From a virus (Duplodnaviria > Caudoviricetes): a stretch of 51,280 bases of DNA. Numbering within the stretch: position 1 is the first letter of the stretch; the number at the start of each line of letters is the position of its first letter. Under the pieces are notes generated by a model. The model did no database searches. It was given only the letters and a program-made list of their open reading frames with translations, and was not told the origin of the DNA. The translations under genes were made by a program, and so were the position numbers. This document shows positions 1 through 51,280 of this stretch, piece by piece. Where the stretch lies: the IMG/VR virus record IMGVR_UViG_3300012953_007445, positions 1 to 51,280 of that record; one strand, written 5' to 3'.

Positions 1-174
1 AGAAAGCCAGGCGACCCAAAAACATTTTCTAGCGCTACCTCTATGGAGGCAGCCATAAAACAACTAGAGGCCGGTATCATGGCGGTGTTAGAAGTAATGC
101 CAAGAAGTGAAGTGGTTGAAGAGTTAAGAGAATACGCAAAAGACGTCGCAATGAATAGAAAACTAGGATCGTAA
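1..174 (+). CDS. 3' end of a hypothetical protein (partial)
   Basis: Frame 1 open from base 1 to TAA 172-174 (...VVEELREYAKDVAMNRKLGS*); next ATG at 176. Confidence 0.7.
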   Translation, partial: RKPGDPKTFSSATSMEAAIKQLEAGIMAVLEVMPRSEVVEELREYAKDVAMNRKLGS

Positions 175-175
175 A

Positions 176-475
176 ATGAAAATCACAAAGAACCAATTAA
201 GAAGAATCATTAAAGAAGAAAAAGCTAAACTAACAAAAGAAAAGCTAAACGAGACTCATTCCATGGAGTCTGTTAAAGATCTAAGCAGCATCATCGATGC
301 TATAGACGATATCACTAACGGAGTATATCAGAGCGATCCTGAACTGGCTAAAGATTTAGAAATGCAGGTGGAAAGACTAGCTAACCTACATGATAAACTA
401 GAACGTTCATTACAAGATAGCTCATTTCGAAAAGTAGATGATCGACGACCTACTGATGCAGATGGTTACACATGA
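176..475 (+). CDS. Leader-bearing putative internal head protein (99 aa)
   Basis: N-terminus MKITKNQLRRIIKEE, then KLNE; acidic helical body. Confidence 0.8.
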   Translation: MKITKNQLRRIIKEEKAKLTKEKLNETHSMESVKDLSSIIDAIDDITNGVYQSDPELAKDLEMQVERLANLHDKLERSLQDSSFRKVDDRRPTDADGYT

Positions 476-618
476 AATTTACAGTAAAGTTAATAGATTG
501 GCATAAAGAAAAAGTTGATAATGTCATGTATCGTATGGGATTATCTTTTTATCAACTAAATTGGCTAGCTTTTGTTAAGGGTATAGTCATTGGATATATC
601 ATTGGAGTATACACATGA
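472..618 (+). CDS. Small predicted membrane protein (48 aa), absent from the ORF track
   Basis: MKFTVKLIDWHKEKVDNVMYRMGLSFYQLNWLAFVKGIVIGYIIGVYT*; ATGA overlaps with both neighbours; hydrophobic C-terminus with GxxxG spacing. Confidence 0.75.
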   Translation: MKFTVKLIDWHKEKVDNVMYRMGLSFYQLNWLAFVKGIVIGYIIGVYT

Positions 619-914
619 AGATTACAAAGAATCAGTTAAGAAGAATTATTAGAGAAGAGAAGCAGAAGCTTTTAAAAGAAGCTCCAGCAGGACAGTACGA
701 CCGGATGTTGTATGAAAAACTAAAAGAAGCTATCAAAGAAGTAGTTTATGAAGTTGCAATAGACGAGGGTTTTGTAGAATCAAATGGCATGAACATTACT
801 ACTGAAGCTATTCAAGCGGCTGGTGCTGCACTTTCAGACGCTGCGCGCGAGTTCTACAAGGAACAGGGTATGAAGCACGATATGCCTTCTGTAAAGATCG
901 GAAAGCCTTTATGA
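615..914 (+). CDS. Leader-bearing putative internal head protein (99 aa)
   Basis: MKITKNQLRRIIREEKQKLLKE; GGAG upstream. Confidence 0.8.
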   Translation: MKITKNQLRRIIREEKQKLLKEAPAGQYDRMLYEKLKEAIKEVVYEVAIDEGFVESNGMNITTEAIQAAGAALSDAAREFYKEQGMKHDMPSVKIGKPL

Positions 915-1180
915 AGATTACCAAACGACAGTTAAGAAGAATCATTAAAGAAGAGAAGCAGAAGCTGCTTAGTGAAGTTGATTTCGTCGACTTTAATGTT
1001 CCTAGAATTCAAAAGCAAGCCTACTCTACTCTAGAAGATTTGCTCATGATGGGTCTACCTCAGTTTGTAGACGATATAAGGGCTGAAGAGTTTGCCACAT
1101 TTGAAAAAGTGGTGATGGATGCTGTGGCCGAATTGAAAGATAGAACAGTTAAAAATTATTCAGGAGATATAGTAAAATGA
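911..1180 (+). CDS. Leader-bearing putative internal head protein (89 aa)
   Basis: MKITKRQLRRIIKEEKQKLLSE; ATGA overlap. Confidence 0.8.
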   Translation: MKITKRQLRRIIKEEKQKLLSEVDFVDFNVPRIQKQAYSTLEDLLMMGLPQFVDDIRAEEFATFEKVVMDAVAELKDRTVKNYSGDIVK

Positions 1181-1518
1181 AAATCACGAAAAGACAACTT
1201 CGAAGAATTATTAAAGAAGAAAAATCTCGTATTATAAGAGAGCAAAACGATGGTCACCTTTACCCTAGGGTTATGTGGACAAATGTAGAAGAGCTAACCG
1301 ATAAGTGGCAAAGCGCAGAGTACGACTCTTTTGATGAAGGTAATCCATCAATGATGGCTATGGGAAAAACCGCAACAGAAGCCCGTCAGAGATGGAACGA
1401 TCAGATTGAAGGTGCCGCCATGGACATGGAAGCTGAAATGACTCAAAGGATCAGGAAAGTAGCTTTGCAAACTATGAAAGAGTTCTCAACTAAACTTATA
1501 AACGGAGACTACGCGTAA
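1177..1518 (+). CDS. Leader-bearing putative internal head protein (113 aa)
   Basis: MKITKRQLRRIIKEEKSRIIRE; AGGAG upstream. Confidence 0.8.
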   Translation: MKITKRQLRRIIKEEKSRIIREQNDGHLYPRVMWTNVEELTDKWQSAEYDSFDEGNPSMMAMGKTATEARQRWNDQIEGAAMDMEAEMTQRIRKVALQTMKEFSTKLINGDYA

Positions 1519-1583
1519 TGGTTACCTTTTGGGAAGCTTTGATTAAAGGTTTGTCTCTAGAAAAAAAGAAGGATAAAAGATGA
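1518..1583 (+). CDS. Candidate 21-aa peptide, absent from the ORF track
   Basis: MVTFWEALIKGLSLEKKKDKR*; TAATG overlap at start, ATGA overlap at end, GGAG upstream. Confidence 0.5.
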   Translation: MVTFWEALIKGLSLEKKKDKR

Positions 1584-2293
1584 AGATCACAGAGAAACAG
1601 TTGAGAAAAATCATTAAGGAAGAGAGGCAAAAAGTAATTGCAGAAACGAAAGTGAGAAAAGCTGTTCGTTCTATGCTGCTTGAGGCTGAGGTCGATCCTA
1701 CCCAAAAAGCTAAAGAAATTATGGTTAAATATTTCAAGATTGCTGATGATCGTTTTCACGAGTATGAAGAAAGAAGAGATTTTGATGACTGGCATACGCA
1801 AGTTCAAGAAGCTATGCTAGACGAGTTAGTAGAACCAGATTACCAGATAGTTCGAAAACACGCTCGAATCGGATTGGAATACGCTTTTAACCAATTCGTC
1901 GCGAGTGCTCCTGACATGAGTGGAAACGCTGATGATATCAAGGGAATCTTGGGAGGATATATTGAAAAACATGTTCCTGGAAGGATTGACAAAAATCCCG
2001 GGCCTATGACTAGTATTGAAATTCAATGGAATCAAGATTTCAGTGATGAATATCAGATTGAGCAAGGAAATATAAAAGCCCCGGGCGACAACATTACTCC
2101 GAGAGTTAGAAAGCCATTAAGCAGAGAATTTCTGGGGTATAGAGAAACAGGAACCGGAAATTACGGTTATCATAAAGTATCCGGTCCTTATAAACTATTA
2201 AAAAAATGGCATTTACGACATGTCGGTGGAGCGTCTCAAAAAAAATATTGGGATGACATATTTGACAAAAAAGCAGTTGTAGAAAAGGGATAA
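1580..2293 (+). CDS. Leader-bearing putative internal head protein (237 aa)
   Basis: MKITEKQLRKIIKEERQKVIAE followed by a second basic helix KVRKAVRSMLLE. Confidence 0.8.
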   Translation: MKITEKQLRKIIKEERQKVIAETKVRKAVRSMLLEAEVDPTQKAKEIMVKYFKIADDRFHEYEERRDFDDWHTQVQEAMLDELVEPDYQIVRKHARIGLEYAFNQFVASAPDMSGNADDIKGILGGYIEKHVPGRIDKNPGPMTSIEIQWNQDFSDEYQIEQGNIKAPGDNITPRVRKPLSREFLGYRETGTGNYGYHKVSGPYKLLKKWHLRHVGGASQKKYWDDIFDKKAVVEKG

Positions 2294-2296
2294 GCC

Positions 2297-2725
2297 GTGA
2301 AGATCACAAAACGACAATTAAGAAAAATTATCAAAGAAGAATTGGTAAGGGAGATGGATAGGGATGCAATGATGGATCTCGAAGCTAGAGAGCGAGCAGA
2401 GGATGTAAAACAAGATCTATCCAAACCGATCCCTATTGATGATTTACAATTCGTTGATGAAGAAGGTTATGGAGCTATGATGTTCCCAGGAGTCGGCCAC
2501 AGTTACTCAGTTAGAGAAAAAGACTTCGAAGTAGAAAAGGAAAAGCTAAAAAAGAGGTATGGAGCAGATGCTATGATATCAACTCCAGATCCTAGATATC
2601 CTAAGTCAAAGAAAATACACAGCGCTAAATTTGATCAAGCACAATCTAGAGAAAATCAAAATTTTATGAGACACCAAAAGATGATGCAGGGTCGTTTAGG
2701 GAGAAAACCAAGTCTAGGATCATGA
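2297..2725 (+). CDS. Leader-bearing putative internal head protein (142 aa)
   Basis: GTG start; MKITKRQLRKIIKEELVRE. Confidence 0.8.
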   Translation: MKITKRQLRKIIKEELVREMDRDAMMDLEARERAEDVKQDLSKPIPIDDLQFVDEEGYGAMMFPGVGHSYSVREKDFEVEKEKLKKRYGADAMISTPDPRYPKSKKIHSAKFDQAQSRENQNFMRHQKMMQGRLGRKPSLGS

Positions 2726-3564
2726 TTTTACAGGAAGAATATATAAGAGAGATTTTGCTAGAATTTGAGCTAGAGAAAAGATCTAGCCCAGAATATGGAA
2801 ATCTTTATGAATATTATTCGGGTGAAAGACTGGATGAGTTAGCACCTTTAGTAGCCATTGCAAGAGCGTTACCAATGGTAGCGCGAAGTGCTGCTCAAAT
2901 TAGTGGAAATGCAACTAAAGTTTTGAGTAATAGCTTTAAAAATGGGGTTCTTAACTTATCAAAGAACGTTACAAAATCTTTAAGTAATGCGGCTAAAGAA
3001 GCTACTGATCTTTTGAAAGCTTTAGAAGATAAAGGGATAAGTTCAAGCTCAGAAGATGATGAAAAAAAAGGCGAGGCTAAGAAAGCTATGGAAAGCATTA
3101 TGTCTCAGTTTACTCAATTCATGAATGATGCGGCTGAGCCACTTAAATATTCGAAAGATAAGAACACTGAATATCATCAAGCTTTAAAAGACTTTGGATC
3201 TAAAGTTGGAGAGATTGACAAAATGTGGACAGGTGGTGTAATATCTAAACCGAGAGATTCTTTGTCAGGTTTTGATTTTAATGATTTGGAAGGTGTTTTT
3301 AGTTATACTGAAGGGCTTCCAGAAGATTTTGGTTCAGAAGAAACCGAAGATACACAAATGCAAAAACCTGACACTTTCTCAGATAAGAAAAAAATGGAAA
3401 AGTTAAAAGGTGCCATCACTGATACATATGGTATATCATCAAAATTAATAGACGGCGATAAATTGGAATCTATGTTGGGCGGTCTTCTAGGGGCAGAAGA
3501 CGCTCCAGGACCAAAATCAAAGATAAACCCGAACTCGAGAAGAGGAGCAGGAGGAAAGAAATGA
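2722..3564 (+). CDS. Hypothetical protein (280 aa), paralog of 3561-4391
   Basis: Shared core SEDDEKK..A..AME.IM..F..F...A..H....F......ID....G; degenerate leader YIREILLE. Confidence 0.75.
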   Translation: MILQEEYIREILLEFELEKRSSPEYGNLYEYYSGERLDELAPLVAIARALPMVARSAAQISGNATKVLSNSFKNGVLNLSKNVTKSLSNAAKEATDLLKALEDKGISSSSEDDEKKGEAKKAMESIMSQFTQFMNDAAEPLKYSKDKNTEYHQALKDFGSKVGEIDKMWTGGVISKPRDSLSGFDFNDLEGVFSYTEGLPEDFGSEETEDTQMQKPDTFSDKKKMEKLKGAITDTYGISSKLIDGDKLESMLGGLLGAEDAPGPKSKINPNSRRGAGGKK

Positions 3565-4391
3565 AAGTTTCAAAAAACAAACTTAGAAGAATCATAGCAG
3601 AAGAACTATCTGGACAATCTAAAAACGATAATAGATTTATCAGAGAATCAATCAGAGAAATAATCATACAGGAAGAACTGCAGCTTGAATTCTTGGATAA
3701 GATCAAGGGAGCTTTTGGCAAGATAGCTTCTGGTGAATTTTCCAAAGATATGAAGAAAAAGATGGATGTTTTCCTTAACGGCGAAAAGCTTGAGCTTCCT
3801 GGAGAAATTACGGGAAAATTGGAAAAGGCGATGAGCGGAGCTGAGGCTCTCTTTCAGGCTATGGAAAAAGAACCGGTTACTTTATCTACCGAAGATGAGA
3901 GTAAAAAAGAAAAAGCCGCTGCAGCAATGGAAGCAATCATGAAAGACTTTGGAGAGTTTGTCAAAGAAGCTGGGCCGGCAATGACTGTTACTCCAGAAAA
4001 GAGTTCAGATACCCATAAGCGTATGAGAGAATTTACAAGTCTAATCAGTAAAATCGATCGTATATACACAGACGGAAAACGTAGAAAAGCAGATAAAACA
4101 CTTTCTAAATTTGATCCTACTTCTCTAAATCCTCTCATCTTAAAATACAAAGGTAGACCAGTTGCAGGAACAGGGAAGGGAAGTGATGATGGAGAAGAGA
4201 AAACAGCTGCGGGGAAAGCGACTGATAAACTTTTAGATAGTAGCGCAATGAAAGGTCTTAAAACTGCTTTTGGGAAAGCGAAAAGCAAAGATGCAGTGAA
4301 AGAAACTTTAAGTGCTCTTTTTGCTGAATTGCCTGAAGAATCTAAAGGGTATCTAAAGCAAGCGCTGAAAGACTTAGCAGGGGGAATGTAA
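3561..4391 (+). CDS. Leader-bearing hypothetical protein (276 aa)
   Basis: MKVSKNKLRRIIAEE then FIRESIREIIIQEELQLE; AGGAGG SD. Confidence 0.8.
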   Translation: MKVSKNKLRRIIAEELSGQSKNDNRFIRESIREIIIQEELQLEFLDKIKGAFGKIASGEFSKDMKKKMDVFLNGEKLELPGEITGKLEKAMSGAEALFQAMEKEPVTLSTEDESKKEKAAAAMEAIMKDFGEFVKEAGPAMTVTPEKSSDTHKRMREFTSLISKIDRIYTDGKRRKADKTLSKFDPTSLNPLILKYKGRPVAGTGKGSDDGEEKTAAGKATDKLLDSSAMKGLKTAFGKAKSKDAVKETLSALFAELPEESKGYLKQALKDLAGGM

Positions 4392-4392
4392 A

Positions 4393-4716
4393 GTGAGAAC
4401 TACTAAAAAAAGTATTAGAAGATTGATAAGAGAATTTATTGAAGATTTAGATCTTATCGATCTTAATCAAATCCCTCTTGACTATACGCCTCCTAAAGAA
4501 GAAATTTCTCGAGAATTTGGGAAAGGTGGAGATGCTAAAATGGCAAGAGGACAACTATTTCATATCGCAAAAAACTCTCAAAGTTTACATGATAAATTAG
4601 AAGATGAAGACCAACTTCCAGAGTGGGCTCAAAGCAAGATTGCTGTTATTAAGAGTATGTTGGACGCTGTACATGATCATTTAGATTATAAAATGCATAG
4701 AGAAGATCATGAATGA
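4393..4716 (+). CDS. Leader-bearing hypothetical protein (107 aa), paralog of 4906-5190
   Basis: MRTTKKSIRRLIRE; helical domain MARGQLFHI..LHDKLEDEDQLPEWAQSKIA..VHDHLDYK. Confidence 0.75.
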   Translation: MRTTKKSIRRLIREFIEDLDLIDLNQIPLDYTPPKEEISREFGKGGDAKMARGQLFHIAKNSQSLHDKLEDEDQLPEWAQSKIAVIKSMLDAVHDHLDYKMHREDHE

Positions 4717-4909
4717 TGACTATCCAGGGTTAGAAAAAACACTGATAGAAATAGAAGAAGATATTAAGGAAGATGAAGAACAAGATATTCTCCCTTTAAT
4801 AGATTTTGAAATAAGCATCAAAAAAAAAGAAAGCAACATTAGCGTAGAAAATATTTATAGTAAAATTAGAAAGAGATTAATTTCTGTAATTAGGAGAAAA
4901 AATTCATGA
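4709..4909 (+). CDS. Hypothetical protein (66 aa)
   Basis: Overlaps both neighbours; acidic N-half, basic C-terminus. Confidence 0.6.
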   Translation: MNDDYPGLEKTLIEIEEDIKEDEEQDILPLIDFEISIKKKESNISVENIYSKIRKRLISVIRRKNS

Positions 4910-5190
4910 GGATTAAATTAAGCACTTTAAAAAAATTTATTAGAGAAAGCTGCGGGGATGAGATTCCTAATGAAATTCCGGATGGCAGAGATCTAGACTA
5001 TAGCATGCCGGATGAAGGTAAGCATGCTAAAACTCATTTGTTTCATACCTCGGATGATGCGATGAGGCTTCACGATATATTGAGAGATAATGATAACATA
5101 CCAACCTGGTGCCTAGAGTACTTAGCTATAGCGCGTCATGGTGTTGGTGTGGTTCATGATTATCTCTCATATAAGATTCAACAAAAATAG
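4906..5190 (+). CDS. Leader-bearing hypothetical protein (94 aa), paralog of 4393-4716
   Basis: MRIKLSTLKKFIRES; HAKTHLFH..LHDILRDNDNIPTW..VHDYLSYK. Confidence 0.75.
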   Translation: MRIKLSTLKKFIRESCGDEIPNEIPDGRDLDYSMPDEGKHAKTHLFHTSDDAMRLHDILRDNDNIPTWCLEYLAIARHGVGVVHDYLSYKIQQK

Positions 5191-5243
5191 TTTATCGTTA
5201 ACTGTTCAAGATAGACTTTATAATTATAATTACGAAAACTCAG

Positions 5244-5726
5244 GTGGAGGAACTATTACCTAAAATGGATGACGATAGTAGAATTAAGCGCCTGAGAGAA
5301 TTTGTTCAACTTTATCTCAGGCGCACTATGATAATGGAGAACAAAGATGAAAAACTCAGAATTAAATTTCTTCCTAAGAAAAGCTCTTCTAAACTTGGAG
5401 AGAGCAAGAATGCTAGCGGTTCGAAAAGAAGAAGTCTTAAAAATTCGAAGAATAAATACAGCAATATTAGAAATCAAAAAATCTATAGAGAAGAAATAAA
5501 AGAAGAAATTGGTAGAAGCTATGATTCTGTTGATAACAACCCGATACAAGGGGAAAAAATATTCAGCGATTTGAAAATAGAAATATACCCGGTAGGTAAA
5601 ACATTTATGGCTTCAATCGAAGATAAGAATGGCAAGAAAATTTCTAAACTTTTTAGAGATGAAGAATCAGCTGACGTATGGGTCAGAAATAATTCTCTAA
5701 ACATGAGTAATAAATTTACTCAATAA
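5244..5726 (+). CDS. Hypothetical protein (up to 160 aa)
   Basis: Open frame; start could be GTG 5244 or the ATG eight codons later; contains IKRLREFV and IKEE. Confidence 0.65.
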   Translation: MEELLPKMDDDSRIKRLREFVQLYLRRTMIMENKDEKLRIKFLPKKSSSKLGESKNASGSKRRSLKNSKNKYSNIRNQKIYREEIKEEIGRSYDSVDNNPIQGEKIFSDLKIEIYPVGKTFMASIEDKNGKKISKLFRDEESADVWVRNNSLNMSNKFTQ

Positions 5727-6465
5727 GAATATCTATTTCTCTTTTTTTAGCATCTAAATAAGAATCTAAACAGTCAATCATATCTTTATGTTTAATAGAA
5801 AGAGAAATATGATTAAACTGAAGATGCGTTCTTTGTATTAATCCGACAATCATATCATTTTGATTAAATACTGGAGCACCTGAGGCTCCCGGGCCAGTGG
5901 GGATTCCAAAAAAAGAAAATATTTTGTGATCTCCGAAGTATCTTCCTTCTTTAATTGGAACCATACCGACGTGAAATATAGAGTAAGGAGCAGCTATAGA
6001 ATAATGCTTTTGATTCAACGTTGGTTTAAGTACTGATACTTTTGGAATTCTTTTGATGTTTATTGTTTTTTCTACCTCAATAATGCAAAGATCATATTTG
6101 AGATTAATGTATTTAATTTCTCCCTTAAGCTCTTTGCCAGTGTAAGAATTTAGTAAGATTTCTGTACTTACTTGGGATTTTTCTGGTATATCATTCCAAA
6201 TGCCATAAGCTGGGCCTAGGCAAACGTGAGCAGCAGATATAAAAGCTGTATTGTTTTTGTAACTAAAAAAGCTCCCAGAACCAAAGGCTACTTTTATTCC
6301 CATCGATTTTAAAGAACATTCTTTGGTTTTTTCATTACATTCTAAAATTTTTAATTCTACTGTAGATTGTACTTGTGCAAAAGCACTTTGATGAGGACGA
6401 ATGTCTCTGGCAGAAGCTGCACAACTAGCAATTAAAAAGCAGAAAAAAAATAAACTAAATTTCAT
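5716..6465 (-). CDS. Trypsin-like (S1) serine protease, predicted lipoprotein
   Basis: Catalytic motifs SAAHVC, DLCII, GASGAPV; signal MKFSLFFFCFLIASC with lipobox IAS-C. Confidence 0.85.
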   Translation of the reverse strand: MKFSLFFFCFLIASCAASARDIRPHQSAFAQVQSTVELKILECNEKTKECSLKSMGIKVAFGSGSFFSYKNNTAFISAAHVCLGPAYGIWNDIPEKSQVSTEILLNSYTGKELKGEIKYINLKYDLCIIEVEKTINIKRIPKVSVLKPTLNQKHYSIAAPYSIFHVGMVPIKEGRYFGDHKIFSFFGIPTGPGASGAPVFNQNDMIVGLIQRTHLQFNHISLSIKHKDMIDCLDSYLDAKKREIDILIE

Positions 6466-6542
6466 TGCTGTGTTTATAATTTTATACCTTCCTTGTTACC
6501 CTCTTATCTTTAAATATAGGAATTAATGGAGAATCATAAAAT

Positions 6543-7307
6543 ATGACAAAAAAACTTAACTGTTTGTTCGATATGGATGGAACCTTAACGCCGGCACGAG
6601 AGAAAATGAATGAAGACATGCTCGAATCTCTTCGCGCATTAGACAAAAAATTTAATATCGGAATTGTAAGTGGCTCAGGAATGAGTTATATCAAAGAACA
6701 ATGTCAAGAACTTTTACAAAGCGAAATTGATTTCGAAATATACCCGTGTAATGGAACTAGCAAGTTTTCGAAAAAAGGAAATAAAATTTCTTTATTAGAA
6801 GAAAACAATATGATAGAAAAAATTGGCACGAAAAATTTTAAAGAACTTTCTGAATCTATACTCAGAAAGCAACTGTGGTTGATTAAGAATTTTAAAAACG
6901 AATTTCAGCTTACTGGAACTTATATTCAATATCGCGATTCAATGATTAATTGGTGTATGTGTGGCAGAGATAGCGGCAAAAAAGAGAGAGAGGCTTTCTC
7001 TAGATTTGATAAAGAAAATGGAATCAGAAAAATATTAGTTTCAATGATGAAGAATGTTGATCACGATTTTGTTAATCATCTAAAATTCGCAATTGGAGGT
7101 TCTACTAGCATAGATATATACCCAACAGGTTGGGACAAAACTTTTTGCTTAAAAAACTATGATGAAGATAAAACTTATTTCATTGGGGACGCATGCGAAC
7201 CAGGACAAAATGATTTCGAAATATATAAAAAACTGAGTCCTAGATCTTATAAAGTTGATAACCCAAAAGAGACGATCGAAATCATAAACAAATTACTGGA
7301 ATTATGA
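6543..7307 (+). CDS. HAD-family (eukaryote-type PMM2/Sec53-like) phosphomannomutase
   Basis: LFDMDGTLTPAR, IGGSTSIDIYPTGWDKTFCL, FIGD...PGQNDFEIY match PMM2-type motifs. Confidence 0.88.
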   Translation: MTKKLNCLFDMDGTLTPAREKMNEDMLESLRALDKKFNIGIVSGSGMSYIKEQCQELLQSEIDFEIYPCNGTSKFSKKGNKISLLEENNMIEKIGTKNFKELSESILRKQLWLIKNFKNEFQLTGTYIQYRDSMINWCMCGRDSGKKEREAFSRFDKENGIRKILVSMMKNVDHDFVNHLKFAIGGSTSIDIYPTGWDKTFCLKNYDEDKTYFIGDACEPGQNDFEIYKKLSPRSYKVDNPKETIEIINKLLEL

Positions 7308-7332
7308 ACTGATCAACTCTAACAATTAAAAT
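7304..7332 (+). promoter_or_regulatory. Candidate sigma70-type promoter
   Basis: ATGAAC-17 nt-TAAAAT followed by GGAGG SD before ATG 7349. Confidence 0.35.
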
Positions 7333-7348
7333 TATACGGAGGTATTTT

Positions 7349-8950
7349 ATGAAATGTTATTTTCCGTATAGCGAGCCACGTCCTCAGCAAGAAACTGCTA
7401 TGGATTTTATTAACGATACTTTTATCAAACAAAATAAAAAGTTTTGTATTGTAGAAGCTGGAACAGGGGTAGGGAAATCTGGCCTTGGAATATTTGCAGC
7501 AAACCTCCTTGACAAAAAAGGAACTGACAGGCAAAATGCAGCTTATTTTTTAACTACACAAAAAATTCTTCAAGAGCAATATGAAAAAGATTTCTCTGCT
7601 AGCCAAAACTTAAAGAATTTAATGTCTTCCACAAACTATTCTTGTAAGTATTATAAGGGAGCATCTTGTAGCGAGAGTTTACGTCTTTTAAAAACAGCAG
7701 ACAAGAAATCTAAATTTTGGAAGTGTTGTGCAATTAATTGCACTTATAAAAAAGAAAAAGAAAAATTTGTAGAAGGTAAAAAAGGAATAACAAATTTTTC
7801 TTATTTTCTGGCTGAAACTGTTTATTCCGGAAAACTAAAACCTAGAAAACTTTTAGTGATCGATGAAGCTCATAACACAGCAGAAGAGCTTTCGAAATTT
7901 ATTGAAGTCACAGTTTCTGAACGTTTTTGCCGATCTCAGAAAATAGAGTTTCCAAGTAACATGACTCAAACTTCTGCTTTTAAGTGGGTAAGAGATGTTT
8001 ATTACAAGAGCATAAAAAATAAATTGAACCACATGGAGAGTGTTCTAGAAAAATACGTCGAGTTAAAGGAAAAAATAAAAGAGATAAGTAATGTCTCAAA
8101 AAATTATGATCTTTTAGATAAGCATGTTTGTAAGATTAAAAGATTTATCGACAGATATGAAAAAGATAATTGGGTATTCAATACTATAGAACCATTTGGT
8201 AAATCTTTAAAAAAGATTGAATTCAAACCCATCGATGTTTCGAAATATGCTCATGAGTATTTATTTGATAAAGCTGATCATGTTCTTTTTATGAGTGCCA
8301 CTATTTTAGATGGAGATGCTTTTTGTGAACTTCTAGGGTTACCTAAGAGAGATTCTTCTTTTCTATCTTTGCCTAGTCCTTTTCCTGCTGAGAATAGACC
8401 AGTTATAACAGCAGGGATTGGAAAAATGTCAGCAAAGCATATAGACCAAACACTTCCCAAATTAGCTAAAGCGGTTGAATCGATTTTAGAAGAGCACGGA
8501 AACGATAAGGGGATAATACATTGCCATTCTTATAAGATATCAAATTTTCTTAAGAATAACGTTAAGGTCGGTAAAAAGAGGCTTATTTTTCATAATAGCG
8601 AAAATAGAGAATCAGCTTTACAAAAACACATAAATTCTCAAGAAGCTTCCGTTTTAGTTTCTCCTTCAATGACAGAGGGAGTCGACTTAAAAGATGAAAT
8701 CAGCAGGTTTCAAATAATATGTAAAGTTCCTTACCCATACCTAGGCGATAAATTGGTAAGAAAAAAAATGAATAGATGGAAATGGTGGTACCCTTTACAG
8801 ACTACGAAAACAATAATTCAATCTTTTGGAAGATCGATTAGATCTAAAGAAGACTTTGCAACTACTTATATCTTGGATGAGGATTGGTTTAGATTTTTTA
8901 AAACCAACACTAATTTTTTTCCAAGGGATTTTCGTGAAGCAATCAAATAA
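7349..8950 (+). CDS. DinG/XPD-family SF2 helicase with probable Fe-S cluster
   Basis: Q motif PRPQQ, EAGTGVGKS, DEAH, SAT, EGVD, QSFGRSIRS; Cys cluster C..C..CC..C after motif Ia. Confidence 0.9.
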   Translation: MKCYFPYSEPRPQQETAMDFINDTFIKQNKKFCIVEAGTGVGKSGLGIFAANLLDKKGTDRQNAAYFLTTQKILQEQYEKDFSASQNLKNLMSSTNYSCKYYKGASCSESLRLLKTADKKSKFWKCCAINCTYKKEKEKFVEGKKGITNFSYFLAETVYSGKLKPRKLLVIDEAHNTAEELSKFIEVTVSERFCRSQKIEFPSNMTQTSAFKWVRDVYYKSIKNKLNHMESVLEKYVELKEKIKEISNVSKNYDLLDKHVCKIKRFIDRYEKDNWVFNTIEPFGKSLKKIEFKPIDVSKYAHEYLFDKADHVLFMSATILDGDAFCELLGLPKRDSSFLSLPSPFPAENRPVITAGIGKMSAKHIDQTLPKLAKAVESILEEHGNDKGIIHCHSYKISNFLKNNVKVGKKRLIFHNSENRESALQKHINSQEASVLVSPSMTEGVDLKDEISRFQIICKVPYPYLGDKLVRKKMNRWKWWYPLQTTKTIIQSFGRSIRSKEDFATTYILDEDWFRFFKTNTNFFPRDFREAIK

Positions 8951-9422
8951 AATATATTTTGAAGACATAGAAGAATTTTCAAAATTAATAAAATCTATTC
9001 GTGGCGGCCGGCCGATTTACTGCACTTCCGGGGGATTTGATCCAATCCATGTTGGACATGTAAGATGTTTTCTAGAAACAGCTAAGATGGCGAGAGAAAA
9101 TAATGGAATATTTGTTGTTATAGCGAATAACGACGATTTCTTAATTAGAAAAAAAGGCGCGCCGTTCATGCCCCAAAAAGAAAGGCTAGAGATACTTTCT
9201 GCTATTAAAGGCGTAGACTATGTAGTTCTGTGGGGAGATGACACTCAGACATCTTCTGGAGCTATAGAAAGAATTAAACCTAGCTATTTTACAAAAGGAG
9301 GAGATAGAGACGTTCTCTCTAAGATTCCTGAATCTAACATTTGTGACCAGGTTGGGTGCAAAATTATTTTCGGAGTTGGTGGTGAGAAAGTTCAGTCTTC
9401 TTCTTGGCTGACTAAAGGCTAA
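8934..9422 (+). CDS. Cytidyltransferase-like (HIGH) nucleotidyltransferase
   Basis: GGFDPIHVGH, ERLEILSAIKGVDYV, KGGDR, QSSS; start moved to GTG 8934 (AAGGGA upstream) to avoid a long overlap. Confidence 0.85.
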   Translation: MKQSNKIYFEDIEEFSKLIKSIRGGRPIYCTSGGFDPIHVGHVRCFLETAKMARENNGIFVVIANNDDFLIRKKGAPFMPQKERLEILSAIKGVDYVVLWGDDTQTSSGAIERIKPSYFTKGGDRDVLSKIPESNICDQVGCKIIFGVGGEKVQSSSWLTKG

Positions 9423-9426
9423 GAAA

Positions 9427-9828
9427 ATGGTTGATAAAAAGAAAGCTAGCGGTGCTGGATTTATTTTAATAAATGATTGTTACCCTAAGAAAATCCTAGG
9501 ATTAATTAGCCATGATGGTTCTTGGGATTTACCTAAAGGTACTCTAGATAAAGATGATCCTTCGTTACTAGAATGTGCTATCAGAGAATGCTACGAAGAA
9601 TGTGGCATATTAGTTTTAGAAGATGACATTATTAACAAAAAAGGTTTTTTCTCTGGTAAGCTAGTTATTTTTGTTGCTAAGACTTTAGAGCAGCCAAAAA
9701 TATTAAGAAATTTTAAAACCAAAATATTCGAACATTCAGGTTTTGCTTGGGTAGATACTAAAATATTTTTGTCAAATACAAAGCCTTTTATGGAAAAAAT
9801 CATAAAAGAATACGCTAAGTCAATCTAA
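9427..9828 (+). CDS. Nudix hydrolase
   Basis: WDLPKG...LECAIRECYEECG Nudix box; EHSGFAW. Confidence 0.88.
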   Translation: MVDKKKASGAGFILINDCYPKKILGLISHDGSWDLPKGTLDKDDPSLLECAIRECYEECGILVLEDDIINKKGFFSGKLVIFVAKTLEQPKILRNFKTKIFEHSGFAWVDTKIFLSNTKPFMEKIIKEYAKSI

Positions 9829-9883
9829 AAATTACAAATAAGTAAGTACTAGATATAATTTAATATACTATTTAGGTACAGTT

Positions 9884-11056
9884 ATGTCTACTTTTAAAGA
9901 AAATAAAGGTGTTTCTGACAGATCCGGATCGGATCGCCAAAGACACAAAGAAAAAATCGATAGAGCAATAAAGGATGGTATTCACAATATTGTTGCTGAT
10001 GAATCTATTATTGGGCAAGACGGGAAGAAGAAAATTAAAATTCCCGTTAAAGGAATCAAGGAATATCGTTTTGTTTATGGCGATAACGAAAATAAAAAAA
10101 ATGTAGGTTCAGCGCAAGGAAAAGATATCGCAAAGGGACAGAAAGTCGGGTCCAAAGATAAAGGACAGCCGGCTAAACCCAATAAAGCAGGTAACAGTGA
10201 AGGCGAAGAATATTATGAAGTTGAGATAACTTTAGAAGAATTGGCTAACTATCTTTTTGATGATTTGAAACTTCCGAATATGGAAAAAAGAAAAATCAAA
10301 AATATTGCTGAGAAATCTTATAAAAGACATGGATACAGAAAAAAAGGAATTAGACCTAGATTAGATAAAAAGCAAACAATAAAAAATAAAATAAAAAGAA
10401 AAAAGAAAGCGGTAAAGAATAATTCATTCGATCCCGAAAGTGATGATAGGTTTGCTTTCCATAACGATGATTTGAAATATAGACATATCAAAGAAAAAAC
10501 TAAGCACTCGTCTAATGCATGCGTATTCTTTATCATGGATGTAAGTGGTTCTATGACAAAAGGAAAGAAGTTTCTAGCAAGGAGTTTCTTTTTCTTGCTT
10601 TATCAATTCATTAGATCTAAATACGAAAATACAGAACATTGTTTTATATCTCACGATTATAGTGCTAATGAAGTTTCCGAAGAAGATTTTTTCGGAAAAT
10701 CAACGAATGGAGGAACTTTAGTTTCTACCGGTTTAAAGAAATGTCATGACATTATCAACTCTAGATATAATCCTGAAACTTGGAATATATATGTTTTTCA
10801 ATGTTCTGATGGCGATAACTGGCCTGAAGATAATGACAACACAATAGAGCTAGCAAACATTTTAAAAAATATTAGTCAATTTTTTGGGTATTGTGAGATT
10901 GAACCTAGAGATAGGAAATCAGCTTGGGCTCAACTATCCGCTTTGTCAGAAACATATTCATCGTTGGTTGATAAGAAATTTAAAATTGCTGAAATAAGAA
11001 ATAAAGATGATCTTTGGCTAGCGTTTCAGAGATTCTTTGGAGGTTTTCATGAGTGA
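9884..11056 (+). CDS. yeaH: YeaH/YhbH (DUF444) vWA-domain protein
   Basis: DRQRHKEKI N-terminus, MIDAS MDVSGS, GGTLVS, WNIYVFQCSDGDNW. Confidence 0.92.
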   Translation: MSTFKENKGVSDRSGSDRQRHKEKIDRAIKDGIHNIVADESIIGQDGKKKIKIPVKGIKEYRFVYGDNENKKNVGSAQGKDIAKGQKVGSKDKGQPAKPNKAGNSEGEEYYEVEITLEELANYLFDDLKLPNMEKRKIKNIAEKSYKRHGYRKKGIRPRLDKKQTIKNKIKRKKKAVKNNSFDPESDDRFAFHNDDLKYRHIKEKTKHSSNACVFFIMDVSGSMTKGKKFLARSFFFLLYQFIRSKYENTEHCFISHDYSANEVSEEDFFGKSTNGGTLVSTGLKKCHDIINSRYNPETWNIYVFQCSDGDNWPEDNDNTIELANILKNISQFFGYCEIEPRDRKSAWAQLSALSETYSSLVDKKFKIAEIRNKDDLWLAFQRFFGGFHE

Positions 11057-12353
11057 TTGGGATATAAAAGATCTAGAAACTTGGGATAATAAGATTATAG
11101 AGCTTGGGAAGAAAAATAACCTAGATTGGTTTCCTATCTCATACGAAATATGTGATTACTATGCGATGATCGGTAACATGGCTTATCACGGAATGCCATT
11201 GCATTATCGCCATTGGAGCTACGGTAAGTCTTTTGAAAGAACACACCAAATGTATAACTTGGGCGCAGAAGGGTTACCTTACGAGCTCATAATAAATAGT
11301 GATCCATCGATCGCATATCTCATGAGAGAAAACCCATTTTACCTGCAGCTTTTGATTATGTGTCATTGTGTTGGTCACTCTGACTTTTTTAAAAACAACT
11401 TAACTTTTGCGAACACCGGACCGGAAAATGTCATTCAGAGATTCAAGAATGCAAAAAAAAGAATCGATTCTTATATAGAAGATCCTAGCATAGGGATAGA
11501 AAAAGTCGAAAAAATATTAGATGCAGCTCACTCTTTATCGATGAACGTCCCGGTAAATTGCAAAGAATATATCCCGCATAAGCAAAGAAGAAAAGAGCTA
11601 ATAGAAAAAATTAAAAACGGAGATGATAGGTATAAAGATAAGAATCCAGATTCTTTTCCTATAGAACCAGAAAATGATTTATTAGCCTTTGTAGGAGAAA
11701 TGGCTTTAAATTTAGAAGATTGGGAAAAAGATATTATTGAAATTGTAAGACAAGAATCTTTTTATTTTATGCCTCAAATTAGGACTAAAATCATGAATGA
11801 AGGGTGGGCTAGCTTTTGGCACTATAGGTTAATGCATCAGCTAGATTTGCCACAAAAATACCACATCCCCTTTTTGAAAAGTCACAATCAAGTTGTTAGA
11901 CCTCACTTGGGAAGGATTAATCCATATCATTTAGGTTTTCACTTATTCAATAAAATAGAGGAAAGGTACGGTCTAGAAGAATGCTTTATTGCTAGGGAAG
12001 TTTGCCATGACGAATCCTTTTTAAGGCAGTATTTAACAAAAGAAGACTGTTATGAATTAAACTTGTTCTCCTATTCCTTATATAAAAAAGACTATGTAAT
12101 AAATGAAGTTTCAGATGATGAAGGTTGGAAAGAGGTTAAATCTTCTTTGATAAAACAGATTGGTTCTAATTCCATCCCTAAAATCATAGTAAGTGAAATG
12201 AAACAGAATAACGTTTTAAAAGTACATCATGAACATGATGGGAGAGATTTAGAGTTAAGCTACGCAGAAAAAGTTGTTGACTACATAAGCACTCTTTGGG
12301 GTGGGGTTGTAAGGCTTGATACTATTATTGAAGATGAACCTTTCGAAATTTAG
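11049..12353 (+). CDS. spoVR: SpoVR/YcgB family protein
   Basis: YRHWSYGK, YELIINSDP, GHSDFFKNN, TKIMNEGWASFWH, NPYHLG; start ATG 11049 with GGAGG SD. Confidence 0.93.
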   Translation: MSDWDIKDLETWDNKIIELGKKNNLDWFPISYEICDYYAMIGNMAYHGMPLHYRHWSYGKSFERTHQMYNLGAEGLPYELIINSDPSIAYLMRENPFYLQLLIMCHCVGHSDFFKNNLTFANTGPENVIQRFKNAKKRIDSYIEDPSIGIEKVEKILDAAHSLSMNVPVNCKEYIPHKQRRKELIEKIKNGDDRYKDKNPDSFPIEPENDLLAFVGEMALNLEDWEKDIIEIVRQESFYFMPQIRTKIMNEGWASFWHYRLMHQLDLPQKYHIPFLKSHNQVVRPHLGRINPYHLGFHLFNKIEERYGLEECFIAREVCHDESFLRQYLTKEDCYELNLFSYSLYKKDYVINEVSDDEGWKEVKSSLIKQIGSNSIPKIIVSEMKQNNVLKVHHEHDGRDLELSYAEKVVDYISTLWGGVVRLDTIIEDEPFEI

Positions 12354-12361
12354 GAGTTACT

Positions 12362-14290
12362 GTGAGTAAAAAAGATTTTCTAAAAATTATACAGGAACAA
12401 AGAAAAAAATCTAAGAGAAAAAAATTTAAAGGAAACTTTATTGATTTTCTAGAGCACGTTAAAGAGAACCCTACAGCTGCTGATACTGCGCATAAAAAAC
12501 TTTATGATTCTATTATGAAACACGGCCTAGCGCACATAGATGATAGCAATAATAGAAAACATAAAATATTTGAAGGCGAAAATATTAAAATTTATGATTA
12601 TTTCAAGAATGAGTTTTTCGGTGCTGAAAAAGTCGTATCTAAGATAATGAATTTTTTAAAGTCTGCTGCTGCTAGAGGAGAAGAGTCTAGACAAGTATTA
12701 TTATTGATGGGCCCTGTTGGGGCTGGTAAGTCTGCTTTGACAGAGCACATTAAAAGTGCGCTAGAAGGAGAAAGTTACTTTCATATTGAAGGAGATCCTC
12801 AGAAAGGCAATCCTTTGCAATTAATACCTCGAGGAATTAGAGAATCTTTCGAAGAACATCTAGGCGTTGATATCGATGGTGATATATCTCCCCCTGTCAG
12901 ATACCAACTTTTAAAAGAACTCGATGGTAAGTATGAAGATTTTAACGTTGTAGAGACTACTTTTTCACAAAGAGGCCGAAGAGGAATTGCTTCTGTTCCA
13001 CCGATGGATGCGAATTCTCAAGACACTTCTGTATTGATAGGTTCAGAAGATATTTCGAAATTAGATCTTTATTCTGAAGATGATCCTCGAGTTCTTTCAC
13101 TTAACGGAGCTTTTAATGTTGGTAACCGAGGAATCGTAGAATTCGTTGAAATATTCAAAAACGAAATTGAGTTTTTGCATACAATAATAACAGCGACGCA
13201 AGAAAAAAGAGTTCCTGCTCCCGGTCGTCATGATATGATTCATTTTGATGGTGTCATTTTGGCACACTGTAATGAAGCAGAGTGGAATAGATTTCAAAGT
13301 GAGCACACTAACGAAGCTATTTTAGATCGTGTAGTAAAAGTTAACGTCCCTTATGTTTTAGAACTTGAGCAAGAGATAAAGATATATGAGAAACTCTTAT
13401 CAAGATCCAAATTTGATAGTCATATCGCTCCTCATACTATTAGAATCGCTTCAATGTTTAGTGTTATGTCTAGATTAAAACAATCTGGAAAATGCGATTT
13501 GCTGACGAAACTAAGAATATATAACGGAGAAGATGTAATCGAGAAGGGTAGAGTTAAAAAGGTAGACATCAAAGATTTAAGGGACGAGAGCAATCAAGAA
13601 GGGATGGATGGTATATCAACCAGATTTATCATGAAGTCAATAGACAGGGCGATCTCTGATAGCGATAAAGGGTTTATAACTCCAATATCAATTATCGATA
13701 CAATTGCTAAAAATTGCAAAGAACAATTAATCGATGAGAATTTTAAAAAGCATTGTTTGACTATTTTGCAGGATATTGTTAGAAAAGAATACTTGAGAAT
13801 ATTAGAAAATGAAATAGCTAAAGCATTTATTGCAGCTTACGAAGAACAGGCTCAATCTCTTTTTGAAACTTATTTAGATAATGCCGAAGCTTTTGCGATG
13901 AAGGCAAAAATGAAAGATAAAGTGACAAATGAAGAAATGCAACCTGATGAAAAATTCATGGGTACTATTGAAGAATGTATTGGCATAGTCGGATCTTCAA
14001 AAGAAGGCTTTAGGAGTGATGTAACAGCTTATATGTTTGCTAAAATAAGAAGAGGCGAGACCATAGATTATCGTAGTTATGAGCCTCTTAAAGAAGCAAT
14101 AGAAAGTTATCTTATAAATAGTGTTAAAGATATGGCTAGGATTGTTACTAAATCAAAGACACGAGATGACAAACAGAAGAAAAAATACAATAGTATGGTA
14201 AAAACAATGATTGACGATTATGGTTATACAGAGGACTCTGCTGAAGAGATCCTTGTATACGCTAGTAATAACCTCTGGAGAGATAGTTAA
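12362..14290 (+). CDS. prkA: PrkA/YeaG AAA+ serine kinase-family protein
   Basis: GPVGAGKS, NRGIVEFVEIFK, AHCNEAEW, EGMDGISTRF; GTG start with AGGAG SD. Confidence 0.93.
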   Translation: MSKKDFLKIIQEQRKKSKRKKFKGNFIDFLEHVKENPTAADTAHKKLYDSIMKHGLAHIDDSNNRKHKIFEGENIKIYDYFKNEFFGAEKVVSKIMNFLKSAAARGEESRQVLLLMGPVGAGKSALTEHIKSALEGESYFHIEGDPQKGNPLQLIPRGIRESFEEHLGVDIDGDISPPVRYQLLKELDGKYEDFNVVETTFSQRGRRGIASVPPMDANSQDTSVLIGSEDISKLDLYSEDDPRVLSLNGAFNVGNRGIVEFVEIFKNEIEFLHTIITATQEKRVPAPGRHDMIHFDGVILAHCNEAEWNRFQSEHTNEAILDRVVKVNVPYVLELEQEIKIYEKLLSRSKFDSHIAPHTIRIASMFSVMSRLKQSGKCDLLTKLRIYNGEDVIEKGRVKKVDIKDLRDESNQEGMDGISTRFIMKSIDRAISDSDKGFITPISIIDTIAKNCKEQLIDENFKKHCLTILQDIVRKEYLRILENEIAKAFIAAYEEQAQSLFETYLDNAEAFAMKAKMKDKVTNEEMQPDEKFMGTIEECIGIVGSSKEGFRSDVTAYMFAKIRRGETIDYRSYEPLKEAIESYLINSVKDMARIVTKSKTRDDKQKKKYNSMVKTMIDDYGYTEDSAEEILVYASNNLWRDS

Positions 14291-14529
14291 TGATAAGAAT
14301 AGGATCATCAGAATTACTAATAATTGGAAGTGCTATAGTAAGTTTTAACAACTTTTGGTTATCTGTAGCTTTTTTATCTTTAGGCGTTTTAGGAGCCATG
14401 GGACGGTTTGGATCTGAGCACTCTGAAAAGCAAGCTAAAGTAGCTGCTGGAGAACACACAGCAGAAAATATTTCTACCATAGTTTCTAGTTTCGTTGATA
14501 AGATGAATAAAAAAGAAAACTTTCATTAA
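14290..14529 (+). CDS. Small membrane protein (79 aa)
   Basis: Two hydrophobic segments in the N-half; TAATG-coupled on both sides. Confidence 0.7.
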   Translation: MIRIGSSELLIIGSAIVSFNNFWLSVAFLSLGVLGAMGRFGSEHSEKQAKVAAGEHTAENISTIVSSFVDKMNKKENFH

Positions 14530-15713
14530 TGGTTAATAAAGAAGTAGAAAATTTTAAAAGAGAACTTAATGAATTCTGTTACAAAAATGCTAACAGTAAT
14601 TTAGTATATTTTGATGATCAAATCATTAGCAATATATCTTTTTCAGAAACTTATCGAAGTTTATTAAATTATAATTTTTCAAACCTAGTTCTAAGGAATA
14701 TGTTTATATCATATCTAGAACAGATTTATAAATTCTCACCAGCTACTATTAGTTTTATCCCATATTTCATTAGTTTAGAAAATATAGAAGAAATAACATT
14801 ACCTTTTGAAAATGAATTAGCAAAATTAGTTTCTGAACCGGATTACGATTCCATAGAGAAAATTATAAGATTCTTTTTTAGTGATTCTTCTTTGCTTAAA
14901 GAGGGTGATTTCATTAAGATGTTCAAAGAAAATGGTTTCCTTTCTAGATTTGATGTTCAAAAATCAAACAGCATTTATAATGCATGCGAATTTTCTAACG
15001 GTTATCATATTTCCTGTACAATTCCACAAATATATTTTGATTCAATAAAGAAAGATCAAAAGGACATATCTAATTCTTATATTATTTTTTATGATGGTTA
15101 TATAGAAAGCGTTTCCGAAATTAATTCTATATTAACTGATAGCTATAATAACAAAAATAGATATCTATTATTTTGTAGAGGCAGTCATCCGGACGTTGAA
15201 AGAACTAGCGCGGTAAATTTAGGTTTAAACAAAGCTACGTTAATATTAGCTTATCCAAACGACGACTTTTGGCATGATACTAATTTAAAAAAATTAACTT
15301 ATAACACTAACGCTAGCGTTTTTGGTTATAGAACTGGTCTTCTTTTAAATAATTGCCTTGAAAATAAATCTAAGCATATAGATTTATTCTTTAATTCTCG
15401 TGGAATCACTTTTAAAGGTGAAGAATTTGAAATGAATAAAGACGCGATCACTAAAATATATTTAAATAAATCTAATTGGATGAAAAAAGGAATTATAGAA
15501 GATCAGTTAAACTATTTTAGTTCGTTATTACAACAAATATCTCTTTGTGGTTTAGTAGAAGATATTCACTTAGAAGAATTAGGGATCGATGTTGAGAAAG
15601 TTTTTAAAAAAAGGTTAAAAAAATTACCAGCTTTCCCTGTTTTTAGAGCTTTAAAAGAATCAAAATATATATTAGAAAAAATATCATCAGTAGGTTTTAT
15701 AGTCAAGAGATAA
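14529..15713 (+). CDS. Degenerate chaperonin (GroEL apical domain-like) protein
   Basis: ISNSYIIFYDGYIESVSEINSIL...RYLLFCRG..PDV..T..VN resembles GroEL [23 protein letters not shown]...[20 protein letters not shown]; no GDGTTT motif. Confidence 0.55.
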   Translation: MVNKEVENFKRELNEFCYKNANSNLVYFDDQIISNISFSETYRSLLNYNFSNLVLRNMFISYLEQIYKFSPATISFIPYFISLENIEEITLPFENELAKLVSEPDYDSIEKIIRFFFSDSSLLKEGDFIKMFKENGFLSRFDVQKSNSIYNACEFSNGYHISCTIPQIYFDSIKKDQKDISNSYIIFYDGYIESVSEINSILTDSYNNKNRYLLFCRGSHPDVERTSAVNLGLNKATLILAYPNDDFWHDTNLKKLTYNTNASVFGYRTGLLLNNCLENKSKHIDLFFNSRGITFKGEEFEMNKDAITKIYLNKSNWMKKGIIEDQLNYFSSLLQQISLCGLVEDIHLEELGIDVEKVFKKRLKKLPAFPVFRALKESKYILEKISSVGFIVKR

Positions 15714-16181
15714 ATGAAAATGGTTTGGAAAAATTCATCAGGCAACGAATTCTCTTTTAAAGATATTATCGAAGTTATTAAAAATTTTCCGCATTCCCAG
15801 ATTCATGTAGGGACTGATTCTCATTATAAATCAGGCAAATTAATTTTTGCTACAGTAATAGCAATATATGATCCTGGAAAATGCTCAAAATACTTTTTTC
15901 AAAGAAGATTTGAAAACAAAATATTCAATGATAGAAAAAACTTATCTGTAAGACTACTCCAAGAAGTACAAAGCTCTATAGAAACAGCCTCTTCGGTTAG
16001 AGAATCTTTATTAGATACACACAGAATATCTGTCCATGCAGATATTAGCGAAAACAGTAAAAATGCTAGTAACGTCGTTTATGAGCCTGCCAAAAGGTGG
16101 ATACAGGGTATGGGTTTTACTTGCAAAATGAAACCTTTGGCTTGGGCATCTAGCTCAATCGCAGATTTACATGCTAAATAA
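15714..16181 (+). CDS. RNase H-like YkuK (DUF458) family protein
   Basis: IHVGTDS, RLLQEV..S, VHADI, KPLAWASSSIAD. Confidence 0.85.
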   Translation: MKMVWKNSSGNEFSFKDIIEVIKNFPHSQIHVGTDSHYKSGKLIFATVIAIYDPGKCSKYFFQRRFENKIFNDRKNLSVRLLQEVQSSIETASSVRESLLDTHRISVHADISENSKNASNVVYEPAKRWIQGMGFTCKMKPLAWASSSIADLHAK

Positions 16182-16199
16182 TTAATTTAGTTTTCTTAT

Positions 16200-16661
16200 A
16201 TGCAAGGCGTAAAACATTTAATAGAGTGTCAATGTATATTACCTCAATATAAAAGGATTGAAGATCCACCTTTCCATAAGTTCGTAGTTTTTTCTATTAT
16301 AGATGAATCTGACACTGTTGTAGAGAAGTTCACTCAATGCAATAATTGTGGTATTATACACAGGGTTTTTGACATATGCAAATCTGAGATTGCTATCGGG
16401 CATGAATCTTTAAATAGTCTTCCTTCTATAGATGATTTTAAGCTTATGTTACCTAGTAGTTTGATCAATATACTAGAAAGCTATGATGCAGAAGTCTATA
16501 TTTGGGAGCAAGCAGCGTTTATAATTAACTATGAAAAAATAGGAGATAGAATTATACTCTCTTCTGACGAAGTAAAAGGTAAGTTACAAGGAAAAAGTAT
16601 GGTCTACAATGGTAATTCTAAGTTTTCTATAGAACCATTCGTAGCTGATGTGGAGTTTTAA
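16200..16661 (+). CDS. Hypothetical protein with putative Zn ribbon
   Basis: HLIECQC ... QCNNCGIIH...DICKS. Confidence 0.65.
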   Translation: MQGVKHLIECQCILPQYKRIEDPPFHKFVVFSIIDESDTVVEKFTQCNNCGIIHRVFDICKSEIAIGHESLNSLPSIDDFKLMLPSSLINILESYDAEVYIWEQAAFIINYEKIGDRIILSSDEVKGKLQGKSMVYNGNSKFSIEPFVADVEF

Positions 16662-16864
16662 TGAATGATTTAAAACAGATTGCTGAAAGCTTATCTAAGT
16701 GCAGAGAAATAAAAAACGAAATTTTACGTTTTGGTGTTAATCAATTAGAAATATTAAAATTAATTAAACTATTAGCCCTAGAGCTAGAAGACAGAGAAAA
16801 AATGAAAAGCATTATCAAATGCGTAGAATCTGAAGACTCAGGGTTAATAATACAGGAGGATTAA
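16661..16864 (+). CDS. Hypothetical protein (67 aa)
   Basis: TAATG-coupled, GGAG SD. Confidence 0.7.
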   Translation: MNDLKQIAESLSKCREIKNEILRFGVNQLEILKLIKLLALELEDREKMKSIIKCVESEDSGLIIQED

Positions 16865-16865
16865 A

Positions 16866-17051
16866 ATGGACCAAGGTTTAATGCAAAAATGGGAAGAACT
16901 TAAAACTTTAATGGAAAGTATAGAAAGCGATATTCTTAAGAATGCTAATGGCAACGCATCCGCTGGAGTTAGAGCAAGAAGAGGGTTAAGAAACCTAAAA
17001 TCAGAAGCTGCTAGTTTAGTAAAAATTTCTTTAGACGGAAGCAAGAAGTAA
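16866..17051 (+). CDS. Histone H1-like Hc1-family small protein
   Basis: D..K...GNASAGVRAR..LR.LK signature; AGGAGG SD. Confidence 0.75.
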   Translation: MDQGLMQKWEELKTLMESIESDILKNANGNASAGVRARRGLRNLKSEAASLVKISLDGSKK

Positions 17052-17303
17052 TTATATATCGATATAATCTTCTATATTTACTAGTTTACTCTTTATTGAT
17101 TTTTCTATCTGACAAATTCTCATACGCGTCACTCCAAAAATGTCCCCAATCTCTTGAAGGGTCTTGGGCCCTTCATAAGCAGATATCAAAGTACAATTTT
17201 GATTACAAGGATATTTTATCCAGTATCTACAAGAATTCTTCTGGCATGGGACCTTATATTCCATGTGTGCCGTGTAACAAATTAAATCTTTATCTATTTC
17301 CAT
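17052..17303 (-). CDS. Stand-alone sigma70 region-4 HTH protein with Cys-rich N-terminus
   Basis: PKTLQEIGDIFGVTRMRICQIEK; five Cys upstream of the HTH; AAGG SD on minus strand. Confidence 0.8.
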   Translation of the reverse strand: MEIDKDLICYTAHMEYKVPCQKNSCRYWIKYPCNQNCTLISAYEGPKTLQEIGDIFGVTRMRICQIEKSIKSKLVNIEDYIDI

Positions 17304-17319
17304 TTATTAACCTTAGTAG

Positions 17320-17348
17320 ATTTATTATTTTATATACTAATAATAAAT
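17320..17348. promoter_or_regulatory. 10-bp inverted repeat in divergent intergenic region
   Basis: ATTTATTATT-9 nt (contains TATACT)-AATAATAAAT. Confidence 0.35.
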
Positions 17349-17372
17349 TTTCATATTTTCATTGGAGCTTTT

Positions 17373-18662
17373 ATGAAAAGAAAAACTTTTGTTTTAGATA
17401 CTAACGTCTTATTATACGACAAGACAGCTATTCACTCTTTTTCCGGATGCGATGTAGTTATCCCTCTTTTAGTTTTAGATGAGCTAGATAGGTTTAAGGA
17501 AAAGCCTGGAGTTATAGGAGAATCAGCTAGATACGTAAATCGATTGCTAGATGGTTTTAGAGAAATAGGAAGGTTAGATGAAGGTATTAAAATACCCGAT
17601 CATTTAGCTAAGGACCAAAATATAAAAGTTATAGTTGGAGAGCATGCAGCTCCTTTTGGTTTAGCGGGTAACGCTGGAGATAATCTAATAATCGCTGCTA
17701 CACTTTCTGAAGCAAGAGAAAAGCCAAACAGCAAAATCATATTAGTTACTAAAGACATTAACCTCAGGGTTAAGTGCGACGCTTTAGGCATACTGTCTGA
17801 AGATTATTTTAAGGATCACATAGCCAGCGAAGATGCAGAATATTCTGGATATGGTAAGCTTGAATTAAGTTTAGAAGAAGTTAATCGTTTCTGGACAGAT
17901 AGCTATGTTGACTTGAAAGATTCTTCTTTTTTCCCTAACGAATATGTAGTAGTTAACGAAGGGGGTAATTCTAGTTTCTTAGCTCGGCATTCTAAAAATC
18001 AATTAGTTAAACTTATACAAGCCCCTGGCGGCATCGGTAAAATAAACCCAAAAAATAAAGAACAAAGTTTTGCAATAGACGCATTAATGCATTCAGATGT
18101 TCCTCTAGTGACTTTAACCGGAATTGCTGGATCAGGAAAAACTTTTTTAACTCTCATGGCAGCTATGGATGGTGCAATGACAAAAAAGTACTCTAGGATC
18201 ATAATTAGCCGTTCTATTCAAACAGTTGGAAATGATTTAGGGTTTCTTCCTGGGGACTTAAACGAAAAGATGGATCCGTGGTTAGCTCCAATAAAAGACA
18301 ATTTTCAAACTATGTTTAATGATATCACTTATTTTGAAGCTATGAAAGATAAAGGCCAAATTGAAGTTGCTCCATTAGCATTTATTAGAGGTAGGTCTTT
18401 TAATGATGCTTTTGTAATTGTTGACGAAGCGCAAAATGCTACAGTTCATGAGCTTAAAACTTTGATTACCCGGGTAGGGAAAAATTCTAAGATAGTTCTC
18501 CTGGGAGATATCGACCAAATTGATACCCCATATATCGATAAAGTTTCTAATGGTTTATCGATAATTGTCGACCGTTTTAAGAAAACAGATTTAAGTGCTC
18601 ACGTTTACATTCCTCATGGACAAAGATCAAATCTAGCAACATTGGCATCCAACATACTTTGA
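17373..18662 (+). CDS. phoH: PIN-PhoH (PhoH2/YlaK-type) protein
   Basis: VLDTNVLL, TKDINLRVK, GIAGSGKT, GFLPG, RGRSF, DEAQN, GDIDQID. Confidence 0.93.
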   Translation: MKRKTFVLDTNVLLYDKTAIHSFSGCDVVIPLLVLDELDRFKEKPGVIGESARYVNRLLDGFREIGRLDEGIKIPDHLAKDQNIKVIVGEHAAPFGLAGNAGDNLIIAATLSEAREKPNSKIILVTKDINLRVKCDALGILSEDYFKDHIASEDAEYSGYGKLELSLEEVNRFWTDSYVDLKDSSFFPNEYVVVNEGGNSSFLARHSKNQLVKLIQAPGGIGKINPKNKEQSFAIDALMHSDVPLVTLTGIAGSGKTFLTLMAAMDGAMTKKYSRIIISRSIQTVGNDLGFLPGDLNEKMDPWLAPIKDNFQTMFNDITYFEAMKDKGQIEVAPLAFIRGRSFNDAFVIVDEAQNATVHELKTLITRVGKNSKIVLLGDIDQIDTPYIDKVSNGLSIIVDRFKKTDLSAHVYIPHGQRSNLATLASNIL

Positions 18663-18665
18663 AGT

Positions 18666-18672
18666 ATATTTA
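18666..18672 (+). promoter_or_regulatory. Candidate late promoter ATATTTA
   Basis: Just upstream of GGAGG/ATG 18690, the first tail-module gene; same motif before 41048. Confidence 0.45.
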
Positions 18673-18689
18673 GATCTGGAGGTCTTACC

Positions 18690-19043
18690 ATGGCTGTTAG
18701 ATTTACTACTTTTAGAAAAATAAATAAAAACAGGTTTCGAAAAATATACCCTATTAATCACTATGCTCCCGTGGATGGGTTCCTCACAGATAAACAATTA
18801 GTTGTCGAGACTAAATTGGTTGATTTCAATAATTCATCATTTGAGTTTACGACGCTAGATGGTGACTATTCTGAAACTCCTGTAATTATAGTTTCTGGAT
18901 TTAATGAAAGTTCAAGTGCTCAAGCTAACGTTAACTTGTACATAGATTCTATAGAAACGATAGATGGAAAAATAAAGATAGGAATTAGATCTAGTGATAA
19001 CTTTACCGGTAAAGCTGCTTTGCAAGTCTTGGAAGTTGTTTAA
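18690..19043 (+). CDS. Small beta-rich tail-associated protein
   Basis: YSETPVIIVSG pattern; first gene of tail fibre operon. Confidence 0.6.
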   Translation: MAVRFTTFRKINKNRFRKIYPINHYAPVDGFLTDKQLVVETKLVDFNNSSFEFTTLDGDYSETPVIIVSGFNESSSAQANVNLYIDSIETIDGKIKIGIRSSDNFTGKAALQVLEVV

Positions 19044-19045
19044 TC

Positions 19046-19309
19046 ATGGCTGTGGGTTGTAAATTACTGGAAATATGTGCCGGTTCAATTGATAGCAAAA
19101 ATTATCCAGGACAGCACGTAATAAGCGTAACTTTTGAAAAAAAATTCTCGGCTGTTCCCATAATTAATTTATGTGTTATCGGTAGTAATAAAGAGTCTTT
19201 AGCGGAAAACGTGACAACTAGTGGGTTTGATCTTGTCGTTACTGACACTGGACAAGGAATTGATGGTACTTTTAGAGTAGATTTTCATGCATTCAATGTG
19301 ATAAGGTAA
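19046..19309 (+). CDS. Small tail-associated protein (H-type lectin-like)
   Basis: VTFEKKFSAVPII...NVTTSGF...VDFHA pattern. Confidence 0.6.
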   Translation: MAVGCKLLEICAGSIDSKNYPGQHVISVTFEKKFSAVPIINLCVIGSNKESLAENVTTSGFDLVVTDTGQGIDGTFRVDFHAFNVIR

Positions 19310-19313
19310 AAAG

Positions 19314-22300
19314 ATGGCAAGAGATTTTAGAACAAAACAAATAAGAACTTCGTTAGTTATCGCCTCGGGATCTTTAACAGGATCAAATCCAAATTTAGGG
19401 TTAGTCTTCCTTTCTGGAAGTAAGATGTTAAATTTTGATGGCCAGATGTTAACCGGTTCTGGAAATGCAGCAATAGGTCCAGCAATTCCATCAACGCCCC
19501 TATTTGATGCTAATAATCAACCAGGTTTCGAGCCTGGATTATATCTAGGACATAATTCTATTGGTCATGATGTTTGGTGTCTTTTTGATGGCGCTTCAAA
19601 TGGTCCCACTGGTACTTCTACGAGAAGAAGAGACGGATCAACAGTCTTATTTATGGGAGATGTTGTTGTTAGTGGTAGTCTCTTCGCAGAGAGACACGTA
19701 GTTGAAGTCGATTCAACAGTTGATGGAAATTTTATTGCTCCTAAAGACTCTCACCTTAGCGGAGGTTTATATTCTGGTGAACAGGCAACTGGGATATATG
19801 CTTTAAGAGTTAATCCTCATGATTCAATTAAGGATGGGATTCCTGCAAACACTGTACAAATTAATAACTCAGTTTTTAGAGCTACTGCGAATTCAGAGTT
19901 TGGTGGTGGTTTTGGGTCAGCGGGGCTGACTATTGATTCAAATGGTACTTTAACTACTGACGGAGAGATTCAAACTGCTAAGATAGCATTCACCGATGGT
20001 GATGATGCTATAGCTATCGAAAACGGTGGTACTATTAAACTTAGCACGGGATTAAGAAATACCCCTGCCGTAAAGGTTACTACGGCCATCAACTCCAATG
20101 TAAATGAGTGGGTAAAATTTGCAGAATTATCAGAAGCATCGACTGCTCGAAATGATAGCGCTAGCGCTGTTTTCCTGATTAGGTTTACAGATGCTGAGCG
20201 AATGAACACTCAAAGTTATATTAACGTGAGCATTTTACTAGAAGTCGCAGTCGGAGCGAATGACCCAAGCAACCCTACGGTTCTCAACGCTGAAGTTTTT
20301 GATGCTAATAGCGGCGATGATGTCGCGGCTTTTGATCCAACTACCATGATTGAACTTTGGCAAAAAAAGGACGATACAAATCCTACAGGAGCTCTCTACA
20401 TTAAGAACCCAAGTCAATTCAACCAGGTCTATGTTTCTATGTTGAATGGAAATAGGAATCACGGCGGTGCCGCAGAAATGGAATGGTTAATCCTCACCGG
20501 TCAGTCGTGGATGACTAACGCTGCTTACACTAGTGCTAGATCTAGTTTTGATGGTGTCTCTAATCAGGATATAGTCGCTTGTAGGTTAACTGAAAAGAAA
20601 TACAGTAAAGTCACAACTAGTCAACTTACCGGTTCAGCCGGCCTTGCCGTTGAAATGAATAGCCGAAAAATGACTATGTTTGATGATGGGGTTGATATGG
20701 TTATCAGCGCATCGGCCGGTCTGAAGTTAGTTGCTAATGATGGCAGCGGAGATATCAAACTTCATGGCAATGTGGCATTTGATAACATTTTGGTCGAAGA
20801 ATATTTAGGTCATCAAGGAGATACAGATACTAAGTTGCATTTTCCAGATGCCGGTGATCAGATGAAACTGTCAGCGGGTGGTGTTGAGTTTGTTCACATC
20901 ACAGAAGATGGTTCTCAAGACAAAATAGTTTTCAACCCAAACAATCAGGATATAGATTTTGTAGTCGTTGGCGGTGATGCTGCTAAGAAATTTATAGACT
21001 TTGATGCTCAAAACAATAACTTAAAATTAGGAGCGGATACCTCTGGAAATGCTACGTTAAGTGTATCGGACAGCGTAACTGTTAACCCCGCAAATCAAAC
21101 TGCAGGTTTTAGAGTAAATGATGCTGCGGGGAATGGGTTATTCTCTGTTACTCCTTTTACTCATAAAGTGCAAGTAATCGGAGATGATGGAGATACTGAT
21201 ACTATATTTGAAGTCAAAGCTGGTTCAACTACTATAGTAGATGTAACTAATCACACTACTAACGGGATATCTTTAGGAACCGCTAGTATACCGGTAAAAA
21301 TTGTTGGTGACCTTGTCGTAGGTGGCGCGACTACCACGATCAACACTACAAACTTATTAGTTGAAGATCCAGTTGTTGTTCTCAACAAAGCAAACTCCTC
21401 AGCTAATGGGCAAGGTGGGATTGCAATTGAAAAAGGTGGAACTTCTTTAGACATGGTTTTCGGTCGTGTTGCTAATGACACATGGGGCGTTGGTACTAAA
21501 GATACTAATGACGGGGCAGTGACTACTCTCGCTGATATGACTCTAGCTAATATCAGAGCTGCTCGATTTGAATGTGGAGATTCTGCAACTTATATTTCCG
21601 GTGATGGTACTGATATTACTTTAACCGCTACAGGAGATATTAACGTTCCTGCCAATGTCGGTGTTACTTTTGGTAATGATGCGGAAAAGATTGAGGGTGA
21701 TGGCACCGACTTAAGGTTTTTTGGTAATAACCTCATTCTGTCAGCTTCTGCAGATGTTCTGTTACCCGGGAATGTTGGGTTAGCGTGGGGACCAAATAGT
21801 ACAGAAAAAATTGAAGGAAATGGTAGTAAGCTAACTCTTTCAACTGAGGGTGATATCGACTTATCTCCTGGCGGAGCAATTAGAGTTACGGGAGATAATC
21901 AAATTGAATTTGGTAATGCTGATTCTGGAGAGTACATTAAACGTAGAATCAGTAACAGCGGTGGGTTGTTAATTCAATCAGATGCAAGTAACGGCGCGAT
22001 TGAATTAAACAATGGCCAAGGTGGTGGGCCAATATTGATAGGTGGAAACTCAGCTGATTTAAAAATAATTTTTGGTTCTGGACAAGATACTGGACTTGGA
22101 GGCCAACACGGCCAGTGGGTTGGGGCTGCGGGCGCTGCTAAGCTTGGAGATCTAGTAGCAGCTGCAGAAATCGATTTAATATTATCAGCTTCGCAAGCTG
22201 TTGTCCTAAATTATACCGGGCATTCAGGAACAAAGCTCTATCCTAGGTTAGAATTTGGTTCAAAAGATTCAACTGAATATATTCGAGGAGATGGTACAGA

Positions 22301-24332
22301 TTTATCTTTCTTTTCGGGTGCAAAACTTAAACTAAGCCCAGCAACATCGATAGAAATACAGAATGATAAGCCTTTGAACTTTGATGCTTCTGGAAACTTT
22401 AAAATCCAAAAGGGTTCTTCTAGTTTAGATATCACCGGTGCAACAATTAATTTAAATGCAACTTCTCAAGTAAATGTACCAGAAGGTGTTGATTTAGTTT
22501 TTGATGCAGCGGGAACTGACCCTGACAATGTAGTAAAGATTAATGGTGATTCTTCTAACAATTTAAACCTTTCTGCTACCAGCGGTGAAGTTAAGTCAGA
22601 TACTCATTTAAATGTTGCTGCTAGTAAGAATCTTAGGTTTACCGACAATAATGCTCGCGTGTATCGTGATGGAGACAACATGATGTTCCGAGATGCGCAG
22701 CAGACAACGGCCGTTACGTTAACGACTCTTAACACGAGAGACGTTGTTGACCATGGATTTAGGATTGCCTTAGGACCAGATAGGTTAAAGGCTTCAGGGT
22801 CATTTTCTATTGATAAGCAAGATCGGTATGCTAACCAATTAGGATCGGATGTCTGGTTCTATGTTGATTCAAATGATAGCAGTAGGAATAAGTCTGTTTT
22901 TGCTAAGCAGTTAGTAATGTCAAGTTCTCTCAAGCTTATAGATACAAGCGATGCAGCTAGCATTTCTACTTTGGAGCATAATTTAGATGTTCTTAAAGTC
23001 GGCGTAGACAGTTCAGCAATAGCCCAGTTTGAATCAATCGGTATGAGGTTGATGAATGGTAAGGGACTCTATTTTAACTCAACTACCCAGTCGATAACTA
23101 AAGCTACTAATGATTTTAAATTTAGCACTGGTAACGGTGCTGCAACTGGACTGATAATTGGCGATGATAACGACGGATATGATCGATCGATAATTTTTGG
23201 ACATACCACTCTTAAGACGATAGCAGGTATAGATGACAGTTTAGACGCTTTTATTATCAACACAGACGCAGCGTTTGATAACACTTTATCGAATAACTCT
23301 TTAACTATCGACGCTAATCATAATGTCGGCGTGGGCGGAGACCTTACTGTTCACGGTGGCGATATTGCTTATAGCAATGGCCAAAATGCAACCTTGGATG
23401 TCGCGGCCACTGCCGCGGATAACGCTGGAAAGAGCTTAAGTTTATCAGCAGGTGACGTAACAGGAGGTTCCGGAACTGGCAACACAGCCGGCGGAGACTT
23501 GGTATTATCTTCAGGGGCCTCTACCGGGACTGGAACTTCTACTATGCAGTTTAAAACTGCAACTGCTGGATCTGAAGGTAATGTTTCTAGCACGCCTGTT
23601 GAGCGTATGCGAATTCATACTAACGGAAAAGTTGGTATTGGTGATACCACTCCAAATGCTCAGCTAGATGTAGCTCACACCGGCATAGGGATAGCTGCTC
23701 AATCGAATGCTAATTCTGTGGCTAGCAGCTTAAGTTTGACTAACTCTCATGCGGGGAGTTCTGCCGGGGTTCAACTTAGCGCAACATTGAATAATGGAGT
23801 TCACGGAGCTTTTGCCGGGCAGATTAATTTTGGTAAAGTTCAAGAGTGGGACAATGCGGATAACGCTACTCATGATGGTTACATGTCTTTTTCCGTTCTC
23901 GTCGATAAATCAGTATCAGAAACAATGAGAATTGCAAACGGTAAGGTTGGCATTGGCATTACTGCCCCTTCTTACAAGCTTGATGTAGATGGAGACATAA
24001 GAGTTAGAGGGAACGATATTAGAGACAACAGTGGAAACCCAGCGATTACTTTCGATGGGAGCGCTAATACTACAACTAATGGGACTCTTACTTTGAAAGG
24101 TCATGCTTTGCCTCATGCTAATAACACCTACGACCTAGGTTCAACTACATATAGGTTTCGAAATATATATACGAATGACTTGAATCTTTGTAATGAAGGT
24201 ATGGGTAACGATGTGGATGGAACTAGTGGTAACTGGACAATTCAAGAGGGTGAAGATAATTTGTATGTGATCAATAACATAACAGGCAAGAAATTTAAGA
24301 TGATGTTACAGCCTGTAGAGGATGGAGAATAA
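19314..24332 (+). CDS. Long tail fibre protein (1672 aa)
   Basis: Gly/Asp/Thr-rich beta repeats, ERMRI..NGKVGIG..P...LDV repeats, C-terminal NDVDGT.GNWTIQEGE..LY..NN.TGKKFK domain. Confidence 0.88.
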   Translation: MARDFRTKQIRTSLVIASGSLTGSNPNLGLVFLSGSKMLNFDGQMLTGSGNAAIGPAIPSTPLFDANNQPGFEPGLYLGHNSIGHDVWCLFDGASNGPTGTSTRRRDGSTVLFMGDVVVSGSLFAERHVVEVDSTVDGNFIAPKDSHLSGGLYSGEQATGIYALRVNPHDSIKDGIPANTVQINNSVFRATANSEFGGGFGSAGLTIDSNGTLTTDGEIQTAKIAFTDGDDAIAIENGGTIKLSTGLRNTPAVKVTTAINSNVNEWVKFAELSEASTARNDSASAVFLIRFTDAERMNTQSYINVSILLEVAVGANDPSNPTVLNAEVFDANSGDDVAAFDPTTMIELWQKKDDTNPTGALYIKNPSQFNQVYVSMLNGNRNHGGAAEMEWLILTGQSWMTNAAYTSARSSFDGVSNQDIVACRLTEKKYSKVTTSQLTGSAGLAVEMNSRKMTMFDDGVDMVISASAGLKLVANDGSGDIKLHGNVAFDNILVEEYLGHQGDTDTKLHFPDAGDQMKLSAGGVEFVHITEDGSQDKIVFNPNNQDIDFVVVGGDAAKKFIDFDAQNNNLKLGADTSGNATLSVSDSVTVNPANQTAGFRVNDAAGNGLFSVTPFTHKVQVIGDDGDTDTIFEVKAGSTTIVDVTNHTTNGISLGTASIPVKIVGDLVVGGATTTINTTNLLVEDPVVVLNKANSSANGQGGIAIEKGGTSLDMVFGRVANDTWGVGTKDTNDGAVTTLADMTLANIRAARFECGDSATYISGDGTDITLTATGDINVPANVGVTFGNDAEKIEGDGTDLRFFGNNLILSASADVLLPGNVGLAWGPNSTEKIEGNGSKLTLSTEGDIDLSPGGAIRVTGDNQIEFGNADSGEYIKRRISNSGGLLIQSDASNGAIELNNGQGGGPILIGGNSADLKIIFGSGQDTGLGGQHGQWVGAAGAAKLGDLVAAAEIDLILSASQAVVLNYTGHSGTKLYPRLEFGSKDSTEYIRGDGTDLSFFSGAKLKLSPATSIEIQNDKPLNFDASGNFKIQKGSSSLDITGATINLNATSQVNVPEGVDLVFDAAGTDPDNVVKINGDSSNNLNLSATSGEVKSDTHLNVAASKNLRFTDNNARVYRDGDNMMFRDAQQTTAVTLTTLNTRDVVDHGFRIALGPDRLKASGSFSIDKQDRYANQLGSDVWFYVDSNDSSRNKSVFAKQLVMSSSLKLIDTSDAASISTLEHNLDVLKVGVDSSAIAQFESIGMRLMNGKGLYFNSTTQSITKATNDFKFSTGNGAATGLIIGDDNDGYDRSIIFGHTTLKTIAGIDDSLDAFIINTDAAFDNTLSNNSLTIDANHNVGVGGDLTVHGGDIAYSNGQNATLDVAATAADNAGKSLSLSAGDVTGGSGTGNTAGGDLVLSSGASTGTGTSTMQFKTATAGSEGNVSSTPVERMRIHTNGKVGIGDTTPNAQLDVAHTGIGIAAQSNANSVASSLSLTNSHAGSSAGVQLSATLNNGVHGAFAGQINFGKVQEWDNADNATHDGYMSFSVLVDKSVSETMRIANGKVGIGITAPSYKLDVDGDIRVRGNDIRDNSGNPAITFDGSANTTTNGTLTLKGHALPHANNTYDLGSTTYRFRNIYTNDLNLCNEGMGNDVDGTSGNWTIQEGEDNLYVINNITGKKFKMMLQPVEDGE

Positions 24333-24333
24333 A

Positions 24334-26622
24334 ATGGCTATTTATGGTTCTAATGTCAATGGGTTTCAAGTTCAAGTTAATTCAACAACTACCGGCGATT
24401 CAAACAAGTGGATAAAGATAGCTGAGAGTACCAGCAATATGACTTACTACGATACTTCAACAACCACGTTATTAGTTAATGTTGTAGGTAGGGAATATTT
24501 GACGTCAAATGATACTGACATGTCTTTTATCTTGCACGCTAAGATGACCTATGATGGTGTGACAACAAGAGCACCTGGTCAGTATATGACGGTCGAAAAA
24601 CTAAATCATCTAGGTACTGACAGCTTTGATCCTACAACGGACGTTTTCTTGACTTGGGGGAGTAATGGCGTTTATGATATATGGCTTAAAGTTCCGGAAA
24701 GTAATAAAGACGTTTTTGTGACTCATTTAGGTGGAAGTAATGCAGATACTGATCACTCCGAATTAAGTGCTGTTATAACAACTGGACAAAGTTGGGAAGC
24801 AGATAAAACTACCCTTTCTAGTGGGGGTTCTTTTTATGCTACTTATGCTAACAAAAAGTTCAAGGACGTCACTGTAGATACGATCTCAGCATCTACAATT
24901 TCTGGCACCGCGGCGACGAACGCGAACACAGCAAACAAGGTTGTAAAGAGAGACGGCTCCGGAGATTTTGAAGCTAATGTTATTACGGCTGATTTAGCCG
25001 GCAACATTTCCGGAAATGCCGCTACAGCAGATGCAATAGACGTCACTAATGATACAAGCAGCGCTGTTCATTACATACCTTTTGTTGCAACTTCTAACAC
25101 GGCTGCTGGACAGACTTTAAAGGTCAATACTAATTTTAGAATTAACCCAGGCACAGAGATTTTGGCAACAGTTAGTGATTTAACAGTGATGCCAAACTCA
25201 ACTTTCTCATCCACAAAAGGTATGATAGACCCTTTACAGATTGTAAGAACTACTACAACGAACTCGTTCAACATTAACGGAACTTCGTTTAATACATTGC
25301 CGGGGTTTGCAGTAGGTTGTGGAGGAGAACAGACAACAACTCGTATATCTGGTCCAGTTTATATTGGAGGAGGTTACGATTTGACCACCACCTTTGTAGG
25401 TCATGATAATAATGTTTACAACAGTGGAGGTTCTGCAGACCTTGCTATATGGGTAAGGTTTTTTCTAGATGTTATTGATGCTTCGGCGACTCCACATACG
25501 TTAACAAAGTCGACTGATTTTATAAACAACACTAGTATGAACACATCCACGCTGTTTGATCCTATAAAAGGTTTACCAGCTTCAACTTGGAACGGTACCG
25601 GTAATAATCCTATCACTGTAGCTGATCACTCTGACTTTAATTTTACTGATAGCAACAAGTTGACAGTTGCTTTTTGGATAAATATTCCAAATGCTGCTTG
25701 GTTGACTGCAGCCAATGGCCATGTGCTAGCATCTAAAGGATCAGCAAATGGTAACATGGAGTGGACAATATATTTCGACAACGATTCCTCCGCGGGCGAC
25801 CCTGCTTTATGGTTTATAAGAGAAGACGAAAGCGAGGGCTCTTACCGAGGTATTGCCTACGAAAATTTAGGAAATGGAGCAACTAACCAGTGGGATGTTG
25901 GTAATTGGGTTCATGTTGCGATAGTGGATGACACGACACTTGGGGTGGCTGATACTGTTTTTTATATTAACGGTGTAGCTGTTGCCGATAATACTAGCAA
26001 CATATTTGATTGGACACCCGCTGGTACTTATGAAGGTTCTGAAGACCTTTCCGGAGTGTTACAGATTGGTGGTGGGTTTGCTTATGGTTACGCGACTAAC
26101 GGGCTAAATAATGGAGTTAAGTTAGCTGAATTTGCTGTTTGGACAGATGCTCTTACAGCAGCAGAAGTAGCTGCTATATACAGCGCTAGCCAGTTTGGTA
26201 GAGGAAGTCATGAGTATTCTACTATGGCTTTTGTTGATGGTATAACTTATCTTCCAAGCACTTATCCTTATACTACTTCCAATAAACCTAACGTAACAAT
26301 TGGCACTGCCGGTGAATTAATAAGATCTACCCACACAAATTCTGAAAGAATTCTTAAGACAAACATAGAGAATTTAAATGCTGACTTGGAAAGTGTGTGT
26401 AAATTAGTCCCGGTTTTATTTAATTGGAAAACTGCCCCAGATGATAAGAAGATACCAGGATTCATTATTGATGAAGTAGAAGATAAATTTCCAGAATTGG
26501 TAGTACCAGCAGAAACTGATAGCGATTATAAATCACTCGAATATGATAGATTTTGTGCTTATATTGTATCTGCCATGAAGGAAATAAAAGATCGACTAGA
26601 AGCTTTAGAATCTAAAATTTAA
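24334..26622 (+). CDS. Tail fibre/spike with LamG (ConA-like) domain and C-terminal S74 intramolecular chaperone
   Basis: LTVAFWI, WVHVAIV, FYING, ALTAAEV; SERILKTNI...PVLFNWK...GFIIDEV...FPELV and terminal coiled coil; start ATG 24334. Confidence 0.85.
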   Translation: MAIYGSNVNGFQVQVNSTTTGDSNKWIKIAESTSNMTYYDTSTTTLLVNVVGREYLTSNDTDMSFILHAKMTYDGVTTRAPGQYMTVEKLNHLGTDSFDPTTDVFLTWGSNGVYDIWLKVPESNKDVFVTHLGGSNADTDHSELSAVITTGQSWEADKTTLSSGGSFYATYANKKFKDVTVDTISASTISGTAATNANTANKVVKRDGSGDFEANVITADLAGNISGNAATADAIDVTNDTSSAVHYIPFVATSNTAAGQTLKVNTNFRINPGTEILATVSDLTVMPNSTFSSTKGMIDPLQIVRTTTTNSFNINGTSFNTLPGFAVGCGGEQTTTRISGPVYIGGGYDLTTTFVGHDNNVYNSGGSADLAIWVRFFLDVIDASATPHTLTKSTDFINNTSMNTSTLFDPIKGLPASTWNGTGNNPITVADHSDFNFTDSNKLTVAFWINIPNAAWLTAANGHVLASKGSANGNMEWTIYFDNDSSAGDPALWFIREDESEGSYRGIAYENLGNGATNQWDVGNWVHVAIVDDTTLGVADTVFYINGVAVADNTSNIFDWTPAGTYEGSEDLSGVLQIGGGFAYGYATNGLNNGVKLAEFAVWTDALTAAEVAAIYSASQFGRGSHEYSTMAFVDGITYLPSTYPYTTSNKPNVTIGTAGELIRSTHTNSERILKTNIENLNADLESVCKLVPVLFNWKTAPDDKKIPGFIIDEVEDKFPELVVPAETDSDYKSLEYDRFCAYIVSAMKEIKDRLEALESKI

Positions 26623-26666
26623 AATTAAATTAAAAAAATTCCTGAACATTTTTTTCTTTACATATA

Positions 26667-26763
26667 CTCTATAGATCAGAGATCAGTTATACAGTTAATC
26701 TGATATACAGATATATCTATTTTATTATTCTTTTATTATAATTGATCTTATTAATCTATAGAG
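26667..26763. repeat. 10-bp inverted repeat enclosing short direct repeats in the longest intergenic gap
   Basis: CTCTATAGAT 26667-26676 / ATCTATAGAG 26754-26763; GATCAG x2, TATACAG x2; TATAAT at 26737. Confidence 0.45.
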
Positions 26764-26775
26764 ATAGAATATATT

Positions 26776-28659
26776 ATGACAGATAAAAATAATCCTCATG
26801 TAATTATAGTAGCAGATTTTTTTGCAAAAGACATCACTGGTGGTGCTGAATTAAGTACTCAAGCTTTAATCGATTCAGTTCCGGAAGATATTGAACTTGA
26901 AACTATGTACTCCCGAGATGTCAGTCTAGAAAATTTAGAAGAACATAAAGACTCTTTTTGGATTTTTACAAATTGCGCCGGCATGGATTTAAATTTGATT
27001 CCATCAATTGCTGCTAATCTAGACTATTCGATAGTAGAGTATGACTATAAATTTTGTAAATATCGTTCTGTTGAGAAGCACAACCTGATAGAAAATAAAG
27101 AGTGTGATTGTCACGAACAAATTCATGGTAAAATAATTTCTGCTTTTTTCTTAGGAGCAAAAAGTATTTGGTGGATGTCAGAAGCTCAGCAACAAAGATA
27201 TATTGATAAGTTTCCTTTTCTAGAAAATGTTAATTCAGTTGTCTTGAGTTCTGTTTTTGATGACGCATTCTTCTTAAAGATAAGAGAACTAAATTCTCTA
27301 AATTTAGAAAGAAATGGCTGGGTAGTTTTAGATTCAGACAGCTGGATTAAGGGAACTGAAAGTGCTATAAACTATTGCGAAGAAAATAATCTTAAGTTCA
27401 GTACTATTAAAGATTTACCATATAATGAAGTGCTAGAAAAACTAGCTGCAGCTGAAGGTTTAGTTTATTTACCTCGTGGTGGAGATACATGCCCTAGGCT
27501 AGTGATTGAAGCTCAAGTTTTAGGTTGTCGATTAATTTTAAACGAAAACGTTCAACATAAAGATGAGATATGGTTTGATACAAAAAACTTCTTTGATACT
27601 GAAGCTTATCTTTACGCAGCTCGAGAAAGATTTTGGAACGGTATAATATCTGATATCAATTGGGATCCAAAGATATCAGGATACACTACAGTGTATAATT
27701 GCATAAAAAACGAATATCCATGGGAAAAAACAGTAGAATCTATGCTTGGATTCTGTGACGAGGTTGTAGTAGTCGATTCAGGGTCTGATGATGGTACTTG
27801 GGAAAAATTGCTAGAAATTGCTGAAAGAAATGAAAAGGTAGTAGCAAAACAAAATAAAATCGATTGGGATCATCCTAGGTTTGCTTATCACAGCGACGGC
27901 ATGCAAAAAGCTTTTGCTCGAGATTTTTGTACAGGAGATTTTTGCTGGCAAATGGATTCAGATGAGTTTGTCTTGCCGAAAGACTTTGAAAAAATCAAAC
28001 AATTAGTAAAAAGGTTTCCTCAACTTTCCGAATTAGTAGCTTTACCAGTCGTAGAATTTTGGGGAAGTTACGATAAAGTAAGGGTTGATATTAATCCATG
28101 GAAATGGAGAATAAGCAGAAACAAGCCATACATAACGCATGGAATACCAAAAGAGTTACGAAGGTTTGATGAGAATGGTGGCATGTATACTGCTCCGGGA
28201 AGCGATACATGCGATTATATACATAAAGAATCATTCGATCGTATCCCTTTTATTGCTTATTATTCGGAAGAAGTAGAATTACTTAGAAGAGAAGCTTTGA
28301 ATGGAAATATAGAATCTCTTAACAAATATGAAAAATGGTATAATGACGTTTCTGAATCGGTACCAACTGTTTATCACATGTCTTGGTTTGATATAGAGAG
28401 AAAGATTAGATTATTCAAAAGTTATTGGACAAAATTTTGGCTAAGTCAATATAATATACCGGTAGAAGATATATCTGAGAATAACATGTTTTTTGATAAA
28501 CCTTGGAAAGATGTTAAAGACGAAGAAATAAAATTACTTTCAGAAAAATTAGCTAGCGATATGGGAGGGTGGATTTTCCACACTAAAATAAATTGGTCAG
28601 CTAAGACACCTTCAATAAAGATTTCTCACGGATGTAAAGATTATCTAGACAATGAATAA
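26776..28659 (+). CDS. Two-domain glycosyltransferase (GT-B-like N-terminus + GT2 C-terminus)
   Basis: GGAELS, DTCPRLVIEAQVLG; VVVVDSGSDDGT, WQMDSDE. Confidence 0.85.
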   Translation: MTDKNNPHVIIVADFFAKDITGGAELSTQALIDSVPEDIELETMYSRDVSLENLEEHKDSFWIFTNCAGMDLNLIPSIAANLDYSIVEYDYKFCKYRSVEKHNLIENKECDCHEQIHGKIISAFFLGAKSIWWMSEAQQQRYIDKFPFLENVNSVVLSSVFDDAFFLKIRELNSLNLERNGWVVLDSDSWIKGTESAINYCEENNLKFSTIKDLPYNEVLEKLAAAEGLVYLPRGGDTCPRLVIEAQVLGCRLILNENVQHKDEIWFDTKNFFDTEAYLYAARERFWNGIISDINWDPKISGYTTVYNCIKNEYPWEKTVESMLGFCDEVVVVDSGSDDGTWEKLLEIAERNEKVVAKQNKIDWDHPRFAYHSDGMQKAFARDFCTGDFCWQMDSDEFVLPKDFEKIKQLVKRFPQLSELVALPVVEFWGSYDKVRVDINPWKWRISRNKPYITHGIPKELRRFDENGGMYTAPGSDTCDYIHKESFDRIPFIAYYSEEVELLRREALNGNIESLNKYEKWYNDVSESVPTVYHMSWFDIERKIRLFKSYWTKFWLSQYNIPVEDISENNMFFDKPWKDVKDEEIKLLSEKLASDMGGWIFHTKINWSAKTPSIKISHGCKDYLDNE

Positions 28660-29353
28660 AAAAGTATCGATAGTAGTACCGGTAAAAAATTGTGAATCTA
28701 CTGTCAAAAGATCTTTAGATTCTGTTTTAGAACAAACCTACGAAAATTTTGAATTAATAATTGTTAATAACAATTGTACTGACAAAACTATTGAAATAGT
28801 CAAAGAAATAAATGACAATCGAATAAAAATCGTAGATTGTAAAATTTCAGGCATTGTTCCAGCTTTAAATACAGGATTAAAAGTAACTACAGGAGATTAC
28901 ATTGCTAGGCAAGACGGCGATGATTATTGGCATCCGAATAAATTAGAAAAACAAGTTTATGTGTTAGATAACAGCAGTACTGATATATGTGGTACTCAAA
29001 TTAATATTTTAGATAAAGATTTTAAAGTTGTCGATGATTCTTTTAGGTACCCATTAAAGGACAAGCCAATAAAATCTTGGTTATTAACTGGCAAGAACGC
29101 TATAGCCCACCCATCGGTAGTTTTTAGAAAAGAAGTACTCTTAAGGGTTGGCGGGTATGATGATTCTTATCCTATAGCTGAAGATCATCATATGTGGTTA
29201 AGATGCATTAGGTGGTTTAATTTCTTTAATTTATCTGATGTATTAGTTGATTACACCGCAGTTCATAATCCCATGTACGATTCAAAGTATCCCTTGCTTT
29301 CATCTGAAGCTCAATTTAAAGTCTTGAGTTATATGGGATATATAAAAGTATGA
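28652..29353 (+). CDS. GT2 glycosyltransferase
   Basis: VSIVVPVKN, YIARQDGDD, AHPSV, AEDHHMW. Confidence 0.92.
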   Translation: MNKKVSIVVPVKNCESTVKRSLDSVLEQTYENFELIIVNNNCTDKTIEIVKEINDNRIKIVDCKISGIVPALNTGLKVTTGDYIARQDGDDYWHPNKLEKQVYVLDNSSTDICGTQINILDKDFKVVDDSFRYPLKDKPIKSWLLTGKNAIAHPSVVFRKEVLLRVGGYDDSYPIAEDHHMWLRCIRWFNFFNLSDVLVDYTAVHNPMYDSKYPLLSSEAQFKVLSYMGYIKV

Positions 29354-30129
29354 TAACTAGCTTTCAAATAGGCACAAATGGAAGGTTTGGAAATCAAATG
29401 TTTCAGTATGCCGCGATGTTTGGTTTATCAAAACTTAAAGATTTAGACATTTATTTACATAGTAATAATCACGAACTCTTTGATGCTTTTTATTTACCGT
29501 CAGCAAAAAAAGCGAACGAAGAAGTAAAAAAGGAAATCAAGTTTCAATATAAAGAACCTAGTTTCTATTTTAATACGAACTTCTTCAATGCTGGTACTAA
29601 AACCGACTTATATGGATATTTTCAGTCTCCACTATATTTTTTGCATTGTTTAAATGAACTGGAAAAAGAATTTAATTTTAGAGATGAAATTCGTTTAGAA
29701 GCTGCTGAACAATACGAAAGATATAGGGATAATCTTCCGACATGTTCTATTCATGTGAGAAGAACTGATTACTTAAAAACCCCAGAATATCATCCTACTT
29801 GTTCTATTGATTACTATAATAACGCAAAAAACATTATAAAAAATTCTTCTAACGCAAAGATAAAATTTTTAGTCTTTGGAGATGATAAAAAATGGATAGA
29901 AGATAACTTGCTAGATGAAGATTCGTTCTTTGTAGAAGGAAATCCAGGTCCATTAGATATGTGTATGATGTCAATGTGCAACGCACACATAATAGCAAAC
30001 TCGAGTTTTTCTTGGTGGGCAGCTATGCTTGGGAAAAGAAATTCTGTTATTGCTCCTAAAGTTTGGTTCGGTCCTCAGGGACCTCCGAACTATGATACTA
30101 TATATTACGAAAGGTGGTTGAAAATATAA
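29350..30129 (+). CDS. GT11 alpha-1,2-fucosyltransferase
   Basis: GRFGNQMFQYA, GYFQS, IHVRRTDY, IIANSSFSWW. Confidence 0.92.
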   Translation: MITSFQIGTNGRFGNQMFQYAAMFGLSKLKDLDIYLHSNNHELFDAFYLPSAKKANEEVKKEIKFQYKEPSFYFNTNFFNAGTKTDLYGYFQSPLYFLHCLNELEKEFNFRDEIRLEAAEQYERYRDNLPTCSIHVRRTDYLKTPEYHPTCSIDYYNNAKNIIKNSSNAKIKFLVFGDDKKWIEDNLLDEDSFFVEGNPGPLDMCMMSMCNAHIIANSSFSWWAAMLGKRNSVIAPKVWFGPQGPPNYDTIYYERWLKI

Positions 30130-31205
30130 TGAGTTGGTTACCCCCATATATGAAACCAGAAGATGTTGCAACCAATTGTCGAGCTGATCAGCATTATTCT
30201 TGTATGATGGCTTCGACAGTTGGCGGCATGTACAAGAGTCATACTCCAGACATAACTTTTTTAATTCCTTATGGCACAGATTCTCAAAATAGATTTGAGA
30301 ATCTTTGTGATGTTTTGTGTTGGATTAGTTTCACTACAACAGCTAAAGTAGAATTGTATATTTCCGAGACAGAAAAAGCTTTCTCTTCTTTTCGCTGGTT
30401 TGATTTAGATTCAGCGATTGAACAATATCAAGCTGGAAATAAAAAAGAAGTAGATGATAGCGTTAAAGAGATATTATATGACAATATGTGTATCCACCGA
30501 ATGCATAAAAATGAATTTGGACAACTATTTTTCTATGGAATAGCTTTGGAAGATTTTAAAGATAGGGTCAATATTCATATAGAAAGAAGATCAGACGACG
30601 CACCTTTTCATAGGACTAAATATCTTAACGAAATGCTTACGCGAGTAACAACTCCTTATTGCGCTAATCATGATGCTGACGTGATCTTATCTCGAGACGG
30701 TTTATTAACATCAATAGGAATGCTTAGGACTTCTGACACAGACATTGTATATCCTTACGGATATGGAAAGTATCAAGTAATGATACACGAAAGGGTAGGT
30801 CCTGGAAGCATTAATTTGGAGAAATTAATATTAACTGGTGATGGAACTGGCATAGTATCTTCTCTAGGCACCGGTACTATGATTTGGGATGCTAAATACG
30901 GTCAATCGATAATCTATAGAACAGATTCTTATAAAAAAGTCTTTGGTGAAAATGAAGAATTTATATCTTGGGGTCCGGAAGATGTAGAAAGGTACGTCAG
31001 ATCTTATCGATTCAAAATGAAAATAGCGAGAATTAGTACTCATATATTCCACCTTGAACATCCTAGGGGATCCGAAAGTTCGACTTCTAATTCTAAATTT
31101 AATCATAATGAAGACCTATGGCAAAAGATTCAAAACTTAAAAGCAGAAGAACTTCTAGAATACTATGAAAACTTAGAATATGTAAAAAGATATGGCTGGT
31201 CTTAA
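30129..31205 (+). CDS. GT-A glycosyltransferase with GT7-like C-terminal motif
   Basis: NHDADV, GENEEFISWGPED, FHLEH; start ATG 30129 (TAATG). Confidence 0.8.
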   Translation: MSWLPPYMKPEDVATNCRADQHYSCMMASTVGGMYKSHTPDITFLIPYGTDSQNRFENLCDVLCWISFTTTAKVELYISETEKAFSSFRWFDLDSAIEQYQAGNKKEVDDSVKEILYDNMCIHRMHKNEFGQLFFYGIALEDFKDRVNIHIERRSDDAPFHRTKYLNEMLTRVTTPYCANHDADVILSRDGLLTSIGMLRTSDTDIVYPYGYGKYQVMIHERVGPGSINLEKLILTGDGTGIVSSLGTGTMIWDAKYGQSIIYRTDSYKKVFGENEEFISWGPEDVERYVRSYRFKMKIARISTHIFHLEHPRGSESSTSNSKFNHNEDLWQKIQNLKAEELLEYYENLEYVKRYGWS

Positions 31206-31236
31206 TATTTATTAGTAAGATTCTCCAGGGAGAGAA

Positions 31237-31893
31237 ATGTCAGAAACTTACTACAAATATAATTTAAAAGAATTTAATTTTGAATCTTTATTTAAAGAAC
31301 TTTTCGCTATTAAAGATTTACAAAAACTTCATTTAGACTCTAAAGAAGAATACGATTTCTTTGGAGAACCTGGAAAAGATTCTGATACCAAATATCATAA
31401 AATATTTTATGACAAAATGCGAGCCGGCTGGCCAGAATTTTTGAATCTTTACAAAAAGTTTATAAAAGAGATAGTAGTTCCTCAGTTAGAAAAAGATGAG
31501 TTTATTTATCAAACTTGGCCAAGCTTTCGAGTTCATCTTCCTGATAATGTAGCTGTAGGAGGTTGGCATAAAGATGCTGATTATAATCACCCACCTGGAG
31601 AAATTAATTTTATCGTAGCTGTTACTCCTATGTTTGAAAGTAATTCAACCATATCAGAAGCTAATCCAGGAAAAATGGATTTTAGGCAATTTACTTTAAA
31701 GCCAGGAGAATACGTAAAGTTTAATGGTAATCAATGCATTCACGGAAATTTACCAAACAAAACTGGAGTTACTAGAATTAGTTTTGATTTTAGGTTAATG
31801 AAAAAAAGTGATTATAACGATAAGCATGAATTAAAATCTCTTTCTAAAGGAAATAAGTTTTTAATTGGTCACTACTATGAGGAATTAGATTGA
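31237..31893 (+). CDS. 2OG-Fe(II) oxygenase-like protein (StrG-like)
   Basis: PSFRVH, WHKD (HxD), HGN..N.TG.TRISFDFR. Confidence 0.72.
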   Translation: MSETYYKYNLKEFNFESLFKELFAIKDLQKLHLDSKEEYDFFGEPGKDSDTKYHKIFYDKMRAGWPEFLNLYKKFIKEIVVPQLEKDEFIYQTWPSFRVHLPDNVAVGGWHKDADYNHPPGEINFIVAVTPMFESNSTISEANPGKMDFRQFTLKPGEYVKFNGNQCIHGNLPNKTGVTRISFDFRLMKKSDYNDKHELKSLSKGNKFLIGHYYEELD

Positions 31894-32819
31894 AAATAAT
31901 AGTTACTGGAGGGAGTGGCATGGTTGGCTCCGCTTTTAAAAAAGCAAAAACTAATCATGATATAAAACTTTTAAGCAGTAAAGATGCAAACCTTTTAAAT
32001 TCTGAAGATTTTAAAATTTTGCTTGATAAAGAATCACCTGATGCTGTTATACACTTAGCTGCAAAGGTTGGTGGAGTGAAGGGAAATACAAATTTTATAG
32101 CAGACTTTTATTCGGAAAACATTAAAATAAATTGTAATGTTTTAGATGCATGCAATAATTTAGGAATCAAAAAAGTTGTTTCTCTTTTATCAACGTGCGT
32201 GTATCCGGATAATGTCAAATATCCCCTAACTGAAGATCAGATACATAATGGTGAACCTCACCAAAGCAACTTTGGATATGCATACGCTAAGAGGATGCTA
32301 GATATACACTCAAGGGCTTTAAGACAACAATATAACAGAAACTATATATGTGCAGTTCCAAATAATCTGTATGGGCTTTATGATAATTTTGATTTAGATA
32401 ATGGTCACGTTATTCCAGCTATCATTAGAAAGATTTGGGAAGCGAAAAATAACAAAAATATACCTACATTCTGGGGAGATGGAACTCCATTAAGGGAGTT
32501 TACTTTTTCCAATGATGTTGCTAGGATACTTTTATTTCTTTTAGAAAATTATGATAGACCAGAACCTGTAAATATAGGAAATGTTGAACAAAAAAGTATA
32601 TCTTCTGTCGTCACTATAGTGAGTGAAATTTTAGATTATAATGGCGAAATTAGGTGGGACGTATCAAAACCAGCTGGTCAGTTTAAAAAACCAAGCTCTA
32701 ATGCTAAGTTGCTAAAGTTGGGTTGGGAATCAAAAAACTACACTAGTTTTTACGAGGGCATGAAAAAAACCTGCGAATGGTTTATAAATAATTATCCAAA
32801 TGTGAGAGGCGTAGAATGA
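31890..32819 (+). CDS. fcl: GDP-L-fucose synthase
   Basis: [41 protein letters not shown]; TTG start with GAGG SD. Confidence 0.93.
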
Positions 32820-33781
32820 AAACTGCTATAATAACAGGCGTAACTGGACAAGACGGTTCTTACTTGGCAGAGCATTTGTTAGCCTCCGGATATAAAGTAA
32901 TAGGATTAAAAAGAAGGACTAGCTTAATATCAACAGACAGAATAGATAGTATATTTTCTAACGAAAATTTAAATTTAGAGTATTTTGAATTAGATGATCC
33001 AGGAGTAATATACCGATTAATAAACAAATACGACCCTGATGAAATATACAATTTAGCAGCTCAATCTCATGTTAGGGTAAGCTTTGAAAATCCAGTATCA
33101 ACTACAAATACTATAGTTAATGGTACTCTTAATCTATTAGAAGCTATCAGGAACACTAATAAAGACATAAAATTTTATCAAGCTAGTTCTTCCGAAATGT
33201 TTGGAGATAATCCTGAAGTTCCTCAAAATGAATTAACTAGACTTTCTCCAGCCTCTCCTTATTCTTGCGCAAAAGTATATGCTCATCATCTAGTTAGAAA
33301 TTACAGAGAGTCTTATGGTATGTTTGCGTGTAGCGGAATACTTTTTAATCATGAGTCCCCTAGAAGAGGAGAGACTTTTGTCACTAGAAAAATAACAATT
33401 GCAGCAGCCAAAATCAAATTAGGTTTGCAAGATAAACTATACCTAGGTAACTTGCATGCTTTAAGAGATTGGGGGTTTGCTGGTGACTATGTTAAAGCAA
33501 TGCATATGATGCTACAACACGACGAGCCTGATGATTATGTTGTAGCTACTGGTAAAGCATATTCTGTTCAACAATGGCTAGAAGAAGTTTTTAAAATTGC
33601 TGGCTTATCGATCGATAAACATGTAGAAATAGATCCTAGACTTTTTAGACCTCATGAAGTACCTCACTTACTTGGCGATTATTCTAAAGCTAAAAAGGTT
33701 TTAGGGTGGAAGCCAGAAGTCGACTTTAAAAAGTTGGCAAAATTAATGTATGAATCAGATTTTAATTTTTGTAAAAATTAA
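32816..33781 (+). CDS. gmd: GDP-mannose 4,6-dehydratase
   Basis: [44 protein letters not shown]. Confidence 0.96.
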
Positions 33782-33797
33782 AAAAAATAGTTAGAAT
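33769..33797 (+). promoter_or_regulatory. Candidate sigma70-type promoter giving a near-leaderless transcript
   Basis: TTGTAA-17 nt-TAGAAT, 6 nt before ATG 33804, no SD. Confidence 0.4.
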
Positions 33798-33803
33798 TAT
33801 CTA

Positions 33804-34682
33804 ATGATAATAGATAAAACAAAAGATCTACCTATACTGCCAAATAACAAACCTCATGTTTCATATTCGGAAGTTAAAAATTGGAAAGAGTGTGCCTGGA
33901 GACATAAGTTAGCTTACATCGATGGAATAACATCTGATGAACCATCTCAATATCTTTCTTACGGTTCTGCTATACACGATGGTATAGAAAATTTTCTTTT
34001 GTCTGGTCAAATGGATATTGAAAAAACATTATCTGATATAAAATCAGAGTGGAAAAAACATGAATTTGATTCAGATGTCTTTATAAAAAAACAAGCAGAT
34101 ATCAGAAAAAATAATGGTTGGAAACCTAAACCTCATCTTTATTTAGATGTTTGGTTAGAATACGCTAAAAATAGTTTAAACGAAATACCAACTTTTCTAG
34201 AAGAAACCTTTGGTGAATATGAAGTAGTTTCTGCAGAAGAACAACTATATGAGCATGTACCGGAAGTCGGTGCCTATTTTAAGGGATTTATCGATGCCTT
34301 AATAAAAACAAAAGACAAAAAAGGTAACGAAATTTACTGGGTTATCGACTGGAAAACAGCCGGTGACAAAGGTTGGTACGCTAGTAAAAGAAGGGATATT
34401 TTGACTTGGGCTCAGATAGCTTTATATAAACATTTTTGGCGTAATAAAAATAATATAGATATTAAATCTGTAAGATGCGGATTTGTTCTATTAAAGCGAG
34501 GAGCTCCAAAAGGAAAAATATGCGAATTAGTAAAAGTTTCAGTTGGAGAAAAAGCAGAAGCTAAGTGTACTTCTATTTTAAGAAGTATGGTACTCTCTAT
34601 GAAGAGAGGCATTTATCTTAAAAATAGAAACTCCTGCTTATTTTGTGATTATAAGGGTACCGTTCATTGCCCGGGAAGTTAG
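33804..34682 (+). CDS. Cas4-like PD-(D/E)XK exonuclease
   Basis: HVSYS..C, GSAIH, KGFID, IDWKT, QIALY, C-terminal CLFC-x7-C. Confidence 0.88.
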   Translation: MIIDKTKDLPILPNNKPHVSYSEVKNWKECAWRHKLAYIDGITSDEPSQYLSYGSAIHDGIENFLLSGQMDIEKTLSDIKSEWKKHEFDSDVFIKKQADIRKNNGWKPKPHLYLDVWLEYAKNSLNEIPTFLEETFGEYEVVSAEEQLYEHVPEVGAYFKGFIDALIKTKDKKGNEIYWVIDWKTAGDKGWYASKRRDILTWAQIALYKHFWRNKNNIDIKSVRCGFVLLKRGAPKGKICELVKVSVGEKAEAKCTSILRSMVLSMKRGIYLKNRNSCLFCDYKGTVHCPGS

Positions 34683-34683
34683 A

Positions 34684-35940
34684 ATGGAAAAATATAAAGT
34701 ATTAGTTTTGTCAGACCATGCTCTGTCTCCGTCCGGTGTCGGCGTTCAAACTAGATTTTTAATCAATGGATTACTAGAAAAAAACACTTGGACGTTTAGA
34801 CAGCTAGGAGCAGCTATTAAGCATGAAAATTATGATGTTCAAAAAGTTGCTGAAGATTTTATTATTAAGCCAGTTGATGGTTTTGGTAATGAAGAGTTAA
34901 TTAGAAATCTTTTAGTTACAGAAAAACCTGATGTAATTCTTTTGTTTACCGACCCAAGATTTTTTGTCTGGTTATGGAATATGGAAGATGAGATACATCA
35001 AATATGTCCCATAGTATATTGGCACGTTTGGGATAATAAACCATTTCCAGAATATAATAATGAATTCTATCAGGCTACTGATTTGATTAATTGTCATAGC
35101 CATCATACATACGAGCAAGTTAAAGAACATTGGCCAGATAGAACTAATTTTATACCTCATGCCCTTCCTGAAGAAGTTTTTTTCGAAATAGTAGATAGAG
35201 ATTTTGTAAAAGAATCCAAAGTAGGTTTCATGGGCAAGCATCGGGAAGATGATTTTGTTCTACTTTGGATTAGCAGAAATGCGAAAAGAAAGAGGCCAGC
35301 TGATCTTCTTTGGTCTTGGAAGATATTTTTAGAAGAAGTAGAAGAAGTCAATGGTCGCAAACCAGCAACGTTTGTAATGCATACAGATCCTTTTGACAGG
35401 GAAGGTCCTGATTTAACTAAAGTTGTTGATATGCTAGGAATAACAGAAAATGTTATTTTTTCAAATGATAGAGTAAATTTTCAACAAATGAATATGTTAC
35501 ATAATATGTCTGATTGCGTCATTAATTTAAGTTTTGCTGAAGGTTTCGGTTTAACTACGCTGGAAGCTATGCAGACAAAAACTCCGATAATAGCTCCAAA
35601 AACAGGGGGGTTGACTAGACAAGTAGTAGACCACAGAGATGGTAGCGAAAATGGAGTTGCTTTAGATATAGAATTTAAGTCTTTAGTAGGTTCTCAAGAC
35701 GTTCCTTATATCTATGAAGATTATGTTTCTGTTGAAACAACAGCGAAAGCTATAAAGAAAATATACGACATGTCTGATGAAGAAAGAAAAGAACTTGGCG
35801 AAAAATGTTCAGATTATGTAAATTCAGAGTTTAATTATCAAAATACGATAGACATGTGGCATGAAACAATGCTAAAAACTGTTGAAGATTTTAAGAAAGG
35901 CAAATCAACTACTAAGAGATTTGAACTTATAGAAGTATGA
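34684..35940 (+). CDS. GT4-like glycosyltransferase
   Basis: SGVG, RNAKRKR, AEGFGLTTLEAM; start ATG 34684. Confidence 0.88.
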   Translation: MEKYKVLVLSDHALSPSGVGVQTRFLINGLLEKNTWTFRQLGAAIKHENYDVQKVAEDFIIKPVDGFGNEELIRNLLVTEKPDVILLFTDPRFFVWLWNMEDEIHQICPIVYWHVWDNKPFPEYNNEFYQATDLINCHSHHTYEQVKEHWPDRTNFIPHALPEEVFFEIVDRDFVKESKVGFMGKHREDDFVLLWISRNAKRKRPADLLWSWKIFLEEVEEVNGRKPATFVMHTDPFDREGPDLTKVVDMLGITENVIFSNDRVNFQQMNMLHNMSDCVINLSFAEGFGLTTLEAMQTKTPIIAPKTGGLTRQVVDHRDGSENGVALDIEFKSLVGSQDVPYIYEDYVSVETTAKAIKKIYDMSDEERKELGEKCSDYVNSEFNYQNTIDMWHETMLKTVEDFKKGKSTTKRFELIEV

Positions 35941-37091
35941 AGAAAGTTTTAGTAAGAGGTCCATTAGTTAGTTCTTCTGGTTACGGCGTGCATGCCAGAC
36001 AAGTATTTTCTTATTTAGAATCTAAAGGTTGCGATATAAGTTCGCAAATTACTCCTTGGGGAATATGTCCATTTATAGTCAATAAAGAATATGAAGGTGG
36101 TTTAATTGGAAGAATACTAGATACAGGTACTCCAGTTGAATCAAAACCAGACGTATCCTTTCAGATACAGTTACCAAATGAGTGGGAACCTGGAGTTGCA
36201 AATTTTAATGTAGGTGTCACAGCTGGAGTAGAAACTGATAAGTGTTCTGTAGAATGGGTTGATTGTGTCAACAAAATGGATCTAGTTATAGTTCCTTCAA
36301 ATCATACGAGAGCGTGTTTCGTAAATTCAGGAGCGGACGAATCAAAAATATTAGTGGTTCCTGAATATGTTCAACCAGCTTTTATCGATAAAAAATTAGA
36401 GCCTATGAAACTAGATGTTGACACTAAGTTTAATTTTTTAATGTTTGGTTTAATAACCGGTTTAACACCAGAATCAGATAGAAAAAATACTTTTCATGGA
36501 ATAAAATTGCTTTGTGAAGCTTTTAAAGATGATCCAGAAGTCGGTGTAATTATAAAAACCGGTTTAGGAAGATCAACCACAGTTGATAGAAACAAATCGT
36601 TAACAATACTGAGAAAGATTGTTAGTTCTGTGAAGGTTGGAAAATATCCTAAGTTCTATTTATCTCATGGGATGATGACAGATGATGAAGTGTCTTCTTT
36701 TTTGAGGAGCGAGGAGATTAACGCTTTAGTATCTTTTACGCGTGGAGAAGGTTATGGTTTACCTTTGATAGAAGCAGCATCTTCTGAAGTCCCAGTTTTA
36801 GCGACCAATTGGTCCGGACACATAGATTTCTTAAATCACATTAAATTTTCTTCTTTCGAATACGATCTAGTTGAAATAGATAAAACTAGGGTGGATCACA
36901 TTTTTATTGAAGGAAGCAAATGGGCCACTCCTAAGTCTAAAAACGTCATAAGGAAACTAAAGAAAATAAAGAATTCATATGACATACCTAAACAATGGGC
37001 AAAAACAGGCAGCGAGGTTATTAATTCAAAGTTTAATCAAGCCGAAGTTTTCAAAATTTACGATAAATTTCTAAATGATATATTGAAATGA
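35937..37091 (+). CDS. GT4-like glycosyltransferase
   Basis: SGYGVHAR, DRKN, TRGEGYGLPLIEA, TNWSGHIDF. Confidence 0.88.
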   Translation: MKKVLVRGPLVSSSGYGVHARQVFSYLESKGCDISSQITPWGICPFIVNKEYEGGLIGRILDTGTPVESKPDVSFQIQLPNEWEPGVANFNVGVTAGVETDKCSVEWVDCVNKMDLVIVPSNHTRACFVNSGADESKILVVPEYVQPAFIDKKLEPMKLDVDTKFNFLMFGLITGLTPESDRKNTFHGIKLLCEAFKDDPEVGVIIKTGLGRSTTVDRNKSLTILRKIVSSVKVGKYPKFYLSHGMMTDDEVSSFLRSEEINALVSFTRGEGYGLPLIEAASSEVPVLATNWSGHIDFLNHIKFSSFEYDLVEIDKTRVDHIFIEGSKWATPKSKNVIRKLKKIKNSYDIPKQWAKTGSEVINSKFNQAEVFKIYDKFLNDILK

Positions 37092-37417
37092 GTATTAGTA
37101 TCATTATTATAACAGTGTTAATACTACTGCTAACGATATCGTCATATTTTGCGATAAAGTTTGCTTTTATACTAATGAAACTAGAAGATGCATTAGAAAA
37201 AAGTTTGGAAATTTTAGATACAAGACAAGAAACAATAGAACAAATACTACAGATACCCTTGTTTTTTGACAGTATTGAAGTAAGAAAAGTACATTCCGAC
37301 ATTGAAGAATGTAGAAATTCTATTTTGGATATTACCAAAGTTTTAACAGAAAATGTTTCTTCTTATGAAGCTGGAGAGGCTGCAGTTGAAGAAAAAGAAA
37401 ATAAGAAGGAACCCTAA
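37088..37417 (+). CDS. Membrane-anchored coiled-coil protein
   Basis: N-terminal hydrophobic helix IIIITVLILLLTISSYFAI. Confidence 0.7.
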   Translation: MSISIIIITVLILLLTISSYFAIKFAFILMKLEDALEKSLEILDTRQETIEQILQIPLFFDSIEVRKVHSDIEECRNSILDITKVLTENVSSYEAGEAAVEEKENKKEP

Positions 37418-38111
37418 ACAAAAGAGAAACATGTATTTCAATAATGATACTCAAGCTGCTATAGTTGAGTATCAAGACATGGAAGATTGCGAAGAAAAAG
37501 AAAAACTTTATAATAGTAAAATCCACATTGCTTTTGAAAAACTAGCAGAAAGTCTAATATTCGTTTATGGATTCAAAAACGGCACAGAAGAAACTAATAC
37601 GATAAAAAAAGATTGTGTATCTTTTTTGTATGAAACAATACACAAATGGGATGAAGCAAGAGGCACTAAAGCTTTTTCTTATTTTAACGTTGTTGCTAAG
37701 AACTGGCTGATAATAAATTCCAGAAATTACAAAAAAAATGTAATGCGCCATGTCAGCATGTCTGATATGACTTATATGTCAAAAAAAGATAAATCCGCTA
37801 TAGCACATTCTCAAGTTGCAGAAGCTCCTGATAAAATATTAATTGCTGCAAACCAAAGACAAGAAATAAATAAAGTTTTAGCAGTTATAAAAGAAAGAGT
37901 TCACAAAGAGAACGAAGTTCTTTGTATTAATGCAATTACAGAAATTTTTTCAAAAATAGATCAACTAGATTTTCTAAACAAACGTGCTATCTATGTCTAC
38001 GTTAGGGAAATATCTGGCTTAACTCCAAAAAAGCTCTCTGTTGCAATGTCATCAATAAGAAAACACTACAGGGATATTGTTCACGACAAAAGAATTATAG
38101 ACATATTTTAA
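37386..38111 (+). CDS. Phage sigma factor, T4 gp55-like (late transcription)
   Basis: YFNND, FEKLAESL, KWD..RGTKAFSYFNVVAKN (sigma region 2); probable TTG start 37386 after GGAGAGG. Confidence 0.65.
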   Translation: MKKKKIRRNPKQKRNMYFNNDTQAAIVEYQDMEDCEEKEKLYNSKIHIAFEKLAESLIFVYGFKNGTEETNTIKKDCVSFLYETIHKWDEARGTKAFSYFNVVAKNWLIINSRNYKKNVMRHVSMSDMTYMSKKDKSAIAHSQVAEAPDKILIAANQRQEINKVLAVIKERVHKENEVLCINAITEIFSKIDQLDFLNKRAIYVYVREISGLTPKKLSVAMSSIRKHYRDIVHDKRIIDIF

Positions 38112-38121
38112 GGTGTAAAAA

Positions 38122-38484
38122 ATGGATAATTTAACTTCAGCTCTCCAAAAAATAGAAAAAATAGAAGAAAAAACTAAAAAATTTGAAGAGATGCTTTCTG
38201 AATTAGTAAGTTCTGATGATAAGAAAAAGCTTTTGTGGAAAGAGATATACGAAAACGCCAACTTAGATAGACAAAATGCTCACGTTTTGTTCGTAGAAGC
38301 GTATACTCAAATGCGTACAGGCATTGCAGAACATGCAGCCATTGGTGCTATTCTTTCTAAGTATTTGGAAAGAATGAATAAGTCTAATGAACAACTTTTG
38401 AAACTAGCAGAAATTATTGCAAAAGCAGAAGTTGAAAATAGCAAAATAGATCCTGATGATTTATTTTCTCAAATAAAGGACTAA
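38122..38484 (+). CDS. Hypothetical helical protein (120 aa)
   Basis: AAGGTG SD; coiled-coil character. Confidence 0.75.
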   Translation: MDNLTSALQKIEKIEEKTKKFEEMLSELVSSDDKKKLLWKEIYENANLDRQNAHVLFVEAYTQMRTGIAEHAAIGAILSKYLERMNKSNEQLLKLAEIIAKAEVENSKIDPDDLFSQIKD

Positions 38485-38486
38485 AA

Positions 38487-40364
38487 ATGAGTACCCTTCC
38501 AGAACTTGATGTCAATAGAGTCGCTTTCGATGGAGAAGATGAAGTCGATGGGTCTAGGGAGATTAGGGAAGCTTTATTTTTTGGAAATCCTGATACTGTT
38601 TTCGAAAAGGGTGTTGTCACCGAAGTCATTACTGATCCAGCTGGTTTTAAAAACCAGCTGGATTTTGAAAAAAAATATAACGAAAGTACTATTATTAATT
38701 TTATGTTTATTCCTAGGGTTACTAGAAATTGCATATTAGTTAGACCTTTAAATGACGGTCAAGGAGTAAGAACGAATAAAGTCCAGATAGCTCTTCCATT
38801 TTTTCCACCTCACATATGCTTTCCTGTCAAACCTGGAGAACATGTTTGGTTAGTAAAACCAACCCCAACAGGGACAGACCCATCTTTTGTTCACTGGATA
38901 TCTAGAGTGCCATGTTGGGATGACGTTGAAGATCTAAATTATTCTCATGAGCCTAGAAGAAATCACTTTCAGTCAGGGGAAGAATCAGAACCCGATCCAG
39001 CTCAAGAAGCAAATGACACTCCACCCCCCAAGGAAGAGAACGCTGATAGTTTTGAAATGTTTGGTTTTCCAAACGGAACGGGAACAGATGGTGGATTTAC
39101 TTTCGGTACAACTGCAAACGAGTATTGTTCGCATTCAACTGGTTCTTTAGCATATCATTCATTCAAATATGAGCCGGTTCCTAGGCTGTCAAAAAGACCA
39201 GCTGATATGGTTCTACAAGGTTCGAACAACACTAGCATAATACTAGGAACTACAGGAAATGCTATTCCAGGCGGCTGGGCTGAATCAGCTGACGAACAAG
39301 ATAGGATTGATGCTTTAGCTTTAGGTCCAGCTGGTGAACCTCCGTCGCAGTCGATTTCTACAGTTCCGGAAGTTGATACATTTACCGCTGATCCAGAAGC
39401 TGATCCCCCTAGAGATTTTGACGCAATAAGAGAAATTACAGAAGCCTTTGCACCTGCTATCGATATCATCGCTGGTAGGGGGTATAGAATAAGAGATGAA
39501 GGCCTAGACCACGATTTTGAAGATCAAGAAAAACTTCCTTTAGAAAGAGATGGAGATATAAATCACCCGCCAACTTATCCTAGAGTGAAAGCAACAGCTG
39601 ATGATAATGGAAGAGGGATGTTGTTATCCGAAACATCTAAAAATCCAGCATCTTTTATGCCAGATATGACAGACTCCGCATTTGATCATGCTATTGAAGG
39701 AGATCCAGATTTTAGATATGATGCTGCTCGAGTTTATGTTGCAGCTGACGGTAATCCAGACGTTGATTTTGGACTAGCTGAAACCTCTGGGGAAAAAGTA
39801 AAACTTTCAGAAAACAACGAAGTTGATGCTCAAAAAGGATCAAACGTAGTTCTCAAAGCAGACCACATCCGAATAATTGCTAGAAAAGATCCTGATGGTG
39901 GAGTTGCTAATCCAGTGGTTGGTTCAATAAGAATAGTCAAAGAGGGGGGAGCAACAGAAGCAACTACCGATGCTAGGGAGCTTGAAAATACCCGAGCTGT
40001 AATCTCTATTGAACCAGACGGAACTATATATATTGACGGACCAAAGATAGTTATAGGTGGAAGAGAGTTTAGTTCTGGAAGTCCAAAATCAGAAGGAAGA
40101 GGAGACCAAGTTTTCTTAGGAGAAGATGCCACAGAATCTGTGGTTTTAGGAGACATCCTCTTGGCTAAGCTTCAAGCTTTAGAAGATGCTTTCAACGCTC
40201 ACGTACATAATTCTGGAGCTGGCCCAACTACAATGCATCATGCTACAGGGGGAGGAGCAGGCGTTGAATCTGCTGAGTTTACTACTACTCCAGCAGTCCC
40301 GCCTGATGCCGACGGCGATTCGCCAGGACAACTTATCCTTAGCAAAATTGCAAAGGTCAAATAA
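38487..40364 (+). CDS. Baseplate central spike/hub (gp5/gpV-like)
   Basis: OB-fold-like ALPFFP..FPVKPGEHVW, beta-helix segments, C-terminal FNAHVH metal-binding apex; upstream of gp25/gp6. Confidence 0.75.
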   Translation: MSTLPELDVNRVAFDGEDEVDGSREIREALFFGNPDTVFEKGVVTEVITDPAGFKNQLDFEKKYNESTIINFMFIPRVTRNCILVRPLNDGQGVRTNKVQIALPFFPPHICFPVKPGEHVWLVKPTPTGTDPSFVHWISRVPCWDDVEDLNYSHEPRRNHFQSGEESEPDPAQEANDTPPPKEENADSFEMFGFPNGTGTDGGFTFGTTANEYCSHSTGSLAYHSFKYEPVPRLSKRPADMVLQGSNNTSIILGTTGNAIPGGWAESADEQDRIDALALGPAGEPPSQSISTVPEVDTFTADPEADPPRDFDAIREITEAFAPAIDIIAGRGYRIRDEGLDHDFEDQEKLPLERDGDINHPPTYPRVKATADDNGRGMLLSETSKNPASFMPDMTDSAFDHAIEGDPDFRYDAARVYVAADGNPDVDFGLAETSGEKVKLSENNEVDAQKGSNVVLKADHIRIIARKDPDGGVANPVVGSIRIVKEGGATEATTDARELENTRAVISIEPDGTIYIDGPKIVIGGREFSSGSPKSEGRGDQVFLGEDATESVVLGDILLAKLQALEDAFNAHVHNSGAGPTTMHHATGGGAGVESAEFTTTPAVPPDADGDSPGQLILSKIAKVK

Positions 40365-40942
40365 TGTCTGTAGATAAAGAAGCATTAAAAGATTCATTTG
40401 TAAATATCTTAGACACGGCTTCAACTCCTGCTGACATCGAAACATACGCGGAGCAGATAGCCGATGCAGTTGACAACTATCTTGCAACAGCCGAATTGGA
40501 TCCCTTTCCAGCTGCAGGCATTCAGCCTGGAACACCTCCAATAACAGATCCAACTGGACCTGCCGGCACATCAGTCCCCGAACCCACGCTGGTAGGGACA
40601 ACATTTCGCACACAATTTTTAGCTGATACTCAAGCTGCCCTTGCAGGGACAAGAAACTACGCAGCATCAAATACAGCTTTTCAGGCAGACTTACAACTTT
40701 TAGCAGCAAACACAGATGAGGCAGGATATGCTGGCGCCGGGGCAACCGTAGCGTCTCCCCCAGATATAGACGCAGCTTTTGATATCGGTCAAACGGGAGG
40801 AACGCATGTTGAAGTAGCCGAAGAACTAGCAAATCAAATACACACTTCTACTACTTCTATAGTGTATACAGTGTCTGCTTATGCTAAAGGGCTCTTCGTA
40901 AGTGTTCCCGGTACAGTCTTCCCCTTATCTATTATCGAATGA
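40364..40942 (+). CDS. Hypothetical baseplate-associated protein
   Basis: Coupled to spike gene; two similar helices AEQIADAVDNY / AEELANQIHT. Confidence 0.65.
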   Translation: MSVDKEALKDSFVNILDTASTPADIETYAEQIADAVDNYLATAELDPFPAAGIQPGTPPITDPTGPAGTSVPEPTLVGTTFRTQFLADTQAALAGTRNYAASNTAFQADLQLLAANTDEAGYAGAGATVASPPDIDAAFDIGQTGGTHVEVAEELANQIHTSTTSIVYTVSAYAKGLFVSVPGTVFPLSIIE

Positions 40943-41022
40943 CATTTAATCTACCCGCGCCTTCTTCTCTCAAATAATCAAATTTTATCTGATTAATATT
41001 ACATATAAATTTAACTAAGCGG

Positions 41023-41029
41023 ATATTTA
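41023..41029 (+). promoter_or_regulatory. Candidate late promoter ATATTTA
   Basis: Upstream of GAGG/ATG 41048, spacing nearly identical to the 18666 copy. Confidence 0.45.
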
Positions 41030-41047
41030 TACACCAGAGGTAGAGTT

Positions 41048-41545
41048 ATGTCAAGAATAAGGTCACAAAACTATAAAAAGTTTAAGTTCAAATCTTCTGG
41101 TCAATCTATTGGCACTGAAGTAAAGTATCAAAATGACACTTTTAGAAAAAAGTTAATTGGTATTAAAACGCCTTTGGAATTAGGTTCAGGTCGCGATGGC
41201 CTTTTAAAGATGCATGATAGTTTAAAAGAACAAATAAAAGACAATTTAAAAAATTTGCTTTTAACTAATCATGGCGAAAGACTTGGAAATTACGATTTTG
41301 GAGCTAACTTAGATGAACTGTTGTTCGAATTTTCTTCTGAAGATTTTGAAGCTGAAGCTTTATCTAGGGTAACTTCCGCTGTTGGCAAGTATATGCCTTT
41401 CGTAAGTATACAGAATGTTGAAACTTTTACTGAAACATTTAATAACGAGCATACAGCTAAAATAGGAATAAAAGTTGTGTATGGAATACCTCAATTAGAA
41501 CTTGATAATCAAGCTGTAAGTTTAATTCTAAGGGTTGCTGGTTAA
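41048..41545 (+). CDS. Baseplate wedge gp25-like protein
   Basis: QIKDNLKNLLLTNHGER..DFGANL..LLFE, KYMPFV. Confidence 0.88.
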   Translation: MSRIRSQNYKKFKFKSSGQSIGTEVKYQNDTFRKKLIGIKTPLELGSGRDGLLKMHDSLKEQIKDNLKNLLLTNHGERLGNYDFGANLDELLFEFSSEDFEAEALSRVTSAVGKYMPFVSIQNVETFTETFNNEHTAKIGIKVVYGIPQLELDNQAVSLILRVAG

Positions 41546-43503
41546 TGGAAAAAGATATAAAAACAAGACAAAAAAAGATAGTAAAAAGATCTTATTTAGC
41601 GAGAGATTTTGATGATTTCAAAAGTAATCTAATAAGACATGCAAGAACATTCTTTCCGGAAAACATAGAAGATTTCACCGAAACTGGTATAGGAGGTATG
41701 TTCGTTGATATGATATCATATATTGGCGATTCTATGTCTTATTATCTTGATCACCAGTTTAATGAATTAAGCTGGAGAGATTCTATAGAAGTAGAAAACC
41801 TGTTGAAACACCTCGAGTTATCTGGGGTAAAAAGTTACGGAGCATCTCCAGCTGTTGGCTATGTTACAATATACATCAGAGTTCCAATTAACAGCAGCAA
41901 CACAACTCCTGACACCGGCAAAGAAGTTGCTGGAGACTGTTTACCAATTATTAAAGCTGGAACTCGGTTTGTCAGCAACAATGGAATAAACTTTAACTTA
42001 ATAGAAGATGTCGATTTTAACGAAAGAGATGTAAAGACAGGAAAGTATTTGTGGGCTAATAATAGGCATGATGATTTCGAGTCTGATACTGGGGTTGCAG
42101 GTACTTTTGGTTATAAAAATATTCAAAGAAAAGGTTTCTGCGTTTCTGGTCAAATCAGAGAAGAGAACTTTGCAATTTCTGATAGTTTTGTTCCGTTTAG
42201 AGAAGTAACGCTAGCAGAGCAGAATATAAGCTTAATAGAATCGATTTATGATTCTGATGGCAATCGATACTATGAAGTAGATAATCTTTCTCAAGATAAT
42301 GTTTTTTCTATAACAGATAATAAAAGAGTAAGCTCAAATGCGGTAGAAAAATCAATTTCTTTAATTGGGGCTCCATATAGATATACAAAAGAATTTGATC
42401 CTCAAACCTTTATAACTACCTTAACTTTTGGCGGAGGTGATGCTCAAGCTTTAGACGATGATATATTGCCAGACCCAGGAGATTTAAGCCTTCCTCTTTA
42501 TGGCAGAAAAACTTTTTCTAGGTTTGCGCTTGATCCAAATTCCTTAATGAGAACAAACACACTAGGAGTAGCACCTAGAAATGTAAGTATTACTGTAAAA
42601 TACAGGCATGGGGGTGGTTTTGTCCACAATGTTTCTGCTAGTTCGATAAGGCAAATAGAGTTTTTAGATATAACTTTTCCAATAAATTCTAGTTTTAAAG
42701 AATCTATATTTGTTAGAACAAACATCGCTGTAGATAATAACGAAAAATTTATAGGAGGGTCTCCTGCCCCAACCCTTGAAGAATTAAGAGATCAAATACC
42801 AATTGCTAGGAATTCTCAAATGAGAGTAGTAACAAAAGAAGATTTGCTAGCTAGAATATATTCTCTACCTTCAGGTTTAGGAAGGGTTTTTAGAGCTTCT
42901 ATAAGCGAAGCTCCTAATGGGCTTGGGCAAGTAGAGATCGCTTTAATATCTCGAGATGTGAATGGAAACTTAGTCAAAAATTATAATGGCACAAGAAGTG
43001 GTAATGATAATCCTTTGATGACTGCTAGCGATAATTTAAAAATTAACTTAAAAAATTATTTAGAATCATTTAGGCTTCTTAATGATGCATATATTATAGT
43101 CGACGCTAAAGTTCATAACATAAGTGTAGATGTAAGAGTCATAGGTGTACCAGGCTATCAAAAAAGTCTAATTGCTCAAAATATCATTTCTAATATAAAA
43201 TCTATTTTAGATATTAGAAAATTTCAGATTAATCAGCCTATTGCGATGGGGGATTTAAATTTTGCGGTTCTTTCTTCAGAAGGAGTGTCTTCTGTAGTTT
43301 CGGATAATAATCATCCAGGAGTTCTAATAGAATCTAGATCTGGTATTAAAACCAGCGGAGATGGTATTGATGAATATGATTATTCTTTGAGCTCGGCTAT
43401 TATAATTTCAGAATATCTAGAAAGAGGTTTCCTATTTCCACACAAAAACGGAATATTTGAGTTAAAATATCCAGATAACGATATAAGGGTAACTGTTTTA
43501 TAA
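41545..43503 (+). CDS. Baseplate wedge gp6/J-like protein
   Basis: YLARDFDDFK..L, DMISYIGD..SYYLD.QFNE, SQMRVVTKED, IFELKYP. Confidence 0.88.
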   Translation: MEKDIKTRQKKIVKRSYLARDFDDFKSNLIRHARTFFPENIEDFTETGIGGMFVDMISYIGDSMSYYLDHQFNELSWRDSIEVENLLKHLELSGVKSYGASPAVGYVTIYIRVPINSSNTTPDTGKEVAGDCLPIIKAGTRFVSNNGINFNLIEDVDFNERDVKTGKYLWANNRHDDFESDTGVAGTFGYKNIQRKGFCVSGQIREENFAISDSFVPFREVTLAEQNISLIESIYDSDGNRYYEVDNLSQDNVFSITDNKRVSSNAVEKSISLIGAPYRYTKEFDPQTFITTLTFGGGDAQALDDDILPDPGDLSLPLYGRKTFSRFALDPNSLMRTNTLGVAPRNVSITVKYRHGGGFVHNVSASSIRQIEFLDITFPINSSFKESIFVRTNIAVDNNEKFIGGSPAPTLEELRDQIPIARNSQMRVVTKEDLLARIYSLPSGLGRVFRASISEAPNGLGQVEIALISRDVNGNLVKNYNGTRSGNDNPLMTASDNLKINLKNYLESFRLLNDAYIIVDAKVHNISVDVRVIGVPGYQKSLIAQNIISNIKSILDIRKFQINQPIAMGDLNFAVLSSEGVSSVVSDNNHPGVLIESRSGIKTSGDGIDEYDYSLSSAIIISEYLERGFLFPHKNGIFELKYPDNDIRVTVL

Positions 43504-45404
43504 TGCAATTGATAATAACAGCTAGTAGCGATTCATACATAACTAATAAAATTATAGATAACTCATATAGATCTTCTAATTCCAATGCCGGCTCGGCTTC
43601 TACCTTGGACCTTTTTAAACTTTATGAAGAGTCTGGAGAAGTAGTTACAGGTTCTTTTATAACTTCTGATGTTAGAGAAGATTCAGTTATACTGATAAAG
43701 TTTGATACTGACAAAATTGGAAGTTTAACATCTAGTATTTTAAATATTTCAGATCCTAACTTTAAAGCTGTTTTAGAATTAAAAGATATATCTTCTGGAC
43801 TTCAAAAACCTCATGGTTTTTATGCTTTATGCAATCCTTTAGCTAAGAGTTTTGAAGAAGGTTCAGGTTTCGATGTTAATACATTTGGTGATTTAGGATC
43901 AGTTAATTATCTAACATCTTCCTTTTTATTATCTAGTCCGATAGTTTGGAATAAACCGGGAGCTAAGTCAGGCGGTGGAACAGGAAAAGTTAGAGCATTA
44001 GGATCGATAAGTGCAGTTTCTCAAGTCGGTTTAGACAACACAGCAACTTTCTCTATTAACGATGGAACTAACACTGTCACGTTTACAGCTAACAATGCTT
44101 CAGAGACCCCGGCTAAGACTGATGCAAATGATTACACATTTGGGATAAATAATGTTGCTAATGCTGCAACTTTAGCAGATAGAATATTTGCTGCTGTTTC
44201 TCTTTCAAAAACAAACTCAGATTTAGCAATCACCGCTACTAATCCTGGCGATGGAGCATTGGTAGCTTTGAGGCAGGATGTTTTTGGCCCAACGGGAAAT
44301 ACAGACGTAACGTTAGGTGGAACATCTACTGGCAGAATTACTAAGGTTGATTTAAGGGGTGGATATGATACTAACCATTTAGATTTTTATGATTCCGGAA
44401 GCTTGAATGGATCAATATCTGATTTCGGTTCTTCTTTTTATTTTTCTGAACCTAACACAGATGCTTATTTTGACGTAACTAAAGCTATTAGTGGCTATTT
44501 AAGAGGAGATATTCCTAACTACGGCTTTAGAATAAGCTTCAGCGGATCTTACGCGACAGACAATAAAACTAGGTTTGTAAAAAGATTCGCTTCGAGGCAT
44601 GTTAAAAATAAGTTAATACAACCTAGACTTAGAATAAAATTCAATGAATCAGAGGACGACGAAAGTCAAAAAGCATACACCGATAAGAGTTTAAATTTTG
44701 TAATAAAGTCATTTAAAGGTCTAGGTTCAGTTAATTTTAGAGACAACTCAAATGCCCAGCTCACCGGTGATAACTGCGGCAAAATTGTATTAACTTCAGG
44801 ATCTTTTAAACAAGAAGCTAATTTTAGTCAAATTAACTTAAGCTCTAATAACACCAGGGCAGTTGGTCAGTATAAAGCTAGCATAAACATACAGAGTAAT
44901 AATGAATTTGTAAGAAAAGCCTTAGAAGCCACCCCTAAGGGATTCTTTTTAGATGCTAATTGGAAAACCTTAGATGAAAAAATTACTTTTCGAAAAGAAA
45001 AAATAAAAATTAGAGGAAATGATTATCAAAATTTTGACATCTCTGATGTTTCGCTTAATTTTCAAAACAGGAAAGAATCTTATAAGGAAAATGAAGATAT
45101 ATCATTATTGATAAATGCTTCTATGAACAAAATAGATTATGAACCATTCAAAAAGCCAACTCGACCAGATGTTTTTCAAGGTGATATACACTATAGAATA
45201 ACAGAGAAAAATTCTGGAAGTACTGTTATTGATCTAGATTTTGATAATAATTCTACTAAACTCTATTTTTATGGAAATAATTTTTGTACAAAAATCCTAG
45301 CAGGAACTCTAAGCCCGGGATATCTTTACGAAATAGAATTTTTCACTCCTATAAATTCAGAAATTTTTAAGATAGAAAATTCTTTTTCTTTTAAGGTTAT
45401 TTAA
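43503..45404 (+). CDS. Baseplate-associated structural protein (633 aa)
   Basis: ASSDSYI, ILIKFD, FDVT, NYGFRI, KRFASR, PRLRIKF; within baseplate operon. Confidence 0.7.
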   Translation: MQLIITASSDSYITNKIIDNSYRSSNSNAGSASTLDLFKLYEESGEVVTGSFITSDVREDSVILIKFDTDKIGSLTSSILNISDPNFKAVLELKDISSGLQKPHGFYALCNPLAKSFEEGSGFDVNTFGDLGSVNYLTSSFLLSSPIVWNKPGAKSGGGTGKVRALGSISAVSQVGLDNTATFSINDGTNTVTFTANNASETPAKTDANDYTFGINNVANAATLADRIFAAVSLSKTNSDLAITATNPGDGALVALRQDVFGPTGNTDVTLGGTSTGRITKVDLRGGYDTNHLDFYDSGSLNGSISDFGSSFYFSEPNTDAYFDVTKAISGYLRGDIPNYGFRISFSGSYATDNKTRFVKRFASRHVKNKLIQPRLRIKFNESEDDESQKAYTDKSLNFVIKSFKGLGSVNFRDNSNAQLTGDNCGKIVLTSGSFKQEANFSQINLSSNNTRAVGQYKASINIQSNNEFVRKALEATPKGFFLDANWKTLDEKITFRKEKIKIRGNDYQNFDISDVSLNFQNRKESYKENEDISLLINASMNKIDYEPFKKPTRPDVFQGDIHYRITEKNSGSTVIDLDFDNNSTKLYFYGNNFCTKILAGTLSPGYLYEIEFFTPINSEIFKIENSFSFKVI

Positions 45405-45405
45405 A

Positions 45406-48400
45406 ATGTCAAGAAGCAAAATTTTTGGTAACATTAAAGTTTTTAGTAGAAAAAAACTTAGAAAATATACTCATTCATCTTCTACCTTAATAAGGAAAAG
45501 TAAAAGAGATATTATAAAGACTGATATAAATGAAGATTCAGAAAGTTTCAGAAGAAATTCTAAAGACTCTGGATTAGTATCAACCCAACAAATACCATTA
45601 GATAATTCTAATTTTGCTAATAATACTTTTTTCGGATCAGCTGAAGTGAAAGTTAATATTGCTTTTGACAAAATTATTAATAAATATCCTTTTGATGGTT
45701 CGTTTGGAGATGTAGAAAAATTTGAAGATGAATTATCTTCTTTTGAAAAGCACGTTTTAGACTCTTTTCCAAAAAGCAGAGGTTTTGTTAGGTTCACTGG
45801 CGCACAGTACATAGAAACAAAAGACTCTACTGGTTTTTTAAACCAAAATTTATCTAGCGGTAATTTAGGCAATTCTAGAATTAACCCAAAAGAAAAATCT
45901 TTCTCTATAGAACTTCATGTGTATCTATCGAAAGCTGCAAATAACAATAGTTATTTGTTTTATTGTTTAGATGAAAAAGGAACTAACAATTATGTAGGCT
46001 TTTCAAGCTTTTTAAAAGCAACTAGTTCAGCAGCTACAGCGGAGATAGGTTTTTTAATTTCAAGCGGAAGTGTAAATTCAGTTATTTCATCTTCATTTTC
46101 AAAAGGAGAATGGCATAACATTCATTTTATCTGTGATAGGAGACAAAATTTTAACAACATATCGATATCAAAAGTTACTTCTGGAAATTTTTTGTCTCTT
46201 AAGGAATCAAATCAAATTTTGATGGGTGACATTAACACAGAATCTACTTCTCTTTTTATCGGTAAAGGAAATTCTATCGCTATTCCAAATTTTAGTTTTG
46301 ATTATCAAGAAAACTTTAAAGGATATCTAGATGAATTTAGGCTTTTTCACAACTTAAGAAGCAGAGATGAAATTGAATTTTATTCAAAAAGAAATATATT
46401 TTCTCATGAAAATCTAAGAATATGCTATCGGTTTAATGAGCCATCTGGATCTTATTCGAACAATAACATAGTTTTAGATCATAGTGGAAACAGCTTGCAT
46501 AGCAAGGTAGAATCTTTTTCTCATTCCTCTAATAAAACAAATTTTGAACCCGGTGTTTCAAACCCAATAGTTTTAGAGAACTCAAAGTACTCTCCAATTT
46601 TATTTCCTAAATTTAATGAAGTTGTTGATTTAAACAACAATCTCTTGAATGAAGCTTCTGAATACGATATTAATAATCCAAATTTGATAACTAAAATGAT
46701 ACCTAAGCATTATTTAAATATAGGTTCTGATTTTGAAGGAGTTGCAGTTGACGGAGAGATGGTGGAAAGTTATAGTTCAACCTCTAACCTTCCTAGAACT
46801 GGTAAATTAGGTTCTAATCAACTTATGTCACTTCTTTTATATTTCTTTGCAGAGGAATTTGATTCTTACAAAGTATTCTTAGATCAAGTTTCTCAATATC
46901 TCCACCCAGATTATGAAAACAAAAGTGGCGTTGCAAACCCTTTTTTAAGTGACTTAGCTGATTACTACGGCTTTGATTTACCTGATATTTTTAGTGATGC
47001 TACATATGAACAATATTTAGGAAGTGAATCCTTAGGATTAGAGCTGGGTATATACGAGAGAAATATTCAAGAGATTCAAAATATTATATGGAGAAGAATT
47101 CTTAAGAATTTAAACTATATCAATAAGACAAAAGGAACTAAAGAATCGATTAAATCTATTTTTAGATCAGCCGGAATCGAACCTGATAGAATGTTTAGAA
47201 TGGTTGAGTTTGGAGGTAAGAAAGAATTTAGGATGGGTAAATCTAGACAGAAAATAGTCGAGATGGCTACAATGTTAGATTTTTCTGGAAGTCTTTCTTA
47301 CAAACCTATCGAAAGTATTTTATCTAATGGAATGCTTTTAGAAAGACCTTATATAATCTCAGCTCATTTAACTGGTACTAGAATAGAACCTGGTTTACCA
47401 GAAATAGCCGGCGGAAACGCTCTTGCTAAAGGGACTATAAAATTTCATTCTTCAAACAATTCTTTAATTCCGGCTAATGGTTCTACAGTGACTATTAGAG
47501 ATGCTTTTTCTAAACAAAAAACTTTTCAATTTACTGATGGTGGTGGAGCTTCTGGAGATAATGTAGAGATAGACCGAAGAAATCGAAGAACTACGCATGT
47601 GTTAGCAGCTTTAACTGCTTCTATTAATTCTCATTTCAGCGATTCCCTATCAGTAACATCTTTCAGATCTAGCCCGGGCTCTAATATTGACACTATACAG
47701 TTGGTATCAAAAAACTTCAGTCGTAATGATTTAGGAAATCATACAATCTCTGGAACCGGTACACATAATTTAACTTTTAATGGTTTCGCCGGTGGCAACG
47801 GTTTTATTAGAGCCGGCAATATTGGATACGAACCAACAGGAATTTCAACAACAGAGAGTGATGGCTTATTAACTTCAGGATCTTGGAGCGTTGAAGGCGT
47901 ATACAAATTTGAAGATAACATTCAGAAAGAAATTAAAAGAAGCTTGTCTAGATTAGCTCTTTCTGGTACGCAATCAAGTAACGTGTGGGAACATAAGACA
48001 GCTATTACATCTAATTTAGTGTTATCAGATAAGGGGGAAAGCTTAAAACTTTATGTTAGAAGCTCCTCCCCCAGCTCCTCTCCCGTTTTAGAAATTGATT
48101 TAACAGGATCAAATATAAATTTGTTAAACGGTAAAAAGTGGTATGTTTGTTATGGAAGAAAAAGAAATGATCTAATAGGGCAAGAGTTATCTTCTTCATA
48201 TTTTGTGAGAGTTGGTAATTTTGATTCAGGCAGAGTACAAAATTTCTATGAAGTAGAAAAGTCTTTTTACGAAGGAGATCCAAACAAAAATGTCTTTCAA
48301 ACTACGACACCTTCTGGGGGAACTACCTACACACCGCATTTTGTTTTAATTGGATCACAATCGTTTCAAAATGGAAATCAAGGTCAATTTTTAAATGATT

Positions 48401-49353
48401 CATCTACAGTCGGCTTTCCTATTCACACAAAAACTAGCTATTTTGATGGAAAAGTTGCTGGAATAAAATTTTGGTCTAAAGCTTTGTCACAAGAAGAATC
48501 TCTAGAACACATTAAGAATTTTAAATCTGTTGGCACTGATAATCCAAAAACTAATAATACCTTCGCTATCACGAATTCAGGTTCTTTTGAGAAATTAAGG
48601 CTCAACGTTTCTACAGATCAAATAGAAAAAAATTCTAATATCTTGGGTCAACTTAATTTAGTTGATTTTTCACAAAATTTTGCTATTAAAAGTGTTACAG
48701 GATCTTTTCACTCTGTCTCCGGAGCCATGTGCCAACAGTTTGATAAAGGAAGAAAAATAATAAAAGAAGAGAGGTTTGACTATTCTATAATATCTCCTTT
48801 TTACGATGAAAACATCGATGATGATAGAGTAAAAATTGCAGGATTCTCAGATGGCGAAAACATAAAGCTATATAATGCTAGAACAGCACCGGTTTATGAG
48901 TTAGAACCCTTTGAAACTGAAATAAATGATAACCGGTTTGAAATACAAATACATCTACAGAGAGGGTTAGATGAGGACATAATGAATATATTTTCTTCTA
49001 TAGAATCTTTAGATAATGCCCTTGGCCGGCCTGAACTAGCATTTACCATAGAATACCCAGACTTAAAAAGGCTAAGAAGTTTATATTTCAACCGATTAAC
49101 AGACAAAGTTAATTACAAGAACTTTTTTGATTTATTTAGGTGGTTAGATGATGTATTTTCAGATACTGTAGAAAAACTTATTCCTAGAAATACAGATTTT
49201 CTAGGAATTAATATAATTATTGAGTCTCATGCTCTAGAAAGAACTAAGATAGCTTACAAGCATTTTAACGTATATAATGCTCCTGACACTAGAAGTAATC
49301 TAGATTCCGTCTTGCTAGTTTCGCAAAGATCTGGTATCATTAGGAGATTTTAA
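45406..49353 (+). CDS. Large baseplate wedge protein with LamG-like domains (gp7-like)
   Basis: FFGSAE, FSIEL..WHNI..GYLDEFR, IWRRIL.NL..I.KTKGTKESIK..FR. Confidence 0.72.
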   Translation: MSRSKIFGNIKVFSRKKLRKYTHSSSTLIRKSKRDIIKTDINEDSESFRRNSKDSGLVSTQQIPLDNSNFANNTFFGSAEVKVNIAFDKIINKYPFDGSFGDVEKFEDELSSFEKHVLDSFPKSRGFVRFTGAQYIETKDSTGFLNQNLSSGNLGNSRINPKEKSFSIELHVYLSKAANNNSYLFYCLDEKGTNNYVGFSSFLKATSSAATAEIGFLISSGSVNSVISSSFSKGEWHNIHFICDRRQNFNNISISKVTSGNFLSLKESNQILMGDINTESTSLFIGKGNSIAIPNFSFDYQENFKGYLDEFRLFHNLRSRDEIEFYSKRNIFSHENLRICYRFNEPSGSYSNNNIVLDHSGNSLHSKVESFSHSSNKTNFEPGVSNPIVLENSKYSPILFPKFNEVVDLNNNLLNEASEYDINNPNLITKMIPKHYLNIGSDFEGVAVDGEMVESYSSTSNLPRTGKLGSNQLMSLLLYFFAEEFDSYKVFLDQVSQYLHPDYENKSGVANPFLSDLADYYGFDLPDIFSDATYEQYLGSESLGLELGIYERNIQEIQNIIWRRILKNLNYINKTKGTKESIKSIFRSAGIEPDRMFRMVEFGGKKEFRMGKSRQKIVEMATMLDFSGSLSYKPIESILSNGMLLERPYIISAHLTGTRIEPGLPEIAGGNALAKGTIKFHSSNNSLIPANGSTVTIRDAFSKQKTFQFTDGGGASGDNVEIDRRNRRTTHVLAALTASINSHFSDSLSVTSFRSSPGSNIDTIQLVSKNFSRNDLGNHTISGTGTHNLTFNGFAGGNGFIRAGNIGYEPTGISTTESDGLLTSGSWSVEGVYKFEDNIQKEIKRSLSRLALSGTQSSNVWEHKTAITSNLVLSDKGESLKLYVRSSSPSSSPVLEIDLTGSNINLLNGKKWYVCYGRKRNDLIGQELSSSYFVRVGNFDSGRVQNFYEVEKSFYEGDPNKNVFQTTTPSGGTTYTPHFVLIGSQSFQNGNQGQFLNDSSTVGFPIHTKTSYFDGKVAGIKFWSKALSQEESLEHIKNFKSVGTDNPKTNNTFAITNSGSFEKLRLNVSTDQIEKNSNILGQLNLVDFSQNFAIKSVTGSFHSVSGAMCQQFDKGRKIIKEERFDYSIISPFYDENIDDDRVKIAGFSDGENIKLYNARTAPVYELEPFETEINDNRFEIQIHLQRGLDEDIMNIFSSIESLDNALGRPELAFTIEYPDLKRLRSLYFNRLTDKVNYKNFFDLFRWLDDVFSDTVEKLIPRNTDFLGINIIIESHALERTKIAYKHFNVYNAPDTRSNLDSVLLVSQRSGIIRRF

Positions 49354-51280
49354 TGACTTTAATTAGAAAAAACAGTAACTTAATTGGTTTCGAACAAGGC
49401 GTTAGTGTAACTAGTTTTGATAAACTTTTTCAACAAACTAGGGCTAGATTTTTCCCTTTAGCTTATCCTAAACTGTCTTTTTCTAAAAAAGATAACACTA
49501 ATGCTAGCGTCATTTTACCGATTGATAAAATTCCTAACGATCCAGGAAATGGAAAATATAACTTACAAATAGAGGATAGTTCTGGTCAAACGTTAAAAAT
49601 AAGAGTAAGCAAAGAGATAAAAGCAACAACTTCTTTGACAGTTAGTTCAGCTTCTGGTTGGAACAATACGATGAGTTTTAAGCTAGTAGATAACTTAAGA
49701 ACTGTAACTTTTACATGCGACACCAGTTTAACCCCTGATCAAAATGCCGGCACAAAAACTGGTTTAAACAATTATAAATTCCCCGAACAAGGAGCTACTC
49801 ATTCTCCACCAGCTCTGGCACAGAGAATTTTCAACGTTATTAATCTAGCTTATGAAAGCGAAGAGTTGAACATTAAACCGACTTACACGCAGGGAGAATC
49901 TGTTGTTTATTTAGAACAAACCACTGCCGGCGAAGTCGGAAATACTAGCATAACTTTATCTAACGTTTCCGGTAAGTTAGTAGCTAGTAATTCAAATAAA
50001 TTTATAAACGGTACTTTAGGCATTCCTCGCCGCGAAAATGGTAATTTCTTAACGAAAACAGGAAGAAGATATCATAAACTAGATAGCAATGCTCACGCTC
50101 TTTATACAAGAGGAACAGAATCAATTAGCCAAGTTGCTTTTGATGTTAATAAAATTATTAATAATTCTGGTTTTAAAATCAAATCAAAAATTATACAAAA
50201 TAATATTATCTTAATATACCAAGAAGAAAAAGGAAATGATGGTTTAAGTTACGGCGATAGAACTTCTCCGGTAACTCAAGCTATGCAGCTTGGTTTAAAT
50301 GATAAAGTAGAAAAATATAATTTTCGTTTCTCTAACAAAGAACTATCCGGAGTAGATTTAGGCAACGACATATTTCATGATGTAAATTACTTGGACTCTC
50401 CAGCCAGAATAGAAAACGTTAATAGGTATATTGACATTGATGTAGGTTCAGTAAGCTACGAAATTTTCTCTCACGTGATAGATGACCGAATCGATCTACT
50501 GAATGCTGCAGGGGTAAACGGGGAGATTGAAAGAGCTATAGCTCAAGTCGCTACGGGATGGGTCAGGTTTGGCGAACTACCTGAAATTGGAGCTGAAAAC
50601 AGAGATACTACGGTTTTAAGCTTTGTCATAGATTTTAAAATAAGCAAGAAACTTTTAGAAGTTTCTAACATTTCTGATATTGGTTTTGATCAATATCCTA
50701 GAACAGTAAAAATATTTCTCAAGTTAGTTAATCCGCCAGATCCATCGCAATCTTCACCTAAGTTTGAAATAGTAAGATCAACACCACCAATTGATGCTAT
50801 GGGGGTGATTCAAGGTGACACTGAAATTCAAATTCTAGTTAGCAGAGCTACGCAGCTAGCTGATGCTGGTAATTTGACAGATTTAAAAAAGGCTCTTTTC
50901 GAGAGACGATTAATCTACGAAAGAATTAGCGAAGCTTTTGGTAGCTTCAATAGATCGTTTCCCTTTATTAAGATTAATCTTATAACTGAACCAAGAAAAT
51001 CAGGAAGTGGTTTGACTGATTACATTTTAAGAGTTGAAGAAGTTGAACCTATGGTCAGATGCGATATTAGAGCAATGTTAGGTTCCGGATTAGAAACCGG
51101 GCCGGATAGAAACTTAGATGGCAGTCCAGATAATTTAGCAAGAATTAATGTAATAAGACCCCTAACTGGATCGGTTGCTACTCGAGACGGTGTTCAATAT
51201 GAAATTCGCCAACATGAATACAACTCGGTAAAATTAGATAGAGACTTCATAAATAAGCCAATATTACACCCAAACAACCG
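49353..51280 (+). CDS. Large structural protein, 5' part (runs off window)
   Basis: TAATG-coupled ATG 49353 (MTLIRKNSNLIGFEQGVSV...), AGGAG SD; no stop in the part translated by hand, and absence from the ORF track fits a frame open to the end. Confidence 0.8.
   Translation, partial: MTLIRKNSNLIGFEQGVSVTSFDKLFQQTRARFFPLAYPKLSFSKKDNTNASVILPIDKIPNDPGNGKYNLQIEDSSGQTLKIRVSKEIKATTSLTVSSASGWNNTMSFKLVDNLRTVTFTCDTSLTPDQNAGTKTGLNNYKFPEQGATHSPPALAQRIFNVINLAYESEELNIKPTYTQGESVVYLEQTTAGEVGNTSITLSNVSGKLVASNSNKFINGTLGIPRRENGNFLTKTGRRYHKLDSNAHALYTRGTESISQVAFDVNKIINNSGFKIKSKIIQNNIILIYQEEKGNDGLSYGDRTSPVTQAMQLGLNDKVEKYNFRFSNKELSGVDLGNDIFHDVNYLDSPARIENVNRYIDIDVGSVSYEIFSHVIDDRIDLLNAAGVNGEIERAIAQVATGWVRFGELPEIGAENRDTTVLSFVIDFKISKKLLEVSNISDIGFDQYPRTVKIFLKLVNPPDPSQSSPKFEIVRSTPPIDAMGVIQGDTEIQILVSRATQLADAGNLTDLKKALFERRLIYERISEAFGSFNRSFPFIKINLITEPRKSGSGLTDYILRVEEVEPMVRCDIRAMLGSGLETGPDRNLDGSPDNLARINVIRPLTGSVATRDGVQYEIRQHEYNSVKLDRDFINKPILHPNN

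What the first reader, a model, noticed from the sequence alone, without database searches (positions are those of the whole stretch)
176..5726. Array of unrelated cargo proteins sharing one N-terminal address tag (MKITKRQLRRIIKEE...hydrophobic-x-E): candidate capsid-loading and co-injection system
Seen: six ORFs (176, 615, 911, 1177, 1580, 2297) begin with a near-identical basic amphipathic 15-mer, three more (3561, 4393, 4906) with degenerate copies, and similarity stops after a Glu site (KLNE, LLKE, LLSE, IIRE, VIAE/MLLE, LVRE, LQLE). Known: T4 internal proteins carry a short N-terminal capsid targeting sequence removed by prohead protease gp21 after (I/L)-x-E, and IPI* is an injected anti-restriction protein. 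Inference: this leader, which does not resemble the T4 tag in sequence, routes diverse cargo into the prohead, is clipped, and the mature cargo is delivered with the DNA as effectors or counter-defence proteins. It could serve as a portable packaging tag.
Basis: partly seen in the sequence, partly recalled or inferred. Interest (0 to 1): 0.88.

Follow-up and report, generated by a model that had tools for sequence, protein, structure and literature searches.

The report
Capsid-loading tag on phage cargo proteins
A marine virus of bacteria and its large relatives start dozens of mostly unrelated small proteins with the same short peptide, which likely works like phage T4's 'load into the head, then clip off' label and would mark proteins predicted to be delivered into the host cell; loading, clipping and delivery are all still unobserved.

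Summary
Nine ORFs at 176-5190 share a basic amphipathic leader with an invariant hydrophobic-x-Glu14, often followed by a second one near residue 22. The window is a myophage fragment without head genes. Relatives carry 28-37 tagged ORFs per near-complete genome (two tag types) and a T4-type portal, gp21-type protease and gp23-type capsid protein (protease in 4 of 4 near-complete records). Their capsid proteins have L/V-x-E aligned with T4's known cut site. Two conserved genes between protease and scaffold begin with leader variants. The tag is absent from the recognisable replication and tail genes. Cargo bodies are acidic, fast-changing and slightly poor in cut sites. One enzyme body occurs with either tag. 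Best reading: a functional analogue of T4's capsid targeting sequence, unrelated in sequence and much larger in scale (0.72). Packaging, cleavage, injection and counter-defence are untested. The late-promoter test was inconclusive, and a scaffold origin of the tag was not supported. No paper with this motif was found; the concept is known from T4, and this scan noted similar leaders on other DNA. New variant of a known kind; interest 0.55.

The parts
176..475 (+). Tagged ORF, 99 aa; type I leader, sites I-K-E14 and L-N-E26; acidic body with homologues in relatives
472..618 (+). 48-aa ORF with a hydrophobic C-terminal stretch and no leader, inserted in the array
615..914 (+). Tagged ORF, 99 aa; type I leader, sites E14 and L-K-E22
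911..1180 (+). Tagged ORF, 89 aa; type I leader, sites E14 and L-S-E22; no named relative
1177..1518 (+). Tagged ORF, 113 aa; type I leader, sites E14 and I-R-E22; body shared with tagged proteins of G001, G004 and G017
1580..2293 (+). Tagged ORF, 237 aa; type I leader, sites E14, I-A-E22 and L-L-E35; no named relative or fold
2297..2725 (+). Tagged ORF, 142 aa, GTG start; type I leader, sites E14 and V-R-E19; homologue in G017
2722..3564 (+). 280-aa paralogue of 3561; N-terminus resembles the second tag type by eye (it did not pass the type II regex)
3561..4391 (+). Tagged ORF, 276 aa; degenerate type I leader followed by further I-x-E sites at 29, 33 and 38
4393..4716 (+). Tagged ORF, 107 aa, GTG start; degenerate leader ending at I-R-E14; predicted helical-hairpin body also found in cyanophage proteins that start with a T4-CTS-like peptide
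4709..4909 (+). 66-aa ORF with an acidic N-terminal half and no N-terminal leader
4906..5190 (+). Tagged ORF, 94 aa; degenerate leader ending at I-R-E14; paralogue of 4393
5265..5726 (+). 153-aa ORF (likely ATG start at 5265, not GTG 5244); weak type II-like core by eye; homologue in G017

Best explanation
The shared peptide is likely a capsid-targeting propeptide that would dock each tagged protein on the prohead core, be clipped after a hydrophobic-x-Glu site by the phage's gp21-type protease, and leave a small acidic mature protein in the head, likely ejected with the DNA. Shown: the leader, its Glu sites, its spread, and the co-occurring T4-type head module in relatives. Inferred with good support: head association and cleavage. 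Long forms would be cut at the second site near residue 22 and short forms at Glu14. Inferred weakly: ejection and action on the host; the binding partner is unknown. The tag behaves as a movable module: two types exist, they alternate on the same body, and internal copies would let the protease split fused cargo.
For: (1) Peptidase_S77 in 14 of 20 records searched, 4 of 4 that are at least 90% complete; the 6 misses are at most 45% complete. Gp23 in 13 of 20. The closest relatives by baseplate protein (about 60% identity) include G015 and G016, both with the protease. The G015 protease matches T4 gp21 structure 5JBL (E 4e-14) and has His and Ser where that construct has Ala. (2) 14 of 14 capsid proteins have L/V-x-E followed by A/S/Q at residue 59-61, aligned with T4 gp23 Glu65, the known cut (PMC9958956, passage). 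(3) A second hydrophobic-x-E lies in residues 15-27 of 231 of 334 leaders, against 77 of 331, 69 of 331 and 82 of 324 in equal body windows. When it is missing, residue 15 is A/S/Q in 50 of 103, against 25 of 231 when present. (4) Two genes between protease and scaffold, found in 12 and 11 of 12 head modules, start with leader variants and rank 1 and 3 of 97 core families by hhalign (probability 71% and 40%). (5) L/I-x-E is enriched in scaffold (1.6x), in the gene between portal and protease (2.4x) and in capsid propeptides (3.7x), but is 0.91-0.93x in cargo bodies against 1.13x in 561 untagged ORFs (bootstrap P 0.003-0.005). (6) 89 of 98 core families have no tagged member, including all those matched to the window's Pfam-named enzymes and baseplate genes. 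(7) An HD-domain body carries type I or type II tags, and a HAD-like body carries a type II tag or none. (8) Cyanophage homologues of the 4393 body start MKTFKQLREE, like T4 IPI-III.
Against: No virion, cleavage or injection data exist. The window itself holds no head genes. hydrophobic-x-E is a weak motif, common in helices: 21-25% of control windows have it. The depletion in bodies is small: against acidic controls it is 0.91-0.93 versus 1.08 (P 0.04-0.05), bodies still average about one site each, and the window's nine bodies show no depletion (O/E 0.98). A candidate late-promoter motif precedes 42 of 60 structural gene runs but only 11 of 42 leader runs and 82 of 552 others (leader versus other P 0.07; leader versus structural P 2e-5). 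The propeptide HMM matches T4 gp23 only at E 0.015-0.03, so the site alignment rests on flanking anchors. Only 3 of 5 and 2 of 5 members of the two head-module families pass the PSSM cut-off. Relatives are not independent, so P values are inflated. With 28-37 tagged genes, copy numbers per head cannot all be T4-like (inference).
Confidence: 0.72

Rival explanations
1. The tagged proteins are accessory core or scaffold components, like T4 gp67/gp68. They are recruited by the same helix, then chopped up or left in the head as acidic filler, and have no role in the host.
For: Bodies are acidic like the scaffold (-8.1 versus -9.4 charges per 100 aa; small untagged ORFs 0.0). Two conserved head-module genes carry the tag. 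Only 2 of 90 scanned cargo proteins reached a Pfam cut-off.
Against: Bodies are not enriched in cut sites whereas scaffold and core candidates are. 71 of 108 type I proteins have no body homologue in the other three genomes, which fits host-facing selection better than structure (inference). Some bodies are enzymes (HD, HAD-like, weak GNAT).
Confidence: 0.14
2. The leader is a non-virion address: a helix that binds a phage or host partner (DNA, a chaperone, a protease adaptor) in the infected cell, and its Glu sites are incidental.
For: Type I is strongly basic (mean +4.6 over residues 1-14). Most arrays lie far from the head genes. The candidate late-promoter motif is rare before leader runs.
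Against: Type II is near neutral yet alternates with type I on the same body. Leader variants sit on head-module genes. The residue after Glu14 shifts to A/S/Q exactly when the second site is missing. T4's own ip genes also lie away from the head genes and on the opposite strand.
Confidence: 0.08
3. The repeat is a DNA or mRNA feature: a recombination cassette end or a strong translation start copied with new genes, with no peptide function.
For: Arrays are tightly coupled. In five relatives identical codons are shared more than codon usage predicts (0.54-0.67 versus 0.36-0.49). 9 of 16 internal copies begin at a start codon.
Against: In the window, codon sharing (0.53) equals expectation (0.51-0.56), and DNA copies are 62-75% identical while the peptide is kept. 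Degenerate leaders keep the hydrophobic face and Glu14. No conserved upstream element was seen beyond purine-rich start regions. Recombination may still be how the tag spreads.
Confidence: 0.04
4. The leader loads cargo into the tail-tube lumen, as N-terminal signals do in extracellular contractile injection systems (recalled, not tested).
For: The phage has contractile-tail baseplate genes.
Against: No recognised tail family carries the tag. The Glu sites match head-protease substrates, and the tag sits on head-module genes.
Confidence: 0.02

Closest known systems
Phage T4 capsid targeting sequence (CTS) of internal proteins IPI, IPII, IPIII, removed by gp21 (PMC9026906, PMC9958956, PMC12373910; passages read)
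   Same: A short shared N-terminal peptide on bodies with little or no homology. It ends in (L/I)-x-E. The genes are variable and lie away from the head module. The phage has a gp20/gp21/gp23-type head.
   Different: No sequence likeness: T4 IPs score -4.0 to -9.6 on the leader PSSM. The tag is 14-22 aa and amphipathic, with two alternative sites. There are two tag types, 28-37 tagged ORFs per genome (T4 has three, related phages at least 10 in all per PMC12373910), internal copies, and variants on conserved head-module genes, whereas T4's CTS is reported not to be on other core proteins (PMC9958956). No experiment exists here.
Propeptides of SPN3US and phiKZ head and ejection proteins (PMC5694885, PMC9026906; passages read)
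   Same: Many head proteins are cut after Glu by a gp21 homologue. SPN3US paralogues gp53/gp54 have identical 15-residue N-termini on diverged bodies. Redundant sites occur in propeptides. The portal is processed there, and portals here have a conserved hydrophobic-hydrophobic-x-E near the C-terminus (13 of 13).
   Different: Those motifs are A-x-E or S/A-x-E, the propeptides are mostly over 100 residues, and the head type differs. The tag here is short and is reused on unrelated families.
T4 prohead core proteins gp67/gp68
   Same: Small genes in the head module with leader variants may be their counterparts (position). T4 gp67 contains LIKEEK, like the leader's IIKEEK.
   Different: gp67 scores -7.4 on the PSSM, so the likeness is not significant. 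The gene order differs. No Pfam, PHROG or NCBIfam match to core proteins was found.
Flavobacterium phage immuto (Immutovirus, MW353175)
   Same: One of the two best-scoring cultured relatives by baseplate protein (28%). It has a like head module and at least two proteins with this leader (genes 177 and 191; PSSM 16.1 and 30.0).
   Different: It has a 160-kb genome with few copies and other N-terminal repeats. I found no virion proteomics for it (listing only).

Membership tests
T4 CTS / internal-protein system | Shared short N-terminal peptide on otherwise non-homologous proteins | tested here: met
   334 leaders fall into 173 body families, 115 of them singletons
T4 CTS / internal-protein system | Sequence similarity to the T4 CTS | tested here: not met
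   IPI-III score -4.0 to -9.6 on the PSSM; so an analogue, not a member
T4 CTS / internal-protein system | Peptide ends in an (L/I)-x-E motif | tested here: met
   hydrophobic-x-E14 in 9 of 9 window leaders; second site in 231 of 334. Glu14 was fixed by the selection regex in the 334 set; the second site was not
T4 CTS / internal-protein system | gp21-type (S77) prohead protease in the same genome | tested here: inconclusive
   Met in relatives (14 of 20 records; 4 of 4 near-complete); the window's own contig ends before the head module
T4 CTS / internal-protein system | Capsid protein propeptide with the same cut motif | tested here: met
   14 of 14 capsid proteins of relatives, aligned with T4 Glu65
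T4 CTS / internal-protein system | Proteins are packaged in the head and lose the peptide | not testable with these tools
   Needs virion proteomics
T4 CTS / internal-protein system | Mature proteins are ejected and block host defence (Ip1-3 against GmrSD) | not testable with these tools
   No window body has a named family
Prohead core proteins (gp22/gp67/gp68 type) | Many internal protease sites, degraded at maturation | tested here: not met
   Cargo bodies O/E 0.91-0.93 against scaffold 1.6
Late (virion) gene class of this clade | Candidate late-promoter motif ATA(T/G/C)TTA upstream | tested here: inconclusive
   11 of 42 leader runs, 42 of 60 structural, 82 of 552 other; the motif is itself only inferred and my gene runs split arrays
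Far-T4 phages (PMC4360716) | Placement of gp23 in the Far-T4 clades | not tested
   No tree was built; not filed under this name

The most novel reading that the evidence does not exclude
A widespread clade of marine jumbo phages runs a mix-and-match protein delivery system. Interchangeable peptide tags, shared with its head-core genes, load roughly 30 fast-evolving acidic proteins and a few enzymes into each head, among them a SpoT-like (p)ppGpp hydrolase candidate and acetyltransferase-like and phosphatase-like proteins. Internal tags turn fused genes into protease-split polyproteins. The cargo disarms the host at the moment of infection, and the tag alone lists hundreds of new counter-defence candidates.
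Probability: 0.33. Interest if true: 0.8.

Novelty: new variant of a known kind. Interest (0 to 1): 0.55.

Why it matters
If right, a 14-residue motif picks out the injected proteome of an abundant uncultured phage group from sequence alone: 171 tagged ORFs in 126 families in the seven sequences scanned. All three T4 internal proteins turned out to block restriction enzymes (PMC12373910), so these are a ready candidate set for counter-defence screens. A 2023 review calls the way proteins are localised in the T4 core unresolved (PMC9958956, passage). Hundreds of natural tag variants, two types and versions on head-module genes make that question testable. The tag might also serve as a second packaging signal for engineering. 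The underlying principle is already known from T4.

Tried and rejected
Complex prediction of the leader with scaffold residues 150-546 and the portal-adjacent protein: no answer (score 0.00), neither evidence for nor against binding. Scaffold origin of the tag: a conserved scaffold helix looks like the leader by eye, but hhalign ranks the scaffold 17 and 41 of 97 for the two tag types, with probability under 4%, and a scaffold-motif HMM does not pick out tagged proteins; rejected as unsupported. Likeness to T4 gp67: not significant. Naming the window's cargo: no hit above a curated cut-off in Pfam or NCBIfam and only weak hits in PHROGs and PADLOC; the ESM Atlas gave nothing named for ORFs 1580 and 911; Foldseek of the 4393 model gave no match at E 0.001 or better. 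Sigma-70 promoter and terminator scans were at chance level. Sequencing runs: no RNA holder listed. I first read one HD homologue as untagged; it has a tag-like core at its C-terminus, so only the HAD family shows tag versus no tag. The sequence look-up in earlier scan findings was empty, and the motif words met no finding. Literature: 0 papers for five motif strings; nothing on this clade's leader in the listings. The library lacks most subscription papers, and no supplements were read. Host and taxonomy were not determined.
Full report
Observation. The window is a 51,280-base virus record that stands alone in the database. It encodes a helicase, a PrkA/DUF444/SpoVR trio, PhoH, sugar enzymes and contractile-tail baseplate proteins, but no recognised head genes. 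ORFs at 176, 615, 911, 1177, 1580 and 2297 begin with a near-identical peptide, and 3561, 4393 and 4906 with degenerate copies. A PSSM built from other contigs scores 8 of 56 window ORFs at 14 bits or more, all in the array, against 0 of 176,690 shuffled windows. The ninth, 4906, is a paralogue of 4393 and keeps Glu14. All nine have hydrophobic-x-Glu at residue 14; seven have further sites within 40 residues. The bodies include two paralogue pairs. AlphaFold gave a low-confidence helix for residues 5-15 of ORF 4393.

Spread. One strict 45-nt degenerate pattern hit 89 stretches of IMG/VR, on at least 36 contigs among the 80 rows listed, many of them 140-290 kb. The 86 loci gave 352 distinct leader segments; 334 start at a start codon and are non-redundant. 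These were selected by a regular expression that fixes most of positions 2-14, so only positions from 15 on are free evidence. Information content falls after residue 15, with a secondary peak at L19, L20 and E22. A second hydrophobic-x-Glu lies in residues 15-27 of 231 of 334, against 21-25% of body windows. The bodies are short (median protein 103 aa), 89% are net negative, and they fall into 173 families, 115 of them singletons. Four near-complete genomes hold 37, 28, 28 and 37 tagged ORFs of about 400, counting a second tag type, M-x-LLREYIRELL-x-E, that shares the L-R-x-hydrophobic-I-(K/R)-E core. In 185,579 prokaryote genomes the exact pattern hit 4 contigs, all MAG contigs with arrays of tagged genes; each holds homologues of the phage set. 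The cultured phage immuto has at least two copies in the 150 kb scanned.

Head machinery. Relatives encode a T4-type terminase, portal, S77 protease and gp23 capsid protein. The protease was found in 14 of 20 records searched and in 4 of 4 that are at least 90% complete; 2 of 22 handles were not held. G015, among the closest by baseplate protein, has protease, capsid protein and tags. Its protease matches T4 gp21 (E 4e-14) and has His and Ser where the crystal construct has Ala; that these are the catalytic residues is recalled. T4 gp21 cuts after L/I-x-E and removes 10-19-residue propeptides from the internal proteins (PMC9026906, passages). In 14 of 14 capsid proteins an L/V-x-E followed by A, S or Q aligns with T4 gp23 Glu65, although the propeptide HMM alone matches T4 only at E 0.015-0.03. 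When a leader lacks the second site, the residue after Glu14 is A, S or Q in 50 of 103, against 25 of 231 otherwise. This is what use of Glu14 as the fallback cut would give; related sequences inflate the significance.

Where the tag sits. Two small genes between protease and scaffold, present in 12 and 11 of 12 head modules, start with leader variants. They rank first and third of 97 core families by profile comparison, with modest probabilities of 71% and 40%. Of 98 families shared by all four near-complete genomes, 9 have a tagged member: these two, a HAD-like family and six unnamed ones. Families matched to the window's Pfam-named enzymes and baseplate genes, and the terminase, portal and capsid protein, have none; labels for other core genes come from inspection only. 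L/I-x-E is over-represented in scaffold, the portal-adjacent protein, capsid propeptides and portal C-termini (1.6, 2.4, 3.7 and 1.9 times; homologues pooled). It is slightly under-represented in cargo bodies: 0.91-0.93 against 1.13 in untagged ORFs and 1.08 in acidic untagged ORFs. The window's own nine bodies show 0.98 with a wide interval. This favours 'exposed to the protease and meant to survive' over 'degraded', but weakly.

Modularity and cargo. An HD-domain protein carries type I in G015 and type II in G001 and G003, and has a tag-like core at its C-terminus in G002. Its best solved matches are Rel/SpoT hydrolase domains (E 9e-11). The stringent response is reported to restrict phage T7 (10.64898/2026.01.27.700999, abstract only), so a delivered hydrolase is plausible but untested. 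A HAD-like body occurs with and without a type II tag. 15 of 336 ORFs have more than one copy, and 9 of 16 extra copies start at a start codon, which suggests fused cassettes. Of 90 cargo and head-module proteins scanned (78 family representatives of 105 aa or more plus 12 added by hand), 2 reached a Pfam cut-off; weak GNAT and RMF hits appeared below it. The 4393 body also occurs in cyanophages S-WAM2 and S-H9-1, in proteins that begin with a peptide resembling the T4 CTS: the same body with each lineage's own tag.

Results against, or neutral. A motif enriched before structural genes precedes 42 of 60 structural gene runs, 11 of 42 leader runs and 82 of 552 others. Tagged arrays therefore do not look like typical late operons by this test. 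My gene runs split arrays, and T4's ip genes also lie outside the head cluster on the other strand, so I count it as inconclusive. A scaffold origin of the tag was not supported. Codon sharing among copies is at expectation in the window but above it in five relatives, so duplication or recombination probably spreads the tag. Nothing here shows packaging, cutting or ejection.

Comparison and novelty. The system likely works like the T4 capsid targeting sequence but is not a member by sequence. T4's Ip1-3 share only their leader, and each blocks a GmrSD enzyme (PMC12373910, passages). SPN3US shows identical N-termini on diverged head proteins (PMC5694885, passages). I found no paper with this motif or describing it in this clade (listings). 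The library misses most subscription papers, and I read no supplements. I saw Mullaney and Black 1996 only as cited, and read passages of PMC4360716 without testing Far-T4 membership. The scan's earlier notes report similar leaders on other phages; these are unchecked AI notes, one marked as partly fallen, and I do not count them as support.

Verdict. The feature is real and probably a head-loading, protease-clipped tag (0.72). Delivery of host-acting cargo is a further inference. It is a new variant of a known kind, notable for its scale, two interchangeable tags and presence on head-module genes. Interest 0.55.

Noticed in passing
window 9884-14290: Phage-encoded DUF444 (YeaH), SpoVR and PrkA trio, conserved in all four near-complete relatives.
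   Followed up: no
window 26776-37091: Block of glycosyltransferases and GDP-sugar enzymes between the tail-fibre-like and baseplate genes.
   Followed up: no
G001 176269-180150; G006 head module (L166): Two tandem gp23-type capsid genes in two relatives.
   Followed up: no
Portal proteins of 12 relatives and immuto (e.g. L095:8636-10633): A hydrophobic-hydrophobic-x-Glu site before an acidic tail in the last 40 residues of 13 of 13, suggesting C-terminal trimming, which T4's portal does not undergo (PMC5694885).
   Followed up: partly
Upstream of structural genes in G001-G004 and G015; window 4851, 18666, 41023: Candidate late-promoter motif ATA(T/G/C)TTA; the 7-mer ATATTTA lies before 32 of 150 structural genes and 5 of 151 replication or metabolism genes.
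   Followed up: partly
L162:7726-9003 (G015) and homologues in G001-G003: Tagged SpoT-like HD hydrolase domain.
   Followed up: partly
MW353175 genes 179, 194, 195, 202: Immuto has another repeated N-terminal peptide (F-x-L-x-x-F-L-x-E type) on unrelated proteins near the head genes.
   Followed up: no
window 5716-6465 (minus strand): Trypsin-like protease with a signal-like N-terminus directly after the array; not the head protease.
   Followed up: no
G014 150918-151724: The Gp23 match spans one TAA stop, possibly just running past the gene end.
   Followed up: no
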